Shown here: positions 1 to 64,000 of the stretch, piece by piece
Layout: the number at the start of each line of letters is the position of its first letter
Numbering within the stretch: the first letter of the stretch is position 1
DNA from: a virus
Virus record (IMG/VR): IMGVR_UViG_3300042259_000159
DNA: 64,000 nt
Strand: one strand, 5' to 3'
Made by a program: the position numbers and the translations under genes
Notes under the pieces: generated by a model
What the model was told of the DNA's origin: nothing
Seen by the model: the letters and a program-made list of their open reading frames with translations, nothing else
Database searches by the model: none

Positions 1-1
1 A

Positions 2-1516
2 GAAACATTCAAACGTTTTGGTGTAAGAATGGCCCGTTCCAGCGACGGTCTTTCTGTTTCAGCTATATATTACCCCTTTTATTCTCAGGACAAGAAGGTT
101 TGTGGATATAAGAAGCGCGACCTGACAAAAGACAAGCATGAGAGAGGCCACTTCACTGTGATAGGGCATGTCGGGGTAGATTGCATGCTGTTCGGGCAGA
201 ACCTTGCAAAAAAATCAAAGAAGGTTTTTATTGTTGAGGGAGAAAACGATGTACTGGCTTCATATCAGGCCATGAAGGACTTCATCCTTAAAGGCAAGCC
301 AGAATACAGAAACATGGAACCACCTGTGGTAGGCTTGTCATGTGGAACAGCAAATGCAGCAGCTGCTGTTGCAACAAACATAAGTTTTATAAACAGTTTT
401 GATGAGGTCGTTCTTGGTCTTGACAATGATGAAGCAAACCTTGTCGAAAAAAGAAAAGGGGTGAAGAAGGGGAAAGAGGCTACGGAGGATGTTGCAGGCA
501 TCCTTATGCGCGACAATATCTTTGTGGCGCACTACGAGGATGGATTTAAAGATCCAAACGATTATCTCATGCAAGGTAAGAGCACTCTTCTTGCAAACAC
601 GCTCATGTTTACAAAAAACAGGTATGTTGCAGAGAAGGTGGTGGGTGCCTCAAGCTTTTCTTTTGAGGAGATTATTGCTGAAAAAGAAAAAGGTGTTTAT
701 GTAGAGTCTTTCCCGAAAGTTATGGACATGATATATGGGATAAGAAAAAGGGAGATGATTGTTATTACCTCAATGTCCGGTGTTGGTAAAAGCTATTTTA
801 CATCAGAAATAGGTTACAGTCTTCTGGAGAAAGGTGCCACAGTGGGAGCAATTTTCCTTGAAGAAGAGGGTAAAGAGACAGTGCAGAGGATTGTGGCAAG
901 AAAGGCCAAGATAAACTTCAACAAGTTCAGATTTGCTTGCAAGAGCCTTGCCTCTATTGAGCAGTTGAGGCAGGCATACGATTGGACAACGGGGAAAGAT
1001 ATAGGGAAAGAAAGGCTTTATACCCTTAACCATTTTGGTTCCTTGCGTATTAATGACTTGATGAATAAGATAAAGTATTTGACATATGTTTGTAAATGTG
1101 ACTATATCCTTCTTGACCATTTAAGTGCTGTTTTGTCTGGACAAGATAGTAAAGATGAACGCAAGGAATTTGATATCCTTATGACCGAGCTTGCTGCTTT
1201 TGTATCCTCAAACGATGTTGGCATCATTGCCGTGTCACATCTTAATAGAAATGCAGCAGAGGAGATTAGAGGTCTTTCAAACCTTAAAGAACCTAAATGG
1301 ATATGCACCAAGAAGGAAGACCTCAGGGGTTCAGCGAGCCTTGAGCAGTTCTCATGGATAATTCTTGGGATTGACTTTGAGGTTAGACCTGATAGAACCA
1401 GAGGAAGAGCACGGATTACCGTTCTTAAAAATAGACCTCTGGGAACAATCGGTGTTGGTGATGTTTTTATATTGGACAATGATACTGGCCTCTTTATTAA
1501 CGCAGATATTGTATAG
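2..1516 (+). CDS. DNA primase/helicase (TOPRIM + DnaB-like helicase), 5'-partial at window edge
   Basis: Frame is open to the window start; TOPRIM-like FIVEGENDVLAS; Walker A ITSMSGVGKSY; T7 gp4-like domain order. Confidence 0.8.
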   Translation, partial: ETFKRFGVRMARSSDGLSVSAIYYPFYSQDKKVCGYKKRDLTKDKHERGHFTVIGHVGVDCMLFGQNLAKKSKKVFIVEGENDVLASYQAMKDFILKGKPEYRNMEPPVVGLSCGTANAAAAVATNISFINSFDEVVLGLDNDEANLVEKRKGVKKGKEATEDVAGILMRDNIFVAHYEDGFKDPNDYLMQGKSTLLANTLMFTKNRYVAEKVVGASSFSFEEIIAEKEKGVYVESFPKVMDMIYGIRKREMIVITSMSGVGKSYFTSEIGYSLLEKGATVGAIFLEEEGKETVQRIVARKAKINFNKFRFACKSLASIEQLRQAYDWTTGKDIGKERLYTLNHFGSLRINDLMNKIKYLTYVCKCDYILLDHLSAVLSGQDSKDERKEFDILMTELAAFVSSNDVGIIAVSHLNRNAAEEIRGLSNLKEPKWICTKKEDLRGSASLEQFSWIILGIDFEVRPDRTRGRARITVLKNRPLGTIGVGDVFILDNDTGLFINADIV

Positions 1517-1529
1517 AAGGAGTAGTGAA

Positions 1530-3950
1530 ATGAGATTCTTTACAATGGACTCTGAAGGAGATGGACTTGTAGATGAAATAACTAAGTTCCACTGTATTGT
1601 CTTCAAGGAGTATAAAAAGGAAAACATTTTTGTGTTTGTCGACAAAGAAAGAATGACAAAAGACATCTCAAAAGGTATAGAAAATGTATTCTCTAAATAC
1701 CGTTTTACTTGGGGGTATATAGAGGATTTTCCCAGATTCCTTAAGAGTGATATTGTTGACGGATTTCATTGTCATAACTTCTTCGGATTTGATCAGAAGG
1801 CCATTGAGAAACTGATACCGGAAATAAAGTTTAACCCCTTCATCAGACGTGAGGGGGTTCCGAGTACTGTTAATGTTGGTGGTTTTGAAAGAGACATACA
1901 CATTTATGACACCCTTCCAATGAGCAGAACGCTGCACCCAGACAGACCCCTACCTTCTGGGTGTCCTGCTAGGATTAAGAACCCTATAACAGGGAAGATG
2001 CAAAATGTTGGCCCCCACGGTTTTCAGGCTTGGGGATACCGTGTTGCAAGAGCAAAGCCGCAGATCGATGATTGGATAAATGACACACTTTTTAACTATA
2101 TACAACGGTGTGTTGCAGATACTGAAATCGGTGAAAAGGTTTGGGATGCCCTAAGGGTGGAGGCTCAAGACATAGCCACGGGTGGGGATTGGAAAAAACC
2201 GCTTAAGACATCAATGATAGATTTTTTTCTGTTTTGTGGTCAAGAGCAGGAAGGTGCCTTGTTGGATAAAGAGAAAGCGAAGACCCTTTGGGAAAGTATA
2301 AATAAAATGATGAAGGAGATAGCAGATGATGTAAATGCCTATCTTCTTGAGAAGAATGTTAGAAGGCCCCTTCCAAAAACAAAACAACCTAAATATCCTG
2401 CACAAACGTTTAAAAAAGACGGCACTCTAACAAATAATGCACTCAAGTGGTGTGATAGGGTTGGTATACCAGAAAAAGACGCTGAGAAGGCCATTCTGTG
2501 CATAAATAAGGCACTTAAAGAAGGGGATGAGAGTGTCCTTGAAAGGTATGTTTTGACGGAACAAGTCACTATTGCACACGATGCAGCCATTAAGGAGTAT
2601 CTTGTGGAAGAGGGTTGGGTTCCTACTCTTTGGAATATAAAAAACGCTTTTGTGAATCAGAAGAAAAAGGACTACACTCCTGAAGAGGTAGATGCAAACA
2701 TTGCAAAGTATATCAGTGAACTGAAGACAAGCCCTTATAAAAGATTTATTCTTAAAGAGTTGGATTGGGAAGGCATGGACACTGATAGAGCTTTAAGTAC
2801 CGAATCCTTCAGGAAGCATGTAAAAAGTAAAGGTAGGCAGCTTCCCACAACACCTAAAATAAAGGATGCCGCCACGGGTCGTATATGTCACAACCTTGAA
2901 GAGATGGATGGTGATTTTGCAAAGAAGGTTGTGAAATATGGTAGTTTGGAAAACAGACGTAATGTAATTCTTAGTGATAATGGAACTGGTTGGCTAACAC
3001 ACCCTAGACTTGAAAGGGACGGAAGAATACCTGCCAGCCATACAGGAACCACAAATACACACAGAGTTAAGCATTCAAACATCGTTAATATACCCAAGCC
3101 CGATCCTAAGGTTCTTTTGGGGTATGAGATGCGTGATCTTTTTGTTGCTCCTGAAGGGTGGATGTGTGTTGGGTGGGATAGTGCCGCTCTTGAAAACAGG
3201 GTTGCGGGGAGTGCTGCATACCCCTATGATGGGGGCAGATATGCAGATATTCTTCTCTTAGCGGACAGCCATACCCTTAATGCCCAAGCTTATTCTAAAG
3301 CAGCGGGGAAGGAAATCACAAGAAATAATGGCAAGTCTGTGACGTATGGAATTTTATACGGAGCACAGGCAAAAAAGGTTGCAAAAATGCTTGACATTTC
3401 CGTGGAAAAAGCACAAGATGTTATCAATGCTTTTTGGGATTCCAACGATGGTTTGAAGAAGTTTAAAGAGCATCTTGAGGCTTATTGGGAGAGCACAGGG
3501 AAAAAATACATCCTCGGACTAGATGGTAGGAAGGTTTATACAAGAAGTAAGCACAGCCTTGTAAATGCAGCCTTCCAATCCTGCGGTGCCATTCTTATGT
3601 CGCACACTATGGTGGAGATTGAGTATAGAAGGAGAGAGCAGGGTCTTATTGCTCCTCGTTGGGGATTTTATCATGATGAGGGGCAGTATTATATTCCTTT
3701 TACAAAAGATAAAAGTCTTTTTGATTTTGTGATTCAGGATGAAAAGGATACCCCAAAACCAGATGACAGGATGTGGACAAAAGCAAGAGAGATAAAAGAA
3801 GGCAAGGCGGCAGGCAAGTTTGTGAGGTATTACAGCCGTTTTGGAGAGTTGTGTGTTGAAACCCATAGGGATGTAGGTGTAATGCTTGGTATGAATATTC
3901 CTCTTGACGGGGAATACATGGTTGGTAAGAGTTGGGCACAAACACATTAA
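1530..3950 (+). CDS. DNA polymerase, family A (T7 gp5-like)
   Basis: ATG at 1530 follows GAAGGAG at 1516-1522; N-terminus MRFFTMDSEGDGLVDEITKFHC and motifs KGLDGRKVYTRSKHS, YHDEGQY resemble T7 DNA polymerase as recalled. Confidence 0.85.
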   Translation: MRFFTMDSEGDGLVDEITKFHCIVFKEYKKENIFVFVDKERMTKDISKGIENVFSKYRFTWGYIEDFPRFLKSDIVDGFHCHNFFGFDQKAIEKLIPEIKFNPFIRREGVPSTVNVGGFERDIHIYDTLPMSRTLHPDRPLPSGCPARIKNPITGKMQNVGPHGFQAWGYRVARAKPQIDDWINDTLFNYIQRCVADTEIGEKVWDALRVEAQDIATGGDWKKPLKTSMIDFFLFCGQEQEGALLDKEKAKTLWESINKMMKEIADDVNAYLLEKNVRRPLPKTKQPKYPAQTFKKDGTLTNNALKWCDRVGIPEKDAEKAILCINKALKEGDESVLERYVLTEQVTIAHDAAIKEYLVEEGWVPTLWNIKNAFVNQKKKDYTPEEVDANIAKYISELKTSPYKRFILKELDWEGMDTDRALSTESFRKHVKSKGRQLPTTPKIKDAATGRICHNLEEMDGDFAKKVVKYGSLENRRNVILSDNGTGWLTHPRLERDGRIPASHTGTTNTHRVKHSNIVNIPKPDPKVLLGYEMRDLFVAPEGWMCVGWDSAALENRVAGSAAYPYDGGRYADILLLADSHTLNAQAYSKAAGKEITRNNGKSVTYGILYGAQAKKVAKMLDISVEKAQDVINAFWDSNDGLKKFKEHLEAYWESTGKKYILGLDGRKVYTRSKHSLVNAAFQSCGAILMSHTMVEIEYRRREQGLIAPRWGFYHDEGQYYIPFTKDKSLFDFVIQDEKDTPKPDDRMWTKAREIKEGKAAGKFVRYYSRFGELCVETHRDVGVMLGMNIPLDGEYMVGKSWAQTH

Positions 3951-3976
3951 AAACTTTTAGTAAAGAAGGAGAATGT

Positions 3977-4225
3977 ATGAATCTTTATGTAGTAGAAACA
4001 CCTGTTATGCCTAAGAATGATTGGGATACCTATCACAGAGCCTTTACGAGGGTAGAGGCTGTTGATCCCCTCCATGCGGTTAAGATAATTCTGTCTCAGC
4101 TTGACGATAAGGAAAAATACCGTGATTACATTGTGAGCTGTGATGGTATGTGTGATGACAAGGGTGTTTCTTGTCAAACCCTTATTAGGGTTGATACAGC
4201 AGGAATTTCAACATATTATATTTAG
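3977..4225 (+). CDS. hypothetical protein
   Basis: ATG preceded by GAAGGAG; ORF track frame. Confidence 0.5.
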   Translation: MNLYVVETPVMPKNDWDTYHRAFTRVEAVDPLHAVKIILSQLDDKEKYRDYIVSCDGMCDDKGVSCQTLIRVDTAGISTYYI

Positions 4226-4233
4226 GAAACAAT

Positions 4234-4584
4234 ATGAACATCTTTAACAAAACAGATAAAGAAACGGCAGACGACCCAGAAAACGAAGGCATGTTCTTTA
4301 CCCTAGCCAAAAACTTTGATGATGACTTTGATTCACAAGAACAAAAAGAAAAACATAGTGGGTGGGTAAAAATTGCGGTAGGGGAATTGGGGTGTAATGC
4401 CGTTCTTGATTATGAAAAAGGCATTTCAGACTTTGCACTTGAAATGCTCAAAGAAGATATAAAGGATCAGAATGTTGATCTTGGAGAGGTTGGTGTGTAC
4501 ACGTTTAACATAAATGTGGACTGTGAATCAGATTACTATGGTGACTATGATTGTTACCTTGAATATGAGAAAATTGAAGACTAA
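4234..4584 (+). CDS. hypothetical acidic protein
   Basis: ORF with upstream AGGAAA RBS-like sequence. Confidence 0.5.
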   Translation: MNIFNKTDKETADDPENEGMFFTLAKNFDDDFDSQEQKEKHSGWVKIAVGELGCNAVLDYEKGISDFALEMLKEDIKDQNVDLGEVGVYTFNINVDCESDYYGDYDCYLEYEKIED

Positions 4585-4624
4585 ACACTACTGACCGAAT
4601 TAAACAAAAAGGAGAGTTGATCAT

Positions 4625-5017
4625 ATGAATTATAAAGAACACCTTATTGCAAACATGAAAGTTGCTGCCAACTCATTTAAAATGATGGTATTTCATGCCT
4701 TGCACGGTATCATTCCTTGCAAATACACAAGTCATGATTATTGGGCTGTCAACGACAATTCAAAGGATATCAAAACATCGGAGTTTATTCCCTGCAAAGA
4801 GCGATTGCCGGAAAACAAAGGATATTATTGGGCTACTGTTAAAGAATCGGGTAGCCCGTATAGTGAAACCGGCACTAGTTACTATATAGAAACAGTTTGG
4901 TACAGCCCTGAAAATGGAAATGGCTGGTACATTGCGAATTGCCGCAAAGATAATCCTGATTGGACATTTGAAGTTACTGCGTGGATGGAACGCGCCAAGC
5001 CTTATAAAGGAGATTGA
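4625..5017 (+). CDS. hypothetical protein
   Basis: ORF preceded by AAAGGAGAG. Confidence 0.5.
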   Translation: MNYKEHLIANMKVAANSFKMMVFHALHGIIPCKYTSHDYWAVNDNSKDIKTSEFIPCKERLPENKGYYWATVKESGSPYSETGTSYYIETVWYSPENGNGWYIANCRKDNPDWTFEVTAWMERAKPYKGD

Positions 5018-5119
5018 TAGTGCCCAAGAACTACATACCTGTTTGGACGGGTTGGGGAGGGCAAGCCCTACTTGTAGATAAAGCGTGAAACGCTTTGTTT
5101 CTAAAACCTATATTTTCTA

Positions 5120-5148
5120 TTGACAAAAGTGTTCGGTCTTGATAGGTT
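5120..5148 (+). promoter_or_regulatory. sigma70-like promoter (TTGACA-N17-TAGGTT) sharing an extended motif with the promoter at 11068
   Basis: ctattgacaaaag...gttgtatttaac; the same extended motif recurs at 11063-11104. Confidence 0.5.
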
Positions 5149-5188
5149 GTATTTAACGAAACAACATAAACAAACAAAAGGTTCAGAC

Positions 5189-5599
5189 ATGCGTAAAACT
5201 CTTTTTATTATTCGGGGTGCTTCCGGTTCCGGTAAAAGCACTCTTGCTGATGAGATTGATAACATTTTGCAGGTTTGGGAAGCAGATATGTATTTTACAG
5301 ATGCCATTACTCAGGAATATAACTTCATCCCTAAACTCCTCCCGCTGGCTCATAAGTGGTGTCAAAATCAGATCCGTAAGTGTATGGAGCGCGGTGACAA
5401 GAGAATTGCTGTGGCAAATACCTTTACAAAAAACTGGGAAATGAAACCATATCTTGACATGTGTGAAGATTTTGGTTACACTCCTTTCGTAATTCGCTGT
5501 GAGAATGCTTTTGACAATATCCACGATGTACCTGAAGATGTTGTCAAGAAACAACGCGAACGTTTTGAAGATTATGGAGTAACTAAAGATGTCTCGTAG
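5189..5599 (+). CDS. P-loop nucleotide/polynucleotide kinase-like protein
   Basis: Walker A GASGSGKST; architecture resembles the kinase domain of T4 Pnk (recall only). Confidence 0.55.
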   Translation: MRKTLFIIRGASGSGKSTLADEIDNILQVWEADMYFTDAITQEYNFIPKLLPLAHKWCQNQIRKCMERGDKRIAVANTFTKNWEMKPYLDMCEDFGYTPFVIRCENAFDNIHDVPEDVVKKQRERFEDYGVTKDVS

Positions 5600-5819
5600 G
5601 GTATACACAAAAACTATCAAGACAGAAAAGGAAGTCGCATTTACCGAATTAACATGTGACGAGTGTGGCAGAAAAGAAGAAACAAGCGCAGACGAATTGT
5701 TCGGATGGGATGCTATGACGTATGGTGGTAAGGTATACGATATATGCCCCTCGTGTGCTGAGGCTTTGGCTACTATTGTACAATCTATGAAAATAGAAAA
5801 GCAAGAAAATCTATACTAA
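5589..5819 (+). CDS. zinc-ribbon protein
   Basis: CDECG...CPSC cysteine pairs. Confidence 0.45.
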   Translation: MSRRVYTKTIKTEKEVAFTELTCDECGRKEETSADELFGWDAMTYGGKVYDICPSCAEALATIVQSMKIEKQENLY

Positions 5820-5842
5820 CCTGTTATAAGAAAAGGCTAACT

Positions 5843-6376
5843 TTGGACATCTTCTTTATAACTTTTATTCTGTGGTTTGGAGGGGAGACTATTCCCGATG
5901 ATCTCCTGCACGATACAATCAGTGAGGTTGTCGATATTGTATGTTCTCAGCACCACATACCGGACAAGGAAAGTTTTAAAAGGCTTTTATATGAGACTGC
6001 TCAATATGAAAGTGAGGGTGGAATATATATAGAACAGCTTTCCGGAGGAGGAGCAAAAGGTATCTATCAGATAGAGCCTTTCACAGCGGAGTGCATAAAA
6101 AGCAATTGGATGAAATATAACGCTTCCAGCGGTGTTGAGACACTTTATAAAAATGCCTATGAAAGCGGCATGGGCTTGGAGTGGAATCTAGAGGTTAATC
6201 TGGGGTTTCAAACACTTATAGCCTCTTTGATTTACATTTCAAGAATGAATAAAAAAGACCATGCCCTAATAAAAACCTTGACAGGAAGGGCAAAAGTGTA
6301 TAAGAAGTATTTTAATACACCACTTGGAAAAGGAACAGTTCAAGGGTATATAACCAAAAACAAAAAGGAGAAATGA
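5843..6376 (+). CDS. hypothetical protein (TTG start)
   Basis: ORF track; no in-frame ATG near the 5' end. Confidence 0.4.
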   Translation: MDIFFITFILWFGGETIPDDLLHDTISEVVDIVCSQHHIPDKESFKRLLYETAQYESEGGIYIEQLSGGGAKGIYQIEPFTAECIKSNWMKYNASSGVETLYKNAYESGMGLEWNLEVNLGFQTLIASLIYISRMNKKDHALIKTLTGRAKVYKKYFNTPLGKGTVQGYITKNKKEK

Positions 6377-6633
6377 TGAGTATTTACACACCGAAAGAGG
6401 TAGCAAATGTAGCAATGGATATCGTTCTGAAGGAGGGCATTGCACGTCTTGAGTATGATAAAGATTTTATCCGAAAGATTGAAAACACCCTTCAAGAAGC
6501 AGGGTACTTTAAGGTAAACATTACCGATGCACAGAAGCGTCACATTGCAAAAGCAATGCTTAAGGATGTGACACGATGGCATGAAAGTCGCCGTAAATAT
6601 ATGGCAGAAAGCCGTGGACATAAGAACTGGTAA
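6373..6633 (+). CDS. hypothetical protein
   Basis: ATGA overlap with upstream stop; AAGGAG upstream. Confidence 0.5.
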   Translation: MMSIYTPKEVANVAMDIVLKEGIARLEYDKDFIRKIENTLQEAGYFKVNITDAQKRHIAKAMLKDVTRWHESRRKYMAESRGHKNW

Positions 6634-6915
6634 GTCTTAATTCCTCGACTGGCCAGTCCCATTCAGACGTTTAAGGAGTACAAATGCTTGCTTTTTGTTC
6701 GCAAGACGAGTTTGATTTTTCAGAGGAAAAACAGGAAAGACGTGTAAACCGTATGAAGAAGGGAAGTAAACGGCTTACTAAAGAAGATCGTAAGAAGATA
6801 GTTAAACAAAGGCGTATACTTAAGAACAAAGAGGGCTTCAGGGATGAAGAGCATGATGGTGAGTATATCTAGCGCACCACACTCAAAATGCCTGAGAAAA
6901 AATAAGGAGAACACT

Positions 6916-7404
6916 GTGGAAAAGATGAGTGAAAATATGAGCCTCTATGATTTTATTCTTGAGGATCTTGCAAAACTTAAAGGTACTACGAAATACGGGC
7001 ACTACCGTCACAAAATGTTAAAGCTGCTTCCACGTATAGGCTTTTTGGGTGATGCCGGTTACTACCCCTTTGGAGGATGTACTGTAGCACTTGAGTTCAC
7101 TAATGTAGGTGTTGCTATAAAATACGGAGTATGCAACGAGGTCGATCGCTTTGTTAAAAGCCTCGGAAGGGCTTGTGCAAGATCAAAAAAGCCCTCACAA
7201 TTTTATCCGTATGAGAAACTTCTAGAAGACATCCTTCAGGATGAAGAATGCCTTACGGATGACAGCCTTGCATGTAAGCTTGATATCGCACTGACAACCC
7301 TAGATACCTTTAGACGCATGATCATACAAAGAGCCTACCAGAAAGCCGAGGAAGGTCTTAAGAAGGCAGGATTTAAAGAGAAAACATTCTACATTCTGAA
7401 ATAG
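6916..7404 (+). CDS. hypothetical protein
   Basis: GTG 6 nt after AAGGAG (6904-6909); in-frame ATG at 6925 is an alternative start. Confidence 0.45.
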   Translation: MEKMSENMSLYDFILEDLAKLKGTTKYGHYRHKMLKLLPRIGFLGDAGYYPFGGCTVALEFTNVGVAIKYGVCNEVDRFVKSLGRACARSKKPSQFYPYEKLLEDILQDEECLTDDSLACKLDIALTTLDTFRRMIIQRAYQKAEEGLKKAGFKEKTFYILK

Positions 7405-7478
7405 GCATTTATCACCTTGACAAGCATCTTATCTTAGGATAGGGTGCTTTTATTATTTTCAATTACAAGGAGGATGCT

Positions 7479-8855
7479 ATGGAGATGTTTTTTAGCAACA
7501 AAGAGGTTATCAGGGCTTGGGAAAATGTTGTGAAAAAACTTAACGCCAGCGGTTTTAAAGGTGCCATTGTTGGCGGTGCAGTTAGGGATGTTTTTATGGG
7601 AAAGACTCCCACAGATATAGACATTGCTACAAATGCAACACCAGAGGAGGTTTGTAGCATCTTTAAAGGTGCTAAACTTGTTGGTGAAAGCTTTGGTGTT
7701 TGCCGTTGGAATGGCTATGAAATTGCTACTTATCGAAACGATGTCCACAACGGTATTGGTGATACTTGTTGCACCGTGAGGTATACAGACGATCTCATTG
7801 AAGACCTTAGGCGTAGAGACTTCACAATGAATGCTTGTGCATATGAGAGGCATCCTGACGGGACAACGCATTTTGTTATGGCACAGGCAGGTTGTCTGGA
7901 TGACATCGAGAATAAGCGTCTTGATTTTGTAGGCAATGCTGAAGATAGAATCAGGGAAGATCCCAACCGCAGCTTCAGAGCATACCGCATGATTTGCAAA
8001 ACAGGCTTTCTGCCGTCATATGCTACAGCAAAGATAATATACAACAGAGGTATTGTTGAAAAATATCTTCCGTACATTGCACCTGAGAGGATAGGTAAAG
8101 AGCTTATAAAATCTATGGAGGAGCCTTTCTCTTGGAATTTTTTTAGGTGTCTTTACAGGTCTGGTATTATGTACACTCTCATCCCTGAGATGGCACAGGC
8201 TTGGAATATTTGGGGAGGAAAATACCATGCAGAGTACGTTGGTGAACACCTTATGGCTGTTGGTATGGGTATCTCTGCAAAATTCCCCTTGCTGAGGCTT
8301 GCAGGGTATCTGCATGATGTTGGTAAGGGGGTAACACACGAGGATGGCAGCTTCATCCGGCATGAAAAAGAGGGCGTGCATATTGCGCGGAGGTTTCTTA
8401 AAAGCCTTAAGTTCTCTACAAAAGATACAGAGAAGGTTTGCAATATAATTCGTTGCCATATGCGTAGATTTGGTGAGAATGAAACGCCTGCTACAAACAG
8501 GCGAACCCTTGCATATCTTGCAAAACACAATGTCTGCACATACGATTTCATCCGTTTGCGGATTGCGGATCACAACGGCAACTTTGCATGCAAGAAGATG
8601 AAATTCAGAGATATTAAGTCCCTTGTCAGATGTTGGGACACCTATCAGTTTGAAAAACAAGCTGCCCATAGTAGGAAAATGCTTGCCATTAATGGCAGGG
8701 ATATTATGAAAGAGTTTAATATCCCTCCGTCAAGACTTGTTGGGGAGATGATTGAATTTGCCCATAATATTGTTCTTGACAATGTTGATAAAAACGAATA
8801 TAGTATCCTTATCAATGAAATTAAAAAGCGGTTCGGAGGTAGCAATGGCGAATGA
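7479..8855 (+). CDS. tRNA nucleotidyltransferase (CCA-adding enzyme) with HD phosphohydrolase domain
   Basis: Pol-beta nucleotidyltransferase motif GGAVRD...DIDIAT, RRDFTMNA; HD motif HLMAVG...YLHDVGK. Confidence 0.75.
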   Translation: MEMFFSNKEVIRAWENVVKKLNASGFKGAIVGGAVRDVFMGKTPTDIDIATNATPEEVCSIFKGAKLVGESFGVCRWNGYEIATYRNDVHNGIGDTCCTVRYTDDLIEDLRRRDFTMNACAYERHPDGTTHFVMAQAGCLDDIENKRLDFVGNAEDRIREDPNRSFRAYRMICKTGFLPSYATAKIIYNRGIVEKYLPYIAPERIGKELIKSMEEPFSWNFFRCLYRSGIMYTLIPEMAQAWNIWGGKYHAEYVGEHLMAVGMGISAKFPLLRLAGYLHDVGKGVTHEDGSFIRHEKEGVHIARRFLKSLKFSTKDTEKVCNIIRCHMRRFGENETPATNRRTLAYLAKHNVCTYDFIRLRIADHNGNFACKKMKFRDIKSLVRCWDTYQFEKQAAHSRKMLAINGRDIMKEFNIPPSRLVGEMIEFAHNIVLDNVDKNEYSILINEIKKRFGGSNGE

Positions 8856-9033
8856 ACTTAATCTAAGGCTTAAGCTTAACGATGTGGAGAGGGAGGCAGC
8901 CACCTACAGGGCGGTATGCAAGATGTTGTTTAATAGAATGTCTTCAGCAGGAGACCTTGCATTCATCCACAAAAAGGATCTTCAAAAAGCACTTGACAAA
9001 TATAAGGAGGTATCACAAGATGCAAATATATAA
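8845..9033 (+). CDS. hypothetical protein
   Basis: ATG after GGAGGTAG. Confidence 0.45.
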   Translation: MANELNLRLKLNDVEREAATYRAVCKMLFNRMSSAGDLAFIHKKDLQKALDKYKEVSQDANI

Positions 9034-9439
9034 ACCGAGCCACTTCAGGATTGAAGAACTTGTTGACAAAAAAACTTTCAACGACAGAGGCGAGAAGGCT
9101 TGGCAACTTTTGGATGACAGGGCTTTGTTTGTTCTTCAGCTTCTCAGAAAGCGTTATGGACCCATTACAGTTAACAACTGGCTGTGGGGAGGGGACAGAC
9201 AGTGGAGCGGCCTTAGAACAAAAGAGTGCAGTATTGGTGCAACATATTCTCAGCACAGGTTCGGAAGAGCCTTTGACTGTCTTATTAAAAACGCCACTGC
9301 CGAAGAAGTTAGAAAAGATATGCTTGACTTCTGGCCAAAACAGATGTATAACTTCCCTATCACGATGGAAGACGATGTAAGCTGGTTCCATTTTGATACG
9401 CGGCAACAGGAAAATCCAGTAACCATTTTTAAACCGTAA
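9020..9439 (+). CDS. endolysin, peptidase M15 (L-Ala-D-Glu / D-Ala-D-Ala peptidase-like)
   Basis: SQHRFGRAFD (SxHxxGxAxD) and downstream WFHFD; ATG 9020 after AGGAGG. Confidence 0.7.
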   Translation: MQIYKPSHFRIEELVDKKTFNDRGEKAWQLLDDRALFVLQLLRKRYGPITVNNWLWGGDRQWSGLRTKECSIGATYSQHRFGRAFDCLIKNATAEEVRKDMLDFWPKQMYNFPITMEDDVSWFHFDTRQQENPVTIFKP

Positions 9440-9440
9440 A

Positions 9441-9468
9441 GGCGAATATCTGCCTAGCGTAACTCATA
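9441..9468 (+). repeat. 28-bp exact inverted copy of the tnpB 3' end / right-end sequence (second copy at 35548-35575)
   Basis: ggcgaatatctgcctagcgtaactcata here equals the reverse complement of 35548-35575. Confidence 0.8.
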
Positions 9469-9882
9469 GGATACATGGACTTCGCAAGTACAAGAATCAA
9501 ATTAAAAAGGAACTTTAACTATGGATATAGCGGTATCACACAAGATACGACTGCCGTGGTTCCCCTCCAAATCCTTCTGTGCTAAATCTTAACGCCTGTG
9601 GACAGAATGACCTCTGTATCTACCAACCAATGGAAGATATAAGTCAGCTGGTTGAAGCAGGAATTAAGTCCGGATTAATAGAAATTAATAGGAATTAAGG
9701 AGCAGATGAATATGTTGATTACGAACAATAAAGAACACCTTCGCTCATACCATGATATCATGCGTCTTTGGAAGATTGGTATCTTCACAGACAAGGCAAA
9801 GGATAAGTATTTGAATAAGCTTTATATTCGTGCTATGCACGACGGTAGGGTTCTTACAGAAAAAGAACATTGAGGGATAGCA

Positions 9883-10224
9883 GTGGACAATGTACCTTTT
9901 CTTGACCTTAATAGGGTCTCTGTAAATATGCTTATCAAAGCACCTGAATTACTTGTTAAAACAGATGCACAGATACATTCCGTAAAACACATTATAGAGG
10001 ATCTGAATCTAGATGCTGTTAAACTTGTAAAGATGGCCGTCCTTCTACGTACTCTTTTGAGGCAGAGGAGGTATTATAAAGAGATCACGGCCTTGCATAA
10101 TTCAATGTGTGTTGATAGTGAAAGGGTACTGAACTGGAAAAAGAAAAGCGATAGGCGGTTGATGGGGTATAAAGATCAATCCGAGCAACAGCTTGAATAC
10201 TATGAGAAGAAATACAATCTCTGA
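9883..10224 (+). CDS. hypothetical protein
   Basis: ORF track. Confidence 0.45.
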   Translation: MDNVPFLDLNRVSVNMLIKAPELLVKTDAQIHSVKHIIEDLNLDAVKLVKMAVLLRTLLRQRRYYKEITALHNSMCVDSERVLNWKKKSDRRLMGYKDQSEQQLEYYEKKYNL

Positions 10225-10239
10225 TACAGGAGGAGAAAG

Positions 10240-10431
10240 ATGAAGATGGGTTTTATGACTATTCTGGGTCTTATCTTTATTACGCTGAAACTTACAGGGC
10301 ATATCCTGTGGTCTTGGTGGTGGGTATTGGCACCTTTCTGGGGTCCAGCAGTAATTGCACTGATTTGCTTGATTTGTTTTGTAGCAAGCAACCTGCTGTT
10401 TAATACGAACAAAGGCAAAAATAGACTTTAA
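10240..10431 (+). CDS. small membrane protein, candidate holin
   Basis: 63 aa, two hydrophobic segments, AGGAGGAG upstream; lies ~800 bp after the endolysin. Confidence 0.4.
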   Translation: MKMGFMTILGLIFITLKLTGHILWSWWWVLAPFWGPAVIALICLICFVASNLLFNTNKGKNRL

Positions 10432-10449
10432 GATTAATTTAAAAACCGC

Positions 10450-10478
10450 TTGACAAAATCAGGCGGTTTTTCTATTGT
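10450..10478 (+). promoter_or_regulatory. sigma70-like promoter (TTGACA-N17-TATTGT) embedded in a hairpin
   Basis: aaccgcTTGACAaaatcaggcggttttt; near-identical element at 16911-16947. Confidence 0.5.
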
Positions 10479-10616
10479 GTTCCTACGGCAACGAGGAAAA
10501 GAACACAAATACGCAACAAACAAAAGGGGAAATAAAGATGAAATGGTTGGAACAGTTTGAACCTATCAGTAACACCACAAATGTAAAAGCAATTTATGAA
10601 GTTGCAGGTATCGTAG

Positions 10617-10889
10617 ATGGTCTTGGGGGATCTTTCTGACGAAACATTCAGTAGCTGGCAGGATGTTTTCAAGAAGTGCACGCCTCTTTATGCAGACTGC
10701 GTAGGAAGGAGTACATATCAGGTTGTCACCTATCTTAGAGAAATTAATGAAATGACCTACCAAGAAGCTGTTTCCTACATGTTACAGGAGATGCTCCCTT
10801 TATTTGGAAAGCCCATCTTCTGGCACAGTAAACATATACAGCTTTGGGATTATCTCTCAAAGCACGGTGTTAGTAAGAAGAAGGCGTAA
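10617..10889 (+). CDS. hypothetical protein; possibly fused to the upstream short ORF 10539-10640 across a G5 tract
   Basis: Two overlapping frames switch at ggggg (10622-10626). Confidence 0.4.
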   Translation: MVLGDLSDETFSSWQDVFKKCTPLYADCVGRSTYQVVTYLREINEMTYQEAVSYMLQEMLPLFGKPIFWHSKHIQLWDYLSKHGVSKKKA

Positions 10890-11067
10890 GGCTCCTATAG
10901 ACTTTTCAAAGAACTAGTTGGGGCATCAACTAGTGGAGTAGGGCATGTCAGACTGGAGAAATCTAGCAATGCCTGTTGATACCAGAATCCCAAGAACTTT
11001 AGCCTTGGGAGTATGTCAAGGACAAGTTGTGAATCGATTTGTTTTTTACAAAAAACACAAATTTCTA

Positions 11068-11096
11068 TTGACAAAACTTCTTAGCTTGGATATGTT
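11068..11096 (+). promoter_or_regulatory. sigma70-like promoter (TTGACA-N17-TATGTT)
   Basis: ctattgacaaaac...gttgtatttaac, paralogous to 5120. Confidence 0.5.
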
Positions 11097-11142
11097 GTAT
11101 TTAACAAAAACATTTTTTACATCAGAAAAAGAGAGAAGATCA

Positions 11143-11298
11143 TGATGTATAAAGAAATGACAATCATGCAGTTTTTGGCAAAACTGGCAAATGCCTCTGG
11201 AGATGAGGCACTTGACCTTGTTGGGGAATGGCAATGTGGAGGTCTTGTTGTTGGTGGAATCAGTCTTGATGATGCTGAAGAATTTGAAGCTAAATAAA
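11143..11298 (+). CDS. small hypothetical protein (51 aa)
   Basis: ATG after GAGAGAAG, downstream of the promoter at 11068. Confidence 0.35.
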
Positions 11299-11324
11299 AC
11301 ACATTTAATAAAAAAGGATTGACA

Positions 11325-11759
11325 ATGACCGAAAACAATTGTACAAAGTTTCTTGCACGTGAGAAGTACGAGGAAGCATGGATTTGCATGATAACAGCAC
11401 TGGAACATATTGAGAGTGCAAAATACCTTATCGGGCTTTGTAACAGTGTGCATGTCGGCGATGCAACCTATAACCTGAATCGTGCCACCGATGATATGCA
11501 AACGGCACACAGTTTCTACAAAGAATTCTTCGATACTCTGACGATTGGTTGTGATGACGAGGATGAACAAAATGTTTATCAAAGTGAGGAAGAAATTAAC
11601 GAGGCACTGTGTGACCTAGACATAATGGGGATAGACAGTAAAACTGTATGCATTTCTTGTTTTTATTGTGGGGGTATTTGCCCCAAAGACCCCGTTAGTT
11701 GCAATCAAGCAACACATTTTTATAAGTTCCTTCACAAGGATACAGGAGAGCGAGCATGA
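11325..11759 (+). CDS. hypothetical protein
   Basis: ATG 7 nt after AAAAAGGA. Confidence 0.5.
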   Translation: MTENNCTKFLAREKYEEAWICMITALEHIESAKYLIGLCNSVHVGDATYNLNRATDDMQTAHSFYKEFFDTLTIGCDDEDEQNVYQSEEEINEALCDLDIMGIDSKTVCISCFYCGGICPKDPVSCNQATHFYKFLHKDTGERA

Positions 11760-12094
11760 ACAAGTGTCAAGAAGAAATCCTTACTTTTGTTGTTGGGGTG
11801 GTTGCGGAGATGGAGCGTGAAACAGGAGCGGATATTTTTGTAAGTTACTCTCCCCACGTGTCTTGCATCAATGTTAATTTCCACGCTAATAAGTGGATAA
11901 GTGGACATGGATCAGATTTTGATGTGGTGTTTTATCTTGATTCTGAAGAGTATGATGATATAGCTGAAAGTTTCCTGTCTCTGGAGAATGCTAGGGATTT
12001 GATTGAAAAGCATCAACAAGATACCCTGCTTAGAAAGCAAAAAGCCATTAAGGAACTTGAAGAGCAGCTTAAACGCCTGAAAGAAGAGCAGTAA
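11756..12094 (+). CDS. hypothetical protein
   Basis: ATGA overlap with upstream gene. Confidence 0.5.
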   Translation: MNKCQEEILTFVVGVVAEMERETGADIFVSYSPHVSCINVNFHANKWISGHGSDFDVVFYLDSEEYDDIAESFLSLENARDLIEKHQQDTLLRKQKAIKELEEQLKRLKEEQ

Positions 12095-12103
12095 GTATTG
12101 AGG

Positions 12104-12128
12104 CCGGAAATAATCCGGCCTTTTTTAC
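12104..12128 (+). terminator. rho-independent terminator
   Basis: GGCCGG-aaataa-TCCGGCC hairpin followed by T6. Confidence 0.6.
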
Positions 12129-12290
12129 GTCTAAATCCAGAGGACTTTTTCATTTTAAAAGGTCTAGAGAGGTTTTTCATTTTGGGAGGTCTAAAGAACA
12201 TTTTCAATTTACAACCAAAAGTAAAAAGTCTAGAGAACATTTTTAATTTGAGGTCTAAAGAGGATTTTCATTTTCAGATTTTTGTATGAA
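12121..12290 (+). repeat. tandem ~27-bp imperfect repeats (GGTCTA[A/G]AGA...TTTTCATTT); first ~90 bp identical to 16694-16782
   Basis: Direct reading; five units here, three in the second copy. Confidence 0.8.
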
Positions 12291-12400
12291 AATGATACTC
12301 ATTATCACCGATAATGGTCGTTGAAAACGACATTCATTATCAACGATATTGATAATCATTTTCAATGATATTGAGTTTCATTATCAATCTAAATAGTAAC
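12290..12400 (+). repeat. cluster of CATTATCAA(C/T)G / TGATAA repeats
   Basis: cattatcaccgataatgg, cattatcaacgatattgataatcatt, cattatcaatc. Confidence 0.7.
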
Positions 12401-12659
12401 TATTACTAATAATAAAAATTGTGCAGGGGCGGTTTATAATGGATCTTAACCATGTGCCGGAATGCCTTTGATTTTTTCCTCGCTGGCAAAGACAGAATAT
12501 TAAAAATGCAAACGGCGGTCAAGCGGAAAATGAAAAAATATTAAAAATATTTTTTCGGCTTGCCATATCATTATATAGACGCTATATCCATCCCATACCA
12601 CAGACAATGAATGGAACGCGGAGGAATGGAGTTTTTATTAAAAATCGTCTGAAAAACAC

Positions 12660-12690
12660 TTGACAGTGATTCCGCTTTGTGTTTAGTTTT
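12660..12690 (+). promoter_or_regulatory. sigma70-like promoter (TTGACA)
   Basis: cacTTGACAgtg upstream of the gene at 12725. Confidence 0.4.
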
Positions 12691-12724
12691 TCACCTACAA
12701 GAACACAAAAAAGAGGTAAAGAAA

Positions 12725-12874
12725 ATGCCAACCATGTATCAATTTGCTAGTGCAACGCCCTACATCATTATTATTGTATCCATGCTGATCTGTGTCGGGA
12801 TCGGATCAACCCTTTCCAGTAAAAAAGATAGTAAGCACGCTTGGAACACAACATACAACGGTAAAAATATCTAG
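12725..12874 (+). CDS. small membrane protein
   Basis: Hydrophobic core PYIIIIVSMLICVGIG; GAGGTAAAG upstream. Confidence 0.45.
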   Translation: MPTMYQFASATPYIIIIVSMLICVGIGSTLSSKKDSKHAWNTTYNGKNI

Positions 12875-12884
12875 GAGGCTAAAA

Positions 12885-13067
12885 ATGTCTGATTTTCTTA
12901 CTCTTTTCAAGAGCATTGCGGCGGAGGTACTGGCCGAAGAGGAAACATCCCGCGCAGCTGCTACTACACTTGACGCTTGGCAATGGGCAACGGATGAAAC
13001 GGACGGATTGCCCGAACAGGTATGCAAACATATAGGTCTGTGGGAGGAACAGGAAAATGAAAGATAA
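12885..13067 (+). CDS. hypothetical protein
   Basis: ATG after AGGAGG. Confidence 0.45.
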   Translation: MSDFLTLFKSIAAEVLAEEETSRAAATTLDAWQWATDETDGLPEQVCKHIGLWEEQENER

Positions 13068-13172
13068 GCAGGTTTTGATTGATCTTGTCACGGCTTGCGG
13101 ATACATTTGCATTCTTTTTGCTATCCTTTATATATGCCTTTTTATACATGCAGCCTAGTCGGGAGGTGTGAA

Positions 13173-13403
13173 ATGCTTTTTTCAGATTTTTGTAGGGCGC
13201 TCCAGTGCACGCCGCTTGCCGGTATCCGGATTATTGAGGAGTGGGCAGAAAAGCACAGTACAGTCACCTGTAAAAATATTGTACCGTTCCGGCCTTGGCG
13301 GGCTGGACAAATATATGTTAATGAATTGTGCCCTGAAATATTTGACACCGTATATAAATGGTTTATCGGCAGGGGGGTAGTAAATAATGAAGACAAAGAG
13401 TGA
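13173..13403 (+). CDS. hypothetical protein
   Basis: ATG after GGGAGGTG. Confidence 0.45.
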   Translation: MLFSDFCRALQCTPLAGIRIIEEWAEKHSTVTCKNIVPFRPWRAGQIYVNELCPEIFDTVYKWFIGRGVVNNEDKE

Positions 13404-13674
13404 AAAAGATTTTTTCATGAAAAACTTTTGTTCCTATGGTTTTACACGCAAAAGCGTTTTGGCACTATATGACGCTGTACAGGAGTGGGAAGGCAAAGAA
13501 CAGGATACATACAATTTAGACGGTATACACGGCTACATACAGGAATGGCTTGCAATTAATCCGCCGGAGGTATTAGCATGCAAAATAACGTTACGCCGTG
13601 CCCGTGCCGATGATATTAACGCCGATCCAGAACAAATAACACTGTGGAGGAGGAATGCCGGTAAAAATACTTAA
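13387..13674 (+). CDS. hypothetical protein
   Basis: ORF track. Confidence 0.4.
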   Translation: MKTKSEKDFFMKNFCSYGFTRKSVLALYDAVQEWEGKEQDTYNLDGIHGYIQEWLAINPPEVLACKITLRRARADDINADPEQITLWRRNAGKNT

Positions 13675-14005
13675 AAATTGCATGGATGGATATAAAGATG
13701 CTATATTTTTTACCGAGGAGGATAAAAACGGCTGGACAGGAAACGAAACATTTAGTATGGAAGCGGAGGAGGTGATTTTCAAAGACTGCTCGCACTTTGT
13801 GGATACCATTATAGGCTATTTACCTATTGATTTTTGTGAATATGATCAACTAGGCTTTGATTTTTGGCTTACACGCAACGGGCAAAACGCTTTTGCAAAG
13901 CGTATAATGCTTTACAATGGTGCAGCAAAAATACTAACACAGGTATCTGAAGTTTTTGGCACTGTTTATGCCTACGCTGAAAATGATGAAATATTTTTGA
14001 AATAA
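13655..14005 (+). CDS. hypothetical protein
   Basis: ORF after GGAGGAATG. Confidence 0.45.
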   Translation: MPVKILKNCMDGYKDAIFFTEEDKNGWTGNETFSMEAEEVIFKDCSHFVDTIIGYLPIDFCEYDQLGFDFWLTRNGQNAFAKRIMLYNGAAKILTQVSEVFGTVYAYAENDEIFLK

Positions 14006-14008
14006 CGC

Positions 14009-14040
14009 TTGACAATGCTAAAAGTACAGATTAGAACAAG
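14009..14040 (+). promoter_or_regulatory. sigma70-like promoter (TTGACA)
   Basis: cgcTTGACAatg upstream of 14064. Confidence 0.4.
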
Positions 14041-14063
14041 ACAAACAACAGCAAAAAAGGAGC

Positions 14064-14660
14064 ATGGAAATGAAAATTATCGAAGCTTTTGAAATGTGGG
14101 AAAATGAAGTGCAGCCCTTCATCGTTGAAAAATACGGTGAAAATGACTTTCCGGCACTTGCGGAAAGCTGGAATGACTTCACAGACATTCTTTGCAAGGA
14201 CGGAGAATTGACGTCCTTGCAGTATCACTATGCACCGGCATATGATGAAGGTATGCCCGACGATGATCTGGAGTACATCCTTGACCAGCTTGGCATTGAG
14301 TTCCATTGCGAGACCATACCTGCACGTACAGACGGGCTTATGTCTGATATGCCTGCCGGTACGCGGCACTTTGAGTGCACATTCTATCAGGGCAACACTC
14401 CGGCTCTTGTTGTGCAGTACTCGCAAGGTCCTGCACACATGGGCATGCCCACTCGCGAGGAGGTTTTGCAAAGCATCATGCAAGATATCGCCTATGCCGA
14501 TTACGATTTTGAGGAGTTTTGCAACGAAATGGGCTACGATACTGACAGCAGGACGGCAGAAAGTATCTATAATGCAGTAGTGGAACAAAACGAAATTGTC
14601 CAAGCCATGTTTACGGCGGATGAAATTGCCGATCTTCAGCAGCTTTTTTACGATTTTTAA
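14064..14660 (+). CDS. hypothetical protein
   Basis: ATG after AAAAGGAG. Confidence 0.5.
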   Translation: MEMKIIEAFEMWENEVQPFIVEKYGENDFPALAESWNDFTDILCKDGELTSLQYHYAPAYDEGMPDDDLEYILDQLGIEFHCETIPARTDGLMSDMPAGTRHFECTFYQGNTPALVVQYSQGPAHMGMPTREEVLQSIMQDIAYADYDFEEFCNEMGYDTDSRTAESIYNAVVEQNEIVQAMFTADEIADLQQLFYDF

Positions 14661-14670
14661 CGAATAGTGC

Positions 14671-14699
14671 TTGACAGGTGCTGTATTAACCTATAATAC
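14671..14699 (+). promoter_or_regulatory. sigma70-like promoter (TTGACA ... TATAAT)
   Basis: gtgcTTGACAggtgctgtattaaccTATAATac. Confidence 0.5.
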
Positions 14700-14738
14700 A
14701 GTACCTACTCAACCACTATTAAAAACGGAGTAAAAGCC

Positions 14739-15323
14739 ATGCGTGAAATTATTACGAAAATTTACCGCTTTGAGGAATTGTCTGAAAAATCCCAAGCCCG
14801 TGCACTTGAAAAATATCGTGACATTTTTGTGTCTGATAGCCTTTGGTATGAGGATTTGCTTGAGGAATACAAGGCATGCCTCGAAAAATGTGGGTTCTAT
14901 GATGCAGAAATACTTTTTTCTGGCTTTTTCTCGCAAGGGGATGGAGCCTGTTTTGACGCACAACACATTGACGTTGCGGAAGTGCTCAATGCAATAATTA
15001 TGACTGATCAGGCATGCATTGACCGCGAATTTATCCGCTTTTACACACTGGCGAATCATGATGCAATCGAGTGCGACATTCTTCAGCGGTCATCCCTTTA
15101 TGTTCATGAGCATACCAGATACATAGGCGCGGATAGCCCGTTTTTGACTGAAATGGAAACAAAACGCCTTGAGGAAATTATTGAAAATTTTCGCCTTGAT
15201 CTGTGCTATACCATATACAACCGCCTTGAGGCGGAGTATCAATATCAGACCAGTGATGAAGTTTTGCGTGAGTTTTTCATTGATATGGAATGCGAGTTCT
15301 ATGAAAGCGGGAAGATGGTATAA
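14739..15323 (+). CDS. hypothetical protein
   Basis: ATG after GGAGTAAAAG. Confidence 0.5.
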   Translation: MREIITKIYRFEELSEKSQARALEKYRDIFVSDSLWYEDLLEEYKACLEKCGFYDAEILFSGFFSQGDGACFDAQHIDVAEVLNAIIMTDQACIDREFIRFYTLANHDAIECDILQRSSLYVHEHTRYIGADSPFLTEMETKRLEEIIENFRLDLCYTIYNRLEAEYQYQTSDEVLREFFIDMECEFYESGKMV

Positions 15324-15383
15324 CTATCAAAAATAGTTAGCAATGTTTGAGAGGAAAGAAAAATAATTTTTTATAAAAACCGC

Positions 15384-15411
15384 TTGACAGGTGTAGGGCA
15401 TATTTGTATGG
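15384..15411 (+). promoter_or_regulatory. sigma70-like promoter (TTGACA-N16-TATGGT)
   Basis: ccgcTTGACAggtgtagggcatatttgTATGGT. Confidence 0.45.
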
Positions 15412-15445
15412 TTGCCCTACAGACAACAAAAAAGGACGGTTAAAA

Positions 15446-15721
15446 ATGACAAAGCTTGAAAAACAGAACGCTAAAAAATGGGATGAAATTTGCAACCTCC
15501 TCCGCGCCCACGGCTATGAAATGGACCGTTATGGCAATATGGTCAAGGGCGAAAAGGGTAGTGCCGTGAGATATAAGAAGATGGCTCGCAATGTGCGCAA
15601 AGAGCGTGATTTTTATACGGAAGGGTATGACGGGAAAATGGAAAGGCTTTGGCGTAAAGTGTGGTCCATACCGCTTAAGCAGCTTGCCATTGTGGATGGA
15701 AAAATAACAAAAAATAAGTGA
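15446..15721 (+). CDS. hypothetical protein
   Basis: ATG after AAAGGACGG. Confidence 0.45.
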   Translation: MTKLEKQNAKKWDEICNLLRAHGYEMDRYGNMVKGEKGSAVRYKKMARNVRKERDFYTEGYDGKMERLWRKVWSIPLKQLAIVDGKITKNK

Positions 15722-15809
15722 TTTGGTGCATTGCGGGGAATCCTGAAAATAATCCTGACAGGATTCCCTGCCCCAGCGTGTCAAAAAACAAAACAGATTG
15801 GAGGATACA

Positions 15810-16037
15810 ATGATAGATGAAAATATCCGCTTCATTAGCATAGAACACGATTATCAGAATAGTGCGGTTCGAAGCTGGTTTAATGTTGACGGTCAGGATT
15901 GGTGTATTCACCTTTCCACTATGACAGGGGAGCGAACTATGCTTGACAGTGAGGGCTATCCAGTTTATCCGCGCAATAGACGTGAAGATGCTATCTGGCG
16001 TAGGCTTTTGCAACACGTATATAGGGAGCAGGTATGA
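15810..16037 (+). CDS. hypothetical protein
   Basis: ATG after GGAGGA. Confidence 0.45.
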   Translation: MIDENIRFISIEHDYQNSAVRSWFNVDGQDWCIHLSTMTGERTMLDSEGYPVYPRNRREDAIWRRLLQHVYREQV

Positions 16038-16291
16038 AAAATATAAAAGCAGTGGATAGAAAAAAGGACCTTTCCACAGGAACCATTGAGTTGATTCATT
16101 GGTTTCAGGATCAAGCGCACTGGCAAAAGGATCCGTGTTTCAATAGGATGTGCATTCATGTCGCTGATTGCCTTGAGTGTGGGACAATTACACCGATGGA
16201 GGGTTATGATATACAGGCATATGTACATCTATACGGATTATTCCCGGAGTGGCCGAAGGCGCGGGCGTCAAACTACTCACATACCATCTAG
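16034..16291 (+). CDS. hypothetical protein
   Basis: ATGA overlap with upstream gene. Confidence 0.45.
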   Translation: MKNIKAVDRKKDLSTGTIELIHWFQDQAHWQKDPCFNRMCIHVADCLECGTITPMEGYDIQAYVHLYGLFPEWPKARASNYSHTI

Positions 16292-16309
16292 TACACCAAG
16301 GAGCATATT

Positions 16310-16639
16310 ATGACCACAGTGAAAAGATTACAGAAGCTGGTTGAAGACATTGCAAGAGACATTGAAAACGGCGTAATTGATTGCGAACCCGTGGACGGTG
16401 AAGAGCCTACGGCATTTGATTACCTACAAAACGCACTTGCTATTGAGTACATTGTCAGCAGCAGGAAAGAATATCTTGGCGCACGCATCATGGTTGCATG
16501 TGGCGGACCTGATATCTGGATTAATACACGCACAAACACTGTGGAAGGCTACTGGGGCTCTAATGCAGCCGTGGCCATGGCCTCGGCATTGTTCCGCCGT
16601 CACGGAAAAGCGCTGGAGGAATTATACTTGTGTAGTTAG
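16310..16639 (+). CDS. hypothetical protein
   Basis: ATG after AAGGAG. Confidence 0.5.
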   Translation: MTTVKRLQKLVEDIARDIENGVIDCEPVDGEEPTAFDYLQNALAIEYIVSSRKEYLGARIMVACGGPDIWINTRTNTVEGYWGSNAAVAMASALFRRHGKALEELYLCS

Positions 16640-16673
16640 GGGCTACGTTAAAATTAGCAAAAACTTCAAAAAA

Positions 16674-16700
16674 GGCGTTGACAAGGTTGACGCCTTTTTT
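16674..16700 (+). terminator. hairpin plus T6, probable terminator
   Basis: ggcgttgacaaggttgacgcc followed by tttttt. Confidence 0.45.
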
Positions 16701-16782
16701 ACGTCTAAATCCAGAGGACTTTTTCATTTTAAAAGGTCTAGAGAGGTTTTTCATTTTGGGAGGTCTAAAGAACATTTTCAAT
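16694..16782 (+). repeat. second copy of the ~90-bp tandem-repeat element
   Basis: Identical to 12121-12209. Confidence 0.8.
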
Positions 16783-16918
16783 CCGATGCAGCCTTTGCCG
16801 CGTATAGCCGTGACCGCATTGGTTTGGATGGAGAACTGGAGGGATTGTATGCGTGTAAGCCTCCGCTAACACACATAAGGCTGCTTACAGTAAAAATAGA
16901 AAAACTATTCAAAACCGC

Positions 16919-16947
16919 TTGACAAAACCGGGCGGTTCTTCTATTGT
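16919..16947 (+). promoter_or_regulatory. sigma70-like promoter (TTGACA-N17-TATTGT) in a hairpin
   Basis: accgcTTGACAaaaccgggcggttcttcTATTGT; paralog of 10450. Confidence 0.5.
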
Positions 16948-16988
16948 GTTCCTAACGAACACAAACACTCAACAAAGAGAGGTAAAGA

Positions 16989-17333
16989 ATGTTTCCTATC
17001 AAGATGAATGTCAAGCATTTTTATGCCGCCAGAAAAGCGTTCCTGCATGCATTTATGCGCCACAACAACCCCGACAGTATATTCGACGAGACAGATTGCG
17101 CGATCAATGCCGTAAATCGTGAAAGAATCTATAAAAAAAGAGAAAAGGACGCGTTTGTTGTTGGATTTCTTGCGTTTTTGTCTGATATTGACAATATCAA
17201 AGAGCTGTACAGACAGCACGGGGAAGATGCTGTTATGAAGACTTGGCTAGTAGACAAAAAACTGGTGCTTACCGGTGACGAAGATATGATAGACGATGTT
17301 CTGTATAGGGTAGGGCTCAAGGTAGCTAAATAA
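16989..17333 (+). CDS. hypothetical protein
   Basis: ATG after GAGAGGTAAAG. Confidence 0.5.
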   Translation: MFPIKMNVKHFYAARKAFLHAFMRHNNPDSIFDETDCAINAVNRERIYKKREKDAFVVGFLAFLSDIDNIKELYRQHGEDAVMKTWLVDKKLVLTGDEDMIDDVLYRVGLKVAK

Positions 17334-17574
17334 TCAAAAAACCTCAAAACAACATAAATAACAGGAGCACACTATAACTGACCGCACATTCTTTATCCAC
17401 CTTATATCCGGCCACGTTGCTACGCTCGAAGAGTGGAGGGCAGACTATAAGTCAATGGATGCAGAACTATGGCACGGCAAGCCCGCTGAAGAGTGCAACC
17501 CTGATGAATGGCTTAAAGACGGCCTCCTTGAGGAATATGAAGCGGATCCCAACGAATAAAGCAGTTACACCACA

Positions 17575-17600
17575 GAGGCACCTATGAGGTGCCTCTTCTT
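17575..17600 (+). terminator. rho-independent terminator
   Basis: Perfect 8-bp stem gaggcacc/ggtgcctc, loop tatga, then ttctt. Confidence 0.55.
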
Positions 17601-17949
17601 ATGCCTACTAGCGCCGTTATCAGGGTAACGGCAGGAATCAGCGGGAAACATGTATATAAGGAAAGAAAAACTAAAAGATAACCTAGGACATACGTAAGAG
17701 GTAAAAAGCATTAGAAGGCGCATAAGGGGCACTAAATATGCCCCTTATTTGTTTGTGTGTCTAATAGGCTTTGTGTGTGCAAAAAGGCTTGTATAGCGGC
17801 TTTATCATGGAAGCCGCGCATACAGGCAAGGCTTTTAGCACTATATATGCACAGATACGGTGTATCCGTGAATATGGTTAATAATCTCTAAATACCTGCC
17901 CGAAAGATATGAAATATCTTGAGGGGGGAAACACACAATAATCCTCCTG

Positions 17950-18240
17950 TCAAGTGTTACTGATTTTGAATATCATTATCAATGGAGATATTGTCATTGA
18001 ACAGCATAACGCTGTTATACACACGGATCAATTAATTCCCATCGATCAGCATTTCGCTGGTGCTGCTGGAATCAACACTTGTTGAGATAATGACATCCAT
18101 TATCAATGCTGTTCAATGGCCGTTTTCAACGGCAATGTTTCACGTGAAACATTCCTGATCAGAATACTGGCAAGAAACATTGATAACGACAATCTTTATC
18201 AACGTATCTGGCGATCCTTTCAGGTTAACACAAATCTGGA
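17950..18240. repeat. TTATCAA(T/C)G repeat cluster with dyad symmetry (cattgaacagcat / atgctgttcaatg)
   Basis: Direct reading; non-coding. Confidence 0.7.
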
Positions 18241-18279
18241 AGAAAGTAAAGTAATATAAATTTTAATAAGGGGTTGACA

Positions 18280-18960
18280 TCTTCCTGATATTTTGATATT
18301 ATAGAAAGAGAGGCGTATGGGGAGGGGGGAGGCCTTAAGCACCGGTATACTTATATACCAAGTACCCCTATAGGTTCATGCCGGATATTTGCCCAAGTAC
18401 CCCTATAATGGTATACCGATATACTTATACACACCATATCTGCACACAGAAGGTATAGGGGGATATTTCCTGCTAGGATATTTCCACACAAAAAGGGGGA
18501 GTATATGGGAGGGATATTCCTGAAGGGAATAGATATTTTAGACAGGTATATATATATTATCTCTATGCTATATATACTCTATATATGTATATTCCATATA
18601 TACATATTTCTTCTTATTCTATTCTTCTATTTCTACTAATGAGATATATACATATTAGGACAGCATATGCATGTGTCTACATCACATGTAGACACATATA
18701 TACACATTCCCTTTCCTAACGGACAGCCGTATTATAACATATTTTTTGGATTTTGTCAAGAACTTTTTTGTATTTCACATGGAAAATATTTCATACCGGC
18801 TATTCCTTTTGGGAATAGCCTATTCCATTTTGGAATAACCATTCCTAGGGGAATAGCCTGTTCCCAGAGGGAACAGACATACCCGAAGGGAATAGATATG
18901 CCCATTGGAAATAGCAAAAGCCCACACACCTGTAAAGATATGTGGGCTGATAACATTAAC
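18280..18960. repeat. iteron-like array (TTCC-N5-GGAATAG units) plus TA-rich low-complexity repeats
   Basis: At least 6 units such as ttccttttgggaatagcc, ttccattttggaataacc, ttcctaggggaatagcc; aagtacccctata twice. Confidence 0.7.
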
Positions 18961-19018
18961 AGTGTTAATAACATTAGCGAAGCTAATAATATTTTATCCT
19001 ATCAATCAATACCTGTAG

Positions 19019-19249
19019 CTACGTGATCGAGGCAGAGCACCTGTGGTCGAGGTAGAACACCTTGCCAATGCAGAAGGTATGCCCTTCCTTCATAATGCGG
19101 AATGTTGCTTGCATGGGCACATTTACCTCCACTACCCACTGGATGCCTTGTTCAGGCCAGAAACTCAAGCTGCCGTTAAACTCAAAAGGCTTTGCTTCAC
19201 AACCCTTCACAGCGGTATTTATCTCTTCCATACCATCTTCACCAGTCAT
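19019..19249 (-). CDS. hypothetical protein
   Basis: ATGA overlap with the methyltransferase stop. Confidence 0.4.
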   Translation of the reverse strand: MTGEDGMEEINTAVKGCEAKPFEFNGSLSFWPEQGIQWVVEVNVPMQATFRIMKEGHTFCIGKVFYLDHRCSASIT

Positions 19250-20100
19250 GACTCCACGGAATCAAGCAAACTTGGCTGCTTATTTCTACGGCTAATAGCC
19301 TCGGCGTCTAGCCGCTTAGCGATTATCTCGCAGTACTTTTCTTCGCGCTCTATCAGGATCCAGCGGCGGCTAGCACGCTCGGCTGCAACTGCTGTTGTGC
19401 CGCTGCCCGCGCAGAAATCAAGCACTGTTTCACCTTCGTTGGTGTAGGTTTTGATGAGGTATTCCATTAGGGCAACAGGTTTTTGGGTTGGATGGAGTGC
19501 TTCAGAGTCTTGGCTAAATTTAATAACACCGCGAGGGTAGTTTGTAAATTCTTGTTTATAGCTTTCAGATTTGGTCAGATCATTATGTACACTTGTCCTA
19601 TCCCCATTCTCTTTTAGAGAATCCTTCCGTGTCTTTGTCCCCGTGTTTTTTACCACCTTGTCCACCTTTACAAGCCCCTGCGCGTTATAAGTTGGCTGCT
19701 TGCGGTAGAATACAAGCACGTCCTCAAATCCTTTTAGCGGCATCCTTTTGGCATTGGGGAAATTTGTTGGACGACCTTTCTCCCAGACCCATGTGTATTT
19801 AAGCATTTTGAGATTACTAGCCCCCAAAAGACTTGTAAACGGCTGGCTAGCAGTCATAACAACAGCCCCACTAGGCTTGATAGCCCGCTTCAACTGCTCC
19901 CACATTGGCTCTAGCGGAATAATGCTATCCCACTTACACGCCGTCATTCCAATTCAGCCGTAGGGTGGATCGCATAACACCAGGTCTATAGAGCCGTCTG
20001 GGATATATTTCATAACCTCAAGACAATCTCCATGAACCAACGTGTTAGGCAATACGCACCCTACGTGCTGTATCTCCTTTTCGTTAGTTATAGTAAACAT
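19246..20100 (-). pseudogene. DNA methyltransferase (N6A/N4C type) interrupted by a single in-frame TGA after the DPPY motif
   Basis: Minus-strand reading ...LVLCDPPYG-TGA-IGMTACKWD...; C-terminal FCAGSGTTAVAAE motif I; start overlaps the HNH stop (TAATG). Confidence 0.65.
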
Positions 20101-20642
20101 TAAATAAAATACTCCTGTATGTTTAGTTTCAAATTATTCCAATCTGTTTGTGTCATATCATTTTTGCACCTATTTTCAAACCACGACAAAAACTGCAAGT
20201 TTTCTATGTCATTAGTTCCTCCTTTTGCTTTTGGTGTTATGTGGTCTATTGATGGCTTTTTGTATTTTTCTTTACCGCCGCTAACCCATCTTTCATAAAT
20301 CCTATTAAATTGATCGTCATAGTAAAACCTACTTATATAACTTTTGTACCATTCAGTTGATATGTCCCATCTGCCTGAACGATTCGTAATTACATCATTT
20401 AACAGCTTTAATTTATCAAAATCCTTAAACTGCATTAACCAATCAGTCGTTACGTCAAACCTCAAGTGTGTTGCCATGTTGTTATAATTGCGCTCAATAT
20501 CACAATTAAATTTTTTAACACCTCTTAGATTCTTGGGCTTTCTGGTCTGTACCCCATTTCTCTTCAGGATTCTTGATATTAGTTTGTGATTAGTACCTAG
20601 CTTATCCGCTATAGAGCGCATTGAATCGCCACTTTTGTACAA
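20100..20642 (-). CDS. HNH homing endonuclease with N-terminal HTH
   Basis: SIDHITPKAKGGTNDIENLQFLSWFENRCKND. Confidence 0.7.
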   Translation of the reverse strand: MYKSGDSMRSIADKLGTNHKLISRILKRNGVQTRKPKNLRGVKKFNCDIERNYNNMATHLRFDVTTDWLMQFKDFDKLKLLNDVITNRSGRWDISTEWYKSYISRFYYDDQFNRIYERWVSGGKEKYKKPSIDHITPKAKGGTNDIENLQFLSWFENRCKNDMTQTDWNNLKLNIQEYFI

Positions 20643-20647
20643 TTCAA

Positions 20648-21049
20648 CTAATGGATAAATAGGTAATCCCCAATCTCCTCGGGGCGTTTAGCATTTTTTA
20701 CCTGCTCATTATAAGGAAGAACCAAGAGTTCACCAACAGCATCCCTTTTGGATACAGGCAGTTTTTCTTCCAGCCGTTTTTGCATAGACTCGGAGTCCAT
20801 TCCCATCAACAGCTCAAAAATCTCCAAATCTTTTAGACGATTATCGGTGGCAGGTAGAAGCGATCCAAGTATACAGGCTTTATTGAGTATCAGGGGTTTG
20901 CGCCCTTTCCAGTAACTGCCAAGAGCGGTCAATGTTTTGCTCTGAACAGCGCTCTGTTCTTTAAAACTTTCAGCGGATATTTTTTGCACTGGAAAGAGAT
21001 GTTCAATCAGTGCCGGTTTATCTTTCCATTCGAACGGTTTCAGTGCCAT
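20648..21049 (-). CDS. hypothetical protein
   Basis: Start MALKPFEW overlaps the upstream stop (TGATG). Confidence 0.4.
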   Translation of the reverse strand: MALKPFEWKDKPALIEHLFPVQKISAESFKEQSAVQSKTLTALGSYWKGRKPLILNKACILGSLLPATDNRLKDLEIFELLMGMDSESMQKRLEEKLPVSKRDAVGELLVLPYNEQVKNAKRPEEIGDYLFIH

Positions 21050-21279
21050 CAGATATCTCCCTTTTCTATAAATCCAACAAGAGGAAGGACTTCTTGTTTT
21101 GCTTGTATATTGTACATCTGGCAAAGATCAGTAAGATTGTCAGAAGATGTAACCCACTTACCAACCTGATTTTTGACATCGAAAAAGGTAACACCCTTAT
21201 TGTGATTGCATGGTAAGAGGTTTTCAAAAAGATTATGGCACCCCCTTAAGGAGGGCTTTTGTATCATAACACCTTCCAC
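21049..21279 (-). CDS. hypothetical protein
   Basis: ORF track. Confidence 0.35.
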   Translation of the reverse strand: MEGVMIQKPSLRGCHNLFENLLPCNHNKGVTFFDVKNQVGKWVTSSDNLTDLCQMYNIQAKQEVLPLVGFIEKGDI

Positions 21280-21423
21280 AGGTGGGACAAAATATTAAAC
21301 TGGTTAGTTCTGTTTGGTGTATAGTCATCAACACACCCTCCCATCACTTGTCATTTGCTTGCTCCTCTGTGTTTTTTGTATGGTTTTATAGCCTCGGCAT
21401 CGCCCCTGCTTTCTGCCCATTGC

Positions 21424-22248
21424 TTAGATGATTGCTTTATTCTCATGTGCACTCTCAATGCGCCGCTTGGCAATGTTGAAATAGCCTTGGTCTAGCTCAA
21501 TACCGATAAAGCAGCGGTTCAGCAGCTTGGCCATCTTGCCAGTCGTACCGCTGCCCATGAAGGGGTCGAAAATCGTATCGCCTTCGTTTGACCAGCTTGA
21601 TATATGTCTTTGCGCTAATTTTTCAGGAAAAATTGCAGGGTGCTTAAACGCCTCACTATCCATTGTTGAGTGACCTTTACCTGTCGTTATGTACCATATA
21701 TTTCCATCTATCTTATCTAATCCAACTGGTTTCCTTTTCTTGCCACTTCTGGCACTGCGCATTTTTTCAGTTGTAGATGAAAAATAACTGTTCTGACGTG
21801 AAGTTTCTTTTTCCGGATATTTTGTCGGAACTCGAATGGCGTTAAAGGTTTTAGGTCTACCCTTACTAAAAACAAACATATACTCAAAATCTTGTTCGTA
21901 TCTGTTGTGGTTTTTCGGTAGTGCGTTTTTATGGTATATCATCGTATCATGCAGCCGGAAGCCGCACTCCATAGCCCACAATGCTTGCTTAAAGCTAGTA
22001 CCTGTCTCACTACCCTTAATCGTGGCGTCACCAACAACCCAAACAACAACCCCACCATCTTTAGTAACACGGTATAGGTCTTTAATAACCGCCTTCCAAA
22101 CATGCTCTCCCCACAACGCATTATTGCCGTTATAAGTGCGCAGATTATCGTATGGTGGGCTTGTTACCGTTAAATCAACAATACCATCAGGTATTTCTTT
22201 CATCCGCTCAAGGCAATCGCCTAGCATCAGCTTAATCATCATCACCAC
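21424..22248 (-). CDS. DNA methyltransferase (beta-class N6-adenine/N4-cytosine)
   Basis: Motif IV SPPYD near the N-terminus, motif I DPFMGSGTTG near the C-terminus. Confidence 0.8.
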   Translation of the reverse strand: MVMMIKLMLGDCLERMKEIPDGIVDLTVTSPPYDNLRTYNGNNALWGEHVWKAVIKDLYRVTKDGGVVVWVVGDATIKGSETGTSFKQALWAMECGFRLHDTMIYHKNALPKNHNRYEQDFEYMFVFSKGRPKTFNAIRVPTKYPEKETSRQNSYFSSTTEKMRSARSGKKRKPVGLDKIDGNIWYITTGKGHSTMDSEAFKHPAIFPEKLAQRHISSWSNEGDTIFDPFMGSGTTGKMAKLLNRCFIGIELDQGYFNIAKRRIESAHENKAII

Positions 22249-22444
22249 CCATCAGCCCGTCAAACAAATCATCGGTATATCCTTCAATTTTCCCTTCAAT
22301 ATGCCCATCAATCCATGCCCCACCGTATGTTTTAGGGTAGGGGCTAGTAACACCTTCTAGCTTGTTACGGCTATCCTGTTCACAACACAAGGGGATGTAC
22401 TTGTTCTGTTCATTTTCACAATCCACCTCAATCACATATCTCAT
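22232..22444 (-). CDS. hypothetical protein
   Basis: ORF track. Confidence 0.35.
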   Translation of the reverse strand: MRYVIEVDCENEQNKYIPLCCEQDSRNKLEGVTSPYPKTYGGAWIDGHIEGKIEGYTDDLFDGLMGGDDD

Positions 22445-22465
22445 GATTTCTCCTTTTATTCGCTC

Positions 22466-23182
22466 TTATATTTCCGAAAGACGCTTGTTTCCCCTGAACC
22501 TTTTACCTTCCGAGTAATTTATTCTCTCCTCAAGATCAAGCATCCTCGCCCACAATTCCGGCTTATTATTTTTAACAGCCAAAAGGCTGTCCAAGGGTTG
22601 AAGGGGGCAGCAATAGCAGGATACCCTATTCATGTGTTTGTAGAGGCCCCCCCAATCAAAGCCCCTATCATAGCAGTATTCAAGGGCTGATTTTTCGTCC
22701 ATATCCCACTCTATCAAAGGAAAACGAAGAATCCATCCATGTTTTTCAGCATTAGCATTCATTGTTCTAGAGAGCGCCCTCTCTGATTCATCTTTTGCAA
22801 AGCCAATACACTTAACAATGTTACCATCTATTTTTTTATAGCTCATCCCCCTCAAATAGTAATCAAAAGCTTTTATCTTTTCTCTTGTACACCACCTTCT
22901 AGACGGTGATGGCCATCCAACACCACGGCACCTTACTTCTTTAGTCCCCCTAGAGACCACTTCGTGCTCCGTAAGCCAATAATCAAAGGGTTTGTTTGGT
23001 TTGAGTATGGTGATTTTGCGAGAAATATAGTCTTCAACCTTTTTGATATGATCATACATCTCGGGAAATTCCCAACCTGTGTCAAACATAACAATGTCTT
23101 CAATCTTTTCTCCACATTCAATGGCCTTCAAAAGCATTGCTGTAGAATCCTTTCCCCCGCTAAAACTAAAAAATTGTCGCAT
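22466..23182 (-). CDS. PAPS reductase-like PP-loop ATP pyrophosphatase family protein
   Basis: PP-loop FSGGKDS; C-terminal cysteine cluster SCYCCP. Confidence 0.6.
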   Translation of the reverse strand: MRQFFSFSGGKDSTAMLLKAIECGEKIEDIVMFDTGWEFPEMYDHIKKVEDYISRKITILKPNKPFDYWLTEHEVVSRGTKEVRCRGVGWPSPSRRWCTREKIKAFDYYLRGMSYKKIDGNIVKCIGFAKDESERALSRTMNANAEKHGWILRFPLIEWDMDEKSALEYCYDRGFDWGGLYKHMNRVSCYCCPLQPLDSLLAVKNNKPELWARMLDLEERINYSEGKRFRGNKRLSEI

Positions 23183-23462
23183 ATACTACTCCTTTTTGCA
23201 ATCTAACGTTTATTAACATATTTTCCTCTGACAGGTACTCCCCTGTAAAGCACAGGTGTATCAAAATAGTACTCTTCTGTCAACCTGTTTAGAGGAGTAT
23301 AATGCCAAGTTTGGTTTTTATTTGATGTCCATGAAAAATGAGGAAAGGGGAATATCTTTTCACAATTAACCCTCCCTCCACATGTAATTTGTTTCCAGAT
23401 TGCCCAGATAAGACAGTTACCGTACCGCATAAACTTACCACGTATAAAAGAGGATATAAAAG

Positions 23463-23774
23463 TTAAAGTTTGTCATCCAACCCCTTTATCCACCGACTAT
23501 ACTCTGTATCTGAGAGGCCAAAATATTCTTGAAGGGTAACACCTTCACATTCATCGCCACCATACCGCTTATCGATCATGTTGTCAACAATTTTCCTGTT
23601 TATCTTTTGAGGCTTATTTAATGTTGATGCCACATACTTAACATCTAGAACGTGGTATACATACAGGAGAACAATCCAAATAAACGGAGTCATCCCACTA
23701 AAGGTGGCATAAAGGGTCGCTACAAACAAGGTAGCAATAGTGGCAAAGTAAGAAACAATAAAAACAGGGTACAC
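23463..23774 (-). CDS. membrane protein
   Basis: Long hydrophobic N-terminal segments. Confidence 0.35.
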   Translation of the reverse strand: MYPVFIVSYFATIATLFVATLYATFSGMTPFIWIVLLYVYHVLDVKYVASTLNKPQKINRKIVDNMIDKRYGGDECEGVTLQEYFGLSDTEYSRWIKGLDDKL

Positions 23775-23785
23775 GGCAACACCTC

Positions 23786-24037
23786 CTAAATATGTTCTTC
23801 TATAAGATTCTTTGTACTTATAACACAGAACCTGATGGAGCTATACAGCCCAAGGAGCAAACCTGTGGTAATGAAGCCGCTAACAACTATGCTTCCTGAC
23901 AAAGCCATAACCAGAAGATAGGCAAAGAAGAGACAACCACACAACGATCCTGCAAAATCAAGCAGTGTTTTAAAGCCTTTCATGTTGTTCTTTCTCCATA
24001 ATATATTGACAAATAACTTTTGCTGCTTTTTCGTCAC
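23786..24037 (-). CDS. membrane protein
   Basis: Hydrophobic segments. Confidence 0.35.
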   Translation of the reverse strand: MTKKQQKLFVNILWRKNNMKGFKTLLDFAGSLCGCLFFAYLLVMALSGSIVVSGFITTGLLLGLYSSIRFCVISTKNLIEEHI

Positions 24038-24524
24038 TTACTAGGTTTATAAAAGGTATATTATACTCTATAAGAAAGTTTTTTATCTTAATATCTACCT
24101 CTTCAGCCTCTTTTACATCCTTTTGGGTGCGTCCCTTTGAATCATAGGGGAACTTTTTATTTCTTTCCAAGAGGATGTTAACGTTGTCATATGCATTGAA
24201 AGTTTCAACAACAAGGTGTTGAAATGCGTTTTTAGGAACAAAACCATCAACCTTGCAATAGATGGCTGATAGGAGTATAGGGCTGTCTGTAACCACGAAG
24301 TCTGCCTGCCCATAGATACTTTTCTGTTGCAGTAGCTGTTTTGCGAAAATGTAGAGTTGCTCTTCTTGGAGAATCTTCTCTCTGCCCTGATATACCAAGC
24401 TTTTAGCATACTCTGTTACCAGTTCAGTGCTCAGATGTCTCCTTTTCATTACTGAGAAAAGATCCGCAGCGACAGTGCTTTTACCGGCACAAGGCCCACC
24501 AAAGATGTTGATTATTTTAGTCAT
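23970..24524 (-). CDS. P-loop NTPase (nucleoside/nucleotide kinase-like)
   Basis: Walker A GGPCAGKST. Confidence 0.55.
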   Translation of the reverse strand: MTKIINIFGGPCAGKSTVAADLFSVMKRRHLSTELVTEYAKSLVYQGREKILQEEQLYIFAKQLLQQKSIYGQADFVVTDSPILLSAIYCKVDGFVPKNAFQHLVVETFNAYDNVNILLERNKKFPYDSKGRTQKDVKEAEEVDIKIKNFLIEYNIPFINLVSDEKAAKVICQYIMEKEQHERL

Positions 24525-24862
24525 TATCCCTCCAAACCTTCTTCAACAATCCACCAATTCTTTACAAGGAGTGTGTGGTATACACTCCCGTCCTCCAAAG
24601 ACACCACACACGCAAGAGGGATTCCATCATATATACCAATAACCTCTTGAATAATAAAAACACACCCCTCCTCTACCTGACACGGCTCATACTCCTCAAC
24701 AAAATAATCATAGAGATTACCATCCTTGAGAACAATAACGGCAAGCATCCCCACCAAAACCTCTTTAGTTTGTGTAACAACGGCTGTACCGTTTGAGGTG
24801 GCCTTGCTACCAATCAGAGAAGCTGCGCTACTATCTCTTACAAGGCTCAGGAGAAATACCAT
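24524..24862 (-). CDS. hypothetical secreted/membrane protein
   Basis: Internal Met followed by a hydrophobic stretch; overlaps the next ORF. Confidence 0.3.
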   Translation of the reverse strand: MVFLLSLVRDSSAASLIGSKATSNGTAVVTQTKEVLVGMLAVIVLKDGNLYDYFVEEYEPCQVEEGCVFIIQEVIGIYDGIPLACVVSLEDGSVYHTLLVKNWWIVEEGLEG

Positions 24863-25046
24863 CCCCACAAGCAGATAAATTATTAGTAAAGTCTTCTTCT
24901 TCAACAAAATACTCCTTTTTTTGTATTCTTGCTTTATATTCTTCCCCACAATCCAAACAAACAACGGATCCCGCTGTGTAGACACCGTCCGGTTGTTCTT
25001 CAAACTGAAAAACACATCTCCCTGAGCACTTCGGGCAAACCATCAT
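24831..25046 (-). CDS. zinc-ribbon protein
   Basis: CPKC...CLDC. Confidence 0.4.
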   Translation of the reverse strand: MMVCPKCSGRCVFQFEEQPDGVYTAGSVVCLDCGEEYKARIQKKEYFVEEEDFTNNLSACGDGISPEPCKR

Positions 25047-25270
25047 ACCGAATCCTCCTTTTCATTCATCTCTTTTAGGCATTGTAAACAGATATGCTCC
25101 CAATCTTCATCAAACTTAACCTTCTTTGATTCCACGATGGAAGCGATGGGGTATATGACCTCGTAATCATCTGTTACCCCGCAGCAGTCACAAAGGAAAG
25201 CCTCTTTCAAATACTTCATAACAACCTCCATGAAAAGAATATACACATAACAAAGAAGAAAGTCAAGCAA
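25043..25270 (-). CDS. zinc-finger protein
   Basis: CDCC...CLQC. Confidence 0.4.
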   Translation of the reverse strand: MLDFLLCYVYILFMEVVMKYLKEAFLCDCCGVTDDYEVIYPIASIVESKKVKFDEDWEHICLQCLKEMNEKEDSV

Positions 25271-25302
25271 AAAAAAAAGGAGAGCCGAAGCTCTCCGTAA
25301 AT

Positions 25303-25701
25303 CTACCCTTTCTGACTTCTCTCAATGTAGTCATCAATGAGGGCATCTTTCTTTTTAATCCTTCCATCCAGATCGACACCTTCTTTGAAGGCTTTTGACT
25401 TAATCTCCTCAATGGAGAGATTCTCAAGCTCCTCCCGCAAGGTGTTTTCCGCTCCTGTGGCAACCTCCTGCATCTTCTCTTCCTCTTTTACCGTTGTCTC
25501 AACCACAACACTCTCTGGGTCATTGATAGCCTCTCCCGCACTTTTAGGTACGGTTACAGAATATTGACTGCCAAAACGGTTCATTTTTACACCCGCAAGA
25601 GACACACCAGCAACGCCAAGACAGTAGGCAATACGTGCATAATCACGATGGTTGAACGCACTGTAAACATAAAAATCAATAAGCTCTTTTGTATAAAACA
25701 C
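25303..25701 (-). CDS. hypothetical protein
   Basis: ORF track. Confidence 0.45.
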   Translation of the reverse strand: MFYTKELIDFYVYSAFNHRDYARIAYCLGVAGVSLAGVKMNRFGSQYSVTVPKSAGEAINDPESVVVETTVKEEEKMQEVATGAENTLREELENLSIEEIKSKAFKEGVDLDGRIKKKDALIDDYIERSQKG

Positions 25702-25702
25702 C

Positions 25703-26830
25703 TTAATCCTCCCTGATATATTGTCCTACAGTATTCCCTTGCGGAATACCATCTTTCGAAAACTCCTGAAACTTAACATTAAGCCACTTGCCAATATAGC
25801 TGTCTTTGTACTTTATAATTTGCTCTCTATAGGCATCCTCCCCCATAGGTCTAACTTCAAAAATCTTTTTATTCTGGGTTTCACAGACAAACATACCTTG
25901 GCGGTATGCAACACACCCGTCTGTATTATAGATTGGTTTTGTTTCCACCACATCTACAATTTTAAACTCATTATCCATAAAGCTTTTATATTTCCACAGG
26001 TGAGGAGACCTAGTACATTCATAGGGGGCATCTATTCTTATTATTATGCCCTCAAATCCTTGCTGAACACGTTCGTTACATATCTTCTCCAAGGAATCAC
26101 AGGAAGGCAGTCTCATATCCTTCTGCTGGAGGAGGGTGTTTGGGGTAAGAAAGGCAGTTCTTTCCCTATAAGTAAGATGCTCCATCCCCTTAATATAAAC
26201 ATCAAATACTACAAAGTCAATATCATATATTTCAGCATTACCTGTCTTTACAAATGAGTTGATATCTTGTAAGGGCATCCCGTGCTTATAAAACTCCCCA
26301 TCAAGTATTACATTCTCCTCCTTGGCCTTCATCCCTCTTGCAATCCTTGATATAAGAGCCTCTGACTGGTAATACGCACGGCATTGTAAAGGCACCTTGG
26401 AATATTCTACATTTTTACGTGAGAAAAACAGCCTTCTCCTGTCAACTTCTTGGAAGGTGGCTCGTAACCCGTTTAACTTATTTTGAAGCACCACAGACCC
26501 GCCCACGGCCATTTTTTCCATACGTCTATAGTTTTTCCTTCCGTCCTGCGCCTTCATAGGGTAGAAGGTGGAACCCCACTGTTCAATATCTTCGACATAC
26601 CCTTTACGCTCTATCTGCTTCCTGTGCAGGGCGGCAGCTTCAAGACGTGCCTGTTCCTCTGCTGTTGTCTCATTTGCTTTCCCTATATTCTTACCGTTGC
26701 AAACCGTTTTTCTTTTTGTTTGTTTACCGCCCTGTGTTCCGTGGATAACAGTGAAGGAATCTCCCTCAACAAAGATCCTCCACTCCCTGATTTTGCCTTT
26801 TCTATCTTTAGCATATAGTGTGGAAAACAC
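25703..26830 (-). CDS. ATP-dependent DNA ligase (T7-like)
   Basis: LDGEFY, EGIIIR, WKYKSF resemble T7 ligase motifs as recalled. Confidence 0.7.
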   Translation of the reverse strand: MFSTLYAKDRKGKIREWRIFVEGDSFTVIHGTQGGKQTKRKTVCNGKNIGKANETTAEEQARLEAAALHRKQIERKGYVEDIEQWGSTFYPMKAQDGRKNYRRMEKMAVGGSVVLQNKLNGLRATFQEVDRRRLFFSRKNVEYSKVPLQCRAYYQSEALISRIARGMKAKEENVILDGEFYKHGMPLQDINSFVKTGNAEIYDIDFVVFDVYIKGMEHLTYRERTAFLTPNTLLQQKDMRLPSCDSLEKICNERVQQGFEGIIIRIDAPYECTRSPHLWKYKSFMDNEFKIVDVVETKPIYNTDGCVAYRQGMFVCETQNKKIFEVRPMGEDAYREQIIKYKDSYIGKWLNVKFQEFSKDGIPQGNTVGQYIRED

Positions 26831-26884
26831 AAAGAACCCCTGTACATAAAAAGTTTTCTGGAATAAAACAAAGGAAATACATAA

Positions 26885-27118
26885 TTAACCTTTATTCAGA
26901 AGAGATGTTAGCATTTCTGTAAAAGCCGCTACCTCGTCCATCTCGTCTGAGAAGTTTTGTTTGTGAACAACCTTAACCACCCTATTGAACAAAGCAGGCT
27001 TGATATCAAACTCCTCTTTGGCAGTTTTTGCCAACTCTTTGCGCTGCTCTTTTATTTGATTTTCTTCTTCCATAAGTACTGCTGCCGATTCAATCATGTT
27101 CTTAAGCTTCTGTTCCAT
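26885..27118 (-). CDS. hypothetical protein
   Basis: ORF track. Confidence 0.45.
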   Translation of the reverse strand: MEQKLKNMIESAAVLMEEENQIKEQRKELAKTAKEEFDIKPALFNRVVKVVHKQNFSDEMDEVAAFTEMLTSLLNKG

Positions 27119-27127
27119 AATTCCTCC

Positions 27128-27679
27128 TTATTTAACTCCTGTGCTTCCGTGACCACCACGATTTTTACCACTGAGGCTATCAACCTGTTTCAAAACAAAA
27201 CCCTCACTGCGCATCGTGGATGTTACCCTGAATTGGCAAACCCTATCATTTTTTGCTACTCTCCCATCACGCATAGCTATGACAGGGAAAAGCCACTCAT
27301 CCCCCTCACCGCAGTAGGTGTTATCAATAATGCCCATACTATTAGTGAGAAGAAATCCATAGTTTTTAAAGGTGGAAGATCGGGGAACAACATGTGCCTC
27401 GCTTCCCTCTGGTAGCTGCACTGCTATGCCAAGGCGGATTCTTAAATAATCGTTAGGATAATAATACCAATATTGTCCAGTATTTACCAAGGGCTTAAAA
27501 ATAATCTCCCCTGTGCTTTTACACATATACCCTTTCTCAATGCTAGAAACACGAAGGTCAATCCAATCCCCGATATCAATTACCTCCGGCGGGATAAGGT
27601 CTTTATCCAAAACCTTAAAACAAATCTCCTTTCTCAAAACTACCTCCTTTTTAGGGGGTCGTAACCCCCTTTTTTTCAA
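27128..27679 (-). CDS. dut: dUTPase
   Basis: PRSS, GIIDNTY, NRGGHGSTG motifs of trimeric dUTPases. Confidence 0.75.
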   Translation of the reverse strand: MKKRGLRPPKKEVVLRKEICFKVLDKDLIPPEVIDIGDWIDLRVSSIEKGYMCKSTGEIIFKPLVNTGQYWYYYPNDYLRIRLGIAVQLPEGSEAHVVPRSSTFKNYGFLLTNSMGIIDNTYCGEGDEWLFPVIAMRDGRVAKNDRVCQFRVTSTMRSEGFVLKQVDSLSGKNRGGHGSTGVK

Positions 27680-30600
27680 CTAAATGCTTTTATCTACAAA
27701 CTTTCTCTGTGGAAAATCAAATTCCCGCCTTGTTTTATTCCAAGCTTTTACGGGTGTAAAAAACCCAACAACCCTTGTCAGCTGTGTACTTATATCTTCC
27801 GAACATATGGGGCATGTACTGAAGGAACCCATAGAGACATGGGAGTTGATACACTCAGAGTATACGGTATTAATGGCAAAATGTTCACATCCACAACCCA
27901 AAGCAAAACAGATAATTTTCTTGGCCTGCTCTCTTGTCAGCCTCTGCCCGACAGTGGCATGAACAATCCCCCCGCCTGTTAGGTTTTTAGTATATTCTCC
28001 GTCAATTCTGAGCCTGTCCCACAGAGATGCCTCTTCCCACAAAGGAACAAACTGGTTTGCATAGAGAGGGTATTCTATAAAAGTATCGCCGTGAATGATC
28101 TTATCTGCGCTGCAAACTTTTACAGCCATACTCTCTGCTGGGATTTGCTCAATGTTGAAGACATATCCTGCGTTCTTCTTGGTATACAATCTAGCTTTTC
28201 TGTTAAGAAATGTCAAGATCTTTTTCTTCAAATCCCCCTCAACACCGAACCTTTGTTTAAGAACCTTTTCACACTCGTAAAGACCAAGAATACCAAACGT
28301 TGAAAAGAGCCTGTTGAGGTCTATCCACCCACGCGTTATAAAAGGCTGAAGACCTATTTGTTCAAGGACATGAATCAAGACCTTATGAGCAATCAGAATA
28401 TCTTTAGCAGCCTCTACACGGTACGTGTATATTTTCCAAAAATCATCAATACTCTCGGCCTCAATTGCCATCTTGTTGAAATTAAGAGTAACAACTCTAT
28501 GGCTCCCGATGCTGGAAAGAACACCGGCACCGAAAGAATTGGAGGTGGATGCCACATCTAACATCTCTTCATCATTGATCAATCGGCAACAGCTAGCGAT
28601 CTTTGTGCTCTCAGATGTGAAAATATTGTAGCGCGAAATGTCTCTATTAAGAAATATTTCCAAACTCTCTTCGTCTGCAAGGATGTAATCATCGCCGTCC
28701 TTAGTTTTTGAAATGTTCATCGTGCAAACAGGGAACCTGTAAGGCATCCCGTTATTTGAGGGATCTCCTTTATCAAAGATGTCTAGGAATATTTCCTGCA
28801 ATTCAAAAACATAGTCAACACACTCTTCTATATCTACAACACCACCATCTGAAAACATCCACAAAAGATGTTCCTTTATGATGTACCTGAGTTTGTGTTT
28901 ATCAAACACCGATACATTGGTAAAGGGACTCTCAACTCCGTCACGACTCAAATGGTTTACGCTGTGAATAAGCTGTTGAAACTCGTTTTCTATCTCTTTC
29001 CTCACAGCCTTATCGTTTTTAAGCACATCAAGGGGAACCTTATTCTTTATCATGAGAAGGTGAGCAACATCTATAAATACAGTACCTATGGCTAGAGCAC
29101 CAGCAACATGCGATGACATTTGGTGGATTGTCTCACACAGGGCGGCAATATAACTATTAACTCTTTTTGCCGGTTTAGAGGGCAATACTCCAAAAGTTCT
29201 TCCTTCTGTAATGAGATTTGTTGCGTTTAAAGAATAACAATTATGTTGCACCATTCCGTTTGCATAAAAACGGCCCGTTGCTGTTGTCAAATCATATACG
29301 TCTTGAAGCTCCTCTCTAAGCTTTCTTGTACTAGGAATGTCTTCAAGATTAAACCTGATGATTTTTACAACCCTGTTGCTTTCGCCCTTGGTGTTTGCTT
29401 TTTCATTATACTTATCATAGTCTTCTTTATGCATCTTCATCTTATCAGAAAGATCAACCATCTTATTCGTACTTGACGGGACAAAGGAAAGGGCATAAAT
29501 CGAATTAGAAATATCACTCCCTTTTATCCTTTTTCTAAGGCATCGAATACCTTCAATGCCTCTAAGGACGTCATAAAGTGTGTTTATTACTGCCATAGAC
29601 TGCAAACAAATCTCCACCCTGCCATTCTTTTTGTAGGTATATCCGTCCGCGTCTACAAGCCCCGCAACAAGTGCCTCTACAGAATCATTTGTCCAAGAGA
29701 GGATGTTCTTAGGAAGAACCTTTGTGAAGCTATTTTCTTTGTTCCCGAAACCAAAAAAGGCACTTACAAGAAAATTCATATCATAAGAAGACCAATTAAT
29801 CTGTCTCTCGACTTTATCACTGGGCTTAAAAAGATTCGCATCAGGAAACAAGTCTTTTATGATACTATAAATTCTTGAGTTATCAATATCGTTTTGATAA
29901 ACACTGCAAAGCGTTCCCCCTCTTGTAAATCTGAAAGAGCCTTTTATGTCCTTACCGTTCATTACGCCATCATCAACACAATACCCTTCAAAGTTCCCAT
30001 CACCAAGCATAAAGCCAAGAAGGTAGGCCAGCTTTTCTGGAACAATTATTGTTTTTTCCACGGAGGGCAAACAAGTCTCTGTCAAAACAGCATCCCCAAC
30101 AGAAAGTTCTGAGGCTATTTTTTCAGTTCCATCTTCCATATAGATTGGGTGGTTGTCTGTTACCAAAGCAAAGTGCCCTGCCTCTGTCTGATACAAAGAG
30201 AATCCTGTATCCGTTTTATGCTTGATAATACGTTGTACAGCAACCCATCCATTGTTTGTATCCCAAACCTCTATATTAACTTTTTCACTCACATTGCAGG
30301 CCAACTTACCGGAACGACCTTTTGCGGTGTTCTTGTTAGTGATGTTCGCACTCACATTATTACGCAGCATTGCTGTTGTAATCTCTAGATCTCTTGTAAG
30401 GCCTTTTGTGTTAATTTCCTCATGCGTACCCCTATTTTCGGAGTGTATTGCAAACATATTGAAAAGCTTTTTAAGAGGAATACAAATAATCTCTCCGTTA
30501 ATTCTGACAAAAACAGGCGTGTTTCCATAATACGAATATGGAAGGTTTAGCTTCGTGCTGTCGGAGATGGGAAGACTGAAATCCAACATTTCTCCTATAA

Positions 30601-30982
30601 GCCTTTTAGCCCTCTTCTTGCCGTAGAGTTCCTTCATAACACGGTAGAGGAAATCGTACCCTGCAATTTTTTTCTGGGGGGCACTTGCCTCACTCTGTAT
30701 TCCGGCAATTGTCTTCTCATTCTTATTAGCATTGTCATCAATAGAGACATCATTAATGTTTGCATTTAATTGTTTTTGAAACATCTTGAGAAAGTCTGTA
30801 TTGTCCTGCGAAAGACCATGCAGACGCATAAGTTTTTCAGCTTTTGTATCAATCTCTTCTTGAGAAAGGGTTGTTTTACGAGAAAGATTCCTTTTCAAAG
30901 CCTTAAGCATCTGTTTCCGTGTGTATTCAATCTCAGCATCATTTGTAAAAGATGAAGAAAAACCTTTAGCTATGCTATTCAA
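27680..30982 (-). CDS. nrdD: anaerobic ribonucleoside-triphosphate reductase NrdD (class III), interrupted by an intein
   Basis: C-terminal glycyl-radical-like TRVVGFF and CPICS zinc site; long ORF; likely TTG start at 30982 (AAGGAG 9 nt upstream) overlapping the nrdG stop; track ORF extends to 31051. Confidence 0.8.
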   Translation of the reverse strand: MNSIAKGFSSSFTNDAEIEYTRKQMLKALKRNLSRKTTLSQEEIDTKAEKLMRLHGLSQDNTDFLKMFQKQLNANINDVSIDDNANKNEKTIAGIQSEASAPQKKIAGYDFLYRVMKELYGKKRAKRLIGEMLDFSLPISDSTKLNLPYSYYGNTPVFVRINGEIICIPLKKLFNMFAIHSENRGTHEEINTKGLTRDLEITTAMLRNNVSANITNKNTAKGRSGKLACNVSEKVNIEVWDTNNGWVAVQRIIKHKTDTGFSLYQTEAGHFALVTDNHPIYMEDGTEKIASELSVGDAVLTETCLPSVEKTIIVPEKLAYLLGFMLGDGNFEGYCVDDGVMNGKDIKGSFRFTRGGTLCSVYQNDIDNSRIYSIIKDLFPDANLFKPSDKVERQINWSSYDMNFLVSAFFGFGNKENSFTKVLPKNILSWTNDSVEALVAGLVDADGYTYKKNGRVEICLQSMAVINTLYDVLRGIEGIRCLRKRIKGSDISNSIYALSFVPSSTNKMVDLSDKMKMHKEDYDKYNEKANTKGESNRVVKIIRFNLEDIPSTRKLREELQDVYDLTTATGRFYANGMVQHNCYSLNATNLITEGRTFGVLPSKPAKRVNSYIAALCETIHQMSSHVAGALAIGTVFIDVAHLLMIKNKVPLDVLKNDKAVRKEIENEFQQLIHSVNHLSRDGVESPFTNVSVFDKHKLRYIIKEHLLWMFSDGGVVDIEECVDYVFELQEIFLDIFDKGDPSNNGMPYRFPVCTMNISKTKDGDDYILADEESLEIFLNRDISRYNIFTSESTKIASCCRLINDEEMLDVASTSNSFGAGVLSSIGSHRVVTLNFNKMAIEAESIDDFWKIYTYRVEAAKDILIAHKVLIHVLEQIGLQPFITRGWIDLNRLFSTFGILGLYECEKVLKQRFGVEGDLKKKILTFLNRKARLYTKKNAGYVFNIEQIPAESMAVKVCSADKIIHGDTFIEYPLYANQFVPLWEEASLWDRLRIDGEYTKNLTGGGIVHATVGQRLTREQAKKIICFALGCGCEHFAINTVYSECINSHVSMGSFSTCPICSEDISTQLTRVVGFFTPVKAWNKTRREFDFPQRKFVDKSI
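29240..30298 (-). other. intein with LAGLIDADG homing endonuclease domain inside NrdD
   Basis: Hint block B VTDNHPIY; LAGLIDADG motifs LAYLLGFMLGDGNF and LVAGLVDADGY; C-terminal VQHN followed by Cys; N-terminal boundary uncertain (may extend to ~30535). Confidence 0.7.
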
Positions 30983-31490
30983 AGCAGTAAACTCCTTCTT
31001 TTGTAAGTTTAACATAATTATTATTATAAAGTTCTTGGTTAGACGAACCAAGTACGAGTTTTGTCCTTTGCCCTTTTGTTGTATCTGACTGGTGCAGTTC
31101 TTTTATATACTCTCCTGTTTTTATAAATTTGAAACCGTTAAGATTAAGGTATTTAACAGTGTCAATATCGTATCCAGTATAAATACATATGTTAAAACAC
31201 CCACCGTATTGTTCTAAGAACTGTGCTGTAAACCCTCTGTTGCAGGAGGCTAGCGGATCTCCACCAAGAAGTACAATATTATTTGTGCGGTATTTTAAGG
31301 TCTCCTGTTTACAATGGTTGTAGAAGTCTTCAATGGAAAATTCCACACCACCCTGATATTCAGGGTTTTGCAGGGAGGGGTTATGACACCCCTTACAGGA
31401 AAAATCACACCCACACATAAAAAGACTTACTGCCCACCCATCCTTTGAGGGGTAGTCTGTAAATGTCATCTCAGAACCTGCAAATCTCAT
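30975..31490 (-). CDS. nrdG: anaerobic RNR activating enzyme NrdG (radical SAM)
   Basis: CGCDFSCKGC radical SAM-type cysteine motif; adjacent to nrdD. Confidence 0.75.
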   Translation of the reverse strand: MRFAGSEMTFTDYPSKDGWAVSLFMCGCDFSCKGCHNPSLQNPEYQGGVEFSIEDFYNHCKQETLKYRTNNIVLLGGDPLASCNRGFTAQFLEQYGGCFNICIYTGYDIDTVKYLNLNGFKFIKTGEYIKELHQSDTTKGQRTKLVLGSSNQELYNNNYVKLTKEGVYCFE

Positions 31491-31492
31491 TT

Positions 31493-32089
31493 TTATCCTT
31501 CTCTTTCCAGAGCAACATCTATAAGGGATTGGAACTCCGGCGGGAGGCTGTTATACATTTTTTGTGCCATTTCCCTTATTTCCCACTGTGCGTCTTTTGC
31601 CATACGGAGTTTTAGAAAATTGATTAATGCTCTTAGATTCATTGTTACCATAATTTTTGTGGTAGTTGCGTTCGGGAACACAAAACGTGCATCCTCTTTT
31701 TTAACCCCAGCATCAAGCAGGCGATTGTATGTGTCCCATATAACCTCCATTGTATCTTCATAAAGATCACGAATATAGCCATCCTCGTGCTCTGATATGC
31801 TTGGTGGAGTGACATAAGAAGGCTCTTCTGTCTTTACATACCTTTGACTTGCCTGTGTATATGATGCAATACGGTGTCTTACCTGTTGATGTGTTAGTGC
31901 GCGGGATACCCCTGTAATTTCAAAACAAAAAGCAGAATGCTCCACAACACTTTCGTGTCCTTTCTTAATACACTTTTTAACAAGCGCTGTATCACTCGCA
32001 CCCCCATTGTCAGAAACACTTTCATAGGGTATTCTGGCAGCACGACAAATAGTTGTGTATTTCAAACAATCAACAAGTTCTACTTTCAT
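31493..32089 (-). CDS. thyX: flavin-dependent thymidylate synthase ThyX
   Basis: ThyX motif RHRIASYTQASQRY; ATG at 32089 after AAGGAGG. Confidence 0.8.
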   Translation of the reverse strand: MKVELVDCLKYTTICRAARIPYESVSDNGGASDTALVKKCIKKGHESVVEHSAFCFEITGVSRALTHQQVRHRIASYTQASQRYVKTEEPSYVTPPSISEHEDGYIRDLYEDTMEVIWDTYNRLLDAGVKKEDARFVFPNATTTKIMVTMNLRALINFLKLRMAKDAQWEIREMAQKMYNSLPPEFQSLIDVALEREG

Positions 32090-32253
32090 TACGCCTCCTT
32101 TTTTACCCAAGATGTGGGCTTATAATCATTGCCTATTCGGCAGTTTTTACACTCTACCTTCCTGTGGTGTCTATAGGGGCCACTTGCACAGCTTATGCAT
32201 GTAAGATTTGTCTCAACATGCCCACGGTTTTTCCTCTCTACAAAGACATTCAT
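32089..32253 (-). CDS. small zinc-ribbon protein (54 aa)
   Basis: CISC...CKNC; GGAGAAACG RBS; below the ORF-track length cutoff. Confidence 0.3.
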   Translation of the reverse strand: MNVFVERKNRGHVETNLTCISCASGPYRHHRKVECKNCRIGNDYKPTSWVKKEA

Positions 32254-32435
32254 CGTTTCTCCTTTTTGCGTTGATAGGTGAATTTAATATTCCCAACCCT
32301 TGCAGGTATAACACTCTTTTCAATAACACGCCCACATGCCTTTTCAGGAATGGAGAAGGTATCTATAATTTCCCCATTACTATTAAACACCACTATAGTA
32401 TCCACAAAACCCCCTAAAGGCTGAAAAAGCCGCTT

Positions 32436-33410
32436 TTAGCGGCAAAAATAAATGTCTGGTGAGAAGGTTAGAAGATCTTTTGTATGCACTGAGTATGAGA
32501 TATCGTTCAAATCCTGTGCTTCGTGTAAAATATCAAACACAAGGAACCCGAAATCTACTGTTCCAGAACATTTCCTCTCTCCGAAAATTGTCTTTGGACC
32601 TTGAAGAGATGGACAAGACATCGCCATATATTTTGTTGTACTGTTTGCAATGTGGTAGTGAACATGCCCACGGAGAATTACATCGCTTTTAGGCTGCATC
32701 TTTTTCTCTTCCCATAGGCGATTCCAGACATATTCTTTCGAAAGCTGTGTTGCCCTCCCGTGAGGGATTCCACTACTTCCAATGGCATGTCTGAGGTCAA
32801 AAAGAATCCCATTAATATCTACCCACAACCTACCATCAAAAATAGCACCTATCTCTTTAGCTAGAACCTCTTCAAAATCCTCACCACCGGCATATGTATG
32901 GTAACCTGTCCCACCAACTAGAAAAATATTCTTACACGGGATTGAATCGAAGACTTGAACAGCTATATCTACTTGCTCGTTGAGGGATGAGGTTATCAGT
33001 CCATTTCCACCATCCTTAGATGCCTTGCCATCAATTGCATCGCCTATGTGAAAAAGTGCATCGATATGGCCTAAGGATGAAACCCCTGTAGAGAAAAAGT
33101 CCCACATCTCTTCTTGCATAGAGGCAATCTTCTTTCTTTCCTCTTTGCTTCCTCCTTGAACGTTAAACATCCAGTCTGGAGGTGTCAAACCAACCTTACT
33201 TCCGCAGTGGGTATCCGAGATAACCAAAACCCTTGAGAAATCCCTTTTACACCTTTCCTCCTCTTTTTCCCACTTTGTGAGACCCTTATACTTATCCTTA
33301 AGAAAGTCGTGAACAGAAGATTTTGGAACCCCTGTTGCGGCAGAAATCTGCCTTATAGACTTCCCAGCCTTTTGCATTATAAGAGCAACCTCTTTCTGAT
33401 ATTCCTCCAT
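32436..33410 (-). CDS. metallophosphoesterase with N-terminal HTH
   Basis: Calcineurin-like motifs SDTHCG, GDAIDG, GGTGYH, GHVHYH. Confidence 0.65.
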   Translation of the reverse strand: MEEYQKEVALIMQKAGKSIRQISAATGVPKSSVHDFLKDKYKGLTKWEKEEERCKRDFSRVLVISDTHCGSKVGLTPPDWMFNVQGGSKEERKKIASMQEEMWDFFSTGVSSLGHIDALFHIGDAIDGKASKDGGNGLITSSLNEQVDIAVQVFDSIPCKNIFLVGGTGYHTYAGGEDFEEVLAKEIGAIFDGRLWVDINGILFDLRHAIGSSGIPHGRATQLSKEYVWNRLWEEKKMQPKSDVILRGHVHYHIANSTTKYMAMSCPSLQGPKTIFGERKCSGTVDFGFLVFDILHEAQDLNDISYSVHTKDLLTFSPDIYFCR

Positions 33411-33447
33411 CTAACCTCCTTTACTCCTGTTTTTGGGAATAGAAATA

Positions 33448-33486
33448 TGGTACTGGCAGCGGGATTCGAACCCACACTGAAGGGGG
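33448..33486 (-). other. tRNA 3' fragment (T-arm + acceptor 3' strand + CCA)
   Basis: GTGGGTTCGAATCCCGCTGCCAGTACCA; acceptor complements the 5' end ACTGGTA at 34153. Confidence 0.55.
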
Positions 33487-33489
33487 GAT

Positions 33490-33950
33490 TTACTTATCTC
33501 TCTGGTAGTAGTGCTTTGATATTGCACTTCTTTCCATTTTTTGAATTTTTTTATTCTGAACGTCGGACCCATAACGTCCAGAACACGTTCTGGAACAAAA
33601 GGGCCCAGCTTTATTTTTAATGTTTCTCTGTGTCACCGTTGGCGTAAAAAGAGAATCGCAATATGGACACTTTACTTCTTCCACTCTCACCCTTACCACA
33701 TCAAGCGAAGCATGGGAGGATCTACACAAAACTTGTAAATTTTCAATTTTGTTGTTCAGTGGATTTCTATCAATGTGGTCAACTGTCTCAGATGGATCTA
33801 AAACTCTGCCCAGATGCACTTCCATTATAATTCTGGAAGCCTGTTTAGCAGTTCTTTTAATTCCATCATATAAAACAATGACCAGTCTACCGTCTTTCCT
33901 TAAATATGGCCCATAAATTTTTTTACACTCTGGGTACAATTTTTGAATGT
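33490..33950 (-). CDS. HNH homing endonuclease
   Basis: HIDRNPLNNKIENLQVLCRSSH; track ORF extends to 34023 but that overlaps tRNA-Leu, so the start is uncertain. Confidence 0.6.
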
Positions 33951-33953
33951 GTT

Positions 33954-34037
33954 TGGTAGGAGAAGAGAGATTCGAACTCTCAAGGAATAATCCGTCGAGG
34001 CTTAAACTCGATGTGTTTACCATTTCACCATTCTCCC
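33954..34037 (-). tRNA. tRNA-Leu (anticodon UAA), type II, CCA encoded
   Basis: Manual fold: acceptor GGGAGAA/TTCTCCT, anticodon loop TTTAAGC, long variable arm, T-loop TTCGAAT. Confidence 0.65.
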
Positions 34038-34045
34038 GTATTTTT

Positions 34046-34067
34046 TATCTACCATTCCGCCATTCCC
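34046..34067 (-). other. orphan tRNA 5' fragment (Leu-like acceptor + D-arm)
   Basis: GCGGGAATGGCGGAATGGTAGA with no matching 3' half. Confidence 0.4.
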
Positions 34068-34076
34068 GCATTTATT

Positions 34077-34153
34077 TGGTACCCACTGTGAGATTCGAAC
34101 CCACACTAATCAGTTTCTAAGACTGATGCCTCTGCCAAGTTGGGCTATACCAG
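34077..34153 (-). tRNA. tRNA-like gene (class I, anticodon UAG) with mismatched acceptor stem; probably chimeric or disrupted
   Basis: D-arm, anticodon arm TCAGT-CTTAGAA-ACTGA and T-arm fold, but 5' ACTGGTA does not pair with 3' AGTGGGT. Confidence 0.4.
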
Positions 34154-34184
34154 TATTATGCTTATTATTTTATTTTGAAAGGCC

Positions 34185-34235
34185 ATATGTATACACATAT
34201 ATATATATACATATATATATGTATAGAGCAACCAA
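34185..34235. repeat. TA-rich microsatellite
   Basis: atatgtatacacatatatatatatacatatatatatgtatag. Confidence 0.8.
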
Positions 34236-34412
34236 AATGGTTAAATAAAAAGGTGTTTTGTGGAGACACCAAACTCCTCCAGTTTTAGTGATCTGGAAAC
34301 AATAAGCGGCGCAGGTGCTCTTTAAAACACGTGCTACCAAGCGTATAAATTGTCTAGGGGATTTCACCAAACACATTATGTTATTGGAGGGATCTTTCCC
34401 TAGACTCAGTAA

Positions 34413-34485
34413 AGCTCCTGACAGGACTTGAACCCGCAACCGGCTGATTACAAATCAGCTGCTCTGCCAGTTGAGCTACAGGAGC
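34413..34485 (-). tRNA. tRNA-Thr (anticodon UGU), CCA not encoded
   Basis: Manual fold: acceptor GCTCCTG/CAGGAGC, D-arm GCTC..GAGC, anticodon loop TTTGTAA. Confidence 0.7.
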
Positions 34486-34489
34486 AGAA

Positions 34490-34561
34490 CAGAGGGAGAA
34501 GGATTCGAACCTTCGAATGACGGGACCAAAACCCGTTGCCTTACCGCTTGGCTACCCCTCT
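34490..34561 (-). tRNA. tRNA-Gln (anticodon UUG), CCA not encoded
   Basis: Manual fold: acceptor AGAGGGG/TCCCTCT, anticodon stem ACGGG/CCCGT, loop TTTTGGT. Confidence 0.65.
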
Positions 34562-34569
34562 AAATTTTT

Positions 34570-34646
34570 TGGCTCCGGCGGCAGGATTTGAACCTACATT
34601 CGCAATGGTTAACAGCCATTTGCCTTACCAATTCGGCGACACCGGA
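34570..34646 (-). tRNA. tRNA-Asn (anticodon GUU), CCA encoded
   Basis: Manual fold: acceptor TCCGGTG/CGCCGGA, anticodon stem AATGG/CCATT, loop CTGTTAA. Confidence 0.65.
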
Positions 34647-34691
34647 ATGAACTTTTTATTTGTTATCAGCATTGTTTTGCTTTATTTTAAA

Positions 34692-34770
34692 TGGTCTCGG
34701 TGATTAGATTTGAACTAATGATTATTCCTGCTCCCAAAGCAGGTGCCATACCAAGCTAGGCGACACCGAG
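34692..34770 (-). tRNA. tRNA-Pro (anticodon UGG), CCA encoded
   Basis: Manual fold: acceptor CTCGGTG/CACCGAG perfect, anticodon stem CCTGC/GCAGG, loop TTTGGGA. Confidence 0.6.
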
Positions 34771-35251
34771 ATCAGGTGTGGTACCAAACTCCACTATGGG
34801 CAGAGGTTATAAGAAGGTCCGTACATGATATAGACAGATATTCTTCCATAACAGCGGTACGGACGCTGTCTCATTTTTATATCTTTCAGTGTGCTATTAC
34901 GCCAAAGGGAAATTAAGCCTTACCAGTTACGGGGTGCCCTTTTACTATCCACAAAGAATTTCAAATCGCGTGCATTCTAAGTATCGGAAAATTCTACAAC
35001 CACTTAAAGTACACCTCGTTTAAGAGATAGCGACCTGTGCTTCGTCCCACTCTTTAAAGGATGGCTGCCTCAAAGCCCACCTCCTGAAAAATGCATGAAG
35101 GATTATCCCTCCTTCGCTAAATACAACCTATCAATTTTAAGGGTTCTTGTCAAGAACATTTTAAGGTTTTTGAAATTTTTGTTGAACGCTGATTTGCTAC
35201 GCGGGTACAGCGTTCGAAACCTCGATAGCATCCTTGCCGTTGGCAAAGCTG

Positions 35252-35393
35252 TCAGGAGCCGCAGGAGGAGAATTGAACTCCTCTGGCATCAACACGCAGT
35301 CACCACAACTACATCTACCGTTACGGGTATGGCTCCCCATCCTAGTCACCTGTTGATACCTTATAGGTTCAGCCCTACCAAGGGCACTGCGGC
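35252..35393 (-). ncRNA. tRNA-like structured RNA (~142 nt) with 7-bp acceptor-like stem and T-arm; possible intron-containing or disrupted tRNA
   Basis: GCCGCAG ... GAGGAGTTCAATTCTCCTC CTGCGGC; body too long for a standard tRNA. Confidence 0.3.
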
Positions 35394-35399
35394 TTAAGT

Positions 35400-35620
35400 G
35401 GGTTGGTTGGTGCAGATTGTGAACGTACCCCCGCCTATAGAGGCGGAAGCTTCCTGCTTCAGCGAGAACAGCACCAGTAACTCCGAAGAGTTGTGGCGAA
35501 TTACACTCTCTCCACAGGCGTAAATTCCCGTGCGACCCACGGTACTTTATGAGTTACGCTAGGCAGATATTCGCCCAGCTTCTTCTCTAATATTTATTGC
35601 AGCGTTCTTGTCACGGTTAT
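35400..35620 (-). ncRNA. putative TnpB guide (omega) RNA region overlapping the tnpB 3' end and right end
   Basis: Position relative to tnpB; subterminal hairpin CCGCC-tataga-GGCGG at 35431-35446; no direct RNA evidence. Confidence 0.35.
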
Positions 35621-36795
35621 GATGACTGCCACACTTAAGGCAATCCCATTCCCGCACAGACAAGTCTTTGGTATCCTTGTTCTGGTAGCCACAGACATGG
35701 CATAGCTGACTGCTTGGATACCATTTGTCTATCTTGATAAGTTGCTTACCCTGCCATGCAAGTTTGTATTTCAGCATACTTGTGAACATGCTCCAGCCGT
35801 TGTCGGATATGGATTTACCAAAGTTGAACTTGCCACCCTTCTTTCGCTTCGCCATGTCCTTTACGCTAATGTCCTCTATGCCAATCACATCATAGCGGTC
35901 TGCAAGATAACGAGCTTTCTTATGCAGGAAGTCGCGGCGTTGATTAGCAATTTTCTCATGGAGTACAGCCAAACGTAGTCTTTGTTTATTCCTATTACGG
36001 CTCCCTTTTTGTCTCTTGGAGAGTTTTCTTTGTGCCTTGATCAATCTCTTTTCGGCTTCCCGTAAGAAATTTGGATAATCGGCGTTGTCCTCATCGGAAG
36101 CAACATACATCCCGTGCATAGCAAAATCCAATCCAAGAAAATTCTTCGGTATGATGGGAAGTATTTGGTTTTCATACTCCACCAAAATACTAATATAGTA
36201 TTTTCCTGACGGTGTTTTACTTATGGTTACAGTCTTTATGGTGCTATTCTCCATCAATGGACGATGCAGACACAGCTTTACCCAACCTATTTTCGGCAGC
36301 TTGACTTTGTTTCCCTCGATTCTTACAGAGCCATGTTGGTTGTTCGTAGAATATGAAGCATGACCCGCTTTCTTCGACTTGAAGCGTGGCTTGCAAAAAT
36401 GCTTCCTATTGCTCCAAAAGTTGTTATACGCCTTGTTCAGGTTTATTTGGGCATTGGCGAGAGCAAGGCTGTCAACCTCTTTCAGCCAAGGAAACTCTTT
36501 CTTGTACTGTGCAGGTGTGTTGTTCAGCCTCTCTCCTGTTTCCTTATAGTGATCAAGACGATCTCCAAGCATCTTGTTATAGATGAATCTGGCACTGCCG
36601 AAAGTCTTGGCAAACATAATCTTCTGTTCAATTGTCGGGTAGAGTCTATATCGGTATGCCTTATTCACTATAATCACCTGCCTTGATTTTCTATGTATTT
36701 ACGAATTGTCTCAAACGGAGCAATTATCTGGCTCAACTACTTACGTAAATTCGCTAGACACACCTTCATCCCCCACCTTAGAGGTGGAGGGCTTC
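35425..36795 (-). mobile_element. IS200/IS605-family element, TnpB-only (IS1341-like)
   Basis: tnpB ORF flanked by similar subterminal hairpins at 36773-36787 and 35431-35446; no tnpA seen. Confidence 0.7.
35559..36677 (-). CDS. tnpB: TnpB (IS200/IS605 OrfB, RuvC-like RNA-guided nuclease)
   Basis: N-terminal YRYRLYPT; C-terminal zinc finger CHVCG...CLKCG; 372 aa. Confidence 0.85.
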   Translation of the reverse strand: MIIVNKAYRYRLYPTIEQKIMFAKTFGSARFIYNKMLGDRLDHYKETGERLNNTPAQYKKEFPWLKEVDSLALANAQINLNKAYNNFWSNRKHFCKPRFKSKKAGHASYSTNNQHGSVRIEGNKVKLPKIGWVKLCLHRPLMENSTIKTVTISKTPSGKYYISILVEYENQILPIIPKNFLGLDFAMHGMYVASDEDNADYPNFLREAEKRLIKAQRKLSKRQKGSRNRNKQRLRLAVLHEKIANQRRDFLHKKARYLADRYDVIGIEDISVKDMAKRKKGGKFNFGKSISDNGWSMFTSMLKYKLAWQGKQLIKIDKWYPSSQLCHVCGYQNKDTKDLSVREWDCLKCGSHHNRDKNAAINIREEAGRISA

Positions 36796-36799
36796 TGGC

Positions 36800-36843
36800 G
36801 GGTTAGGTTAAATCCCTTGTGTCTACTAATTCCACCAATCGGG
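36800..36843 (-). other. partial tRNA-Leu-like 5' fragment next to the IS left end
   Basis: GCCCGATTGGTGGAATTAGTAGACAC duplicates the 5' end of tRNA-Leu at 36940 but lacks a foldable remainder. Confidence 0.4.
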
Positions 36844-36853
36844 CTAAAATCTT

Positions 36854-36940
36854 TGGTGCCCAATGCAGGACTCGAACCTGCACGCCATTTCAGGCAGGAG
36901 GGCTTAAACCTCGTGTGTCTACCAATTCCACCAATCGGGC
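36854..36940 (-). tRNA. tRNA-Leu (anticodon UAA), type II, CCA encoded
   Basis: Manual fold: acceptor GCCCGAT/ATTGGGC, anticodon loop TTTAAGC, long variable arm. Confidence 0.6.
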
Positions 36941-36949
36941 TAAAATCTT

Positions 36950-37033
36950 TGGTGCCTCAGACAGGATTCGAACCTGCACGGATCTCTCCACTTGGTCCTA
37001 AGCCAAGCGTGTCTGCCATTCCACCACTGAGGC
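36950..37033 (-). tRNA. tRNA-Leu (anticodon UAG), type II, CCA encoded
   Basis: Manual fold: acceptor GCCTCAG/CTGAGGC perfect, anticodon stem CTTGG/CCAAG, loop CTTAGGA. Confidence 0.65.
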
Positions 37034-37477
37034 TGAAATTTTAATTAAAGTTTGACATACTCCCCACGGATAAATCCGGGGGATTCTGGATTCAAACAGC
37101 AACGGCGGGTGCAAGCACCCTTCTGTCTGTCATTGAGGCAGTCGCCTTAGAACCAGCCGCTGCACCGAACTCGCTACCGCTGGGCGCTCTGCAAGAACAC
37201 ACTCCCAGATATGTATGCCAATAGCAATTTTTGTCATGTTTCATGTTTACCTCCGCTCGCAGGTGAGCTATTCGTTATATGTCGTAAAATTCATGGCTCG
37301 TGTATTTGCACGGGATTACCCCATGCAAAACGTGCAGGAAGGCAAGCACAGCCTGACGCACGGCCTCCCTTAATGCCTTTTTTGCTACGGCAAAATTCGC
37401 CATCATGTGCTTAAAATAGATCATCATATAACCAGTCAATCAACCGGATTTGCTATGCTCTCCGGTTATTTCGGTCG

Positions 37478-37888
37478 TTAGCCTTCCATCGCCAGCTTGA
37501 TTGCCCGGCGAACTTTCCCAAAATCGTGAATCGAAAACAGGCATCCGCCGAAATTATACCGGCAGACCATCTCCGCATCCAGCCAGCGCAACACCTCCAG
37601 CATTTCAGGGGCGGCTGCAATAAGTTTGGCGTTGGCCTCCATGATTGGCACGCGTCCTTGCACGCCACGGGCAGAGGTTGCACATACCGGGTTGCCGTTG
37701 CAATCCTCTACTATCAACCGGCCTTTTCGGTCCGGCACAACTCCGGCAGTAACCGACCACGGGCCGGGACTATGCACAGGATAATCTTCCCTGTTGTAGG
37801 CTGTTTTCCCATCCGTTATAATTGTCGGCGTTTCGCTATCTTTGCAAACCTTTCCCCGATATGTATTTCCGTCACCGTAGCTATTCAT
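37478..37888 (-). CDS. hypothetical protein
   Basis: ORF track; appears GC-richer than the phage backbone. Confidence 0.4.
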   Translation of the reverse strand: MNSYGDGNTYRGKVCKDSETPTIITDGKTAYNREDYPVHSPGPWSVTAGVVPDRKGRLIVEDCNGNPVCATSARGVQGRVPIMEANAKLIAAAPEMLEVLRWLDAEMVCRYNFGGCLFSIHDFGKVRRAIKLAMEG

Positions 37889-38115
37889 TGGTGTTATCTC
37901 CTTCTTCGGCCATTATTCTTAAAAATTCTTCAAAGTTGTATGCGGCCTTATTCGTCATCTCTATACACCTCCACTTGCTCATGTGATTGTCGGAAACTTT
38001 CGGCAACTTTTTCGGCGACATCTTTTGTCATTAGGCCAGTCCTATACCACTCTCCGGCTTGTTCGTTAATCCATCTCCAGTATTTCACTCGATAATTAAC
38101 ATTTTTTGGCATTGT

Positions 38116-38382
38116 CTATCTCCTCCGCAAGTTGCGCTCTCTGGTCAAGCCACCATTTTTTTCTGACACGTCTTTGTCTCTTTCAATCGTGTAGAGAAGG
38201 TTTTCGGATTTGTCTATCAATTCCTGTAATTGATGATATATTTTCCGGTATTCGTCGTGCGAAATATCCAAAAGTTCCCGCATTCCGTCTCTGGTATTCT
38301 TAAACAACAAGCAATCTGCATCACCACGAGAAAGGCCAAGGTTTGCTTCCATATAATTAAACGGGCAAACAGGCTTTTTCAT
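38116..38382 (-). CDS. hypothetical protein
   Basis: ORF track. Confidence 0.35.
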   Translation of the reverse strand: MKKPVCPFNYMEANLGLSRGDADCLLFKNTRDGMRELLDISHDEYRKIYHQLQELIDKSENLLYTIERDKDVSEKNGGLTRERNLRRR

Positions 38383-38639
38383 GTTGTCTCCTTTATTTCT
38401 TCAATAAGTGTTTCCAGGTCTGAACACTCCTGCTCAAGTGCCTTGTGCAGTGCTTTATTCTCATGAGCACCTTGCATTTCCGAGTACAGCCGCCCGAGCA
38501 ACGATGCTTCCAAGTATGGCAAAACCCTTTTCAACAGTTCACCTCGCAACAAATTTTCAGTAACCTGCTTTTCTTGGTGGTTCTTCATCAGGCAAGAACC
38601 GCAAATAATATTCTCGCTGTGGTTACAGGACGTTATCAT
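38379..38639 (-). CDS. hypothetical protein
   Basis: Overlapping start/stop with neighbours. Confidence 0.35.
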   Translation of the reverse strand: MITSCNHSENIICGSCLMKNHQEKQVTENLLRGELLKRVLPYLEASLLGRLYSEMQGAHENKALHKALEQECSDLETLIEEIKETT

Positions 38640-38878
38640 ACAAACCCCTCAAAATAGCATAACGGCAGCCAACCCCGAATAAGGTGCGTGTCGTGACCAT
38701 CTATCAAGAACCTATCTTCACAACATATCCAATCATACTCGCCGTCGTCTTTCGCGTCGTTCTCCGGAGCAACATTAGAAAACCACGCACTACAAACTGT
38801 TCCGTCATGCAAAAACAACAATATCTGCTGACCGTTTGTCGGTAGTGTTTCCGGGCCATTCAATCGTATTTGATTCAT
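38636..38878 (-). CDS. hypothetical protein
   Basis: ORF track. Confidence 0.35.
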   Translation of the reverse strand: MNQIRLNGPETLPTNGQQILLFLHDGTVCSAWFSNVAPENDAKDDGEYDWICCEDRFLIDGHDTHLIRGWLPLCYFEGFV

Positions 38879-39088
38879 TTACAGTCCTCCAAATGTATTT
38901 TCCATTGCCGTAAACCCGCAGCCTTTTCCATCTGCAAGCGTTTCAACTGCGGCATTAAAACCACGGACGAACGCCGGTGGCGGGTCCGGTATGTCGTCAT
39001 CGTCAGTACCCCAATACTTACGCCAGCTATCCATCATCGTTTTGTTAATCATTTCACTCATCTTCAAAGCCCTCCACGTGCAAATCAT
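38879..39088 (-). CDS. hypothetical protein
   Basis: ORF track. Confidence 0.35.
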   Translation of the reverse strand: MICTWRALKMSEMINKTMMDSWRKYWGTDDDDIPDPPPAFVRGFNAAVETLADGKGCGFTAMENTFGGL

Positions 39089-39544
39089 TGCTCAGATCCA
39101 AGTCAACAAACACCTGCGCCGGTTCCTCTTCCTCGCCGTAATTACCCGATTGCCTGACGGGGCCGGTGAGTATTCTGATGTCTCTTATCATGCATAACAA
39201 CTGTGATCCGTCGAAAGAGAGATTAAACAGCTGAGACAGTTATGCAGGCGTTAACGTTCTTATTATATAGCACAGGAGAAACACTTTGTCAAGCTTTTTA
39301 TAAAACTATTTTAAAAAAGAACTGTTTCGCTGTACATAATTCTGACTTAAGGCCTAGAACAAATAGTAAAACCGGAGGAGGAGCTTCTTTTCATCTAGGA
39401 TGTGACTTCCATGTCTGATAGGCTTTCCGGCGTGTTAAGAAGAATATAACAAACAACACAGGCCTTGTCAAGTGTTTTCTTACATCCCTTATGAGACTCC
39501 TTATTGTTTATATCACAACACCCTGCTGTCATTGCTTCTTCCTC

Positions 39545-40254
39545 TTAGATAGTAAACAGTTTTTCAACACCTTTCTTGCTTCCCGTGTTCTTTGTCAGGC
39601 TGCTTACAATTTCTTTTTTCCAAATGCAAGTAAAATCTTCTGGAGCATTATATTCTGAAACAAACACCTTATGTCCCTCATTAGCCTTATCTCTGCACCA
39701 CTGCCAAAACAACTCATGGTCAAAATCATTAGAGTACTTTGTTGTCCCTGAATAGGGCGGATCACAGTAGATTAAGCTGTTACTGGGGATATGTAGCTCA
39801 TCATAAGGACAACACAAAAATTCTACATTTTGAATTAGCGAGGACTGTTTTATTGCTGATTGCTTACTACGTTTTGTTTGTATTATCATGTTTTCAATAT
39901 CACCTTTTGTTCCTGCTTTGTCCCGCCTATACCCCCCAAAAAATTTACCACCAAAAGACATTGAAAATGCTGTAAATCCAGTTAAACCATCAATATTTTT
40001 GTGTTTTTTCATTGAATTGTACATATCTTCTGTAATAATTTCAGGAATACTTTTTGGTGCATCGCGTATAAGTTTTAATGCTTCTATTACATACGGGCTG
40101 CAATGGCGGCCCCAATACGATTCCCATCAACCTTATCAATCATGTTTCCACCTCCAACAAACGGTTCAACCCACCACTGGTCAGGTTTTCTTTCTGCAAG
40201 CATAATTGGGAGGATATACTTTGCTATTCTGTTTTTACTTCCCATGTATTTCAT
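39545..40254 (-). pseudogene. dam: Dam-like DNA adenine methyltransferase, frameshifted
   Basis: N-terminal part (MKYMGSKNRIA...EPFVGGG) ends at TAA 40091-40093; C-terminal part with IYCDPPY continues in another frame; frames overlap over a CCC run. Confidence 0.65.
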
Positions 40255-40329
40255 ACTTACCTCCTGTTTTTGTTTTAGTTGTAAGGTGCTTTTACCTGTC
40301 AATATCAAACTACCCCTATTCCCCCTGTT

Positions 40330-40470
40330 TGTCAATACCTTATTCTTATCTAAACATAAGATATATATATTATATATATATTCTTTATATAATATAAATA
40401 TATATACTTTATATATAGTATATTTATATAATATATATATGTATATAATATATATACTCCTACTCACTAC
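40330..40470. repeat. TA-rich low-complexity repeat upstream of dam
   Basis: atatatattatatatatattctttatataatataaatatatatac... Confidence 0.8.
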
Positions 40471-40603
40471 GAGACACATACATAATATATACATTAACCC
40501 TTCCTGCAAAGGAAGCCGTAGGATACCATAAAAAAGAGATTTTGTCAAGCATTATTTTAAGAAATGTTAAAAATAATTTCCTAACCTAATCTCTATTTTT
40601 TAC

Positions 40604-40632
40604 TTGACAAAAAGACTTTATTGTGTTATAAC
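40604..40632 (+). promoter_or_regulatory. sigma70-like promoter (TTGACA-N17-TATAAC)
   Basis: tacTTGACAaaaagactttattgtgtTATAAC. Confidence 0.45.
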
Positions 40633-40652
40633 ATAATAGAGGCTAATTTTAT

Positions 40653-40847
40653 ATGGAGGAAAATATGATATACACATACAGGTGTTCAATCTGCAACAAG
40701 CTTTTTACCTCGCACGAGGATGTATACGATGTATACTTAGAAAGCTTTGTTTGTCCTGAATGTCTGCGTGAGGGAAATATCTCCGCTGTCTATGGCGAGG
40801 ATTTCTTAGATTCGCTGGACATGTTCGACAACCCAGAAGATCTTTAA
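40653..40847 (+). CDS. small zinc-ribbon protein
   Basis: CSIC...CPEC; GGAGGA RBS. Confidence 0.45.
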   Translation: MEENMIYTYRCSICNKLFTSHEDVYDVYLESFVCPECLREGNISAVYGEDFLDSLDMFDNPEDL

Positions 40848-40882
40848 TAAAGTATTTTATCAAAAAATAATTAAATAAAGAC

Positions 40883-40910
40883 TTGACAAATGGTTAAAAG
40901 TGTGTTATAA
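40883..40910 (+). promoter_or_regulatory. sigma70-like promoter (TTGACA-N16-TATAAT), candidate late/packaging promoter
   Basis: acTTGACAaatggttaaaagtgtgtTATAAT. Confidence 0.5.
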
Positions 40911-41050
40911 TAGGTTTTGAATTAATAATTAAAAATGATAATGAATTTCATTGTCTTTTGTAATCTTCTAAGATGTCTTAGATAGGCATCCGAAAAGTAT
41001 AGGGGAGTTTCCCTCCTTTTCTCCCCTATAAAATATTAACAGGAGGTAAT

Positions 41051-41371
41051 ATGGCTAGGCCGAAAGGTACAACAAAAGAGGTTCTTATGAACAGGAAGCT
41101 TCTTGCACAACTAGACATTATCAAAGAGAAGGTGTCTGATGATGTTGTAGAGGCTTATGAAACACTGGCCTTCTTGATGAGGGATAAGGCATCCTCTTCA
41201 AGTGTAAGAAAGGGTTCAGCGGAACAAATCATTGGTCTCCACAAATCTTTTTGCAAGGAAGCAAGCGGTGATGTTGAGGATGTAGAGGAGGTAATGGAAG
41301 ACGGTAGGACTTCTGGCGGGGGTATGGGTAAAATACTCAGCCTGAAAATGGTAGGAGGAGGCAATGACTAA
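41051..41371 (+). CDS. putative terminase small subunit
   Basis: Immediately upstream of and overlapping terL exon 1; ACAGGAGG RBS. Confidence 0.4.
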   Translation: MARPKGTTKEVLMNRKLLAQLDIIKEKVSDDVVEAYETLAFLMRDKASSSSVRKGSAEQIIGLHKSFCKEASGDVEDVEEVMEDGRTSGGGMGKILSLKMVGGGND

Positions 41372-41438
41372 ACTCGCACCTGCATCAAGAAAGCAAGAAA
41401 TGATGCTGGGTGCTGATGCCCAAATGACGGTAATTGGT
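41364..41438 (+). CDS. terL: terminase large subunit, exon 1
   Basis: MTKLAPASRKQEMMLGADAQMTVIG, then a stop in the intron; joins to exon 2 to give VIGGAAGSGKS. Confidence 0.6.
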
Positions 41439-41922
41439 AGATAACTGCCCTGTACACAGGAAACTGTGTATGTGTATCTCATTAAAACGGGGAACCCTAA
41501 GTGTACACGCATAAGGGAATCCCGTGACTACGCAAGCCGAAAAAGGAGTAGGCATGAAAAATTTAGGATTTATGGGTTTTGATAAGTGTGCGGATATGTT
41601 CTGACCTAGAGAAGGGTTTTTCATGCTCTTCTACTGTAAGGAGGAATAAGGTTGGAACAAGCACGGTACATAGGATCTATAGAAGAAAAACGCATACTTC
41701 CATATCTAAGAATTTTTCTTGGGAGTAGTTGTAACGACTAGTTCATAAGAACGTAAGACACAAGTAGTCCTTAAGTGCAAGGACAAGGTGTTTGAAACAT
41801 GAGACACTCTAACAAGTAATGTTGAGGGTGAAGAGATAGTCTGAACTGTATAGAAATATACAGCAGGAGAACATTTTAATGTTTTTCCGGCAGATGCCTT
41901 ACGAACATCTGTGAACATTTTG
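41439..41922 (+). other. group I intron 1 in terL (no ORF)
   Basis: R-like gtaacgactagtt at 41731 and S-like gaagagatagtctgaact at 41830; ends in G; boundaries +/-3 nt. Confidence 0.6.
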
Positions 41923-42199
41923 GGTGCCGCAGGTTCGGGAAAGTCATACATAATGAATATGATACCTTTGAGGTATGTCGATTGCCCCAACTTTAGGGGG
42001 ATTGTCTTCCGAAGGGAAACGACACAGCTTACAGGTGAAGGGGGGATGTGGGATACAGCAACGGAGATATACTCTGAGCTGCCTAAAAATATCAGGCCCA
42101 AAATATTGAAACATAACCTGAGAATGATTTTTCCGAATGGGGCAAAAATTAAGTTTTCACACATGGAAAATGATAATGATTTCAGGAAACATCAAGGGT
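41923..42199 (+). CDS. terL: terminase large subunit, exon 2 (Walker A)
   Basis: GAAGSGKSY ... FSHMENDNDFRKHQG. Confidence 0.65.
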
Positions 42200-42453
42200 T
42201 AATTAGTAGCCCCTTGTGTTGGTGACAGCGCAAGCAAACTAACCTAATTCGGTGGAAGCCCAAACATGTAGGATGTGGGTGATACCGAGCAAGCCACGGC
42301 GTGTGTAACGACTAGTTCTTAGGAACGTAGGCCCAAGCGGGTCGAAACGGTTAGCATCTTATTAAGATGAAGATATAGTCTACTCTGCATGGAAACATGC
42401 AGCGGACACTTTATGTGTCGGGCAGATGTTAGCGCCATCTGTTGAATATTATG
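42200..42453 (+). other. group I intron 2 in terL
   Basis: R gtgtgtaacgactagttcttagg at 42301; S gaagatatagtctactctgcatggaaacatgcag at 42369. Confidence 0.6.
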
Positions 42454-42562
42454 TACAATATACCCTGATATGCTTTGATGAGGCAACACATTTCACTTTC
42501 CAACAAGTTGAATACTTAATGTCACGTATGAGAAGTAAAAGTAAGTATGCTTCTCGTATGGT
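42454..42562 (+). CDS. terL: terminase large subunit, exon 3 (Walker B)
   Basis: QYTLICFDEATHFTFQQVEYLMSRMRSKSKYASRM. Confidence 0.6.
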
Positions 42563-42846
42563 TCTGTCGTGGATTACGCGACATGTATGGCGAAAGCTGT
42601 ACTGGCAACTGTGTGAACTCAGGGAAACCTTAGCTGCTGCAATTGGGCAGAGGAAGAAGGCAATCCTGAGCGAAGCCTTCCCACCGGGAAGGAACGTGCA
42701 ACGACCATCGAAAGCGTAACACCTGTTACAGTGAGTAGAGTACACCACACATGTGTGGTGGAAGCGCACAGCCCCTAACATGTAACGATGAGGGTGAAGA
42801 TATGGTCTGAACCTACAGAAATGTAGAAAAAGGTAAACAAATACAG
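42563..42846 (+). other. group I intron 3 in terL
   Basis: Shared 48-bp motif caatcctgagcgaagccttcccaccgggaaggaacgtgcaacgaccatc; S-like gaagatatggtctgaacc at 42796. Confidence 0.55.
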
Positions 42847-43162
42847 GATAATCGGTAACCCAGATCCTGATAGTTGGCTTTTGCCTATGGTAGAGTGGTA
42901 CTTAGATGAACAAGGATACCCCGACCAGTCTAAAGATGGGGTTGTAAGATGGTTCATTAGAAAGAATGGTGAGTTTATCTGGAGGGATACAGAAGAAGAA
43001 ATCTATAGAGATTTTGGAACAGGCCCGTCTATACGCCCTGTATCCTTTACATTCATCTCTGCAAATATCTATGATAACCCTATTATGATAGAGACCAATC
43101 CAGACTATCTTGCAATGCTTGAAGGCCTCAACGAGGTTGATAAGGCAAGATTACTACGCGGT
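42847..43162 (+). CDS. terL: terminase large subunit, exon 4
   Basis: IIGNPDPDSWLLPMVEWYLDEQGYPD...; the NP motif is only in frame once intron 3 is removed. Confidence 0.6.
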
Positions 43163-43444
43163 TAACAGTGGCCGCATATAGTAGTGATATTATATGAAAA
43201 ATTGTGTGAATTCAGGGGACACCTAAACAGGCAACGCTTTGTGCTGTAGGCAATCCTGAGCGAAGCCTTCCCACCGGGAAGGAACGTGCAACGACCATCC
43301 TGAGTAGGAGTAGGGCCAAGCGGTTCCGAAGCGCACAACATCTCATTGAGATGATGATATGGTCTGATCTATATGGAAACATATAGCTGACACGGTGTAT
43401 ATTACGTGTCGGGCACGTCTTAGCGAGACGTGCTGAACAAAATG
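43163..43444 (+). other. group I intron 4 in terL
   Basis: Same 48-bp motif at 43250; S-like gatgatatggtctgatctatatggaaacatatag at 43371; 3' end ...ctgaacaaaatg. Confidence 0.55.
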
Positions 43445-44167
43445 AACTGGTATGCTAGACCACAGGATAGTGGATACTTTAAAAGAGATTGGCTGCAACG
43501 TTGTGTTGAGGCACCTACTGATACAAAGTGGGTACGTGCTTGGGATAAAGCAGCTACAGAGCCGAGTGACACAAACCCCTCTCCTGACTATACAGCTTGT
43601 ATAAAGATGGGGAAAGATAGAGCAGGAAACTACTACATTGCTGGCGATTTTGTGGAAGAAAACTATGATGAAGACAGCAAGACATATGGCAGGTTCAGGA
43701 AAAGAGCAGGTGCAAGAGATAATATCATCTTGAAACAGGCACTTGCTGATGGCCATGATTGTGAGGTTGTTCTTCCTCAAGACCCCGCTGCTGCGGGTAA
43801 GACGGAATACATTGAATCAGCAAAGAAATTAATAGAGCAAGGTATCCGTTGCAGAAAGGATGTGGTTGCATCTAACAAATCTAAGCTAATAAAGTTTTCA
43901 CCGTTTTCTGCATCATGCGAGAATGGGCTTGTTTACATCTTGGATGCAACATTTACCCAAAAAACATTGAATGCATTTTATACAGAGCTTGAATCTTTCA
44001 ACGGAGAAGCAAGCACAAGAACACGAAAGGATGATTGGGTTGACTGCACAGCAATGGCATTCAACTACCTATCTAAAAAAAGTGTACTTCCCAATTTTAC
44101 ACTAGATGAGTGGGGAGGTACATCGGTAAAAACACCCCTCTCAATTGTGAGGGCCAACTTTCATTAA
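43445..44167 (+). CDS. terL: terminase large subunit, exon 5 (nuclease domain)
   Basis: WVRAWDKAAT...DYTACIKMGKDRAGNYYIAGDFV; the five exons total 1500 nt (500 codons). Confidence 0.65.
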   Translation, partial: NWYARPQDSGYFKRDWLQRCVEAPTDTKWVRAWDKAATEPSDTNPSPDYTACIKMGKDRAGNYYIAGDFVEENYDEDSKTYGRFRKRAGARDNIILKQALADGHDCEVVLPQDPAAAGKTEYIESAKKLIEQGIRCRKDVVASNKSKLIKFSPFSASCENGLVYILDATFTQKTLNAFYTELESFNGEASTRTRKDDWVDCTAMAFNYLSKKSVLPNFTLDEWGGTSVKTPLSIVRANFH

Positions 44168-44178
44168 GGAGGGCACTG

Positions 44179-44885
44179 GTGGTAAAAGAGGGCAGCAAGT
44201 CTGCTACAAAAACAACCACTTCTAAGAAATTCAACCTATCTGAAAAAGGGTATATAGGACTTAATCAGGTAAATGGCCGCATTTATGAGGAAAGTCGTGA
44301 TGCTTTAAGGTTCCCTAATGCGACAAAGACCTTTAAAAAGATGTCCTATGACCCTGTAATATCCGCTGCAAATTCCACAATAGATCTTATGATAGGTCGT
44401 GTGCAGTGGTTCTTCGATGTTCCTGATACAGCCAGTGATAAGGCAAAAGAAGCAGCAGAATTTTTAAATTACTGTATGAACAGCATGGATATGGGAACAT
44501 GGGAAGATTTCATTACTGAGTGTGGTAGCTATAGACGTTACGGCTTTCACATAGCGGAAAAAGTCTACAACAAGGTTAAAGAAGGGAAGTGGAAGGGAAA
44601 GTATAAGTGGAAAAAACTACCAACAAGAGCACAAGACACCATTGAAGAGTGGGTCTTTAGTAAGGATAACAGGGAGCTTTTAGGCTTAAAACAGTCAACA
44701 AGAAATGTGACACACCCACTGGCATTAAAGAGCCTTACAGGCTATATAGAAATACCAAGGTCAAAATTCATACATTTTGCCTACGATGGGTATAGAGATA
44801 ACCCAGAGGGAAGAAGCCCGTTAGTTGGTGCCTACATCCCTTGGACATATAAAACACTCATAGAGGAATATGAGGCTGTCGGCGT
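44179..44885 (+). CDS. portal protein, exon 1
   Basis: GTG start 6 nt after AAGGAGG; portal-sized product after splicing. Confidence 0.55.
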
Positions 44886-45826
44886 TAATTATAGCGCCTT
44901 TATGTATTGATACATAAAGCAAACTCCCTTAATTCAGGGGAAGCCCTAACGTTGAGACGAGGGTAATCCTGAGCGAAGCCTTCCCAACGGGAAGGAACGT
45001 GCAACGACTAATAAGTCAAATAAACAACACATTAGTGTATGGAGAGTATTTTATGAAAACTTCAAAAGAAATTAGGAACCTTGTCATTGCTATGCTGTTT
45101 GGAGACGGCACATTGAATGCTAAAGGTTATTTGAGCATGCGTCACTGCATAGCGCAAAAAGACTATATAGATTGGAAACGAAAACTTCTAGTAAGTGGTA
45201 TATCTATGACTGACTGTTATTATGTTAGTAATAACGGGTATGGTGCATATGAAGTTAGAAGTAGAGTTTACAAATTTATGAAGCAATATCGTAAGGTAAT
45301 TTATGGTAGTGGTAGAAAAAACATTACAGACCGTAGAATCCTGAATAAGCTCACGCCGCTTGGTTTATCCATATGGTATATGGATGATGGCGGGTTATCT
45401 CAGAAGAAAAACAAGGATGGTGAAGTAGTAGCAAACGAGCTGATACTTAACACATATCTTAGTAGAGAAGACAACCAGAAGATTATTGATTACTTCAATG
45501 AAGTTTGGGGTATAAGATTTACTCAGGTAAAGAATAGAGGTCTTTATCGTCTCCGTTGCGGTACAGCGGAGGCTAGGAAATTTATAGAAATCGTAAAGCC
45601 ATATGTCTCCCAAGTACCGAGTATGGCACACAAAATGAAGTTAAAAGTAAAATAGTCTGACTATCGAACACACGTAATTTTTACGGAAGTTAGTAGAGTA
45701 GAACCAAGTGGTTCGAAACGGGGAGGTTCTTAGAAATAAGAACATGATATAGTCTGGTCTGCATGGAGACATGCAGGAGTTCATAAGAGAACCGGAGAAG
45801 ATTAACGACCTTTTCTGAACACAACG
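44886..45826 (+). other. group I intron in portal gene carrying a LAGLIDADG homing endonuclease ORF
   Basis: 48-bp shared motif at 44960; S element gatatagtctggtctgcatggagacatgcagg at 45746; 3' end ...ctgaacacaacg. Confidence 0.6.
44999..45655 (+). CDS. LAGLIDADG homing endonuclease (intron-encoded)
   Basis: LVIAMLFGDGTL and LSIWYMDDGG motifs; probable start at ATG 45053. Confidence 0.7.
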   Translation: MQRLISQINNTLVYGEYFMKTSKEIRNLVIAMLFGDGTLNAKGYLSMRHCIAQKDYIDWKRKLLVSGISMTDCYYVSNNGYGAYEVRSRVYKFMKQYRKVIYGSGRKNITDRRILNKLTPLGLSIWYMDDGGLSQKKNKDGEVVANELILNTYLSREDNQKIIDYFNEVWGIRFTQVKNRGLYRLRCGTAEARKFIEIVKPYVSQVPSMAHKMKLKVK

Positions 45827-46070
45827 AGCTAAAGACCTTGGGGGTATTCCTCTTATAGGTGTGGATGTTGATTACCTTGCTAAAGCACAGGAGAACCCTG
45901 CATCAGCAGAAGCCGCTGTTGTAGAGGCACTGAAGCGTGATGCAGCAAATATGCATTCAGGTGATCAATCCTACATGCTCCTTCCTCTTGCTTACACACA
46001 GGATGGGGGGAAACCACTCTTTGATTTTAAACTTGTTGGAGTGGACGGTGGTTTGCAAATAAGCCACGGT
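45827..46070 (+). CDS. portal protein, exon 2
   Basis: In-frame continuation (V)AKDLGGIPLIGVDVDYLAKAQ...ISHG. Confidence 0.5.
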
Positions 46071-46401
46071 AGATGGAAACATCTATAAAAATAAACCTAT
46101 CTAATTGCTGGGAAGTCTTGTTAGGCTTAATGTACAATACAGAGTGGTGACACTCTGCGATACTGTAAAAATCATTAAGATAGAGATAATCAGCAGCCAA
46201 GCTTAAGCCTCCAGACAGATAAAGGAGGAGGCTTTTGAAGGTTCAACGACTAGTTCTTAGGAACGTAGGCCCAAGCGGGTCCAAACGGTAGGGTTCCTCC
46301 AGTGCGGCTGAGGAATAAGATATAGTCTAGTCTGTATGGAGACATACAGGTGCAGGTAAAGCTGCCGGAAAGGTCTAGCGAGCCTTTTTGAATACTAAAC
46401 G
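46071..46401 (+). other. group I intron 2 in portal gene (no ORF)
   Basis: R ggttcaacgactagttcttaggaacg at 46241; S gaataagatatagtctagtctgtatggagacatacagg at 46313. Confidence 0.6.
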
Positions 46402-46941
46402 GGAAAGCAATATAATACTGATGATATTATAAAAAGAAAGCAGAATGAAATATTAATCTTGTATCTTGCTGATGTTTTAAAGCTTGGTACAGATACGCAC
46501 GGCAGTTTTGCGCTTGCTGATAGCAAGAATGCTTTACTCGGCTTTGCTATTGACCGCCATTTGAAGTTTATAGCTCAAACATTAAAAAGAGATTTGGTTG
46601 TACAAACCCTGAACATAAATGGTTTCGATCTCGATAAAAGCGAAATTCCCACTCTCCAACACACAGAGCTTGACAGTGTAGATATAGATGTCTTTTCTAA
46701 GTTTATCCAGCGTGTTGCTGCTGTTGGATACCTGCCGCGAACACCGGAGCTTATCAACGAGGTTCTCAAGAAGGGGGACTTCAAATATCGTATAGATGAA
46801 GAGATGAGTAACGAGGAGTTTGATAAACTCTTTCCTGAGGCTGTTTCAAGATCGGGTGATGGGATGAAGAGTGCAGGAGAAGGAACGTCAAACAAGGTGG
46901 GTGGTGCAGATAACAGTACGTCAAACAAGGAGAACGCTTAA
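46402..46941 (+). CDS. portal protein, exon 3
   Basis: Open frame from the intron 3' G; three exons total 1491 nt (497 codons). Confidence 0.55.
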   Translation, partial: GKQYNTDDIIKRKQNEILILYLADVLKLGTDTHGSFALADSKNALLGFAIDRHLKFIAQTLKRDLVVQTLNINGFDLDKSEIPTLQHTELDSVDIDVFSKFIQRVAAVGYLPRTPELINEVLKKGDFKYRIDEEMSNEEFDKLFPEAVSRSGDGMKSAGEGTSNKVGGADNSTSNKENA

Positions 46942-48228
46942 ATGGGGAATATAAATAGGGTACTAAGCTATTTTGAAAACAAACCTCAGCTTATTGAGCC
47001 TAAAACAGCGAGTACCATTCTTGAATTTCTTGAACTAAGAAACAGTAAAGGTTTTGAGGCAGGTAAAAACAAGCCTGAAGCCTTCACCAAGAAGCACTTC
47101 GATTACAAAAAGAATGTCGAGGGTAAGAGGGTATCCAAGAAAACAGCAATAATGAATATTGAGGGACCTCTTACATATAAAAAGACAGGGTGGGAGGCCC
47201 TTTGTGGAGGATGCTCTTATCAGGCAATCCATGAAGGTGTTGCACAGGCCATTGAGGACGGCATTGAACACATTGTTATGAATGTTGATAGTGGTGGGGG
47301 GGAGGCCTACGGTGTTTTTGAAACAGCCGAAGAAATAAGGAAAATGTGTGATGATGGAGGTGTTAAGCTAACAGCCTACGTTGACGGCTTGTCTGCATCT
47401 GCCGCATATGCACTTTCCTGTGTTTGTGATGAGGTTGTTGCAAACAATTATGCTGAAGTGGGTTCTATCGGTGTTGTAACTCGGCTTGTGAATAGTACAG
47501 AAGCACAAGAAAAGGCGGGGTATAAAACAACATATATCTATGCAGGCGGAAACAAAATTCCCTATGACACAGACGGAGGTTTTAGGGATGAGTTTTTGAA
47601 AGATATACAGGCAAAAGTGGACAATCTTTACGATGCCTTTGTTTCCCATGTAGCTGAAGCAAGAGGTATGGATGAAGAAAGTGTGAGAAACACAGATGCT
47701 AAAGTTTTTACAGCAGTAGAAGCAAAAGAGAAGGGGTTGGTGGATAAGATTATGTCTAAGGATGAATTTTTGAATTACATAATGGAGGAAGACGGAATGA
47801 GTGCAAAAAAGCAAGGGGAAACCCCTGTGGCTGAAGCAGAAGAGCAGAAGAAGGTGGAGATGGCTGATACCGGTATCGACGCAAAAGCTATCAAAGAACT
47901 TATGGCCCAGAATGAACAGCTTCGCAAGATGAATGCTGAATTTTCTGAGAAACTAAATAAGCTTGAAGAGCAGAAGAAGGCAGAATATAAGCAAATGGTG
48001 CAGGATGCTGTTAATGGTTATAGCTTCCTAACCGAAGAAAGCAAGGTAGGGCTTACATCCTTCTTGATGTCTAATAATGATGCTGTCTGTGTTATTAATG
48101 CCCTTAATGAGGCGAGCAATGCGCTGGCTGCTGCCGTAGAGGAAGAAAAAGGTCACGGTGCCGAATCTAGCACCACAGGCCCAGAAGATGCCATGACCGC
48201 TGCCCTTAAAAACGTACTGAAGAAGTAA
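46942..48228 (+). CDS. prohead protease (ClpP/S49-like) with C-terminal scaffold-like coiled-coil domain
   Basis: Ser-protease-like GGGEAYG...GLSASAAYAL region, charged helical C-terminus; position between portal and capsid. Confidence 0.6.
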   Translation: MGNINRVLSYFENKPQLIEPKTASTILEFLELRNSKGFEAGKNKPEAFTKKHFDYKKNVEGKRVSKKTAIMNIEGPLTYKKTGWEALCGGCSYQAIHEGVAQAIEDGIEHIVMNVDSGGGEAYGVFETAEEIRKMCDDGGVKLTAYVDGLSASAAYALSCVCDEVVANNYAEVGSIGVVTRLVNSTEAQEKAGYKTTYIYAGGNKIPYDTDGGFRDEFLKDIQAKVDNLYDAFVSHVAEARGMDEESVRNTDAKVFTAVEAKEKGLVDKIMSKDEFLNYIMEEDGMSAKKQGETPVAEAEEQKKVEMADTGIDAKAIKELMAQNEQLRKMNAEFSEKLNKLEEQKKAEYKQMVQDAVNGYSFLTEESKVGLTSFLMSNNDAVCVINALNEASNALAAAVEEEKGHGAESSTTGPEDAMTAALKNVLKK

Positions 48229-48238
48229 GGAGATATAA

Positions 48239-48598
48239 ATGACTAAAGTTGCAACAACAAATGCTTTTGTTACCGATGTTGTAAAGAAAGAACTTTGGAT
48301 GGAAGAAAAGTGGTGCCGTGAGGCAGGTACTGTTACGGTTGTTGATGGTATGGATGTTGGGCAGGTTCTTGAGAAATCTGGTGATACTTGGGCCGCCATT
48401 GCAGCCGACCCCATAGGGCAGGTAGGTATTCTTGTGGATGAAACTGTCGTTGAAAAAGACGCAGGAGACCACACCCTTGCCGTCCTTGTTAGTGGTCCCG
48501 CTATTGTTTTTGCCGGTGCACTAACCCTTGGAGGAACAGCCACTGAAGCTGCCGTTATTACAGCACTTGAAACCGCAGGTATCCGCGTAGATAAATAA
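48239..48598 (+). CDS. putative head decoration protein
   Basis: Small Gly/Ala/Val-rich protein directly upstream of the major capsid gene. Confidence 0.4.
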   Translation: MTKVATTNAFVTDVVKKELWMEEKWCREAGTVTVVDGMDVGQVLEKSGDTWAAIAADPIGQVGILVDETVVEKDAGDHTLAVLVSGPAIVFAGALTLGGTATEAAVITALETAGIRVDK

Positions 48599-48608
48599 GG
48601 AGATTTAG

Positions 48609-49664
48609 ATGGCCGTAAGAGATTATAACAACTACAATAGAATTATTGACCGCACCGAGATGGTGCAACTTATCCCCAATCAGGCAGGCTATATCAACGA
48701 TTCTGGCCTGTTTGAAGGCGAAGGTGTTGCTACAGAAACTGTAATTTTTGACCGTGAAGAAACCACTTTTAGTCTTCTTCCCACTGTAAACCGCAGAGGT
48801 GGTGCACCGACAAAGCGTAAAGAGGATAGAGCAGACACTTTTGCACTTGTTCTCCCCTACTTCCAGACCACAGACCTTATTACAGGCTCTGATGTTCAGG
48901 GCCGGAGAATGGTTGGAACAGATGCAGACCCTGAAACTGTTGCTAACGTTATGGCTAAGAAGATGCGTAGGATGCGTCTTGAGGCGGATCAGACGAACGA
49001 ATACATGAAGCTACAGGCACTGAAGGGTAAAACTGTTGCACCGGATGGTACTGTTATCGCTGATATGTTTACCAAGTTTAATCTTGACCCTGCTGATTAT
49101 ACTTTTAACTTTAAGCTTGATGACGCCACTACCGATGTTGATGTAAAGGTGGCCGAGTTTAAACGTGCCTTTGTTCGCAGCGCAAAAACAGGGCGTATGG
49201 GGGCAATCAATGCCTTGGTTAGCCCTGAGTTCTTTGATAAGCTTACCTCGCATGAGAAGGTACAGGAAGCGTACAAATACTATGCTGCAAATGTGAACCC
49301 GATGCGTGATGATATGCAGCGTATGACTGCATACGGCATTGTGGATGTCTTTGATTACAAGGGTGTTCGTTTTATGACCTACGACATTGACTTCCCTATG
49401 CCCGATGGCACAACTCAGGCCGCATTTGATTCTGATACAGCATTGGAGGGTGGTAGGACATTTGTTACCGGCCTTCCTGAGGTTTACCGTACCGTATGGG
49501 GTCCTGCCAATACGCTTGAAGGTGCAAACCAGATTGGACAGGAAATGTTCATGTATCAGTATACCGACCCCAAAGGAAAGTTTATTGAGCTTGAACTTGA
49601 AATGGCTCCTCTGCACTGGATGAACCATCCGCAGCTTTCTTGGAACCTTGTTTCCACTCCTTAA
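48609..49664 (+). CDS. major capsid protein (lambda gpE-like)
   Basis: 351 aa; position and size; resemblance to the phage capsid E family by recall. Confidence 0.65.
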   Translation: MAVRDYNNYNRIIDRTEMVQLIPNQAGYINDSGLFEGEGVATETVIFDREETTFSLLPTVNRRGGAPTKRKEDRADTFALVLPYFQTTDLITGSDVQGRRMVGTDADPETVANVMAKKMRRMRLEADQTNEYMKLQALKGKTVAPDGTVIADMFTKFNLDPADYTFNFKLDDATTDVDVKVAEFKRAFVRSAKTGRMGAINALVSPEFFDKLTSHEKVQEAYKYYAANVNPMRDDMQRMTAYGIVDVFDYKGVRFMTYDIDFPMPDGTTQAAFDSDTALEGGRTFVTGLPEVYRTVWGPANTLEGANQIGQEMFMYQYTDPKGKFIELELEMAPLHWMNHPQLSWNLVSTP

Positions 49665-49772
49665 AGTCTATGTATGGCTTTTAAGCGGATAATAAGAAAA
49701 AACAAAAGCCACATAAAACGCACAAGAGGGGGAGGGAGGAAGGCTCCTCCCCCTTTTTCTTTAGGGGGGAAA

Positions 49773-50126
49773 ATGCCTAAAATAGTTATGACAACATCTG
49801 TTTCCTTTATCATTCCCCTTATTATATCTTTCGCAGGTACTTATTATGCTTTAAAAGAGAATGATGCCCTTACAGAGATGCGTATTAAGAATATAGAAAC
49901 AACTATATCTGGTGTTTGTAGCGACATTAAGCACCTTAAAGAAAGCAACGAAGATATAAAGGCCAGTCATCGAGAGATAAAAAAAGATACAGAGGTTTCA
50001 AAAGACACTTTCAATCGTCTGAACATTACACTTAAGTCTTTGAGTGAGAGCCTTCAAAGCATGGCTATAAGTATGGGAAGGATGGATGAAAGGCTCAAAA
50101 CAATAGAGGAACGGAGGAGTAGGTAA
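49773..50126 (+). CDS. hypothetical membrane-anchored protein
   Basis: ATG after GGGGGGAAA; N-terminal TM segment. Confidence 0.4.
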   Translation: MPKIVMTTSVSFIIPLIISFAGTYYALKENDALTEMRIKNIETTISGVCSDIKHLKESNEDIKASHREIKKDTEVSKDTFNRLNITLKSLSESLQSMAISMGRMDERLKTIEERRSR

Positions 50127-50506
50127 TGGATTTACTTATGCAACTGAGGGTGCTGATCGGTGACATCTCAGAACCATACATTCTTGATGACGATATCTTA
50201 CAACACTACCTTGATAAAAATGGTGGGAACATCTCTCTGGCAGCTAAGGAAATCATGCCTATAATCCTTGTCAACCTCTCTACCACCTCTGTCAGGGAGA
50301 GGGAGGGGCAGGTAGAGGTCTTCGGTTCTGAGAGGGTTAAAAACTATCTTGATACACTTGAGCATCTTAATAGTACAGGAAGCAGCCTCACAAAAAGCTA
50401 CGCTCCACCTATTGTTGGCGGGGTAAGAAGGTCAGAAGTAGATAGGGTTAGAAAAGACCCTGAAAGCGTTTCTTGTGGTTTTAAAATAGGCATGTTTTCA
50501 GAATGA
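50126..50506 (+). CDS. putative head-tail connector protein
   Basis: Gene order only. Confidence 0.35.
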   Translation: MDLLMQLRVLIGDISEPYILDDDILQHYLDKNGGNISLAAKEIMPIILVNLSTTSVREREGQVEVFGSERVKNYLDTLEHLNSTGSSLTKSYAPPIVGGVRRSEVDRVRKDPESVSCGFKIGMFSE

Positions 50507-50967
50507 CAACTTTTAGTTTAAACCTTAAAGGTATACGAAAAGTAGAAATCGGCATGTTGAAAACAGAGGAAACATCCTCTGGTGCTGGTTTTTTTAAAGA
50601 CCAAGTACACCCAGAGCATGACATCCCTCTTGCAACAATAGCAGACAAAAACAATGAAGGCTTTACAACACCAGAAGGAAGAAAGGTTCCGGCAAGACCC
50701 TTCTTTGATTACGCCGTAAATACGTGTGACTCTGTTGTGGCTGATCCTTTTATAAGGGGTGCAGGAAAAATTGCCTCAGGGGATAAAAATGTTCGGGGAA
50801 ATCTTAAAAATGCCGCTGATACTATGGCTGAATGGATATCGATGTATATCAAATCTGATGAACTCTATGAGCCAAACGCACCATTTACTATAAAGAAAAA
50901 AGGGTTTGATAAACCTTTAACGGAAACTGGGTATCTTTCTGAAAATGTTGAGGGGAGGTTGTTATGA
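50503..50967 (+). CDS. putative head-tail joining/neck protein
   Basis: Gene order only. Confidence 0.35.
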   Translation: MTTFSLNLKGIRKVEIGMLKTEETSSGAGFFKDQVHPEHDIPLATIADKNNEGFTTPEGRKVPARPFFDYAVNTCDSVVADPFIRGAGKIASGDKNVRGNLKNAADTMAEWISMYIKSDELYEPNAPFTIKKKGFDKPLTETGYLSENVEGRLL

Positions 50968-51323
50968 AGTGGAGACCAAAACTTCTTCCAAGAAGGGAGT
51001 ATTCTGCAATTAGGACAAACTCTATTCTTGATGAATATAATCTTAGTACAAAAGTAGAAGAGCCGTTCTCTGTGGAAAACAGTTCTGCACCCCAACCAGT
51101 CACTGTGGATGACAATATACCCCTCCCCGAAGGGCTTGCTAATGCAGAGCTGTATAAAATATATACAACAACACCGTTAAGAGGTGTTAAGACTGGTACG
51201 ACAGAGTTAGCAGATATAGTTATCATAGATGGAGAAAAGTACACGGTTGTGAGAAGTAAAAAATGGAGTGCAGGCTTACTTGACCATTATGAAGTATATC
51301 TTGCAAAAAACCCCAACGGATAA
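50964..51323 (+). CDS. hypothetical structural protein
   Basis: Gene order. Confidence 0.35.
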   Translation: MKWRPKLLPRREYSAIRTNSILDEYNLSTKVEEPFSVENSSAPQPVTVDDNIPLPEGLANAELYKIYTTTPLRGVKTGTTELADIVIIDGEKYTVVRSKKWSAGLLDHYEVYLAKNPNG

Positions 51324-51328
51324 GCCCT

Positions 51329-51844
51329 ATGGATATTGAAAAAGATACATATAAAGTTTTACACGACTTCATAACTCAGGCCATAGGAGAAAAACCCTAT
51401 CTTATGGAGGAGGGTTTTGTGAGGCCAAATGGGGGGTATGTTGCGTGCAAGCTTATGAATGTGAACAAGCTTACAACTGGTTCGCACCGTATGCCACCAA
51501 CAGACCCTTCAGGTGTTGAGAGGTTTGCTGTAGAGATGCTTCTACGTTGGCATATCCATGCATATAGAGAAATGAGTATTGAGAAGCTAACAGCGATAGC
51601 CTACAGGCTTAATGATAGGAATGTGAGAAGTATCCTTTCAGATGGTGGCCTTGGTTACAAAGGCCATTCTCAAATAACACAAACAACAATATCTAGGGAT
51701 GGGGTAGAAAGAGAAAAGCAGGCATACTTTGTTGTAGATTTTTACTACGTCTACGAGGATACTGTATTTGTTGGCAAAGAGGTACCTTCTGTCATTGAAG
51801 AGGCAGAGGGTGTCGCCCCAGACTTAAAAAGTATAGGAGAATAA
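51329..51844 (+). CDS. hypothetical structural protein (tail completion-like)
   Basis: Gene order. Confidence 0.35.
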   Translation: MDIEKDTYKVLHDFITQAIGEKPYLMEEGFVRPNGGYVACKLMNVNKLTTGSHRMPPTDPSGVERFAVEMLLRWHIHAYREMSIEKLTAIAYRLNDRNVRSILSDGGLGYKGHSQITQTTISRDGVEREKQAYFVVDFYYVYEDTVFVGKEVPSVIEEAEGVAPDLKSIGE

Positions 51845-51845
51845 T

Positions 51846-53207
51846 ATGGAAATGGAGCGTATTGTTGATGTGCAGGTGAGTATAGCGGCACGGCCAATTA
51901 CTCAAACAGGGTTTGAAACACCCCTATTTATTGCACCTCATACGGTTTTTGATGAAAGATTTAGGATTTATACAAGTTCTCAGGCAGCAGTAGAGGACGG
52001 TTTTGATGCTGAAAGTGATGTTGTACGTGCCCTTACAGCCTTCTTCAGTGGTAACTTTGCACCTGCACAGGTTATTATAGGCACACGGCAGTTTGAAGAC
52101 TATACTATAATAATTCCGACAGGAAGTTATGATGCAACTGCAAAGTTTGCTATAAAGGTTGTTGCAAAAGATTCCTCTTCAAAGGTATCTGAATTTGTAG
52201 AATATACTCCTTCTGTTTCTGAAGACCAAGATGCAGTGGCAACAGCATTGGCTGCTGCAATTAAAGGGGATGTGGCTCTTGGCTCCCTTGTTTCAGCATC
52301 CGCTATTGGTGGTGTTATTACGGTGACAGCAAAGACAGGGGCAAGAATACTATATCTTGGCAAGAGCATTCAAGATGAGGATGCTGTGGATGTTGTTTTT
52401 GAAACAACAAACATGGAGGATATTGCCGATACATTGACCGCCATTACACAGCAAACCAATGATTACTTTTTCATAACCTCCCACAGCAGGAGCGAGGTAG
52501 ATATCTTGCAGCTTGCTGCTTATGCAGAGGCAAATAAGAAGATTTATGCTGTTGCTACCTATGATGCGGATATTCTCAATCCCGCTGTTATAGACGATAT
52601 TGCCTCGCAGTTGAAGGATTTGCAATATGAACTAACTATGCTTATTGCACAAGACGAAAATCAGGTTGGGGAATATCACGAATGTACAGCTATAGGAGAA
52701 ATGGCTGCACTACAGGCAGGAAGTTCTACCCTCCACGGCAAGACGCTGCAAGGTGTCACTGTAAGCAAATTCTCTACAACACAGGAAGAAACAATCCTAG
52801 GGAAAAATGCAAACATCTACACAATGATTGCTGGTGTTGGGTTCTTCCTTGATGGAAAGATGTCTGATGGAACATTCTTTGATATTCAGCGTGGGAGGCT
52901 GTGGCTTGAAACCAGAATGGAAGAGGATATTTTCCTGCTAATCAAGCAGAAAGCAGATCTGGGAATGAAGATACCCTACACAGACGAAGGTGTGGGCATG
53001 GTTGTTACTGTTATGGAAAGACGCCTACAGAACGCCGTAGATGTTAACTTCCTTGCAGCAACGCCAAGATTCAAGGTGAAACCGCCTCTTGTTGCTAACA
53101 TTCCTACAATTGATAAAGTAAACCGTTTCCTTCCTGATATTCCTTTCGAGGCAACACTGGCTGGAGCGATTCATAGAATAAAGATTAAAGGTATTGTAAC
53201 GGTTTAA
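51846..53207 (+). CDS. putative tail sheath protein
   Basis: 453 aa, immediately upstream of a tube-sized gene, chaperone and tape measure. Confidence 0.5.
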   Translation: MEMERIVDVQVSIAARPITQTGFETPLFIAPHTVFDERFRIYTSSQAAVEDGFDAESDVVRALTAFFSGNFAPAQVIIGTRQFEDYTIIIPTGSYDATAKFAIKVVAKDSSSKVSEFVEYTPSVSEDQDAVATALAAAIKGDVALGSLVSASAIGGVITVTAKTGARILYLGKSIQDEDAVDVVFETTNMEDIADTLTAITQQTNDYFFITSHSRSEVDILQLAAYAEANKKIYAVATYDADILNPAVIDDIASQLKDLQYELTMLIAQDENQVGEYHECTAIGEMAALQAGSSTLHGKTLQGVTVSKFSTTQEETILGKNANIYTMIAGVGFFLDGKMSDGTFFDIQRGRLWLETRMEEDIFLLIKQKADLGMKIPYTDEGVGMVVTVMERRLQNAVDVNFLAATPRFKVKPPLVANIPTIDKVNRFLPDIPFEATLAGAIHRIKIKGIVTV

Positions 53208-53218
53208 AGGAGTAATAA

Positions 53219-53692
53219 ATGGCAGAATTTTTAGGAACTTATGATCCTGAAAAAGTTCAAATCCAGTTGAACTTTGAGAATGTTACAGGGTTTGCTCAAG
53301 GTAGTATGGTAACTGTAACACGGAACGAGGACAGGACAACAGAGCATGTAGGTACGAAAGGTGAAGTTTCCAGAGCCATAAACCGGAACAACACCTATAC
53401 AATCAAATTCACCCTTCAGCAGACAAGCCGCTTTAATGCTGTGTTGAACGCACTTTCAAACGGCGATGATCTTCTGGGTGTGCCCACCATCATTCCCTTA
53501 AGGGTTTTTGATCCAAACTCCTATGAGCAGGTTTTTGCCGCAACCTGTTGGGTAAAGACCGAACCAGAGCGCGATTGGAGTAACGAAGTAGGTACACGTG
53601 AATGGACGCTTTTCGCGGTGAGTGTTGGTGTAACACCAAACGAGGTTACTTCTCTTCTTGGTGCAGCAGGAAACGCAGCAGGTATTTTATAA
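53219..53692 (+). CDS. putative tail tube protein
   Basis: 157 aa between sheath-like gene and chaperone. Confidence 0.5.
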   Translation: MAEFLGTYDPEKVQIQLNFENVTGFAQGSMVTVTRNEDRTTEHVGTKGEVSRAINRNNTYTIKFTLQQTSRFNAVLNALSNGDDLLGVPTIIPLRVFDPNSYEQVFAATCWVKTEPERDWSNEVGTREWTLFAVSVGVTPNEVTSLLGAAGNAAGIL

Positions 53693-53732
53693 ATGATGGG
53701 GGGGTAATACCCCCCCTTAATAAGGAGGATTT

Positions 53733-54161
53733 ATGTCTATAGAAAAAGAGTTTAGCATCAACGGTTTTGAGTTTAAAGCTAAGAAATGGAACCTTCCCCG
53801 TACATTGGAGTATCAAGGGCAGATTATGAAAATACTCACAGAGCCTCTGTCCACAATGGCCTCTGTAAGTAACGGAACACAGGACGATGATATTGTAGCA
53901 GGGGCTATCACTGCTGTTCTACTATCCACAATAGGCGAGATAGATTTCCCACAAATAACAAAAATACTTTTCTATAATGTTACCACAAAGAACAAAAACG
54001 GTGTAGAGGTAGAATGTACCCTTGAAAGGTTGGATGAGCTGGGTGTAGATTTTGATACAGTTATTCTTCTTTGTGCAGATATAATTTTATTCAACTTTGG
54101 AGCATTTATAAAAAACGACTTCGCGGGTCAGCTAACAAAGAGGATGATGATAGAACAATAA
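53733..54161 (+). CDS. tail assembly chaperone (G-like)
   Basis: Position upstream of tape measure; overlapping -1 frame ORF. Confidence 0.55.
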   Translation: MSIEKEFSINGFEFKAKKWNLPRTLEYQGQIMKILTEPLSTMASVSNGTQDDDIVAGAITAVLLSTIGEIDFPQITKILFYNVTTKNKNGVEVECTLERLDELGVDFDTVILLCADIILFNFGAFIKNDFAGQLTKRMMIEQ

Positions 54162-54370
54162 CCGCTGATCCGTTATTTAAGAAGTATAAGAAGACAACAA
54201 TCCTTACAGATGAGGATTTTTTCTTTCTAATGCCTATTGTTGACCCTGATTGTGGTGTATATGTAGATTGGAGTTCATTAGACTTAGAAACATTTACAAA
54301 GATAACAGAGATGAGGAACTTCATTATAGAATACCGTAACAGAGAGTCTAAACAAAATTCAAAGGGGTAA
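53733..54370 (+). CDS. tail assembly chaperone frameshift fusion product (GT-like)
   Basis: Join of frame 0 (53733-54116) and -1 frame (54116-54370). Confidence 0.5.
54110..54116 (+). promoter_or_regulatory. -1 programmed ribosomal frameshift slippery heptamer A_AAA_AAC
   Basis: Heptamer in the chaperone frame; the -1 frame continues KKRLRGSANKEDDD... to 54370. Confidence 0.55.
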
Positions 54371-56245
54371 ATGATGGCAGAACAGAAGGTTGTTGCAGAA
54401 CTAATTGCAAAACTTGAATATAGACTTGATAATAGGTCTAAAAGTAGGCTTAAGGAATTTGAGAATAACTTAATAAGGGCTACAAGAAGACAGACAGACC
54501 TTACAAGAAATATCAGGACAGAAGCATCTACTGTTAAAGAACTAAACAAGGTGAAGGATAAGGCTGCTAGAGACGAAGAAAGGCGCATTACACGCCTTGC
54601 CAGAAATCAACTCCGTTCAGGAACGGCAAGATGGAACAAGATAAAGAGGCAAGAGATCCGTGACAGGAAAATGCTGCTTCGTCTTGAAAAGCAGCAGGCT
54701 GCTGAAGAGATCAGGCAACGTAAAGAGTTTATAAGGCAGGAAAATAAAAGGCTCGGCGGTATCCCAGAGAGGGGTACTTGGGCCGCTTTTAACAGGCTAC
54801 GCGCTGCTGCTGTTGCCGCCACAGCCACCTTTGGTGCGTTTCAAATAGCAAGTTCTGTTATCCAACAAGGTCAAGCGATGAACAGGCTTCAGAGTAGTCT
54901 TATTGCTATTGAAGGAAATGCAAAGGATGCCTTCCATACATTCCAATTCTTAACAAAAGAATCTCAGCGACTTGGTCTAGATATCGAATCTATGGCTGAT
55001 AGTTTTATCAACCTAGCCGCATCCTCTAAAGGGCAGATTACAAAAGAAGAAGTAAGAGAGCTTTTTACAGGATTTTCAGAATACGGAAGAGCTTTTGGTG
55101 TAAACCAGTTTAGAATGGAAAAAGGTCTTACCGCACTAGCTCAGATGGCAGGCAAAGGCCAAGTCATGATGGAAGAACTAAAACAACAGTTTGCAGAACA
55201 GGTTCCGGGTGGTATGCAGATCTTTGTACGAGCAACCGGCAAGACTGTGGCTGAAATAATGGAGCTATCCGCAAAAGGCGAACTGCTTGCAAAAGATGTT
55301 CTTCCTAAGGTAGCTAAAACAATGGCTATAATGGCTAGAGAAGGTGGTGCACTAGAACGAAGACTAAAAGACGGTGACACAGCACTTGGGGCATTCTCAA
55401 CGCAGTGGAAGCTTATGACAAAGACAATGACAGACACAGGGATGAACGCTGCTATGGCCGCGTTATTCAACTCCCTTACAAGTCTTCTTGAGATTTTACA
55501 GCCGCTTTCATCCTTCTTTGGTGGTTTTTCTCAAGGATTCATCTTTGCAATAGTGGAGCCTTTCCATCTTCTTGCAGACGCTGTTTATAATACTTTCCTT
55601 TTTATTGACAGAGCTTTCGGAACAAACTCACGTCAAGCCGTGCAAAACTTCGGGGAAGAGGTTGGTAAGATAGCTGGTATTCTTATAGGAATGGTAACTC
55701 TTTGGAAGGGCTTTCAATTTGTAAAGAAAATACCGCGTATGGTGGCCGATATCCTGTATGTAAGAAGGATAGAGGGAGCCACAATGAGTGGTGGCGTATC
55801 TCCTATGGGTAAGTCAGGAAAAAAGGGAGGCATGGGCGGACTTGCCGGTGCTTTCTCTAAAAAAAGTGCCATGAAAGCAGGTGGAGCAGCTTTACTTGTT
55901 GGTGGTTTGGCAACGGCCTTAAGCAGTGATACTGTTTCAGACTTTGCAAAGAATGTTACAAGTCTTGCAGCAGGCGGTGCAGGCATGGCTTTGGGTATGA
56001 AGGCAGGTGCCGTTGCTGGTGCATTAACAGGCCCACTTGCACCTATTGCTATACCAGCCCTCACAGTTATAGGCGGAGCAGCAGGCGGAATGCTTGGAAA
56101 CTTCGCAGCAGACGTGGCAATAGATGGCATAACCGTTGTAGTGGATGGTGAACCACTAAATGCAAGAATAGATGGTGCTGTGGAAGCACGGATGCAAACA
56201 AGTACAAAAAGCGCACAAGCAACACTACCAAGGAGTATGCGATAA
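54371..56245 (+). CDS. tail tape measure protein
   Basis: 624 aa; coiled-coil N-terminus, Gly/Ala-rich hydrophobic C-terminus; follows the chaperone pair. Confidence 0.75.
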   Translation: MMAEQKVVAELIAKLEYRLDNRSKSRLKEFENNLIRATRRQTDLTRNIRTEASTVKELNKVKDKAARDEERRITRLARNQLRSGTARWNKIKRQEIRDRKMLLRLEKQQAAEEIRQRKEFIRQENKRLGGIPERGTWAAFNRLRAAAVAATATFGAFQIASSVIQQGQAMNRLQSSLIAIEGNAKDAFHTFQFLTKESQRLGLDIESMADSFINLAASSKGQITKEEVRELFTGFSEYGRAFGVNQFRMEKGLTALAQMAGKGQVMMEELKQQFAEQVPGGMQIFVRATGKTVAEIMELSAKGELLAKDVLPKVAKTMAIMAREGGALERRLKDGDTALGAFSTQWKLMTKTMTDTGMNAAMAALFNSLTSLLEILQPLSSFFGGFSQGFIFAIVEPFHLLADAVYNTFLFIDRAFGTNSRQAVQNFGEEVGKIAGILIGMVTLWKGFQFVKKIPRMVADILYVRRIEGATMSGGVSPMGKSGKKGGMGGLAGAFSKKSAMKAGGAALLVGGLATALSSDTVSDFAKNVTSLAAGGAGMALGMKAGAVAGALTGPLAPIAIPALTVIGGAAGGMLGNFAADVAIDGITVVVDGEPLNARIDGAVEARMQTSTKSAQATLPRSMR

Positions 56246-56941
56246 ATGGCTACAACACAACAAATGGCCCTCCTGTTTGGGGGGCCAACTTCAAGGGTTT
56301 TACAGGGAACAAGATGTGTTATTTTTGATGCAGTAACAAAAGAAGAAACTACAATATCCTCCAAAATTACAAAACACCCAATACAAACAGGAAGCCCTGC
56401 AAACGACCATGTTACTTTAGAAAATGAAAGATTCTCTTTTAAAGTTTATGTATCTAACGAACCTGTTTATGAATCAGATAGAAACCTCATCCTCTATGGG
56501 GAAGAGTATATAAGAAATATTTTTGGAAGTACAACAGCAGATAATGCTGGCTTTAGTAGTAAGTATAACACATTTCGTAGTAAATACGCATATGACCTCT
56601 TAAAAGCCCTCTGGGAAAAGAAAGAACTCATAACTATAAACATAGCACATGATACCATTGAAAACTGCGTTATAGAGAAGATAGTTTTTGTAGAATCTAC
56701 CTATAATGAACTAAGTGCAGACATCACTGTTGTGAAACTTAATTTTATAGAAGAAGAGACTCAGTATATAGTAGAAAGACTTAAACCCGATGTTCAAGAG
56801 CAAAAAAACAAGGGTAATACTACGCCAATAGATGCAAAAGAAGATACTTATCGCCTCCCGTTTGAGAGGTGGAAAGAACTTAAGAGGTCTAGCACAGACA
56901 GGATGGCAGAAGATAAAGTCCCAAGTGAATATGAGAGGTAG
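56246..56941 (+). CDS. tail/baseplate protein (Mu gpM-like position)
   Basis: Gene order. Confidence 0.35.
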   Translation: MATTQQMALLFGGPTSRVLQGTRCVIFDAVTKEETTISSKITKHPIQTGSPANDHVTLENERFSFKVYVSNEPVYESDRNLILYGEEYIRNIFGSTTADNAGFSSKYNTFRSKYAYDLLKALWEKKELITINIAHDTIENCVIEKIVFVESTYNELSADITVVKLNFIEEETQYIVERLKPDVQEQKNKGNTTPIDAKEDTYRLPFERWKELKRSSTDRMAEDKVPSEYER

Positions 56942-56946
56942 GCTGT

Positions 56947-57972
56947 ATGTATTTTATTCGTAAGTATATTCTAGACGTTGGTGCTCCTGTTGATTTTGAG
57001 AGCGTTCCTAAGGGGGAGTTAATAAGTCTGGATAAACTACTTGATGAAGACATCATCATTAAAAGATACACCTTTAAAGAAAATAACCTCAGGTTCAACA
57101 TAAAAAAGAACAACAAAGAGGATAGTAATCAGGCTGTTTTTGCTATATTCAATCCATCCAAATCTTTCATATCCTTTCTTAATGCCAACCAAGGCGACAA
57201 AATGGCGGTGAGATTCTATGCAGGATATGAAGATAACATAAAAGAACTTTTCTCTGGGACACTGAGCTTCTTCTCTGACACTTTCAAAGGCGAAGATCGG
57301 ATAGTGGAGCTTGCCTGCAATCAAGGCGCGGTCCAATGGCAAGAGGCGAGAACAAAAAGAACTTTTAATGCAGGCACAAGCTATCAAGAAATTGTTGATA
57401 GTTTTATTGCTGACATGAAGGTTATAAAAGACGGTGTGATGCCGTTTGAAGGGTCTATACCTGTGGCAAGGACATATAACGGACCAACATGCCCTCTGCT
57501 TAAAGAACTTGTTAATGATATGAATGCCAGTTTCACAATAGATGACGGCAATAGTATACAAATAGTGGAAAAGGATAAGCACAGAGAAGAAGTTTATATC
57601 CCTGTTATAACAAAAGATAGTGGTCTTATAGGTGATGTGGATATGTGGGACGACAATGCAGATACAAAACCAAAAGACAAAAGTAAGAAAAAGACAGGAT
57701 ATAAGGCCAAGGTTTTCCTAGATGGTGGGTACAAAATAAACACGGCAATTTACCTCGAATCAAGAACTGTCAACAGTGGCGAAAGGACCAAATTTAAGGT
57801 TGAGAAAGTGGAACATACTGGTGAATATAGGGGTGAGTCTTGGGAAACAGTTCTTTATCTTAAAGGGGATACAGCACCACAGGAGAACCCCTCCTCAGGT
57901 CTTCCAGAGGTTGGTGCTGAAGATATTGTTATTAATGGAGTAACAAAACCTGTTACTATAAGGGTGAGATAA
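56947..57972 (+). CDS. baseplate hub-like protein (Mu gpN / P2 gpD-like position)
   Basis: Gene order. Confidence 0.35.
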   Translation: MYFIRKYILDVGAPVDFESVPKGELISLDKLLDEDIIIKRYTFKENNLRFNIKKNNKEDSNQAVFAIFNPSKSFISFLNANQGDKMAVRFYAGYEDNIKELFSGTLSFFSDTFKGEDRIVELACNQGAVQWQEARTKRTFNAGTSYQEIVDSFIADMKVIKDGVMPFEGSIPVARTYNGPTCPLLKELVNDMNASFTIDDGNSIQIVEKDKHREEVYIPVITKDSGLIGDVDMWDDNADTKPKDKSKKKTGYKAKVFLDGGYKINTAIYLESRTVNSGERTKFKVEKVEHTGEYRGESWETVLYLKGDTAPQENPSSGLPEVGAEDIVINGVTKPVTIRVR

Positions 57973-58694
57973 TGGATGTACAAACAACACTGAATCTTAT
58001 AGATACATATATGCTTGATTTTGTTAAAATACTGCCTTGTGTTGTTACTGGTGTCAACTATAATAAGACCACATGCAATGTCCAGCCTCTTGTTAAGACA
58101 AGGTACGAGGATAAGCAGGAATATTATGCTGCCTATAATGATGTACCCTTCATGGTGTATAGTGCATTAAGGGGAAGCGCAAGGATAACAATACCCCTGT
58201 CTGTTGGTGATAATGTCATTGTTCTTTTCTCTGATAGGGATACAGCAAACGTACTTACATCTGATGGGTTGCAGGCACAGGATAGTATATCATATACACT
58301 TAATGGTAACTTCCCCATTATGGCTATACCGGCATTCTATACACCACCGAGTGCTAAACCTGTTGATAGTGATGATGTAATTATAGAAAATGGGGTAACT
58401 TCTATAGTGGTAAAACCTGATGGTGAAACACACCTTCTCTCTTCTAAAAAGGTATATATTGATACCACCAATGCAGAGATAACAGGAGACACCCTTATTA
58501 AAGGGAACCTCACTGTCATGCAAGATATAAAAACGATGAAGAATATCTTTGCTGATGGCGAGGGAGAAGGTTCTGGAAATTGTTATATAAAAGGTGTTGT
58601 TACAGGGTTGACAGATGTGGTTGCAGGTACTATATCATTAAAAGGACATACACACACAGGAGACAGCGGAGGAACAACATCACCACCAAACTAA
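57972..58694 (+). CDS. baseplate spike protein (gpV-like)
   Basis: 240 aa with Gly-rich C-terminus GDSGGTTSPPN; position. Confidence 0.45.
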   Translation: MDVQTTLNLIDTYMLDFVKILPCVVTGVNYNKTTCNVQPLVKTRYEDKQEYYAAYNDVPFMVYSALRGSARITIPLSVGDNVIVLFSDRDTANVLTSDGLQAQDSISYTLNGNFPIMAIPAFYTPPSAKPVDSDDVIIENGVTSIVVKPDGETHLLSSKKVYIDTTNAEITGDTLIKGNLTVMQDIKTMKNIFADGEGEGSGNCYIKGVVTGLTDVVAGTISLKGHTHTGDSGGTTSPPN

Positions 58695-58704
58695 AGGAGA
58701 AAAT

Positions 58705-59040
58705 ATGGCTGTTATTATACCCATGTTTGCAGATCCAAACTATGTAGAGTCTATAAAGCTTGATGATAAATATTACAAAGTGTCTTTCAGATGGAATAGC
58801 TCAGAAGAGGCATGGTATATGGCCATGAGGATGGGAACAGACTTCGGATTTATAACAAAGCTTGTGCAGGGTATAGATCTTTTAAAACCATACAACTATC
58901 ACCAAGATGCACCAAGAGGGGAACTTTGGTGTGTTGCAGAGGAAGAACGTCTTTCATTCTCTTCCGTGGATAGTGAAAATAGAAGCGCTTTTCTTATGTA
59001 CTTTTCAGAGAATGAATTAAAGCCCTACGAGATGGGATAA
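58705..59040 (+). CDS. hypothetical baseplate-associated protein
   Basis: Gene order. Confidence 0.35.
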   Translation: MAVIIPMFADPNYVESIKLDDKYYKVSFRWNSSEEAWYMAMRMGTDFGFITKLVQGIDLLKPYNYHQDAPRGELWCVAEEERLSFSSVDSENRSAFLMYFSENELKPYEMG

Positions 59041-59043
59041 GAT

Positions 59044-59529
59044 ATGTTATATGATATAATGCTTGGAAAAGATAATGATATAGTAAGGGACAGTGGTGAT
59101 TTTGAAACAACAAAAACAGACTTTGAAAGGCTTCGACAACAGATATCTATTTCATTGAAAACTTGGATGGGCGAGTGGTTTCTTAATACAACATTTGGCA
59201 TACCTTACCGGCAAAAACTGTTACAGAAAGGAATAACAAAAAGTGAAGTTGATGCCGAGTTTATCAGAGTGATAAATAGTTTTGATGAGGTTAGGGAAAT
59301 AACATATTTCAAAAGTGAGATAGACCGTGTAAACAGGTCTTATGGTATGTCTTTCCATGTATCCACCTTGTTTGGAACAATGAGGTTTTCTGTTCTTGTT
59401 GGTGAAAGAGTACAGTCCCCGCTTAACGATATAATAAACGGTGAGCCGTGTATTTATGGGACAATGGACAAGGAGAGTATATCTTCTATGTATGAACTAA
59501 TAAATATAACTCTTCCAACAAACTTCTAA
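59044..59529 (+). CDS. baseplate wedge protein (gpW/gp25-like)
   Basis: 161 aa directly upstream of a J-like gene. Confidence 0.45.
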   Translation: MLYDIMLGKDNDIVRDSGDFETTKTDFERLRQQISISLKTWMGEWFLNTTFGIPYRQKLLQKGITKSEVDAEFIRVINSFDEVREITYFKSEIDRVNRSYGMSFHVSTLFGTMRFSVLVGERVQSPLNDIINGEPCIYGTMDKESISSMYELINITLPTNF

Positions 59530-59538
59530 GGAGGGTTT

Positions 59539-61059
59539 ATGTACGGAATAACAAAAGATGGATTTGTAAGACCCACCTTACAAGAGATACTTGACGATGT
59601 TAAAGATGCCTTCATAGGAAAATTTGGTCAAGGCATCCTTCTTACAGATAGTAGTGTTGCAGGAAAGTTAGCAGCCATTCAGGCCGAAAGAGAAAATGAA
59701 CTTTGGAAGCTGATGGAGGCAGTCTATAGTAGCACCACACTAAACGGTGCTGAAGGGAAATATCTGAACGATATACTTGCTAAGAGAGGCCTTTTCAGAC
59801 GTTCTGCACAGGCCGGTTCAGGCACAGTGCACATAAAGACGGATAGCACATGTCCGAATAGTACAATCATAAGCAAAGGCACACAGTACAAAGGTAATAA
59901 CGGACAGATTTACAAGGCAGAGCAAGATGTTCTGGTTACGGACTTTGTTTCTGGTTTTATGATAAATGCATCAGATGTAAAGATAGGACCATATGAATTT
60001 TATATGGACGACATAAGCGGAGGAGAAACATACCGCTTCGTATATACTGTCAAACCAAAGATTGAGGATGGTTTGTCAACACAAACGCCAGATCCAGAAA
60101 GTGTTAGAACACTCTTCTCATCTCTTGTTAGCTTTATAAACAGTGTATCTGGGAATGTGTTTTCGCAATATTGCCATATAAAAGACGATAACCTTTATGT
60201 CGGATATAACAGTAATAAGGTTTTCACAGCACTTCCGAAGTCTGTCTCTATGTACTTTACATCGCCTGTTGGTGAAAAGTATACAAGTATCCCTGTTGTG
60301 TGTACTAAAAAGGGATTATATCCACTTGAAGCGTATGGTATTCAGGACATGATCCCAAAACCTGTTGGTCTCGTATCTATTGAAAATGTTGCACCCTTTT
60401 ATTCTGGAAACGATGTTGAAACAGATGATGAATACAGGTTAAGACACTCTTCAAACAAAGCGGTCTTAAGCAGGGGCACACCTTCTTCAATGATAGAAAC
60501 CTTGCAGAATATGAGCGGGGTAGAGGATGTTATCCTTTATGAGAATCCAACAGATGACATAAACCACTCACCTGCTAAACCACACACAGCAATGTTTGTT
60601 GTTCTTGGAGGAGTTGCATCTGATATTGTGAAGGAACTTTATAAGAACAAACCCATAAAGACAGTCTTGGACGGGGAATACTCTGAAAAAGTATTGACTG
60701 CTGACGGCAGGTATGAGCGTGTTGGCTTTACACCGGCAGTGCAGAAGCAGATAACTGTAAAGATTGAGTATACAACAAAGAATGCATTGCCTTTAAATAT
60801 TAGTGAAAAAGAGAATATAAGCAATGCCCTTAAAGCATCTGTACAAAGTTTAAGCATAGGGGAAAGTGTACAGTCAGAGCAGCTTGTTGCCTCTGCCTTG
60901 TCAAACATCAGCTTTTCAAGGATAAAGACACTAAAGGTTTTTGTAAAGTATACTGGTTCTGGAGATGAAACATATAAAGAGGGCCAACTAAAAATGGCAT
61001 TCAACGAAGCAGCCAACTTGCTTGTCGAGAATATACTCTTTATACAGGGGAGAGGCTAG
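59539..61059 (+). CDS. baseplate J-like protein
   Basis: 506 aa, position in the V-W-J-I order. Confidence 0.5.
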   Translation: MYGITKDGFVRPTLQEILDDVKDAFIGKFGQGILLTDSSVAGKLAAIQAERENELWKLMEAVYSSTTLNGAEGKYLNDILAKRGLFRRSAQAGSGTVHIKTDSTCPNSTIISKGTQYKGNNGQIYKAEQDVLVTDFVSGFMINASDVKIGPYEFYMDDISGGETYRFVYTVKPKIEDGLSTQTPDPESVRTLFSSLVSFINSVSGNVFSQYCHIKDDNLYVGYNSNKVFTALPKSVSMYFTSPVGEKYTSIPVVCTKKGLYPLEAYGIQDMIPKPVGLVSIENVAPFYSGNDVETDDEYRLRHSSNKAVLSRGTPSSMIETLQNMSGVEDVILYENPTDDINHSPAKPHTAMFVVLGGVASDIVKELYKNKPIKTVLDGEYSEKVLTADGRYERVGFTPAVQKQITVKIEYTTKNALPLNISEKENISNALKASVQSLSIGESVQSEQLVASALSNISFSRIKTLKVFVKYTGSGDETYKEGQLKMAFNEAANLLVENILFIQGRG

Positions 61060-61670
61060 TGGATTACACCTATATTTCAGATAATAAGAACTTTGTAGAA
61101 GACACCCTTAATCTTATAACACAACAATATTATGGAAAAGAGAATATAAACAGCCTTGTAGAGATTATAGCGGACCGCTATCTAAACATAAGGGATAATA
61201 TATCCTCTTTGATAGACAAACGACTACTGAACACGGCTGTAGGAAGAAGTCTTGATGATATTGGTGAACAGATGAACATATATCGTCTTGAGGAACAATC
61301 TGACGAGCAATATAGGGCCATGATATGGCTATATATCCTTGCCCAAGAAAGCGACATAACAAGAGATGACATCGTTAATCTATTGAAAGCATTTACAGGT
61401 GGGGAGGCTGTTTGGATTTATAAGGGTTATAAGGATGATGTAGATGTGAACATGTATACTTGGTGTATCGGCGGTGTTGAGTATAAGGATTTTCTCGTTG
61501 GGATATTTCCACTCAACACTTCACTGAGGATATGCTCTCATGGCAGAGGTTTCTTTTTCGGGTTCAATGAAGATGACGCTTTTATAAAAGGCTTCGGTAC
61601 AATAACAGAAGAAGAGGGCTACGAAATGACAGCAGGGTCACTTGCATCTCTTGTATATACATCAAAATAA
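61059..61670 (+). CDS. tail protein (P2 gpI-like position)
   Basis: Gene order. Confidence 0.4.
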   Translation: MDYTYISDNKNFVEDTLNLITQQYYGKENINSLVEIIADRYLNIRDNISSLIDKRLLNTAVGRSLDDIGEQMNIYRLEEQSDEQYRAMIWLYILAQESDITRDDIVNLLKAFTGGEAVWIYKGYKDDVDVNMYTWCIGGVEYKDFLVGIFPLNTSLRICSHGRGFFFGFNEDDAFIKGFGTITEEEGYEMTAGSLASLVYTSK

Positions 61671-61679
61671 GGAGGATTA

Positions 61680-62339
61680 ATGGCTAGACCGGAATTTTAT
61701 CCAGAGTGGGCACGGGTAGAACAAATGCTTCCTGTGGCAGAGACAATAAACAAAACAAGACCAAAAGAAAGTCTAAGAGATGTCGGTTATGATAAAGATC
61801 AAGTTCCTACCGCACAAGAGTTCAACTGGCAATTAAATAATATTTATGAATGGATCAAAGACTTAGATGAAAGGCTTCTTTCAGGTACACTTAACCTTGA
61901 AGATGTTTATCCTGTTGGTAGTATTTACATAAACAGAACGGATAGCAGGAATCCATCAGAGATACTTGGGGTAGGTACATGGGTAAGCCTTGAAGGCAGG
62001 GTTCTTGTTGGTGTTGGTACGGCGCAGGATACAAGAGGGGAAACAAAGGTTTTTGCAGAGGCAGAAACAGGTGGTGAGTTTAGTCATGTCCAAACTGTCG
62101 AAGAACTCGCTGTTCACAGGCATACCTTGCGTTCAGATAATGGAAGCGGAACACCGTTTGAAGTAAGAGGTCTTGGAAACTCAAGCGTTCTCATAGGTAA
62201 TGATGACCTGCGTGGATCCTTAGGCTACTTTGACAAATCACTTACACTAGACCCTTGGGTTGGTGATAGTGGAGCAAGTCAGCCTATGAATGTTGTTCAG
62301 CCTTATACAACTGTCTACATGTGGGAACGCATTTCTTAA
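61680..62339 (+). CDS. putative tail fiber/collar protein
   Basis: Gene order. Confidence 0.35.
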   Translation: MARPEFYPEWARVEQMLPVAETINKTRPKESLRDVGYDKDQVPTAQEFNWQLNNIYEWIKDLDERLLSGTLNLEDVYPVGSIYINRTDSRNPSEILGVGTWVSLEGRVLVGVGTAQDTRGETKVFAEAETGGEFSHVQTVEELAVHRHTLRSDNGSGTPFEVRGLGNSSVLIGNDDLRGSLGYFDKSLTLDPWVGDSGASQPMNVVQPYTTVYMWERIS

Positions 62340-62348
62340 GGAGTTATA

Positions 62349-63977
62349 ATGGGAAAAAGTACATATCCAGCCACAAATAACCAAGAGGCTGTAGACCTTA
62401 ATATACTAAATGCAAATGCTTTTCATATGGTCCTAAATGGTGATGCAACAACCGATGTTCCTACATATGAGGGGAACGGGACAATCCCCTCTGTAGCGAA
62501 GGCACTACACACAATGGCAGCTTATAAAGTACCTATTCCTTGGGAAGAAGGCGTATCTGAAGCAGACATCCTTCAGCCAAGGGTTTTTGCTGACAATATT
62601 TTTGTACCCATAAGAGTGCCCGCTGTTATGGACAGTATACCGAGTGATCTGTATTGGAAACTTTATTTCCCCACTGTAGGGGAGAGTTTAAATGATACAG
62701 GAGAGAATTATTTTAGGGAGGTTCTTGAGGAAACAAAGTCCACATTTGTCGTGCCTTTTGATATAAAAACATACCTTGTTAATGGTGTAGAAAGACCTCA
62801 GGTGACTGTTTTTGTACATAAAGGAAACGATGTTGTAGAGAAGATAGACGTAGCAGAGTTAACATATGTAGATAAAAATACATTTACACTATTAAACCCA
62901 GCAACAGCGGGTAATATAGTGGAAATATATTCCACCACCATTGCTGCATTCACTATTGTTGGTGCAATACGCGATGATGTTTATCTGGCTAAAGACGCTG
63001 TTCATGCAGATAGGCTTGTAGCAGAGCAGGCAAGTACAGATGCACAGGATGCACGAGATGTTGCTATCGCTCAGAGGGATGTAGTTATAGCAGAGGGAGA
63101 TACTCAGGTAGCCAGAGTTGTATCAGAGGGTACACAGCAGGTTGCGTTGGCTACGGAGCAGGCCGTAAGAGCAGAGGCCGCTGCTAGTGTTGCAGAGGAG
63201 GCATCTTCTAAGGCATATGCACCTCAATCCATCATTAAAGCCACGCTGGGGGCGCGTCCCGACGGCTGGACGGTTGCTGACTGTGACGCGCCTGTAGCTA
63301 GCCTGTCCTACAGTGGCAACGTGGTGACGGTCGAGGCGGGGCTGCAAGTAGCCTACGCTGACAACGGTAGAGTACAGCTTTCTGAGGAACTGACATCTCC
63401 ACAAGTTGTTGACCTGTCCCCGGCGGCTGACGGGACGCACTATGTATACGCTGATATAGCTGAAGACGGGACTTTCTCCGGTTTTGGTGCGACTGCCGTC
63501 GCGCCTGAGGTCGGGGCGGAAAAGGCCGACACATTGGCCGACCACTTCAACCCCGCAGAGGTTGTAATGTACAACGTCGCGGGTTCACCCGTCCGCCGCG
63601 TCTACATCGGAACGGCTGTAAAATCGTCCGGAGTGGTTACGAGTGTTCACTGCTATAGCCTTGGAACAGTAGTCACTATGCCCATAAACAGAGGCAACCC
63701 TGTGGCTACGAAGTCCCTTGTTCTTGATGAACTTCCTTATGCCTACAGCAGGATGATGCAGGTTGAACCGCAGTTGTACGGTGAAGGCATATGGGGCAAA
63801 GCTGGATGGATTTACACGTCTGCTGGGCTCGGTGTGTCAGCCACCGTGAGGAAAGAGGCAATCCGAGTGGTGACAGGTACCGGCCTTACTGCACAGTATG
63901 CGTCTATTGGTGGTGACTTTAATGCAAACATACCGAGTCCGGCAAAAATCCGCGTCACGGTGCACAGGGGGTACTAA
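62349..63977 (+). CDS. tail fiber protein
   Basis: 542 aa, Ala/Val/Thr-rich with AQ...EQA repeat segment; distal tail module. Confidence 0.5.
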   Translation: MGKSTYPATNNQEAVDLNILNANAFHMVLNGDATTDVPTYEGNGTIPSVAKALHTMAAYKVPIPWEEGVSEADILQPRVFADNIFVPIRVPAVMDSIPSDLYWKLYFPTVGESLNDTGENYFREVLEETKSTFVVPFDIKTYLVNGVERPQVTVFVHKGNDVVEKIDVAELTYVDKNTFTLLNPATAGNIVEIYSTTIAAFTIVGAIRDDVYLAKDAVHADRLVAEQASTDAQDARDVAIAQRDVVIAEGDTQVARVVSEGTQQVALATEQAVRAEAAASVAEEASSKAYAPQSIIKATLGARPDGWTVADCDAPVASLSYSGNVVTVEAGLQVAYADNGRVQLSEELTSPQVVDLSPAADGTHYVYADIAEDGTFSGFGATAVAPEVGAEKADTLADHFNPAEVVMYNVAGSPVRRVYIGTAVKSSGVVTSVHCYSLGTVVTMPINRGNPVATKSLVLDELPYAYSRMMQVEPQLYGEGIWGKAGWIYTSAGLGVSATVRKEAIRVVTGTGLTAQYASIGGDFNANIPSPAKIRVTVHRGY

Positions 63978-64000
63978 TGGCAATTTACGCAAAAGTAGGC
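63977..64000 (+). CDS. hypothetical protein, 3'-partial at window edge
   Basis: ATG overlapping the upstream stop (TAATG); runs off the window. Confidence 0.3.

Follow-up and report, generated by a model that had tools for sequence, protein, structure and literature searches.

The gene-free stretch at positions 17561-19018 of this phage may be a cis-acting hub for DNA-binding proteins from both host and phage, a reading that we favor, together with the mechanism proposed below, tentatively and with rather more reservation than conviction. Its left half (17.96-18.20 kb) is a dense cluster of palindromes in which a host-type parS site sits amid three Fur-box-type operators and further dyads. 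Its right half (18.27-18.92 kb) holds two near-consensus promoters that face each other across a TA tract, with six tandem palindromes upstream of the leftward one. The reading builds on direct observations, namely the presence of these elements, their statistical excess, the paralogy of one module, partial conservation in a relative and the lack of Pfam-detectable par and rep genes; every binding event and function ascribed to the hub is predicted from its sequence elements. The kinds of element are all known (parS, Fur-type operator, sigma-70 promoter, AT-rich unwinding tract, tandem dyad sites). We found no description in the literature of such a combination in a virulent-type gut phage without detectable ParA, ParB, Rep or integrase, and as far as we know its occurrence in such a phage is new.

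The window, by which we mean the whole 64,000-nt stretch of DNA that was analyzed, belongs to a genome with a circular map of about 70.19 kb, supported by assemblies of 70.2, 91.6 and 117 kb with the same sequence. The phage is a distant ICP1/phiTE-like myovirus of virulent type, and its host is likely Phascolarctobacterium. It encodes a replisome of Toprim-DnaB primase-helicase, PolA, 5'-3' exonuclease and ligase, and Pfam searches found no ParA, ParB, Rep, Fur or integrase gene. Two transcription blocks converge at 17561-19018, and the terminators of both flank the region. The last small ORF of the plus-strand block (17374-17560; 61 aa, with an AGGAG ribosome-binding site and a non-ATG start) forms the left border, outside the non-coding hub, and direct reading of the sequence shows that the block is closed by a terminator-type hairpin, GAGGCACCT-ATG-AGGTGCCTC followed by TTCTT (17575-17595, plus strand). 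A second intrinsic-terminator-like hairpin with a T-rich tail, found by terminator scanning and with its fold computed, lies on the same strand at 17722-17748. On the other side, the minus-strand block ends at an intrinsic terminator with a 13-bp stem and a T run (18919-18948, minus strand). The initial annotation had described 1.7 kb of non-coding DNA at 17340-19020; because 17340-17560 holds the plausible 61-aa ORF, the gene-free length by ORF list and inspection is 1.46 kb, and the description stands for 17561-19018.

Within these borders, the earlier claim that no credible ORF exists between about 17.6 and 19.0 kb is borne out. A 119-aa ORF at 18667-19026 overlaps the palindrome array, and we judge it spurious and rule it out as a real gene because the period of the repeats is not divisible by 3, no upstream Shine-Dalgarno sequence or other ribosome-binding site was seen, and the precomputed gene tables hold no Pfam match for it. 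A hidden or decayed gene around parS was likewise rejected, as six-frame translations of about 17955-18255 gave no Pfam match even at E<=10. There is no tRNA in the region, and a known RNA family was rejected for want of a credible Rfam covariance-model match: nothing reached gathering score in the whole window, and at E<=1 the region gave only sub-threshold matches at chance level. The region is neither a gene nor a known RNA family.

A motif match within the left half identified a perfect consensus chromosomal parS, TGTTTCACGTGAAACA (18136-18151), inside a 20-bp perfect palindrome, AATGTTTCACGTGAAACATT (18134-18153). The consensus TGTTTCACGTGAAACA is confirmed in published work (10.1101/724823; PMC10197239). 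This is the sole perfect 16-bp parS match in the 70-kb genome, and it also fits TGTTNCACGTGAAACA. It sits between two Fur-type boxes, bracketed by the three Fur-box-type palindromes and further dyads, and its last two bases are overlapped by a degenerate TATTCC-N5-GGAATA unit, CATTCCTGATCAGAATA (18150-18166). We calculate that a perfect 20-bp palindrome with exactly the parS consensus would arise by chance at about 1.5e-5 per 64 kb. The initial annotation had proposed a centromere-like or partition site without naming this element. The perfect parS speaks for that proposal and lends the centromere-like reading support at the level of sequence; the lack of a ParA or ParB gene by Pfam speaks against it. 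No phage ORF matched ParA or ParB in Pfam, and the GERRxRA motif is also absent, so any parS function would rest on host ParB. A Noc-binding site, which we take to be TATTTCCC-GGGAAATA, is not claimed here; its half-sites are similar and the spacing differs.

A perfect parS in a genome that lacks partition genes suggests that the phage may borrow the chromosome-handling machinery of its host, and a survey of viral contigs suggests a wider phenomenon. Perfect parS sites occur in at least 120 IMG/VR viral contigs as against 12 for a palindrome of matched composition, and are thus at least 10 times enriched. Among the matches listed, they are depleted from ORFs, with 43% of sites inside ORFs as compared with 79% of bases, and AA/TT flanks like those at 18134-18153 predominate. 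On large contigs with phage hallmark proteins, ParB is absent among the 25 listed of 63 Pfam families assigned to ORFs near parS. It is possible, though doubtful, that an orphan parS of host consensus is a widespread and unrecognized route by which phages hijack host ParB. If so, host ParB-CTP, and through it SMC, would be loaded onto viral DNA, and the possible benefits would include organization, positioning, inheritance in a carrier state or titration of host factors. In this lineage, selection on parS cannot be claimed because the site is single and no conserved relative covers the left half of the region.

The comparison with chromosomal systems cuts both ways. As at the loading sites for ParB (Spo0J)-CTP and SMC, the identical 16-bp palindrome is intergenic and lies in a site-dense region; here, however, it is a single site in a phage without its own ParA or ParB, and it is located at a convergence of transcription, whereas those sites lie near an origin from which genes point away. 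On chromosomes, convergence points are typical of the terminus and not of an origin or a parS site, and the position of the region at such a point counts against reading it as a hub, centromere or origin.

The repeated TTATCAA-type boxes of the initial annotation, reported here and at 12290-12400, prove to be 19-bp palindromes that fit the published Fur-box consensus GATAATGATAATCATTATC with at most three mismatches (16-17/19), and the motif comparison recommended with that annotation aligns them with this consensus and not with DnaA or ParB sites. Seven such sites occur in the window, where 0.02 would be expected, and three of the seven lie at 17561-19018: palindromes 1 (17962-17980, whose extended form carries CATTATCAATG), 2 (18086-18104) and 3 (18182-18200), each matching at 16/19 in the motif scan. 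Boxes of the form CATTATCAAYG with at most one mismatch number 12 in the window against 2.6 expected, four of them at 17974-18204 and four at 12300-12389, in keeping with the clusters first reported. The inverted repeat noted at the same time is also real: a repeat search found it perfect over 13 nt, CATTGAACAGCAT ... ATGCTGTTCAATG (17995-18118; arms at 17995-18007 and 18106-18118), with each arm adjoining a Fur-like box. The likeness to Fur boxes (GATAATGATAATCATTATC; as 7-1-7, TGATAATnATTATCA) lies in seven palindromic, clustered sites at 16-17/19. Unlike typical Fur boxes, however, most of these overlap no gene's promoter and control no iron-related gene, and their extended consensus, cattGATAATGAnAnTCATTATCaatg, is longer than the standard box. 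At 17962-18200 we found neither a strong promoter nor a gene, so that the overlap with the -35/-10 elements of a regulated promoter expected of a Fur operator is missing there. The boxes could instead belong to a phage protein of chance-similar specificity.

In the right half, a promoter scan identified a sigma-70-type promoter, TTGACA-17-TATTAT with an extended -10 TG (11/12; 18274-18302, plus strand), that points right into the TA tract, and a perfect sigma-70 promoter, TTGACA-17-TGtTATAAT (12/12; 18731-18759, minus strand), that points left into the same tract with no ORF downstream. These are the best two promoters in the first 20 kb, and the leftward one is one of two in the whole genome that fit the strict extended -10 consensus. 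The leader of the rightward promoter (18309-18514) is rich in G runs, with 7 runs of at least 3 G in 230 nt as compared with a mean of 1.9 (sd 1.4) over the window, and contains GGATATTTCC twice and GGTATA-type palindromes; the duplication of CCAAGTACCCCTATA recorded in the initial annotation corresponds to two exact copies there, 35 nt apart. The computed fold of the rightward transcript is unremarkable (z -0.36). Between the promoters lies a TA-rich, low-stability tract (18537-18720) with five copies of ATATATAC, which we regard as a candidate DNA unwinding element; the TA-rich tracts had been noticed earlier, and in a duplex-stability scan of the window only one 100-mer is less stable than 18549-18648 (z 4.4). 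A palindrome with 17-nt arms, TATGCATGTGTCTACAT-CAC-ATGTAGACACATATATA (18666-18702), would form an RNA hairpin (fold z -3.6).

The module made up of leftward promoter, leader and TA tract recurs as a paralogue at 40.3-40.6 kb (promoter copy at 40520-40550), with an alignment score of 153 against 72 +/- 9 for shuffles and a 26-base degenerate pattern that matches both copies. The paralogous module is less stable still than the TA tract, lacks the palindrome array and is also the promoter of the minus-strand gene block. As the 40.5-kb copy is an ordinary promoter of that block, the copy at 18731-18759 could be a duplicated early promoter.

Beginning 39 bp upstream of the leftward promoter is an array of six tandem palindromes, (C)TATTCC-N4/5-GGAATA(G) (18798-18915), with a period of about 19-20 bp (unit spacing 20, 19, 19, 19, 19) and one unit with a 4-nt spacer at about 18840. 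An isolated perfect unit, TATTCCTGAAGGGAATA (18515-18531), marks the left edge of the TA tract, and together these account for the at least six TTCC-N5-GGAATAG units that had been reported at 18513-18915. With at most two mismatches, TATTCC-N5-GGAATA occurs 9 times in the window against 3.2 expected, and 7 of the 9 matches lie at 18150-18913; each of the repeat classes named in the initial annotation is far above chance. TATTCC/GGAATA arrays also occur in the unrelated phages L009-L012, whose neighboring proteins have no homologue in this genome, and we dropped the idea of a common binding protein. A CRISPR-repeat decoy or Cas6 sponge was judged unlikely because the units are only 19-20 nt long and have no spacers.

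Comparative material bears mainly on the right half. Five other contigs that cover all or part of the region are 100% identical across it. A short relative, L090, is the sole one for the right-hand quarter, and the 152-bp core of promoter and leader is 95% identical in it. Between hairpin and array, L090 differs from our phage by one substitution; the hairpin is kept and is lengthened symmetrically by a nested palindromic insertion, and the terminator of the minus-strand block is also kept. Its array has 3.5 units as compared with six here, with half-sites retained, and its neighboring genes differ. L212 was set aside as a region-bearing relative, being a mosaic from which the region is absent. 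Distant homologues of the flanking genes are not syntenic, blastn gave no match for the region among phages or plasmids, and a metagenome scan for comparative material found nothing. We had considered synteny with ICP1 as a means to transfer its mapped theta origin, which is not transferable because gene order differs.

The initial annotation also offered the region as a replication origin, and on its sequence an origin at 17561-19018 is plausible. The architecture (six tandem dimer-type sites, a melting TA tract and promoters that fire into it) favors that claim, and skew, DnaA boxes and initiator genes do not. The cumulative GC-skew analysis suggested as a check was run and gave a local maximum at the region and a minimum at 40.5 kb, which lends an origin here no support. 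Yet the three large blocks all show a coding-strand skew of +0.15, and a small opposite-strand block shows one of +0.23; since skew tracks transcription and the coding strand, it is uninformative on replication. We therefore discarded skew as evidence for or against an origin, and it cannot place the origin in this genome. A DnaA-dependent origin was rejected for lack of a DnaA-box cluster: there is no perfect box (TTATCCACA), and the region has three one-mismatch matches, as compared with a window-wide rate of 0.55 per kb. Two other loci, 40.3-40.6 kb and 12.13-12.42 kb, look at least as much like an origin as this region does, so that three concrete candidates can be named.

One form of this idea is a classical theta origin of the iteron type known from lambda and plasmids, in which a phage-encoded initiator dimer would bind the six palindromes and the units at 18515 and 18150, bend the DNA and melt the adjacent TA tract, with activation by transcription from the flanking promoters and with parS and the Fur-like boxes as accessories. 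Much of the array fits. Where iteron origins have at least 3-4 tandem sites of about 19-22 bp period, here there are six units at 19-20 bp next to the second least stable tract of the window, a further unit lies on the tract's far side, strong promoters flank it, and copy number varies between relatives with half-sites kept. Lambda ori has four 19-bp dyad iterons, and it shares with this region the tandem dyad-symmetric sites of about 19-bp period, the adjacent AT-rich tract and nearby transcription. In contrast to lambda, however, the array lies outside any initiator gene and a promoter separates it from the TA tract. No Rep, O-like or DnaA-like initiator was found by Pfam and PHROGs among about 100 ORFs, many of them small and without assigned function. 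DnaA boxes and skew, as described, do not help this explanation, the 40.5-kb module does without an array and is yet less stable, and 12128-12420 carries direct-repeat iterons that are more typical than the palindromes of this region. We consider an iteron-type origin unlikely. The resemblance to plasmid centromeres (R1 parC, the 20-bp repeats of pSK41 parC, the omega sites of pSM19035) is similarly partial: a strong promoter is immediately preceded by tandem repeats, six of them at about 19-20 bp, whose number varies between relatives, but each unit is a palindrome with dyad symmetry, not a direct heptad or 11-mer, and neither a parMR or parAB operon nor any ORF follows the promoter, as it would at a type Ib or II parC.

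The convergent setting admits an interpretation that involves neither replication nor segregation. The region could be a transcriptional buffer or insulator between operons, possibly with non-coding RNAs, in which read-through is blocked by terminators, protein roadblocks and hairpin arrays, the leftward promoter arose by duplication within the phage's family of early promoters (CTTGACAAAATC) and drives an antisense or regulatory RNA, and parS is hitchhiking or neutral. Terminators do bound the region on both strands at a point of convergence, the terminator scan also picks out the first palindrome unit on the plus strand, and the leader hairpin is unusually stable as RNA and is kept in L090. 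Moreover, the -35 context of the leftward promoter, CTTGACAAAATC, is common to promoters at 10449, 16918 and 40538. Against this, the odds of a chance parS and its enrichment across viral contigs are difficult to reconcile with a neutral site, no Rfam family matches, the rightward transcript is unstructured, and 1.2 kb is far beyond what an insulator needs. On balance, we find this account improbable.

In a decoy function, the seven Fur boxes and parS would multiply along with the phage genome and titrate Fur and ParB of the host, with no need for genes nearby; loss of free Fur would de-repress iron uptake, which would benefit phage enzymes that depend on iron, and loss of free ParB would disturb segregation of the chromosome. 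The FURTA assay relies on such titration of Fur, by Fur boxes present in multiple copies. All seven Fur-like boxes are judged intergenic from the ORF list, and by ORF list and promoter scans six of the seven lie in gene-free DNA and overlap no strong promoter. The phage also encodes an anaerobic ribonucleotide reductase (NrdD), a 4Fe-4S-cluster protein (Pfam Fer4_12) and a PAPS-reductase-like enzyme. The argument is purely inferential, however, and the box at 40937, just downstream of a strong promoter at 40.9 kb, resembles ordinary regulation. A single parS per genome would be a weak sponge, and tight clustering around parS suggests an organized complex rather than dispersed decoys. We hold a decoy to be quite improbable. 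That the region is a packaging (pac/cos) site or the physical genome ends, with the repeats as terminase recognition sites, is very hard to credit: the unrelated phage L010 does have two tandem TATTCCATTTTGGAATAG units ahead of a small gene, at a distance of 31 bp, and from that gene it is about 1.2 kb, across two further genes, to the terminase large subunit downstream, but the L010 and L012 neighbor proteins have no homologue in this genome, the assemblies of three lengths suggest that the map is circular or permuted and has no fixed ends at this place, contigs continue straight across the region, and the terminase genes are 22-29 kb away, downstream of the 40.5-kb region.

Returning to the hub that we favor, we envisage that host ParB would load at parS and mark the phage DNA as a centromere-like locus. 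Such loading could recruit SMC for organization, or could position or segregate phage DNA during replication or in a carrier state. A Fur-family protein, or one of equivalent specificity, may occupy the flanking boxes as a regulator or roadblock. The KorB-KorA system of RK2, with its ParB-family sliding clamp, offers a likeness by analogy only: there too a ParB-family loading site is closely flanked by operator-type palindromes, and here the flanking palindromes could halt sliding clamps or trap them. The phage itself lacks any gene that resembles KorA or KorB. In the right half, the orphan promoters would fire into the TA tract, and the resulting transcripts or R-loops could melt the DNA there and prime the phage's T7-like primase-helicase and PolA replisome. 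It is conceivable that the region, as a paralogue of the 40.3-40.6 kb module, thus serves as a second origin that is activated by transcription and that a phage-encoded dimeric protein gates through the palindrome array. The arrangement expected of a transcription-primed origin is in place, with a promoter that fires into an AT-rich tract and no ORF downstream. Compared by sequence alone, the region shares with the T7 primary origin, T4 oriF/oriG and ColE1 RNA II a strong ORF-less promoter directed into an easily melted AT-rich tract, a G-run-rich leader on one side and a T7-type primase-helicase with PolA, and that leader, downstream of the rightward promoter, is the one indirect sign of a putative RNA-DNA hybrid or transition here. 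Unlike in those systems, the phage promoters are convergent and of host sigma-70 type, and the 40.5-kb paralogue is also an ordinary operon promoter.

If host ParB does load onto this phage, it would represent a new interaction between a virus and the chromosome-handling machinery of its host. This would bear on phage DNA organization, on carrier states and possibly on the evasion of SMC-type defenses, and the database-wide excess of parS in viral contigs suggests that the case is not unique.

The region lies where transcription converges: genes run on the plus strand up to 17560, on the minus strand from 19019 to ~40250, and on the plus strand again from 40650, although the 6.19 kb of genome that the window does not include has one short block on the minus strand. 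The initial annotation had described 17340-19020 as non-coding and proposed a replication origin or partition site there. A small ORF and a terminator occupy 17340-17560, so that the gene-free stretch is 17561-19018; the sequence elements listed for it are all present, and all above chance.

The left half contains a candidate centromere. Between the second and third of three Fur-like boxes lies a 20-bp perfect palindrome, AATGTTTCACGTGAAACATT, whose core (18136-18151) is a perfect copy of the consensus chromosomal parS (10.1101/724823; PMC10197239), the 16-bp site bound by ParB, and is the genome's sole match at up to two mismatches. The partition-site reading thus gains a perfect ParB site, as the suggested comparison with the ParB consensus returned, but not the partition genes, as neither ParA nor ParB is Pfam-detectable in the window or the rest of the genome. 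The DNA surrounding parS does not appear to be a decayed gene, its six-frame translations giving no Pfam hit at E<=10. A degenerate TATTCC-N5-GGAATA unit shares the last two bases of parS. The repeated CATTATCAA(T/C)G boxes form the outer portions of palindromes, 19 bp long, that fit the classical Fur-box consensus GATAATGATAATCATTATC, which the literature confirms. At up to three mismatches the window holds seven such matches (12288, 12345, 12367, 17962, 18086, 18182 and 40937) against 0.02 expected, with cattGATAATGAnAnTCATTATCaatg as their own extended consensus, and the other 6.19 kb of the genome holds none. All seven were judged intergenic from the ORF list, and none of those in the region overlaps a strong promoter or lies ahead of a gene.

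In the right half, a rightward sigma-70 promoter (18274-18302, plus strand, 11/12 match) and a leftward one (18759-18731, minus strand, 12/12 with an extended -10) outscore all other matches within the first 20 kb, and the leftward promoter is among only two genome-wide that fit the strict pattern TTGACA-N14-16-TGnTA[TC]AAT. Both converge on a TA tract that includes the window's second least stable 100-mer (18549-18648), the least stable being 40356-40455. The leftward promoter, its ~60-nt leader and the TA tract have a paralogue at 40300-40560, where the divergent switch point lies, and ATATATAC is found in both. A palindrome in the leader has 17-nt arms and, as RNA, an unusually good fold (z -3.6); the first 230 nt past the rightward promoter contain many G runs, and their structure is not unusual. 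Starting 39 bp upstream of the leftward promoter is the array of six tandem palindromes (18798-18915). Two direct copies of GGATATTTCC occur at 18466-18490, matching the left half of a 22-bp Noc-binding-site oligonucleotide from the literature, GGATATTTCCCGGGAAATATCC, possibly by coincidence. Elsewhere, hairpin-embedded promoter copies at 10441-10471 and 16913-16937, with AACCGCTTGACAAAA(T/C)C.GGCGGTT and then TATTGT, are reminiscent of the promoter-early stem-loops at cassette boundaries in T4-type phages.

Five other contigs covering all or part of the region are identical across it. Comparative evidence is thin, consisting of one partial relative, a 1-kb metagenome contig (L090) that spans 18670-18950 and so the right-hand part only; no relative extends over the parS half. 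The 152-bp promoter and leader core is 95% identical in L090, with only one substitution between hairpin and array; the minus-strand terminator is retained, and the leader palindrome is longer through a nested symmetric insertion. Its array has 3.5 units, in which the TATTCC and GGAATA halves are kept and the central bases changed, while the genes to the right differ. The pattern is consistent with a conserved cis-acting module in which the repeats would be protein-binding sites. Clusters of ATATTCC/GGAATAT half-sites also occur in unrelated phages (L009, L011 and L012 from IMG/VR 3300045988; L010 from 3300025649). L010 has two tandem TATTCCATTTTGGAATAG units 31 bp upstream of a 119-aa gene; that gene is in turn ~1.2 kb upstream of the terminase large subunit, from which two others separate it. 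No homologues of the proteins beside these clusters were found in this phage.

IMG/VR contig 3300042267_000152 matches the window at 100% identity, as does a 70,213-bp JGI contig, which bridges window end to window start with 6,190 bp. The genome map is therefore circular or permuted, at ~70,190 bp, and contigs of 91.6 and 117 kb must, by arithmetic, each hold more than one genome unit. The phage encodes a Toprim-DnaB primase-helicase, PolA, ligase, NrdD, ThyX, a CCA-adding enzyme, a 4Fe-4S protein, two DNA methyltransferases, eight tRNAs, a phiTE/E217-like tail module and a TnpB insertion element, and no integrase was found in its genome. Among sequenced polymerases, the nearest come from Vibrio phages PWH3a-P1 and ICP1 (38-40% amino-acid identity). 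The TnpB element (IS200/IS605-type, 35418-36812) has copies at 94-97% identity in Phascolarctobacterium genomes, and nothing of its flanks is shared with them, which points to Phascolarctobacterium as the putative host genus. Pairs of tRNA-Leu(taa) and tRNA-Leu(tag) bracket it at 33954-34145 and 36854-37033.

Five group I introns within ~4 kb (42190-46349; Rfam scores 51-96 bits) split genes at the start of the structural/terminase module, several of them in the terminase gene region. The ORFs include a LAGLIDADG and an HNH endonuclease family, and NrdD, the anaerobic ribonucleotide reductase (27680-31051), has an intein with a weak, sub-threshold LAGLIDADG-like match. At 19246-21124 an HNH endonuclease gene (20100-20642) apparently splits a DNA methyltransferase into an N-terminal part (DUF1156, 20648-21049) and a C-terminal part (N6_N4_Mtase from profile position 32, 19246-19947). 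The variant L082 differs from the window solely at 20690-20981, where 84 substitutions are clustered, suggestive of a tract of localised recombination or homing.

We tentatively favor a role for the region in docking host factors, inferring all binding and every function from the elements observed. Host ParB would load onto a functional, centromere-like parS flanked by Fur-type operators, and, with the palindrome array gating it, the adjacent module of promoter and unwinding tract may be a transcription-activated origin for a T7-like replisome.

GC skew, suggested as a check, did not bear out an origin here. Cumulative skew has a local maximum at ~18 kb and its minimum at 40.5 kb; across the whole genome (the window plus 11653-17842 of L013, which supplies the remainder), it peaks at ~66 kb. 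Coding-strand skew is positive in every gene block whatever its orientation (+0.155, +0.155 and +0.147 in three large blocks, +0.23 in the small opposite-strand block), so in this phage skew reports transcription direction only and is useless for locating an origin. The DnaA comparison likewise yielded no perfect box and no cluster. Two other regions are origin-like. One, at 40.3-40.6 kb, combines the least stable DNA with divergent promoters; the wider switch (40300-40960) has two strong plus-strand promoters (~40604 and ~40883), the second directly followed by the Fur-like box at 40937-40955, and is 94-97% identical in the relatives L004 and L091, with TA-tract indels in L004. The other, 12128-12420, has five or six ~27-bp direct repeats (GGTCTAAAGA..TTTTCATTTT) just past a terminator, followed by three Fur-like boxes and an AT-rich stretch; 91 bp of it, including three repeats, recur exactly at 16692-16782, where short-read assemblies break. 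Among the regions examined, 12128-12420 is closest to a classical direct-repeat iteron origin. Neither initiator nor partition genes were found in the phage. A lambda-like iteron origin at the palindrome array is unlikely.

Similarly doubtful is a reading as a transcriptional insulator or as a non-coding RNA locus, the parS then being incidental; the convergent gene order and folded leader would suit it. Still less probable is a decoy for host regulators, as boxes preceding no gene might serve, and a packaging site is hardly credible.

Host-factor docking at parS may extend beyond this phage. At least 120 IMG/VR contigs contain the exact 16-mer, whereas a control palindrome matched in composition and central CG occurs in 12. 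The 16-mer is depleted from ORFs of at least 100 aa (43% of 166 sites examined, against 79% of bases). Its flanks are mostly AA and TT, as in the window. None of the first 80 of these loci shows kinship to this phage. Among 32 contigs 30 kb or longer, the ORFs lying up to 4 kb from parS include terminase, portal, capsid, polymerase and SSB, with no ParB or ParA among the 25 families listed of 63 matched. We found no description in the literature of natural host-type parS in virulent phages, and orphan parS sites in phages may constitute a general class.

What the first reader, a model, noticed from the sequence alone, without database searches (positions are those of the whole stretch)
19921..20100. 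DNA methyltransferase interrupted by a single in-frame TGA directly after DPPY, co-transcribed with an HNH endonuclease
On the minus strand the reading is ...LVLCDPPYG-TGA-IGMTACKWD..., so both halves are in the same frame and only one opal codon separates them. This is either recent pseudogenisation by a point mutation, or a stop that is read through or recoded. The N-terminal piece starts on the HNH endonuclease stop (TAATG).
Basis: seen in the sequence. Interest (0 to 1): 0.55.

Follow-up and report, generated by a model that had tools for sequence, protein, structure and literature searches.

The report
Ribosome-hop gap in phage methyltransferase
The stop codon inside this phage DNA-methyltransferase gene is neither an error nor a dead gene: it opens a conserved 9-base untranslated gap, carried with a selfish HNH nuclease gene, that ribosomes most likely hop over, a small and widespread counterpart of the phage T4 gene 60 bypass.

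Summary
In detail: on the minus strand the sequence reads ...LVLCDPPYG-TGA-IGMTACKWD, in one frame. It is not an assembly error, a point mutation or a pseudogene.

- **Same site elsewhere.** The identical site occurs in at least 4 independent samples.
- **A broad class.** Intact homologs read DPPYG-T-TACKWD. At this spot, 139 unique phage and metagenome sequences carry inserts of 3-11 nt in all three frames.
- **Shared architecture.** Each insert begins with a stop (TGA, TAG or TAA) directly after a Gly or Tyr "take-off" codon. Each ends in a "landing" codon that matches the take-off codon at positions 2-3.
- **Frame does not matter.** Sister cassettes of the window's own lineage have 8-, 9- and 10-nt gaps with intact downstream ORFs.
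- **RNA signal.** Gap alleles have about 16 extra N-terminal codons. These form a covarying long-range RNA helix with the take-off region. In the window the fold has z = -6.2.
- **Linked nuclease.** A co-oriented HNH endonuclease gene abuts 47 of 94 gap alleles, and 13 more have remnants. It abuts 0 of 125 intact alleles.

Best explanation: a mobile HNH cassette whose short insert probably protects its own DNA from cleavage, and which the ribosome bypasses by a "stop-hop" to make a normal methyltransferase. No protein data exist. I found no prior description of this system.

The parts
20100..20642 (-). HNH homing-endonuclease ORF with an N-terminal HTH and a C-terminal HNH motif (DHITPKAKGGTNDIENLQFLSWFENRCK). 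The longest ORF starts at TTG 20642. The JGI gene call starts at ATG 20621 (173 aa). The stop TAA at 20102..20100 overlaps the MTase ATG.
   Evidence: Pfam HNH PF01844 scores 27 bits against a cut-off of 21.4, and HTH_38 also matches. It matches HNH and endonuclease VII PHROGs. In 48 of 48 loci with a full-length homolog, that homolog is co-oriented and ends 118-219 nt before the PPY codons of a gap-bearing MTase. None of 125 intact alleles has one.
19954..20100 (-). Cassette-borne MTase N-terminal module: 48 codons, MFTITNEKEIQHVGCVLPNTLVHGDCLEVMKYIPDGSIDLVLCDPPYG, plus the stop.
   Evidence: dN/dS is about 0.10 at dS 0.76 among gap-bearing relatives. Third-codon-position identity is about 0.8 here and decays downstream of the gap. 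The module is about 16 codons longer than the N-termini of intact alleles.
20057..20074 (-). 5' arm of the long-range RNA stem: nt 27-44 of the ORF, with core CGTAGGGTG at 20065..20057, the H-V-G-C codons.
   Evidence: strand folding gives MFE -57.1 kcal/mol against -35.9 +/- 3.4 for shuffles, z = -6.16, with 0 of 200 shuffles as stable. The arms covary across families.
19951..19967 (-). 3' arm of the stem: the P-P-Y codons, take-off GGC, the UGA and the AUU of the gap (core CACCCTACG at 19967..19959).
   Evidence: The best mismatch-free helix has a median of 9-10 bp in 113 gap alleles against 5.5 bp in 121 intact alleles (p = 9e-30).
19957..19959 (-). Proposed take-off codon GGC (Gly48).
   Evidence: A Gly or Tyr codon directly precedes the stop in all 139 stop-led unique contexts, except for one with AGC (Ser).
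19948..19956 (-). The 9-nt coding gap TGA ATT GGA: stop 19956..19954, spacer ATT 19953..19951, proposed landing codon GGA 19950..19948.
   Evidence: This stretch is absent from intact homologs. Homologous gaps of 3-11 nt occur in all frames. For Gly take-offs the landing codon has G at position 2 in 46 of 47 junction types, including AGC, AGT, CGC and TGC.
19246..19947 (-). MTase C-terminal part. The resume codon is ATG at 19947..19945, where relatives have ACN (Thr). The part runs through motif I (FCAGSGTT) to a TGA stop that overlaps the next ORF's ATG.
   Evidence: The hop-joined 281-aa protein matches phrog_67 (DNA methyltransferase) over residues 19-266.
20648..20690 (-). Approximate left edge of the region shared identically with a diverged variant contig. 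This is the putative cassette or co-conversion boundary, and it lies inside the 3' end of the DUF1156 ORF.
   Evidence: All 76 mismatches between contig L003 and the window lie at 20690..20981. From 20690 through the HNH gene and the MTase the two are 100% identical.

Best explanation
The TGA opens a 9-nt untranslated coding gap (TGA ATT GGA). The gap belongs to a mobile cassette with three parts: an HNH homing-endonuclease gene, a cassette-encoded N-terminal module of about 48 codons of a beta-class DNA methyltransferase, and the short insert placed directly after the catalytic DPPY(G) motif.

Proposed mechanism:
1. The ribosome translates the N-module.
2. It pauses with peptidyl-tRNA(Gly) on GGC in the P site and UGA in the A site.
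3. The tRNA unpairs from the take-off codon.
4. The ribosome moves 9 nt forward.
5. The tRNA re-pairs on the GGA landing codon.
6. Decoding resumes at the next codon. The product is a normal-length MTase, ...DPPYG-M-TACKWD...

A long-range mRNA helix probably helps. It pairs an N-terminal extension with the take-off region and can re-form behind the ribosome. I propose that it promotes forward movement, as has been suggested for the 5' and extended stem-loops of T4 gene 60.

At the DNA level, the insert probably interrupts the endonuclease's target, which is the highly conserved DPPYGTTACKWD-coding DNA of intact alleles. That would make the carrier immune while the HNH gene spreads by homing and gene conversion.

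Shown here:
- Conservation of the gap and its architecture.
- Independence from reading frame.
- Covariation in the helix.
- Linkage to the HNH gene.
- The conservation mosaic around the gap.
- Purifying selection on the N-module.

Inferred, not shown:
- The hop itself and its efficiency.
- The role of the helix.
- Cleavage by the HNH protein and immunity to it.

The stated confidence of 0.7 is for the hop as the decoding mechanism. That the TGA belongs to a conserved, HNH-linked coding gap rather than an error or pseudogene I hold at above 0.9.
For: 1. The stop is real and conserved.
- The identical site occurs in 8 contigs from at least 4 samples.
- All 13 viral contigs with the geometry PPY + 4 codons + TTACKWD have a stop at that position, TGA or TAG.

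2. The gap is one member of a class.
- There are 139 unique stop-led contexts with inserts of 3, 4, 5, 6, 7, 8, 9, 10 and 11 nt in all frames. Downstream ORFs are intact, at about 200-230 aa.
- The 70 junction types use TGA 46 times, TAA 14 times and TAG 10 times.
- The base after the stop is C or A in 50 of the 70 types.

3. The landing-codon rule acts on nucleotides, not amino acids.
- Gly take-offs are followed by landing codons GGN, AGC, AGT, CGC or TGC. In 46 of 47 types position 2 is G.
- Tyr take-offs are followed by N-A-Y just before the resume GGN.

4. Phages that read TGA as Gly (code 25) use TAC TGA(Gly) TAA N TGA ACN. Take-off and landing codons covary, and the stop switches to TAA.

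5. The frame is irrelevant within lineages.
- L043 has an 8-nt gap and L071 a 9-nt gap, and their N-modules are 93% identical.
- L113 (8 nt) and L140 (10 nt) carry the window's own N-module type.
- L029 has a stop in the downstream frame immediately before its landing codon, which excludes a simple +/-1 frameshift there.

6. A dedicated RNA signal is present.
- The 100 nt before the take-off site fold at -29.7 kcal/mol in gap alleles and -17.0 in intact alleles (p = 2e-27).
- The arms show compensatory variants, for example CCGTAGGGTG:CACCCTACGG, CCGTAGGGCG:CGCCCTACGG, TCATACGGAG:CTCCGTATGG, and TATGGAAGG:CCTTCCATA in Geobacillus phage PK3.6.
- The pair-count tool gives 102 cells changed on both sides against 44.9 +/- 5.5 in shuffles (0 of 500). 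The covariation score is 0.246, against at most 0.164 for any slid register.
- The window's fold has z = -6.16.
- Gap alleles have about 16 extra N-terminal codons.

7. The HNH gene is linked to the gap. Of 94 gap alleles with enough upstream sequence, 47 have a full-length copy and 13 a partial copy or remnant. None of 125 intact alleles has one.

8. The conservation pattern is a mosaic.
- The N-module has dS 0.76, while dS downstream is saturated.
- L003 differs from the window only upstream of the cassette.

9. The N-module is under purifying selection, with dN/dS of about 0.10.

10. There is precedent in the literature.
- The T4 MobA cassette couples an HNH gene to a bypass insert that blocks self-cleavage (bioRxiv 10.1101/2022.08.31.505936).
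- Pairing of mRNA exiting the ribosome has been proposed as a driver of forward bypassing (bioRxiv 10.1101/2024.12.09.627546).
- A 10-nt gap led by a stop was shown by mass spectrometry to be bypassed in E. coli (PMC10732093).
Against: - There is no protein, ribosome-profiling or methylation evidence. The efficiency of any hop is unknown, and synthetic stop-hops reach only about 1% (from memory of Weiss et al. 1987, not checked here).
- A few junctions break the landing rule: L039 and L106 (GGG ... GTT), L082 (GGT ... AGA) and L066 (TAT TAG C).
- For in-frame gaps such as the window's, readthrough would also give a plausible protein. Rare sense versions, G-N-G-T in L088 and G-N-G-K in L131, show that the loop tolerates 2 extra residues.
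- Diversity downstream of the gap may pre-date cassette arrival. Intact downstream ORFs alone therefore do not prove function after invasion.
- The 3' hairpin after the landing site is no stronger in gap alleles than in intact alleles.
- The 3' edge of the stem does not track the landing codon across classes.
- No A-site stem-loop or SD-like element like those of gene 60 was seen in or near the gap; I did not run a dedicated scan for one. The gap is too short to hold a stem-loop.
- 34 of 94 gap alleles lack the HNH gene.
- The window is unique in having ATG as its resume codon, so local re-initiation cannot be excluded for this phage.
Confidence: 0.7

Rival explanations
1. Programmed stop-codon readthrough. 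A near-cognate tRNA decodes UGA and the gap is translated. The MTase then carries three extra residues: DPPYG-X-I-G-MTACKWD.
For: - In the window both pieces are in the same frame.
- The spacer codon in the 9-nt class is mostly ATT, CTT, ATA, ATC or CTA (Ile or Leu), and the next codon is mostly GGN.
- UGA followed by A or C is a leaky context.
- Sense G-N-G versions exist, so the loop tolerates an insertion.
Against: - TAA and TAG replace TGA in the same 9-nt class.
- No version of the 9-nt insert with a sense codon at the stop position was found.
- Cassettes of the same N-module lineage have 8- and 10-nt gaps that readthrough cannot repair.
- At the last gap codon the constraint is on the nucleotides (AGC, CGC, TGC), not on the amino acid.
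- The window has no suppressor tRNA.
Confidence: 0.12
2. A split enzyme. Translation terminates at UGA, and the C-terminal 233-aa piece is made separately by re-initiation at the ATG 6 nt downstream. The 48-aa peptide and the large fragment then assemble non-covalently, as in the phage Aeh1 NrdA protein split by mobE.
For: - The window has ATG as the resume codon.
- In Geobacillus phage PK3.6 the annotators called gp64 from an ATG formed by TAT GG in the downstream frame.
- Genes split by homing endonucleases are known.
Against: - 103 of 139 unique contexts have no ATG, GTG or TTG in the downstream frame near the junction.
- 57 of 58 contexts in the window's own 9-nt class have none.
- TAT is not preferred over TAC where it would create an ATG.
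- This model explains neither the landing-codon rule nor the helix.
- The cut would fall directly after the catalytic DPPY loop.
Confidence: 0.08
3. The methyltransferase is dead. The insert serves only the selfish element, by destroying the HNH target site. The intact-looking downstream ORFs then reflect recent invasions of functional alleles. The hairpin would be a 3' stabiliser or terminator for the HNH mRNA.
For: - Downstream parts are much more diverged than the cassette, which fits repeated horizontal invasion.
- The window phage has a second, intact N6_N4 MTase at 21424..22248.
- The long hairpin lies immediately 3' of the HNH stop.
Against: - The N-module always ends at the stop, yet it has dN/dS of about 0.10 over dS 0.76 and keeps the MTase motifs.
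- More than 95% of downstream ORFs are intact even though the cassette is old. The HNH proteins are as little as about 33% identical, and there are 70 junction types.
- A stop directly after the take-off codon, a matched landing codon and a G-poor spacer are not needed just to disrupt a DNA site.
- HNH-less 'hit-and-run' alleles keep the gap and keep their ORFs.
Confidence: 0.07
4. A sequencing or assembly error, a selenocysteine codon, or a reassigned genetic code.
For: UGA can encode Sec, Trp or Gly in some systems. Some related contigs do use TGA for Gly.
Against: - Independent assemblies agree on the site.
- TGA ends 6 of 47 long ORFs in this window, including this MTase itself.
- TAG and TAA substitute for TGA in relatives.
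- Rfam returned only one sub-threshold hit in the region, unrelated to the junction.
- In the TGA=Gly phages the gap's stop is TAA instead.
Confidence: 0.01

Closest known systems
Phage T4 gene 60 translational bypass with the MobA HNH homing-endonuclease cassette (Huang 1988; Bonocora 2011; Manning & Atkins, bioRxiv 10.1101/2022.08.31.505936)
   Same: - An HNH gene lies immediately upstream of a cassette-encoded N-terminal segment of about 45-48 codons.
- The take-off codon is a Gly codon (T4 codon 46, here codon 48), and a stop follows it directly.
- A matched landing codon follows the gap.
- The insert sits next to a conserved catalytic motif.
[quoted passage not shown]
- Related phages differ in whether they carry the element, and 'hit-and-run' alleles have lost the HNH gene.
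- The presumed role of the insert is to protect the carrier from self-cleavage.
   Different: - The gap is 3-11 nt rather than 50 nt, so it has no room for an A-site stem-loop, and no SD-like element was seen in it.
- The target gene is a DNA methyltransferase, not topoisomerase II.
- The host gene is not split into two ORFs by the HNH gene. The HNH gene sits upstream of the whole MTase.
- The HNH protein is smaller (173-180 aa, HTH followed by HNH). Homology to MobA was not tested.
- Tyr is used as a take-off codon as well as Gly.
- The helix is long-range, with a loop of about 90 nt.
- The hosts span several phyla, including bacteria that use genetic code 25.
Streptomyces phage PhiHau3 terminase with 7-10-nt inserts led by the rare UUA codon (Smith 2013; Antonov 2023, PMC10732093)
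   Same: - Short frame-breaking inserts sit inside a conserved phage gene.
- Bypassing is proposed, with a landing codon and flanking RNA structure.
- A UAA-led version was shown by mass spectrometry to be bypassed in E. coli.
- One locus here, L078, has TTA in place of the stop.
   Different: - The PhiHau3 gaps are led by a hungry sense codon and are proposed to be regulatory, sensing the bldA tRNA.
- Only 3 genes are known.
- No linked homing endonuclease is reported in the passages I read.
- The system here is led by a stop, is abundant, and is linked to a homing endonuclease gene.
Synthetic 'stop-hops' in E. coli (Weiss, Dunn, Atkins, Gesteland 1987; reviewed in PMC5009743)
   Same: Peptidyl-tRNA hops from a codon 5' of a stop to a matched codon a few nucleotides downstream, so that 9 nt specify one amino acid.
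   Different: These were artificial constructs with low efficiency. The 2016 review states that no natural occurrences are known. The cases here are natural and conserved, and they carry an added RNA helix.
Mitochondrial 'byps' of Magnusiomyces capitatus (Lang 2014)
   Same: Many short untranslated inserts with matched take-off and landing codons, thought to be mobile.
   Different: The byps are 27-55 nt long, occur in mitochondria, are scattered across many genes, and have no HNH partner.
Genes split by free-standing homing endonucleases (for example phage Aeh1 nrdA split by mobE)
   Same: An HNH-family homing endonuclease gene is associated with an interrupted essential or conserved phage gene that keeps its function.
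   Different: In those cases the endonuclease ORF itself splits the gene, and the two polypeptides assemble. Here there is usually no start codon for a second polypeptide.

Membership tests
Programmed translational bypassing (gene 60 type) | [quoted passage not shown] | tested here: met
   All 139 stop-led unique contexts have this. The 70 junction types use TGA 46 times, TAA 14 times and TAG 10 times. One further locus (L078) has the rare UUA codon instead.
Programmed translational bypassing (gene 60 type) | Take-off and landing codons are matched, so that the peptidyl-tRNA can re-pair. | tested here: met
   For Gly take-offs, 39 of 47 types land on GGN and 46 of 47 have G at position 2. Tyr take-offs land on N-A-Y. 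Code-25 phages use TGA for both codons. A few exceptions exist: GTT, AGA and TAG-C.
Programmed translational bypassing (gene 60 type) | The coding gap is independent of reading frame, and the ORF is restored only by skipping it. | tested here: met
   Gaps of 3-11 nt occur in all frames with intact downstream ORFs. Sister cassettes differ by +/-1 nt. L029 has a stop in the downstream frame just before its landing codon.
Programmed translational bypassing (gene 60 type) | A stimulatory mRNA structure is present. | tested here: met
   A covarying long-range helix involves the take-off region and is specific to gap alleles. It is not the same element as the A-site stem-loop of gene 60, which cannot fit in a gap of 3-11 nt.
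Programmed translational bypassing (gene 60 type) | A nascent-peptide signal is present. | tested here: inconclusive
   A conserved N-terminal extension exists, but its conservation is explained at least in part by the RNA helix. The DPPY(G) nascent end is universal because it is the catalytic motif.
Programmed translational bypassing (gene 60 type) | A single polypeptide that lacks the gap-encoded residues is detected. | not testable with these tools
   This needs mass spectrometry or tagged expression.
MobA-like homing endonuclease plus bypass mobile cassette | A homing-endonuclease gene is physically linked to the bypass insert and absent from uninterrupted alleles. | tested here: met
   47 full-length and 13 partial copies among 94 gap alleles, and none among 125 intact alleles. 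All 48 full-length homologs are co-oriented and end 118-219 nt before PPY.
MobA-like homing endonuclease plus bypass mobile cassette | There is a mosaic or co-conversion signature around the element. | tested here: met
   L003 and the window are identical from 20690 through the cassette but about 25% diverged just upstream. Synonymous-site identity is about 0.8 in the N-module and decays after the gap. dS is 0.76 in the N-module and saturated downstream.
MobA-like homing endonuclease plus bypass mobile cassette | The endonuclease cuts the intact allele, and the insert confers immunity. | not testable with these tools
   Inference only. The intact site is highly conserved at the nucleotide level.
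MobA-like homing endonuclease plus bypass mobile cassette | The endonuclease is a sequence homolog of T4 MobA. | not tested
   Only general HNH membership was shown. The domain order here is HTH followed by HNH.
HNH endonuclease (Pfam PF01844) | The protein matches the HNH profile above the curated cut-off, with the catalytic H...N...N/H residues. | tested here: met
   27 bits against a cut-off of 21.4. The motif is DH-x14-N-x8-N.
Beta-class N6-adenine/N4-cytosine DNA methyltransferase (Pfam PF01555) | The full-length domain is present, with motif IV (DPPY) N-terminal to motif I (FxGxG). | tested here: met
   The joined protein covers profile positions 1-220 of 221, E = 4e-31. It matches phrog_67 over residues 19-266. 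It carries DPPY at 44-47 and FCAGSGTT near the C-terminus.
Programmed stop-codon readthrough | A specific leaky stop and context are conserved, and the downstream sequence is always in frame. | tested here: not met
   All three stops are used, and frames differ among close relatives.
Selenocysteine recoding | UGA is strictly required and a SECIS hairpin lies downstream. | tested here: not met
   TAG and TAA replace TGA. The downstream hairpin is equally present in intact alleles. Rfam returned no family match at the junction.
Stop-codon reassignment (code 4 or 25) | In-frame TGA codons occur throughout the genes of the genome. | tested here: not met
   The window's ORFs are long under code 11, and TGA terminates 6 of 47. 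The feature is met in a separate subset of related contigs, where TAA then serves as the gap's stop.

The most novel reading that the evidence does not exclude
A large natural family of programmed short-range translational bypass elements ('stop-hops') that has apparently not been described. These are coding gaps of 3-11 nt placed right after the DPPY(G) catalytic motif of phage DNA methyltransferases. They appear to be helped by a covarying long-range mRNA helix and are carried by a mobile HNH homing-endonuclease cassette. The family would be a second, independently evolved and far more diverse counterpart of T4 gene 60/MobA. It is spread across phages of several bacterial phyla, including hosts that use genetic code 25, and it has a cultured example in Geobacillus phage vB_GthS_PK3.6.
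Probability: 0.62. Interest if true: 0.88.

Novelty: new variant of a known kind. Interest (0 to 1): 0.82.

Why it matters
Efficient natural translational bypassing has rested almost entirely on one paradigm, T4 gene 60 and its homologs. The other cases are the yeast mitochondrial byps and one tentative Streptomyces phage case. The 2016 recoding review states that natural in-frame stop-hops are not known.

If ribosomes do hop these gaps, this family would provide several things:
- **A natural mutational scan.** There are about 140 unique sequences and 70 junction types. They cover gap lengths of 3-11 nt, two take-off tRNAs, all three stops and two genetic codes. Together they should reveal the minimal rules of take-off, landing and mRNA-driven ribosome movement.
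- **Independent support for an evolutionary idea.** Homing endonucleases can "pay" for their self-immunity insert with a recoding signal.
- **An annotation lesson.** Such methyltransferases are currently called as a 40-50-aa ORF plus a truncated gene. Examples are gp63 and gp64 of phage PK3.6 and the 219-aa JGI gene call here. This leads to their being dismissed as pseudogenes and to undercounting of phage methyltransferases.
- **An experimental system.** A culturable thermophilic phage carries the element.

Tried and rejected
- **Suppressor tRNA.** ARAGORN finds 8 tRNAs in the window and none is a suppressor.
- **Genome-wide recoding.** Rejected from stop-codon usage.
- **Close cultured relative of the window.** Megablast of the region against phage genomes found nothing.
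- **Downstream hairpin as a 3' barrier signal.** The hairpin formed by the K-W-D and I-P codons is no more stable in gap alleles than in intact alleles. Synonymous codon usage is the same in both. It is therefore not evidence for a dedicated element.
- **Stem edge tracking the landing codon.** This holds for gaps of 9-11 nt but not for gaps of 4-5 nt (Spearman p = 0.11). I do not claim it.
- **RNAalifold on all 113 N-modules.** It gave no consensus because the 5' arm sits in different registers in different classes. I used explicit pair counts and an intact-allele control instead.
- **Rfam.** The only hit in the region was a sub-threshold match, unrelated to the junction.
- **Separate initiation of the C-terminal piece.** Rejected as a general mechanism.
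- **PK3.6 and PK5.1 as an isogenic pair with and without the gap.** The PK5.1 allele is a diverged subfamily.
- **Cultured HNH homologs.** Those in Vibrio phage VnaP and Pseudoalteromonas phage H101 lie next to decayed MTase fragments, but in a different arrangement.
- **dN/dS downstream of the gap.** It is only roughly estimable because dS is saturated.
- **Not attempted.** Structure prediction and fold search, because they would not discriminate between the hypotheses.
- **Literature.** Searches of PMC and bioRxiv full text found no description of this system. Subscription-only papers were not searchable.
Full report
**1. The observation**

On the minus strand the window reads GAT CCA CCC TAC GGC TGA ATT GGA ATG ACG GCG TGT AAG TGG GAT, which is D P P Y G * I G M T A C K W D.
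- The TGA lies at 19956..19954.
- A 48-codon ORF (20100..19954) and a 233-aa ORF (19947..19246) are in the same frame.
- The first ORF starts at the ATG of TAATG, which overlaps the stop of an HNH ORF at 20642..20100.
- Joined, the two pieces are a complete beta-class DNA methyltransferase (MTase). Pfam N6_N4_Mtase covers profile positions 1-220 of 221 with E = 4e-31. The upstream ORF scores above the cut-off for HNH.

The window is a phage genome.
- It has a cluster of 8 tRNAs, none of them a suppressor.
- It has long structural-gene blocks.
- Stop usage is ordinary. Among 47 long ORFs, TAA ends 31, TAG 10 and TGA 6, and the MTase's own terminator is a TGA.

**2. Not an error, not a point mutation, not private to this phage**

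- The C-terminal piece was called identically on 8 contigs from at least 4 samples. All of them carry the same site. One is a variant whose differences from the window all lie upstream of the HNH gene.
- Intact homologs of 70-81% identity read DPPYG-T-TACKWD, so the window carries 9 extra nucleotides, TGA ATT GGA.
- MTases only 73-81% identical to this one, in other genomic contexts, have the same 48-codon ORF and the same stop, with variation around it. Examples are GGC TGA ATT GGC ACC, GGC TGA CTT GGA ACT and GGC TGA ATT GGT ACT.
- All 13 IMG/VR contigs with the geometry PPY + 4 codons + TTACKWD have a stop at that position, and two of them have TAG.

**3. A whole class of stop-led short gaps**

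- The search gave 146 unique contexts, of which 139 have a stop-led insert.
- Insert lengths are 3 nt (1 context), 4 (19), 5 (15), 6 (10), 7 (12), 8 (12), 9 (59), 10 (7) and 11 (4).
- The insert always starts with a stop directly after the last sense codon, which is Gly GGN or the Tyr of DPPY.
- All three stops occur. Among 70 junction types, TGA appears 46 times, TAA 14 times and TAG 10 times.
- The nucleotide after the stop is C or A in 50 of the 70 types.
- The spacer is almost free of G.
- Downstream ORFs run on for about 200-230 aa in whatever frame the insert imposes.
- In L029 (GGA TAA T TAA GGA ACA) the downstream frame is closed immediately before the last gap codon. That excludes a simple frameshift at the stop.

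The codon just before decoding would resume resembles the codon before the stop at the nucleotide level.
- For Gly take-offs it is GGA (19 types), GGC (13), GGT (7), AGC (3), AGT (1), CGC (1), TGC (1), AGA (1) or GTT (1).
- For Tyr take-offs it is AAC, GAC, AAT or GAT, followed by GGN.

In 13 contigs TGA is itself a Gly codon. It sits in frame at conserved glycines of the same protein. In these contigs the junction is TAC TGA TAA N(1-2) TGA ACN. The take-off and landing codons are both TGA, and the stop is TAA.

Closely related cassettes differ by one nucleotide in gap length.
- L043 has 8 nt and L071 has 9 nt, with 93% identical N-modules.
- L113 (8 nt) and L140 (10 nt) carry the window's own type of N-module.

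The gap is therefore not read triplet by triplet. Skipping from the take-off codon to the landing codon restores the canonical DPPYG-T-TACKWD protein in every class.

Only 36 of 139 contexts have any ATG, GTG or TTG in the downstream frame near the junction. In the 9-nt class only the window does. Separate initiation of the C-terminal piece is therefore not a general alternative.

**4. An RNA signal specific to gap alleles**

- The 100 nt before the take-off site fold at -29.7 kcal/mol on average in gap alleles and -17.0 in intact alleles (p = 2e-27). GC content, measured over -90 to -30, is about equal (0.36 vs 0.35).
- The cause is a long-range helix. One arm lies about 100-110 nt upstream of the stop. 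The other arm is the P-P-Y and take-off codons.
- The best mismatch-free helix has a median of 9-10 bp (up to 17) in 113 gap alleles and 5.5 bp in 121 intact alleles (p = 9e-30).
- The arms covary. Examples are CCGTAGGGTG:CACCCTACGG, CCGTAGGGCG:CGCCCTACGG, CCATAGGGA:TCCCTATGG, TCATACGGAG:CTCCGTATGG and TAGTACGGAGG:CCTCCGTACTG. In Geobacillus phage PK3.6 the pair is TATGGAAGG:CCTTCCATA.
- The pair-count tool was run on a MAFFT alignment of all classes. It gives 68.5% of cells paired against 61.2 +/- 0.6 in shuffles. It gives 102 double-sided changes against 44.9 +/- 5.5, with 0 of 500 shuffles reaching that. The covariation score is 0.246, against at most 0.164 for any slid register. The column pair at the third position of the first Pro codon shows UA 26, CG 22, AU 16, GU 13 and GC 5.
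- Frequent G-U pairs point to RNA on the sense strand.
- In the window the 156-nt module folds at -57.1 kcal/mol against -35.9 +/- 3.4 for shuffles (z = -6.16). The 5' arm is 20074..20057. The 3' arm is 19967..19951 and includes the take-off codon, the UGA and the AUU. The landing GGA is the first unpaired triplet after the stem.
- The 5' arm lies in an N-terminal extension. Gap alleles have a median of 44 codons before PPY, and intact alleles have 27-28.
- The gene 60 literature proposes that pairing of mRNA exiting the ribosome drives forward bypassing. I propose the same role for this helix. That role is an inference.

**5. Linkage to the HNH gene**

- Homologs of the window's HNH protein (33-99% identical) occur in about 85 of the loci, in every gap-length class and in the code-25 phages.
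- Among the 94 gap alleles with at least 750 nt of upstream sequence, 47 have a full-length copy and 13 a partial copy or C-terminal remnant.
- All 48 full-length copies are co-oriented and end 118-219 nt (mode 134) before PPY. That places them directly against the MTase start.
- None of 125 intact alleles has one within 1.5 kb upstream.
- Within the window's family, third-position identity is about 0.8 across the N-module and decays after the gap.
- The N-module has dS 0.76 with dN/dS 0.10. The C-terminal part is saturated at synonymous sites, with dN/dS of about 0.13.
- Contig L003 is identical to the window from 20690 through the HNH gene and the MTase, but about 25% diverged just upstream.

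This is the pattern expected of a homing cassette that converts diverged resident alleles. It is also the architecture established for T4 mobA/gene 60: an HNH gene, an N-terminal segment of about 45 codons, and a bypass insert that blocks self-cleavage while preserving a conserved protein.

**6. Mechanism and rivals**

Best explanation, with confidence of about 0.7 for the hop itself and above 0.9 for the existence of a conserved, HNH-linked coding gap:
1. Peptidyl-tRNA(Gly) takes off from GGC while UGA is in the A site.
2. It lands on GGA 9 nt downstream.
3. Decoding resumes at ATG 19947.
4. The helix assists this movement.
5. At the DNA level the insert probably makes the carrier immune to its own HNH endonuclease.

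Rivals:
- **Readthrough (0.12).** Possible only for in-frame gaps, and contradicted by the interchange of stops and by the 8- and 10-nt sister gaps.
- **Split enzyme by re-initiation (0.08).** The window's ATG resume codon is unique in its class.
- **Dead gene, with the insert serving only as an immunity device (0.07).** Contradicted by selection on the N-module and by the architecture of the gaps.
- **Error, selenocysteine or reassigned code (0.01).**

No protein-level data exist, and efficiency is unknown.

**7. Comparison with what is known, and novelty**

The closest systems are:
- T4 gene 60/MobA.
- The PhiHau3 terminase gaps of 7-10 nt led by UUA. For these, a UAA-led version was shown by mass spectrometry to be bypassed in E. 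coli (PMC10732093).
- Synthetic stop-hops.
- Mitochondrial byps.

The 2016 review says of natural in-frame stop hopping that "no occurences are known" (PMC5009743).

Full-text searches found no description of MTase genes with stop-led gaps at DPPY. The paper describing Geobacillus phage vB_GthS_PK3.6 does not mention the split. In that phage the gene reads CDLPY GGT TAA C GGC ACG... and is annotated as gp63 and gp64.

I rate this a new variant of a known kind: it uses the same logic as gene 60/MobA. It differs in the target gene, the gap size, the RNA signal and the breadth of hosts. Bins and hosts include Bacteroidota, Cyanobacteria, Firmicutes, Saccharibacteria and hosts using code 25.

**8. 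Verdict**

Its "recoded" alternative is right in spirit, and its pseudogene alternative is wrong. What lies behind the single TGA is a mobile HNH-plus-bypass cassette family of high interest that has apparently not been described. It awaits a simple mass-spectrometry or reporter test.

Noticed in passing
window 20648..21049 (-): A 133-aa ORF consists only of the N-terminal DUF1156 domain (Pfam E = 8e-20). That domain normally heads adenine methylases of about 900 aa. In variant contig L003 the ORF is 85% identical at the protein level, with differences mostly at third codon positions, so it appears to be a selected small protein. The last 14 codons or so fall inside the block shared identically with L003. 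The cassette may therefore have replaced the gene's 3' end.
   Followed up: partly
window 20621..20690 (-): The HNH reading frame stays open upstream of its first canonical start (..GLPIYPLVELYKSG). It overlaps the end of the DUF1156 ORF, and the Pfam HTH_38 match lacks the first 15 profile positions. The true start of the HNH protein is uncertain: TTG 20642, ATG 20621, or a non-canonical or coupled start.
   Followed up: no
window 21424..22248 (-) and 22466..23182 (-): A second, uninterrupted N6_N4 methyltransferase with an SPPY motif and a PAPS-reductase-like gene lie just upstream. The phage therefore carries a small cluster of DNA-modification genes.
   Followed up: partly
window 33954..34145 and 36854..37033 (-): The tRNA cluster contains two copies of a tRNA-Leu(UAA) plus tRNA-Leu(UAG) pair about 2.9 kb apart. 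This suggests a duplicated segment.
   Followed up: no
window 17400..19000: A stretch of about 1.6 kb has no long ORFs. It lies where the plus-strand and minus-strand gene blocks converge and the cumulative GC skew peaks, and it looks repetitive and AT-rich. It could hold terminators, an origin, or non-coding RNA.
   Followed up: no
window 29..1516 and 1365..3950 (+): Two long ORFs of 495 and 861 aa overlap by about 150 nt in different frames. This may be a mis-placed start or another recoding or split-gene case.
   Followed up: no
L285 (Vibrio phage VnaP, ON212104.1) 2262..3206: A 47%-identical homolog of the HNH gene sits directly after an MTase N-terminal fragment ending ...DLVLTDLP-stop, and another annotated 'DNA methylase' fragment follows it. 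In this cultured phage the HNH ORF seems to be inserted at the DPPY site itself, and the MTase is decayed. Pseudoalteromonas phage H101 is similar.
   Followed up: partly
L286 (Geobacillus phage vB_GthS_PK3.6, OP341627.1) 1174..1951: This cultured phage has a 7-nt gap allele, CDLPY GGT TAA C GGC ACG ACA GCG TGT AAA TGG. It is annotated as two 'DNA-methyltransferase' CDSs, gp63 and gp64, and no HNH homolog turned up in the phage-genome search. Its 5' arm TATGGAAGG pairs with CCTTCCATA at the take-off site. It is a ready experimental system.
   Followed up: yes
L023, L031, L036, L040, L046, L059, L087, L089, L090, L098, L110, L127, L133: These contigs have TGA in frame at conserved glycine positions of the MTase, as in genetic code 25 (Gracilibacteria/Absconditabacteria type). 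They still carry the HNH-plus-gap cassette, with TAA as the stop and TGA as both the take-off and the landing codon.
   Followed up: partly
L078 (Ga0172378_10001504), junction TAY TTA C GGT ACA: This locus has a 4-nt frame-breaking insert led by the rare Leu codon TTA instead of a stop. That is reminiscent of the UUA-led gaps of phage PhiHau3. It is a single example and could equally be a TAA-to-TTA mutant.
   Followed up: no
L088 (GGT AAT GGG ACA) and L131 (GGG AAC GGC AAG): These are rare sense versions encoding DPPY-G-N-G-T/K. They look like 7-nt gaps (GGN TAA N GGN) that lost one nucleotide. The insert would then be 'resolved' into two extra residues.
   Followed up: no
L288, L289, L292, L300, L303, L304 (Leptolyngbyaceae cyanobacterium MAG CBDHHL01): Six different contigs of one MAG each carry the same 5-nt gap allele, GGT TGA GC ACG, with landing codon AGC. 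This suggests a multi-copy element or several related prophages in one genome.
   Followed up: no
L014 (IMGVR_UViG_3300005613_002790): One 4.4-kb contig holds two intact TACKWD-type MTase copies and one gap-bearing copy in tandem.
   Followed up: no
window 19903..19926 (-) and the equivalent position in all alleles: A hairpin is formed by the AAR-TGG-GAT (K-W-D) and ATT-CCN-NTN (I-P-L/F) codons. It starts about 13-16 nt 3' of the landing codon, the same distance as the 3' barrier stem-loop of gene 60. It is equally stable in intact alleles, so it pre-exists rather than being selected. It might have pre-adapted this site for hopping.
   Followed up: yes

Follow-up and report, generated by a model that had tools for sequence, protein, structure and literature searches.

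We analyzed a PP-loop gene of a tailed phage, a 238-aa ORF in the ORF list spanning 22466-23182 on the minus strand of a 64,000-nucleotide stretch of the IMG/VR record IMGVR_UViG_3300042259_000159 (hereafter, the window), and found that its product belongs to the PAPS-reductase-like PP-loop ATP pyrophosphatase superfamily. Judging from sequence, the protein is best explained as a probably catalytically intact homolog of SspD and DndC of the type carried by mobile elements, and the viromics label "cysH auxiliary metabolic gene" does not fit it.

The gene is a real, intact phage gene. An AAGGAG Shine-Dalgarno sequence, read from the sequence at 23189-23194 on the minus strand, lies 6 nt 5' of the ATG at 23182, and because of its position we favour this start over that of a database gene call of 223 aa (P0001): the shorter frame would lack the PP-loop that the 238-aa frame keeps. 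In an alignment of 50 homologs with 45-59% identity (alignment A1; Table 1), the PP-loop was at least 90% conserved and five cysteines (C98, C170, C189, C191, and C192) were all invariant, as were R96 and W97. The SGGKDS motif was present in 49 of the 50 close homologs and GGKDS in 150 of 156 further homologs, and SCxCCP occurred in every close homolog (50/50). By analogy with DndC, the cysteines of the S-C-Y-C-C-P stretch may serve as ligands of an Fe-S cluster, as a persulfide relay, or as both. The fold class was established by a confident AlphaFold2 model of the 238-aa protein (pLDDT 93.9, pTM 0.90).

Table 1 Features within the PP-loop gene and in the region around it, in positions of the window
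Feature	Position	Strand	Remarks
PP-loop S-F-S-G-G-K-D-S, aa 6-13	23144..23167	-	ATP alpha-beta pyrophosphatase signature
R-R-W-C-T motif, aa 95-99, with C98	22886..22900	-	alignment A1
Codon of C170	22673..22675	-	invariant in alignment A1
S-C-Y-C-C-P, aa 188-193, with C189 and the dyad C191-C192	22604..22621	-	alignment A1
70-aa ORF with acidic C-terminus and its own RBS	22232..22444	-	between the PP-loop gene and the 274-aa methyltransferase
Beta-class N6_N4 DNA methyltransferase, 274 aa, intact	21424..22248	-	T-S-P-P-Y catalytic motif
DUF1156 anti-phage-associated methyltransferase fragment	20648..21124	-	about the first 133 aa of ~944
HNH homing-type endonuclease	20100..20642	-	Pfam HNH 5.1e-6; phrog_1035 1.8e-12
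Second N6_N4 methyltransferase (D-P-P-Y)	19246..20100	-	broken by an in-frame TGA at 19954-19956
Leftward transcription unit holding the PP-loop gene and the methyltransferases	18919..25296	-	predicted, consensus scan only

The protein matched Pfam PF01507 (PAPS_reduct) at 4.5e-14 (53 bits; cut-off, 22.5) and phrog_424 ("phosphoadenosine phosphosulfate reductase") at 1.7e-42, with aa 2-228 aligned to positions 162-375 of the 460-position profile. These matches are not due to chance, and together with SGGKDS they bear out the initial annotation, made from the sequence alone, which had placed the gene in the PAPS-reductase-like PP-loop ATP pyrophosphatase family on the strength of an FSGGKDS loop (aa 7-13) and a C-terminal cysteine cluster, both of which are present. 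The phage protein is a direct member of phrog_424, yet it is without the N-terminal (ParB-like) third that some members carry. This partial coverage of the profile agrees with the architecture of a homolog at 50% identity (P0031), which has an N-terminal ParB-type "NGQHR" domain; among the long members checked, the ParB-type motif was found in that protein only, and the others, including those of 917 aa (P0323) and 646 aa (P0363), showed neither a recognisable fused domain nor a methylase signal.

On the basis of profile and motif comparisons, the subfamily appears to be SspD/DndC-like, not CysH. The best match among the PADLOC models was SspD (PDLC02782, 1.9e-25, aa 3-230 against model positions 2-209 of 277), a match that denotes profile similarity only, followed by BrxP (2.7e-10, confined to the PAPS core) and DndC (2e-6, confined to the N-terminal half); the NCBIfam DndC equivalog TIGR03183 gave 16.1 bits against a cut-off of 290.4. 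Three DNA phosphorothioation systems are known, and DndC, SspD, and BrxP are their respective PP-loop subunits (PMC10853773, PMC7188994, PMC12914056); for DndC, three cysteines that hold a 4Fe-4S cluster and an additional cysteine dyad have been described (PMC10853773). The five invariant cysteines of the phage family, including the dyad C191-C192, match this published description if residue equivalence is assumed. SspD and the phage protein are similar in size and share a canonical PP-loop, and SspD is the best named profile, but the phage gene occurs solo in mobile elements, without sspA, sspB, or sspC. With DndC and BrxP the protein shares a superfamily branch, a presumably comparable cysteine set with a dyad in the case of DndC, and a ParB-like theme, which appears as DndB in the known system and here as ParB_N-methyltransferase neighbours of homologs and the ParB-like fusion in P0031. 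It differs from both in being a short single-domain protein: DndC, at ~450-480 aa, is roughly twice as long, and BrxP, at ~780 aa, is much larger still and carries DUF4007 and extra domains that the phage protein does not have. In BREX type 4 the PAPS-DUF4007 protein is accompanied by brxC, pglZ, and brxL, whereas no BREX genes lie near the phage gene and there is no DndD, DndE, or BrxC context around it.

The window covers most of a tailed phage genome of ~70 kb, which encodes PolA, a CCA-adding enzyme, an ATP-dependent ligase, a dUTPase, an intein-containing NrdD, and ThyX, as well as eight tRNAs, TnpB, and a contractile-tail structural module. The phage is present in two JGI metagenomes (3300042258 and 3300042268) with its gene order unchanged, and beyond the window's end the 70-kb contig leads back to PolA via a 5'-3' exonuclease and DnaB. 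Compared at the DNA level with 50,697 phage records, the region gave no match, indicating that the phage has no close sequenced relative in that set, and a search with Rfam found no family between 17 and 26 kb. Two terminator-like hairpins, both strong, bracket the block that contains the PP-loop gene (25279-25296 and 18919-18948). The DUF1156 fragment in this block was recognised by the PADLOC model DUF1156_MTase at 9.9e-70 over model positions 1-133 of 944 and by NCBIfam NF042963 at 1.9e-39. The HNH gene sits between this fragment and the second N6_N4 methyltransferase, which was identified by Pfam at 4.1e-29 for its C-terminal piece and by phrog_67 for both pieces; it reads "CDPPYG*IGMTACKWD", and the split is identical in the two JGI copies. 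The block also contains an AAA_28 protein that is dNMP-kinase-like (phrog_2107). Neither this protein nor the small flanking ORFs of 70, 75, 103, and 83 aa have homologs beside the relatives of the PP-loop gene, and they are thus not conserved partners.

The methyltransferase that the initial annotation had placed next to the PP-loop gene proved to be real and intact (Pfam N6_N4_Mtase 7.7e-47; phrog_67 1.4e-71; PADLOC orphan methyltransferase 7.4e-82), but it is not immediately adjacent, because the 70-aa ORF intervenes. Its SPPY sequence, as a form of motif IV, may point to N4-cytosine specificity. The PP-loop gene, the 70-aa ORF, and the methyltransferase share one direction and are separated by short spacers, with the 70-aa ORF overlapping the methyltransferase start by 17 nt. 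The 70-aa ORF has no Pfam, PHROG, or PADLOC match and is not conserved beside homologs in 78 viral loci.

We used these 78 viral loci, which fell into 46 clusters after dereplication at 70% identity, to analyze the linkage more generally. A N6_N4 or C5 methyltransferase lay within two genes of the homolog, or was fused to it, in 11 of the 46 clusters, and the per-ORF frequency of methyltransferases in the viral loci was 12.1% at offsets of ±1-2 compared to 3.4% farther away (odds ratio 3.8, p=0.0015). In 80 independent genome loci the corresponding values were 8.5% near and 3.7% far. Adjacent homolog and methyltransferase genes often overlap by 4-8 nt. Methyltransferase adjacency is therefore enriched about 2-4-fold and is often translationally coupled; it is a moderate statistical tendency, absent in about three-quarters of lineages, and does not amount to a fixed module. 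The link is nonetheless genuine and suggests co-expression in DNA-modification or anti-restriction islands. Other recurrent neighbours of the homologs were ParB_N-methyltransferase fusions and SAM-synthetase-like proteins. Among the relatives we found a single fusion, a genuine open frame joining the PAPS domain to a C5 methylase (L056), which we set aside because each of its 120 nearest relatives, with identities of up to 96%, is a methylase on its own; it may be an indel artefact, since a 1-nt indel is enough to fuse two genes that overlap by 4-8 nt.

Searches for the partners of known phosphorothioate (PT) pathways were negative throughout. No cysteine desulfurase, DndD/SspC-type ATPase, SspB/DUF4007 protein, or DndE was found in the window, which has many small ORFs without a Pfam match, or in the remaining ~8 kb of the ~70-kb genome, and in the neighbourhood analysis no cysteine desulfurase, DndD/SspC, SspB, or DndE family recurred beside homologs. 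The gene accordingly has neither sspA, sspB, and sspC nor a dndBCDE operon as its context. The AAA_28 protein was considered as a DndD/SspC-type motor and rejected, since it resembles a dNMP kinase.

Homologs of the phage protein are widely distributed, including in mobile elements. A word-indexed search returned >4,200 matches, and an exhaustive library search yielded 2,234 cluster representatives (50% identity) at E≤1e-3, 183 of them at E≤1e-30. Homologs occurred at no fewer than 486 places in species-representative genomes, mostly of anaerobes, on 79 plasmids, 24 of which are conjugative, and in many tailed phages. Close homologs (46-50% identity) were found solo in three quite different mobile elements: an inovirus-like prophage (Rep_G2P, Zot), a small integrative element, and a Dot/Icm-type conjugative element, where the homolog lies beside ArdC. 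Such a spread among mobile elements is typical of counter-defence genes. The family is very large and has already been catalogued and discussed, and the gene studied here is an ordinary member of it.

Several phage relatives of the protein are known. Proteins annotated as NinC in lambdoid E. coli phages are 27-29% identical to it over the full length, and the gene of a Vibrio phage homolog comes after NinB, matching the order of the lambda nin region; lambda NinC itself, a distant relative, is dispensable and its function is not known (PMC10695390). A single-sequence search of PDB sequences returned nothing meaningful. When the family profile was used instead, the best match was chain C of entry 21fy (3.9e-5), PptA of Vibrio phage vB_VhaP_VH-5, with otherwise weak matches to CysH and QueC. 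PptA, the only solved phage member, is encoded between the RNA polymerase and portal genes; it is 21% identical to our protein and aligns across the WCT and CxxC regions, where R-R-W-C-T stands opposite "AACT" in PptA, and its PP-loop is degenerate (FSCGAPS) where that of our phage is canonical. Our literature search found no paper on PptA, and the neighbours of PptA in its phage have no PDB entries. A Vibrio phage can escape Dnd restriction by means of a PAPS-domain/Dam-methylase fusion and one gene next to it, through a mechanism that is not known (bioRxiv 10.1101/2021.05.05.442762; Piel et al. 2022), and phage PAPS reductases have been classed as DndC/SspD homologs and candidate anti-defence genes, with this fusion cited as anti-Dnd (PMC13551039). 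We considered a tie between PptA and the fusion and did not make the link; the related vibriophage genes from that collection are stand-alone. Compared by description only, the Vibrio fusion shares with the locus described here a PAPS-like domain coupled, in function or physically, to a DNA methyltransferase in a presumed counter-defence setting, but it is one fused protein with a Dam-type methylase, whereas here the genes are separate, with the 70-aa ORF between them, and the methylase is of the N6_N4 (SPPY) type. The Vibrio phage protein that gives the anti-Dnd phenotype probably represents a distant branch.

We tentatively propose, as the likeliest of several possible readings, that the 238-aa protein is a DNA-directed, ATP-dependent adenylating sulfurtransferase that draws on the host sulfur supply and acts in counter-defence alongside methyltransferases. 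The SGGKDS loop would bind ATP and adenylate a substrate oxygen with release of PPi, and the five invariant cysteines would carry an Fe-S cluster and/or a persulfide, loaded by a host IscS-type cysteine desulfurase, which we invoke because the phage encodes none. The AMP-activated oxygen would then be exchanged for sulfur. The substrate would most likely be DNA and the most likely purpose counter-defence, either by placing phosphorothioate-type "self" marks on the phage genome or by neutralising host systems that depend on such marks, with presumed co-expression of several DNA methyltransferases that would guard against ordinary restriction enzymes. In favour of this reading are SspD, BrxP, and DndC as the nearest named profiles, the methyltransferase and ParB-like neighbours of homologs, the spread among mobile elements, and, as an experimental precedent, the Vibrio phage fusion. 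The main objection to this reading is that known PT synthesis takes dedicated NTPase and DNA-handling partners. In known systems a PAPS-domain protein and a dedicated NTPase are both needed, and PT was undetectable in a Bacteroides strain that has a PAPS-reductase gene and lacks dndD (PMC12914056). Further points against it are the missing pathway partners, the sub-threshold DndC score, the many lineages that lack an adjacent methyltransferase, the distance of the anti-Dnd protein and of PptA with its degenerate PP-loop, and the dispensability of lambda NinC. In its strongest form the sulfurtransferase proposal would have a stand-alone, ~240-aa SspD-like enzyme with IscS-type sulfur from the host suffice to sulfurate mobile-element DNA, giving either PT without DndD/SspC-type motors or a thio-base, and, in this and related phages, forming a unit with an overlapping or adjacent methyltransferase in which, for example, the methyltransferase or a ParB-like domain targets the sequence; we regard this form as distinctly improbable.

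The protein could alternatively interfere with host defence without modifying anything, as a competitor of host DndC, SspD, or BrxP that disables PT-dependent or related defence and leaves the phage DNA unmarked, whether it binds the cysteine desulfurase of the host, binds the DndDE/SspBC scaffold, or uses up an activated intermediate. A solo gene without pathway partners is consistent with such a role, as are the physical binding of SspD to SspA (PMC7188994), the multi-chain entry in which the structure of PptA was solved, and the anti-Dnd phenotype of a phage PAPS-domain protein for which no mechanism is known (10.1101/2021.05.05.442762). However, the ATP-binding PP-loop and the five cysteines are near-universal in hundreds of diverged homologs, which argues for retained catalysis and not for a decoy, and the family, at 2,234 cluster representatives, is far more widespread than PT systems. 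We therefore consider interference, by any of these routes, unlikely.

Base hypermodification, in which the carbonyl of a base, either within DNA or within a nucleotide precursor, would be adenylated and replaced by sulfur or nitrogen to give a non-canonical base alongside methylation, seems to us quite unlikely. The initial annotation had pointed to a link between this family and DNA hypermodification in phages; we found no evidence for it, and the documented links are instead to PT backbone relatives and the anti-Dnd fusion. No modified DNA base made by a member is documented in the literature we searched, the nearest named profiles (SspD, BrxP, and DndC) belong to backbone-modifying and not base-modifying enzymes, and the genes scanned included none of the companions typical of hypermodification pathways, such as glycosyl, aminoacyl, or kinase transferases or DpdA/TGT. 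Phage PP-loop enzymes that are tied to base hypermodification are of the QueC type (7-deazaguanine), a different family that matches our model weakly. Nucleoside LC-MS of the kind suggested in that annotation would miss a phosphorothioate backbone unless PT dinucleotides were specifically assayed.

We think it very unlikely that the enzyme acts on RNA, as a thiolase or other modifier of tRNA or another RNA that tunes translation or that repairs or evades damage by tRNA-targeting defences. Pfam detected no RNA-binding domain (THUMP, PUA) in the 238-aa protein. Members of the family are found in small temperate phages, in an inovirus-like prophage, and on plasmids and conjugative elements, where they have DNA methyltransferases, ParB-like DNA-binding domains, and ArdC for neighbours and no RNA genes.

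A true PAPS/APS reductase (CysH), acting as an auxiliary metabolic gene (AMG) that boosts assimilatory sulfate reduction in the host, is suggested by the PF01507 match, the name of the PHROG, and the common listing of phage "cysH" as a sulfur AMG in virome papers (e.g., PMC10914622), yet we reject it as scarcely credible: the curated models all scored far below their cut-offs (TIGR00434 cysH, 17.0 bits against 165.1; PRK02090, 17.8 against 154; APS reductase TIGR02055, 16.8 against 235.3), neither the protein nor any homolog (0/206) has the C-terminal catalytic motif ECG[LIV]H, the ATP-type SGGKDS stands where CysH has SSSFGIQAAV, and the gene is surrounded by DNA metabolism and mobile elements, not by sulfur metabolism.

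This family is among the AMGs most frequently reported in viromics, where it is named cysH and read as phage steering of sulfur assimilation. The ATP-type PP-loop, the missing CysH motif, the sub-threshold CysH scores, and the context of mobile elements, methyltransferases, and ParB-like domains speak against that reading, and the same features likely point to a DNA-directed SspD/DndC-like enzyme with a counter-defence role. By itself, a single gene adds little to what the literature already recognises. If the activity were established, however, a great many viral annotations would have to be re-assigned and the old puzzle of lambda NinC would be explained, and it would become clear whether mobile elements carry a minimal tool for DNA sulfuration or one directed against phosphorothioates. 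Were stand-alone sulfuration to prove true, it would constitute a minimal, portable system that tailed and filamentous phages have in common with plasmids and conjugative elements, and the viral "cysH" sulfur AMGs would largely be DNA-modification or counter-defence genes.

Among the proteins related to the 238-aa PAPS-reductase-like protein of this phage, PptA, a phage protein of the same type encoded by Vibrio phage vB_VhaP_VH-5, has a solved structure (PDB 21fy chain C, a multi-chain entry), and no description of PptA function was found in the literature searched. The public gene call for the window protein (P0001, 223 aa) begins at Met16 of the protein encoded at 22466-23182, which removes the PP-loop. 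Automated annotations may systematically drop this diagnostic motif of the PAPS-like family.

In six loci carrying homologs (L038, L044, L050, L051, L054, and L170; genes at ~3900-6800), the PAPS-like gene belongs to a recurrent cassette. Its first gene encodes a 281-aa protein with a match to the N-domain of S-AdoMet synthetase, and the next encodes a ParB_N-N6_N4 methyltransferase (419 aa) that overlaps the PAPS-like gene by 4 nt; a large C5 methylase lies downstream in some relatives. In the phage itself, the second N6_N4 methyltransferase is broken by a TGA codon immediately 3' of the catalytic DPPYG motif ('CDPPYG*IGMTACKWD'), and the same break is present in the copies of this phage from two JGI metagenomes; the gene may be a pseudogene or may be subject to stop-codon read-through. 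A 158-aa ORF matches only about the N-terminal 133 of the ~944 residues of a DUF1156 methyltransferase (PADLOC, about 1e-70) and is followed directly by an HNH endonuclease gene, an arrangement that looks like a truncated defence-type methylase beside a homing endonuclease. A D12/Dam-class methyltransferase apparently occupies two ORFs, and the phage therefore carries at least four DNA methyltransferases, as remnants or copies.

Coordinates of PptA and of selected genes in the window
Feature	Position	Region	Strand	Remark
PptA gene, MN497414.1	18758-19510			4746-5498 in locus L083
Second N6_N4 (DPPY) methyltransferase	19246-20100		-	Single in-frame TGA, 19954-19956
DUF1156 'anti-phage-associated' methyltransferase fragment, then HNH endonuclease gene	20100-21124		-	PADLOC
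NrdD, anaerobic ribonucleotide reductase	27680-31051		-	1123 aa, intein inside
TnpB (IS605 OrfB)	35559-36677	33954-37033	-	
D12/Dam-class methyltransferase	40087-40548 + 39545-40024	39545-40548	-	
Mu-like portal, two pieces	44110-44910 + 46459-46941	43430-46941	+	
LAGLIDADG endonuclease, between portal pieces	44999-45655	43430-46941	+	

The split portal gene, together with a terminase ORF (43430-44167) that contains the nuclease domain only, suggests intron- or intein-type insertions in packaging genes. Within a tRNA cluster (Thr, Gln, Asn, and Pro), a tRNA-Leu(taa)+tRNA-Leu(tag) pair occurs twice, once on each side of the TnpB gene, and the first predicted tRNA-Leu is overlapped by an HNH_3 endonuclease ORF (33490-34023). 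JGI's annotation of this phage places a Fer4_12 activase-like gene after NrdD.

The strand switch at 18100-19050, where GC skew flips sign, may have a regulatory role or serve as an origin. It contains a perfect sigma-70 consensus on the minus strand (TTGACA-17-TATAAT with TG; 18759-18731), and the plus strand carries a near-perfect match to it (18274-18302). Two kinds of repeat are also present: a 20-nt palindromic unit (GGCTATTCC..GGAATAGCC; ~3.4 copies, 18800-18873) and AT-rich 15-mers (18548-18608). A search of this region for Rfam families gave no match.

Solo homologs with 46-50% identity to the window protein were found in a 5.25-Mb genome (L084, ENA ctg6994c) and a 193-kb scaffold (L086). 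One of the elements that carry them is an inovirus-like prophage with Rep_G2P, Zot, and DUF2523; the other is a Dot/Icm-type conjugative element, in which the homolog adjoins ArdC and topoisomerase III. Elements of both types enter cells as single-stranded DNA.
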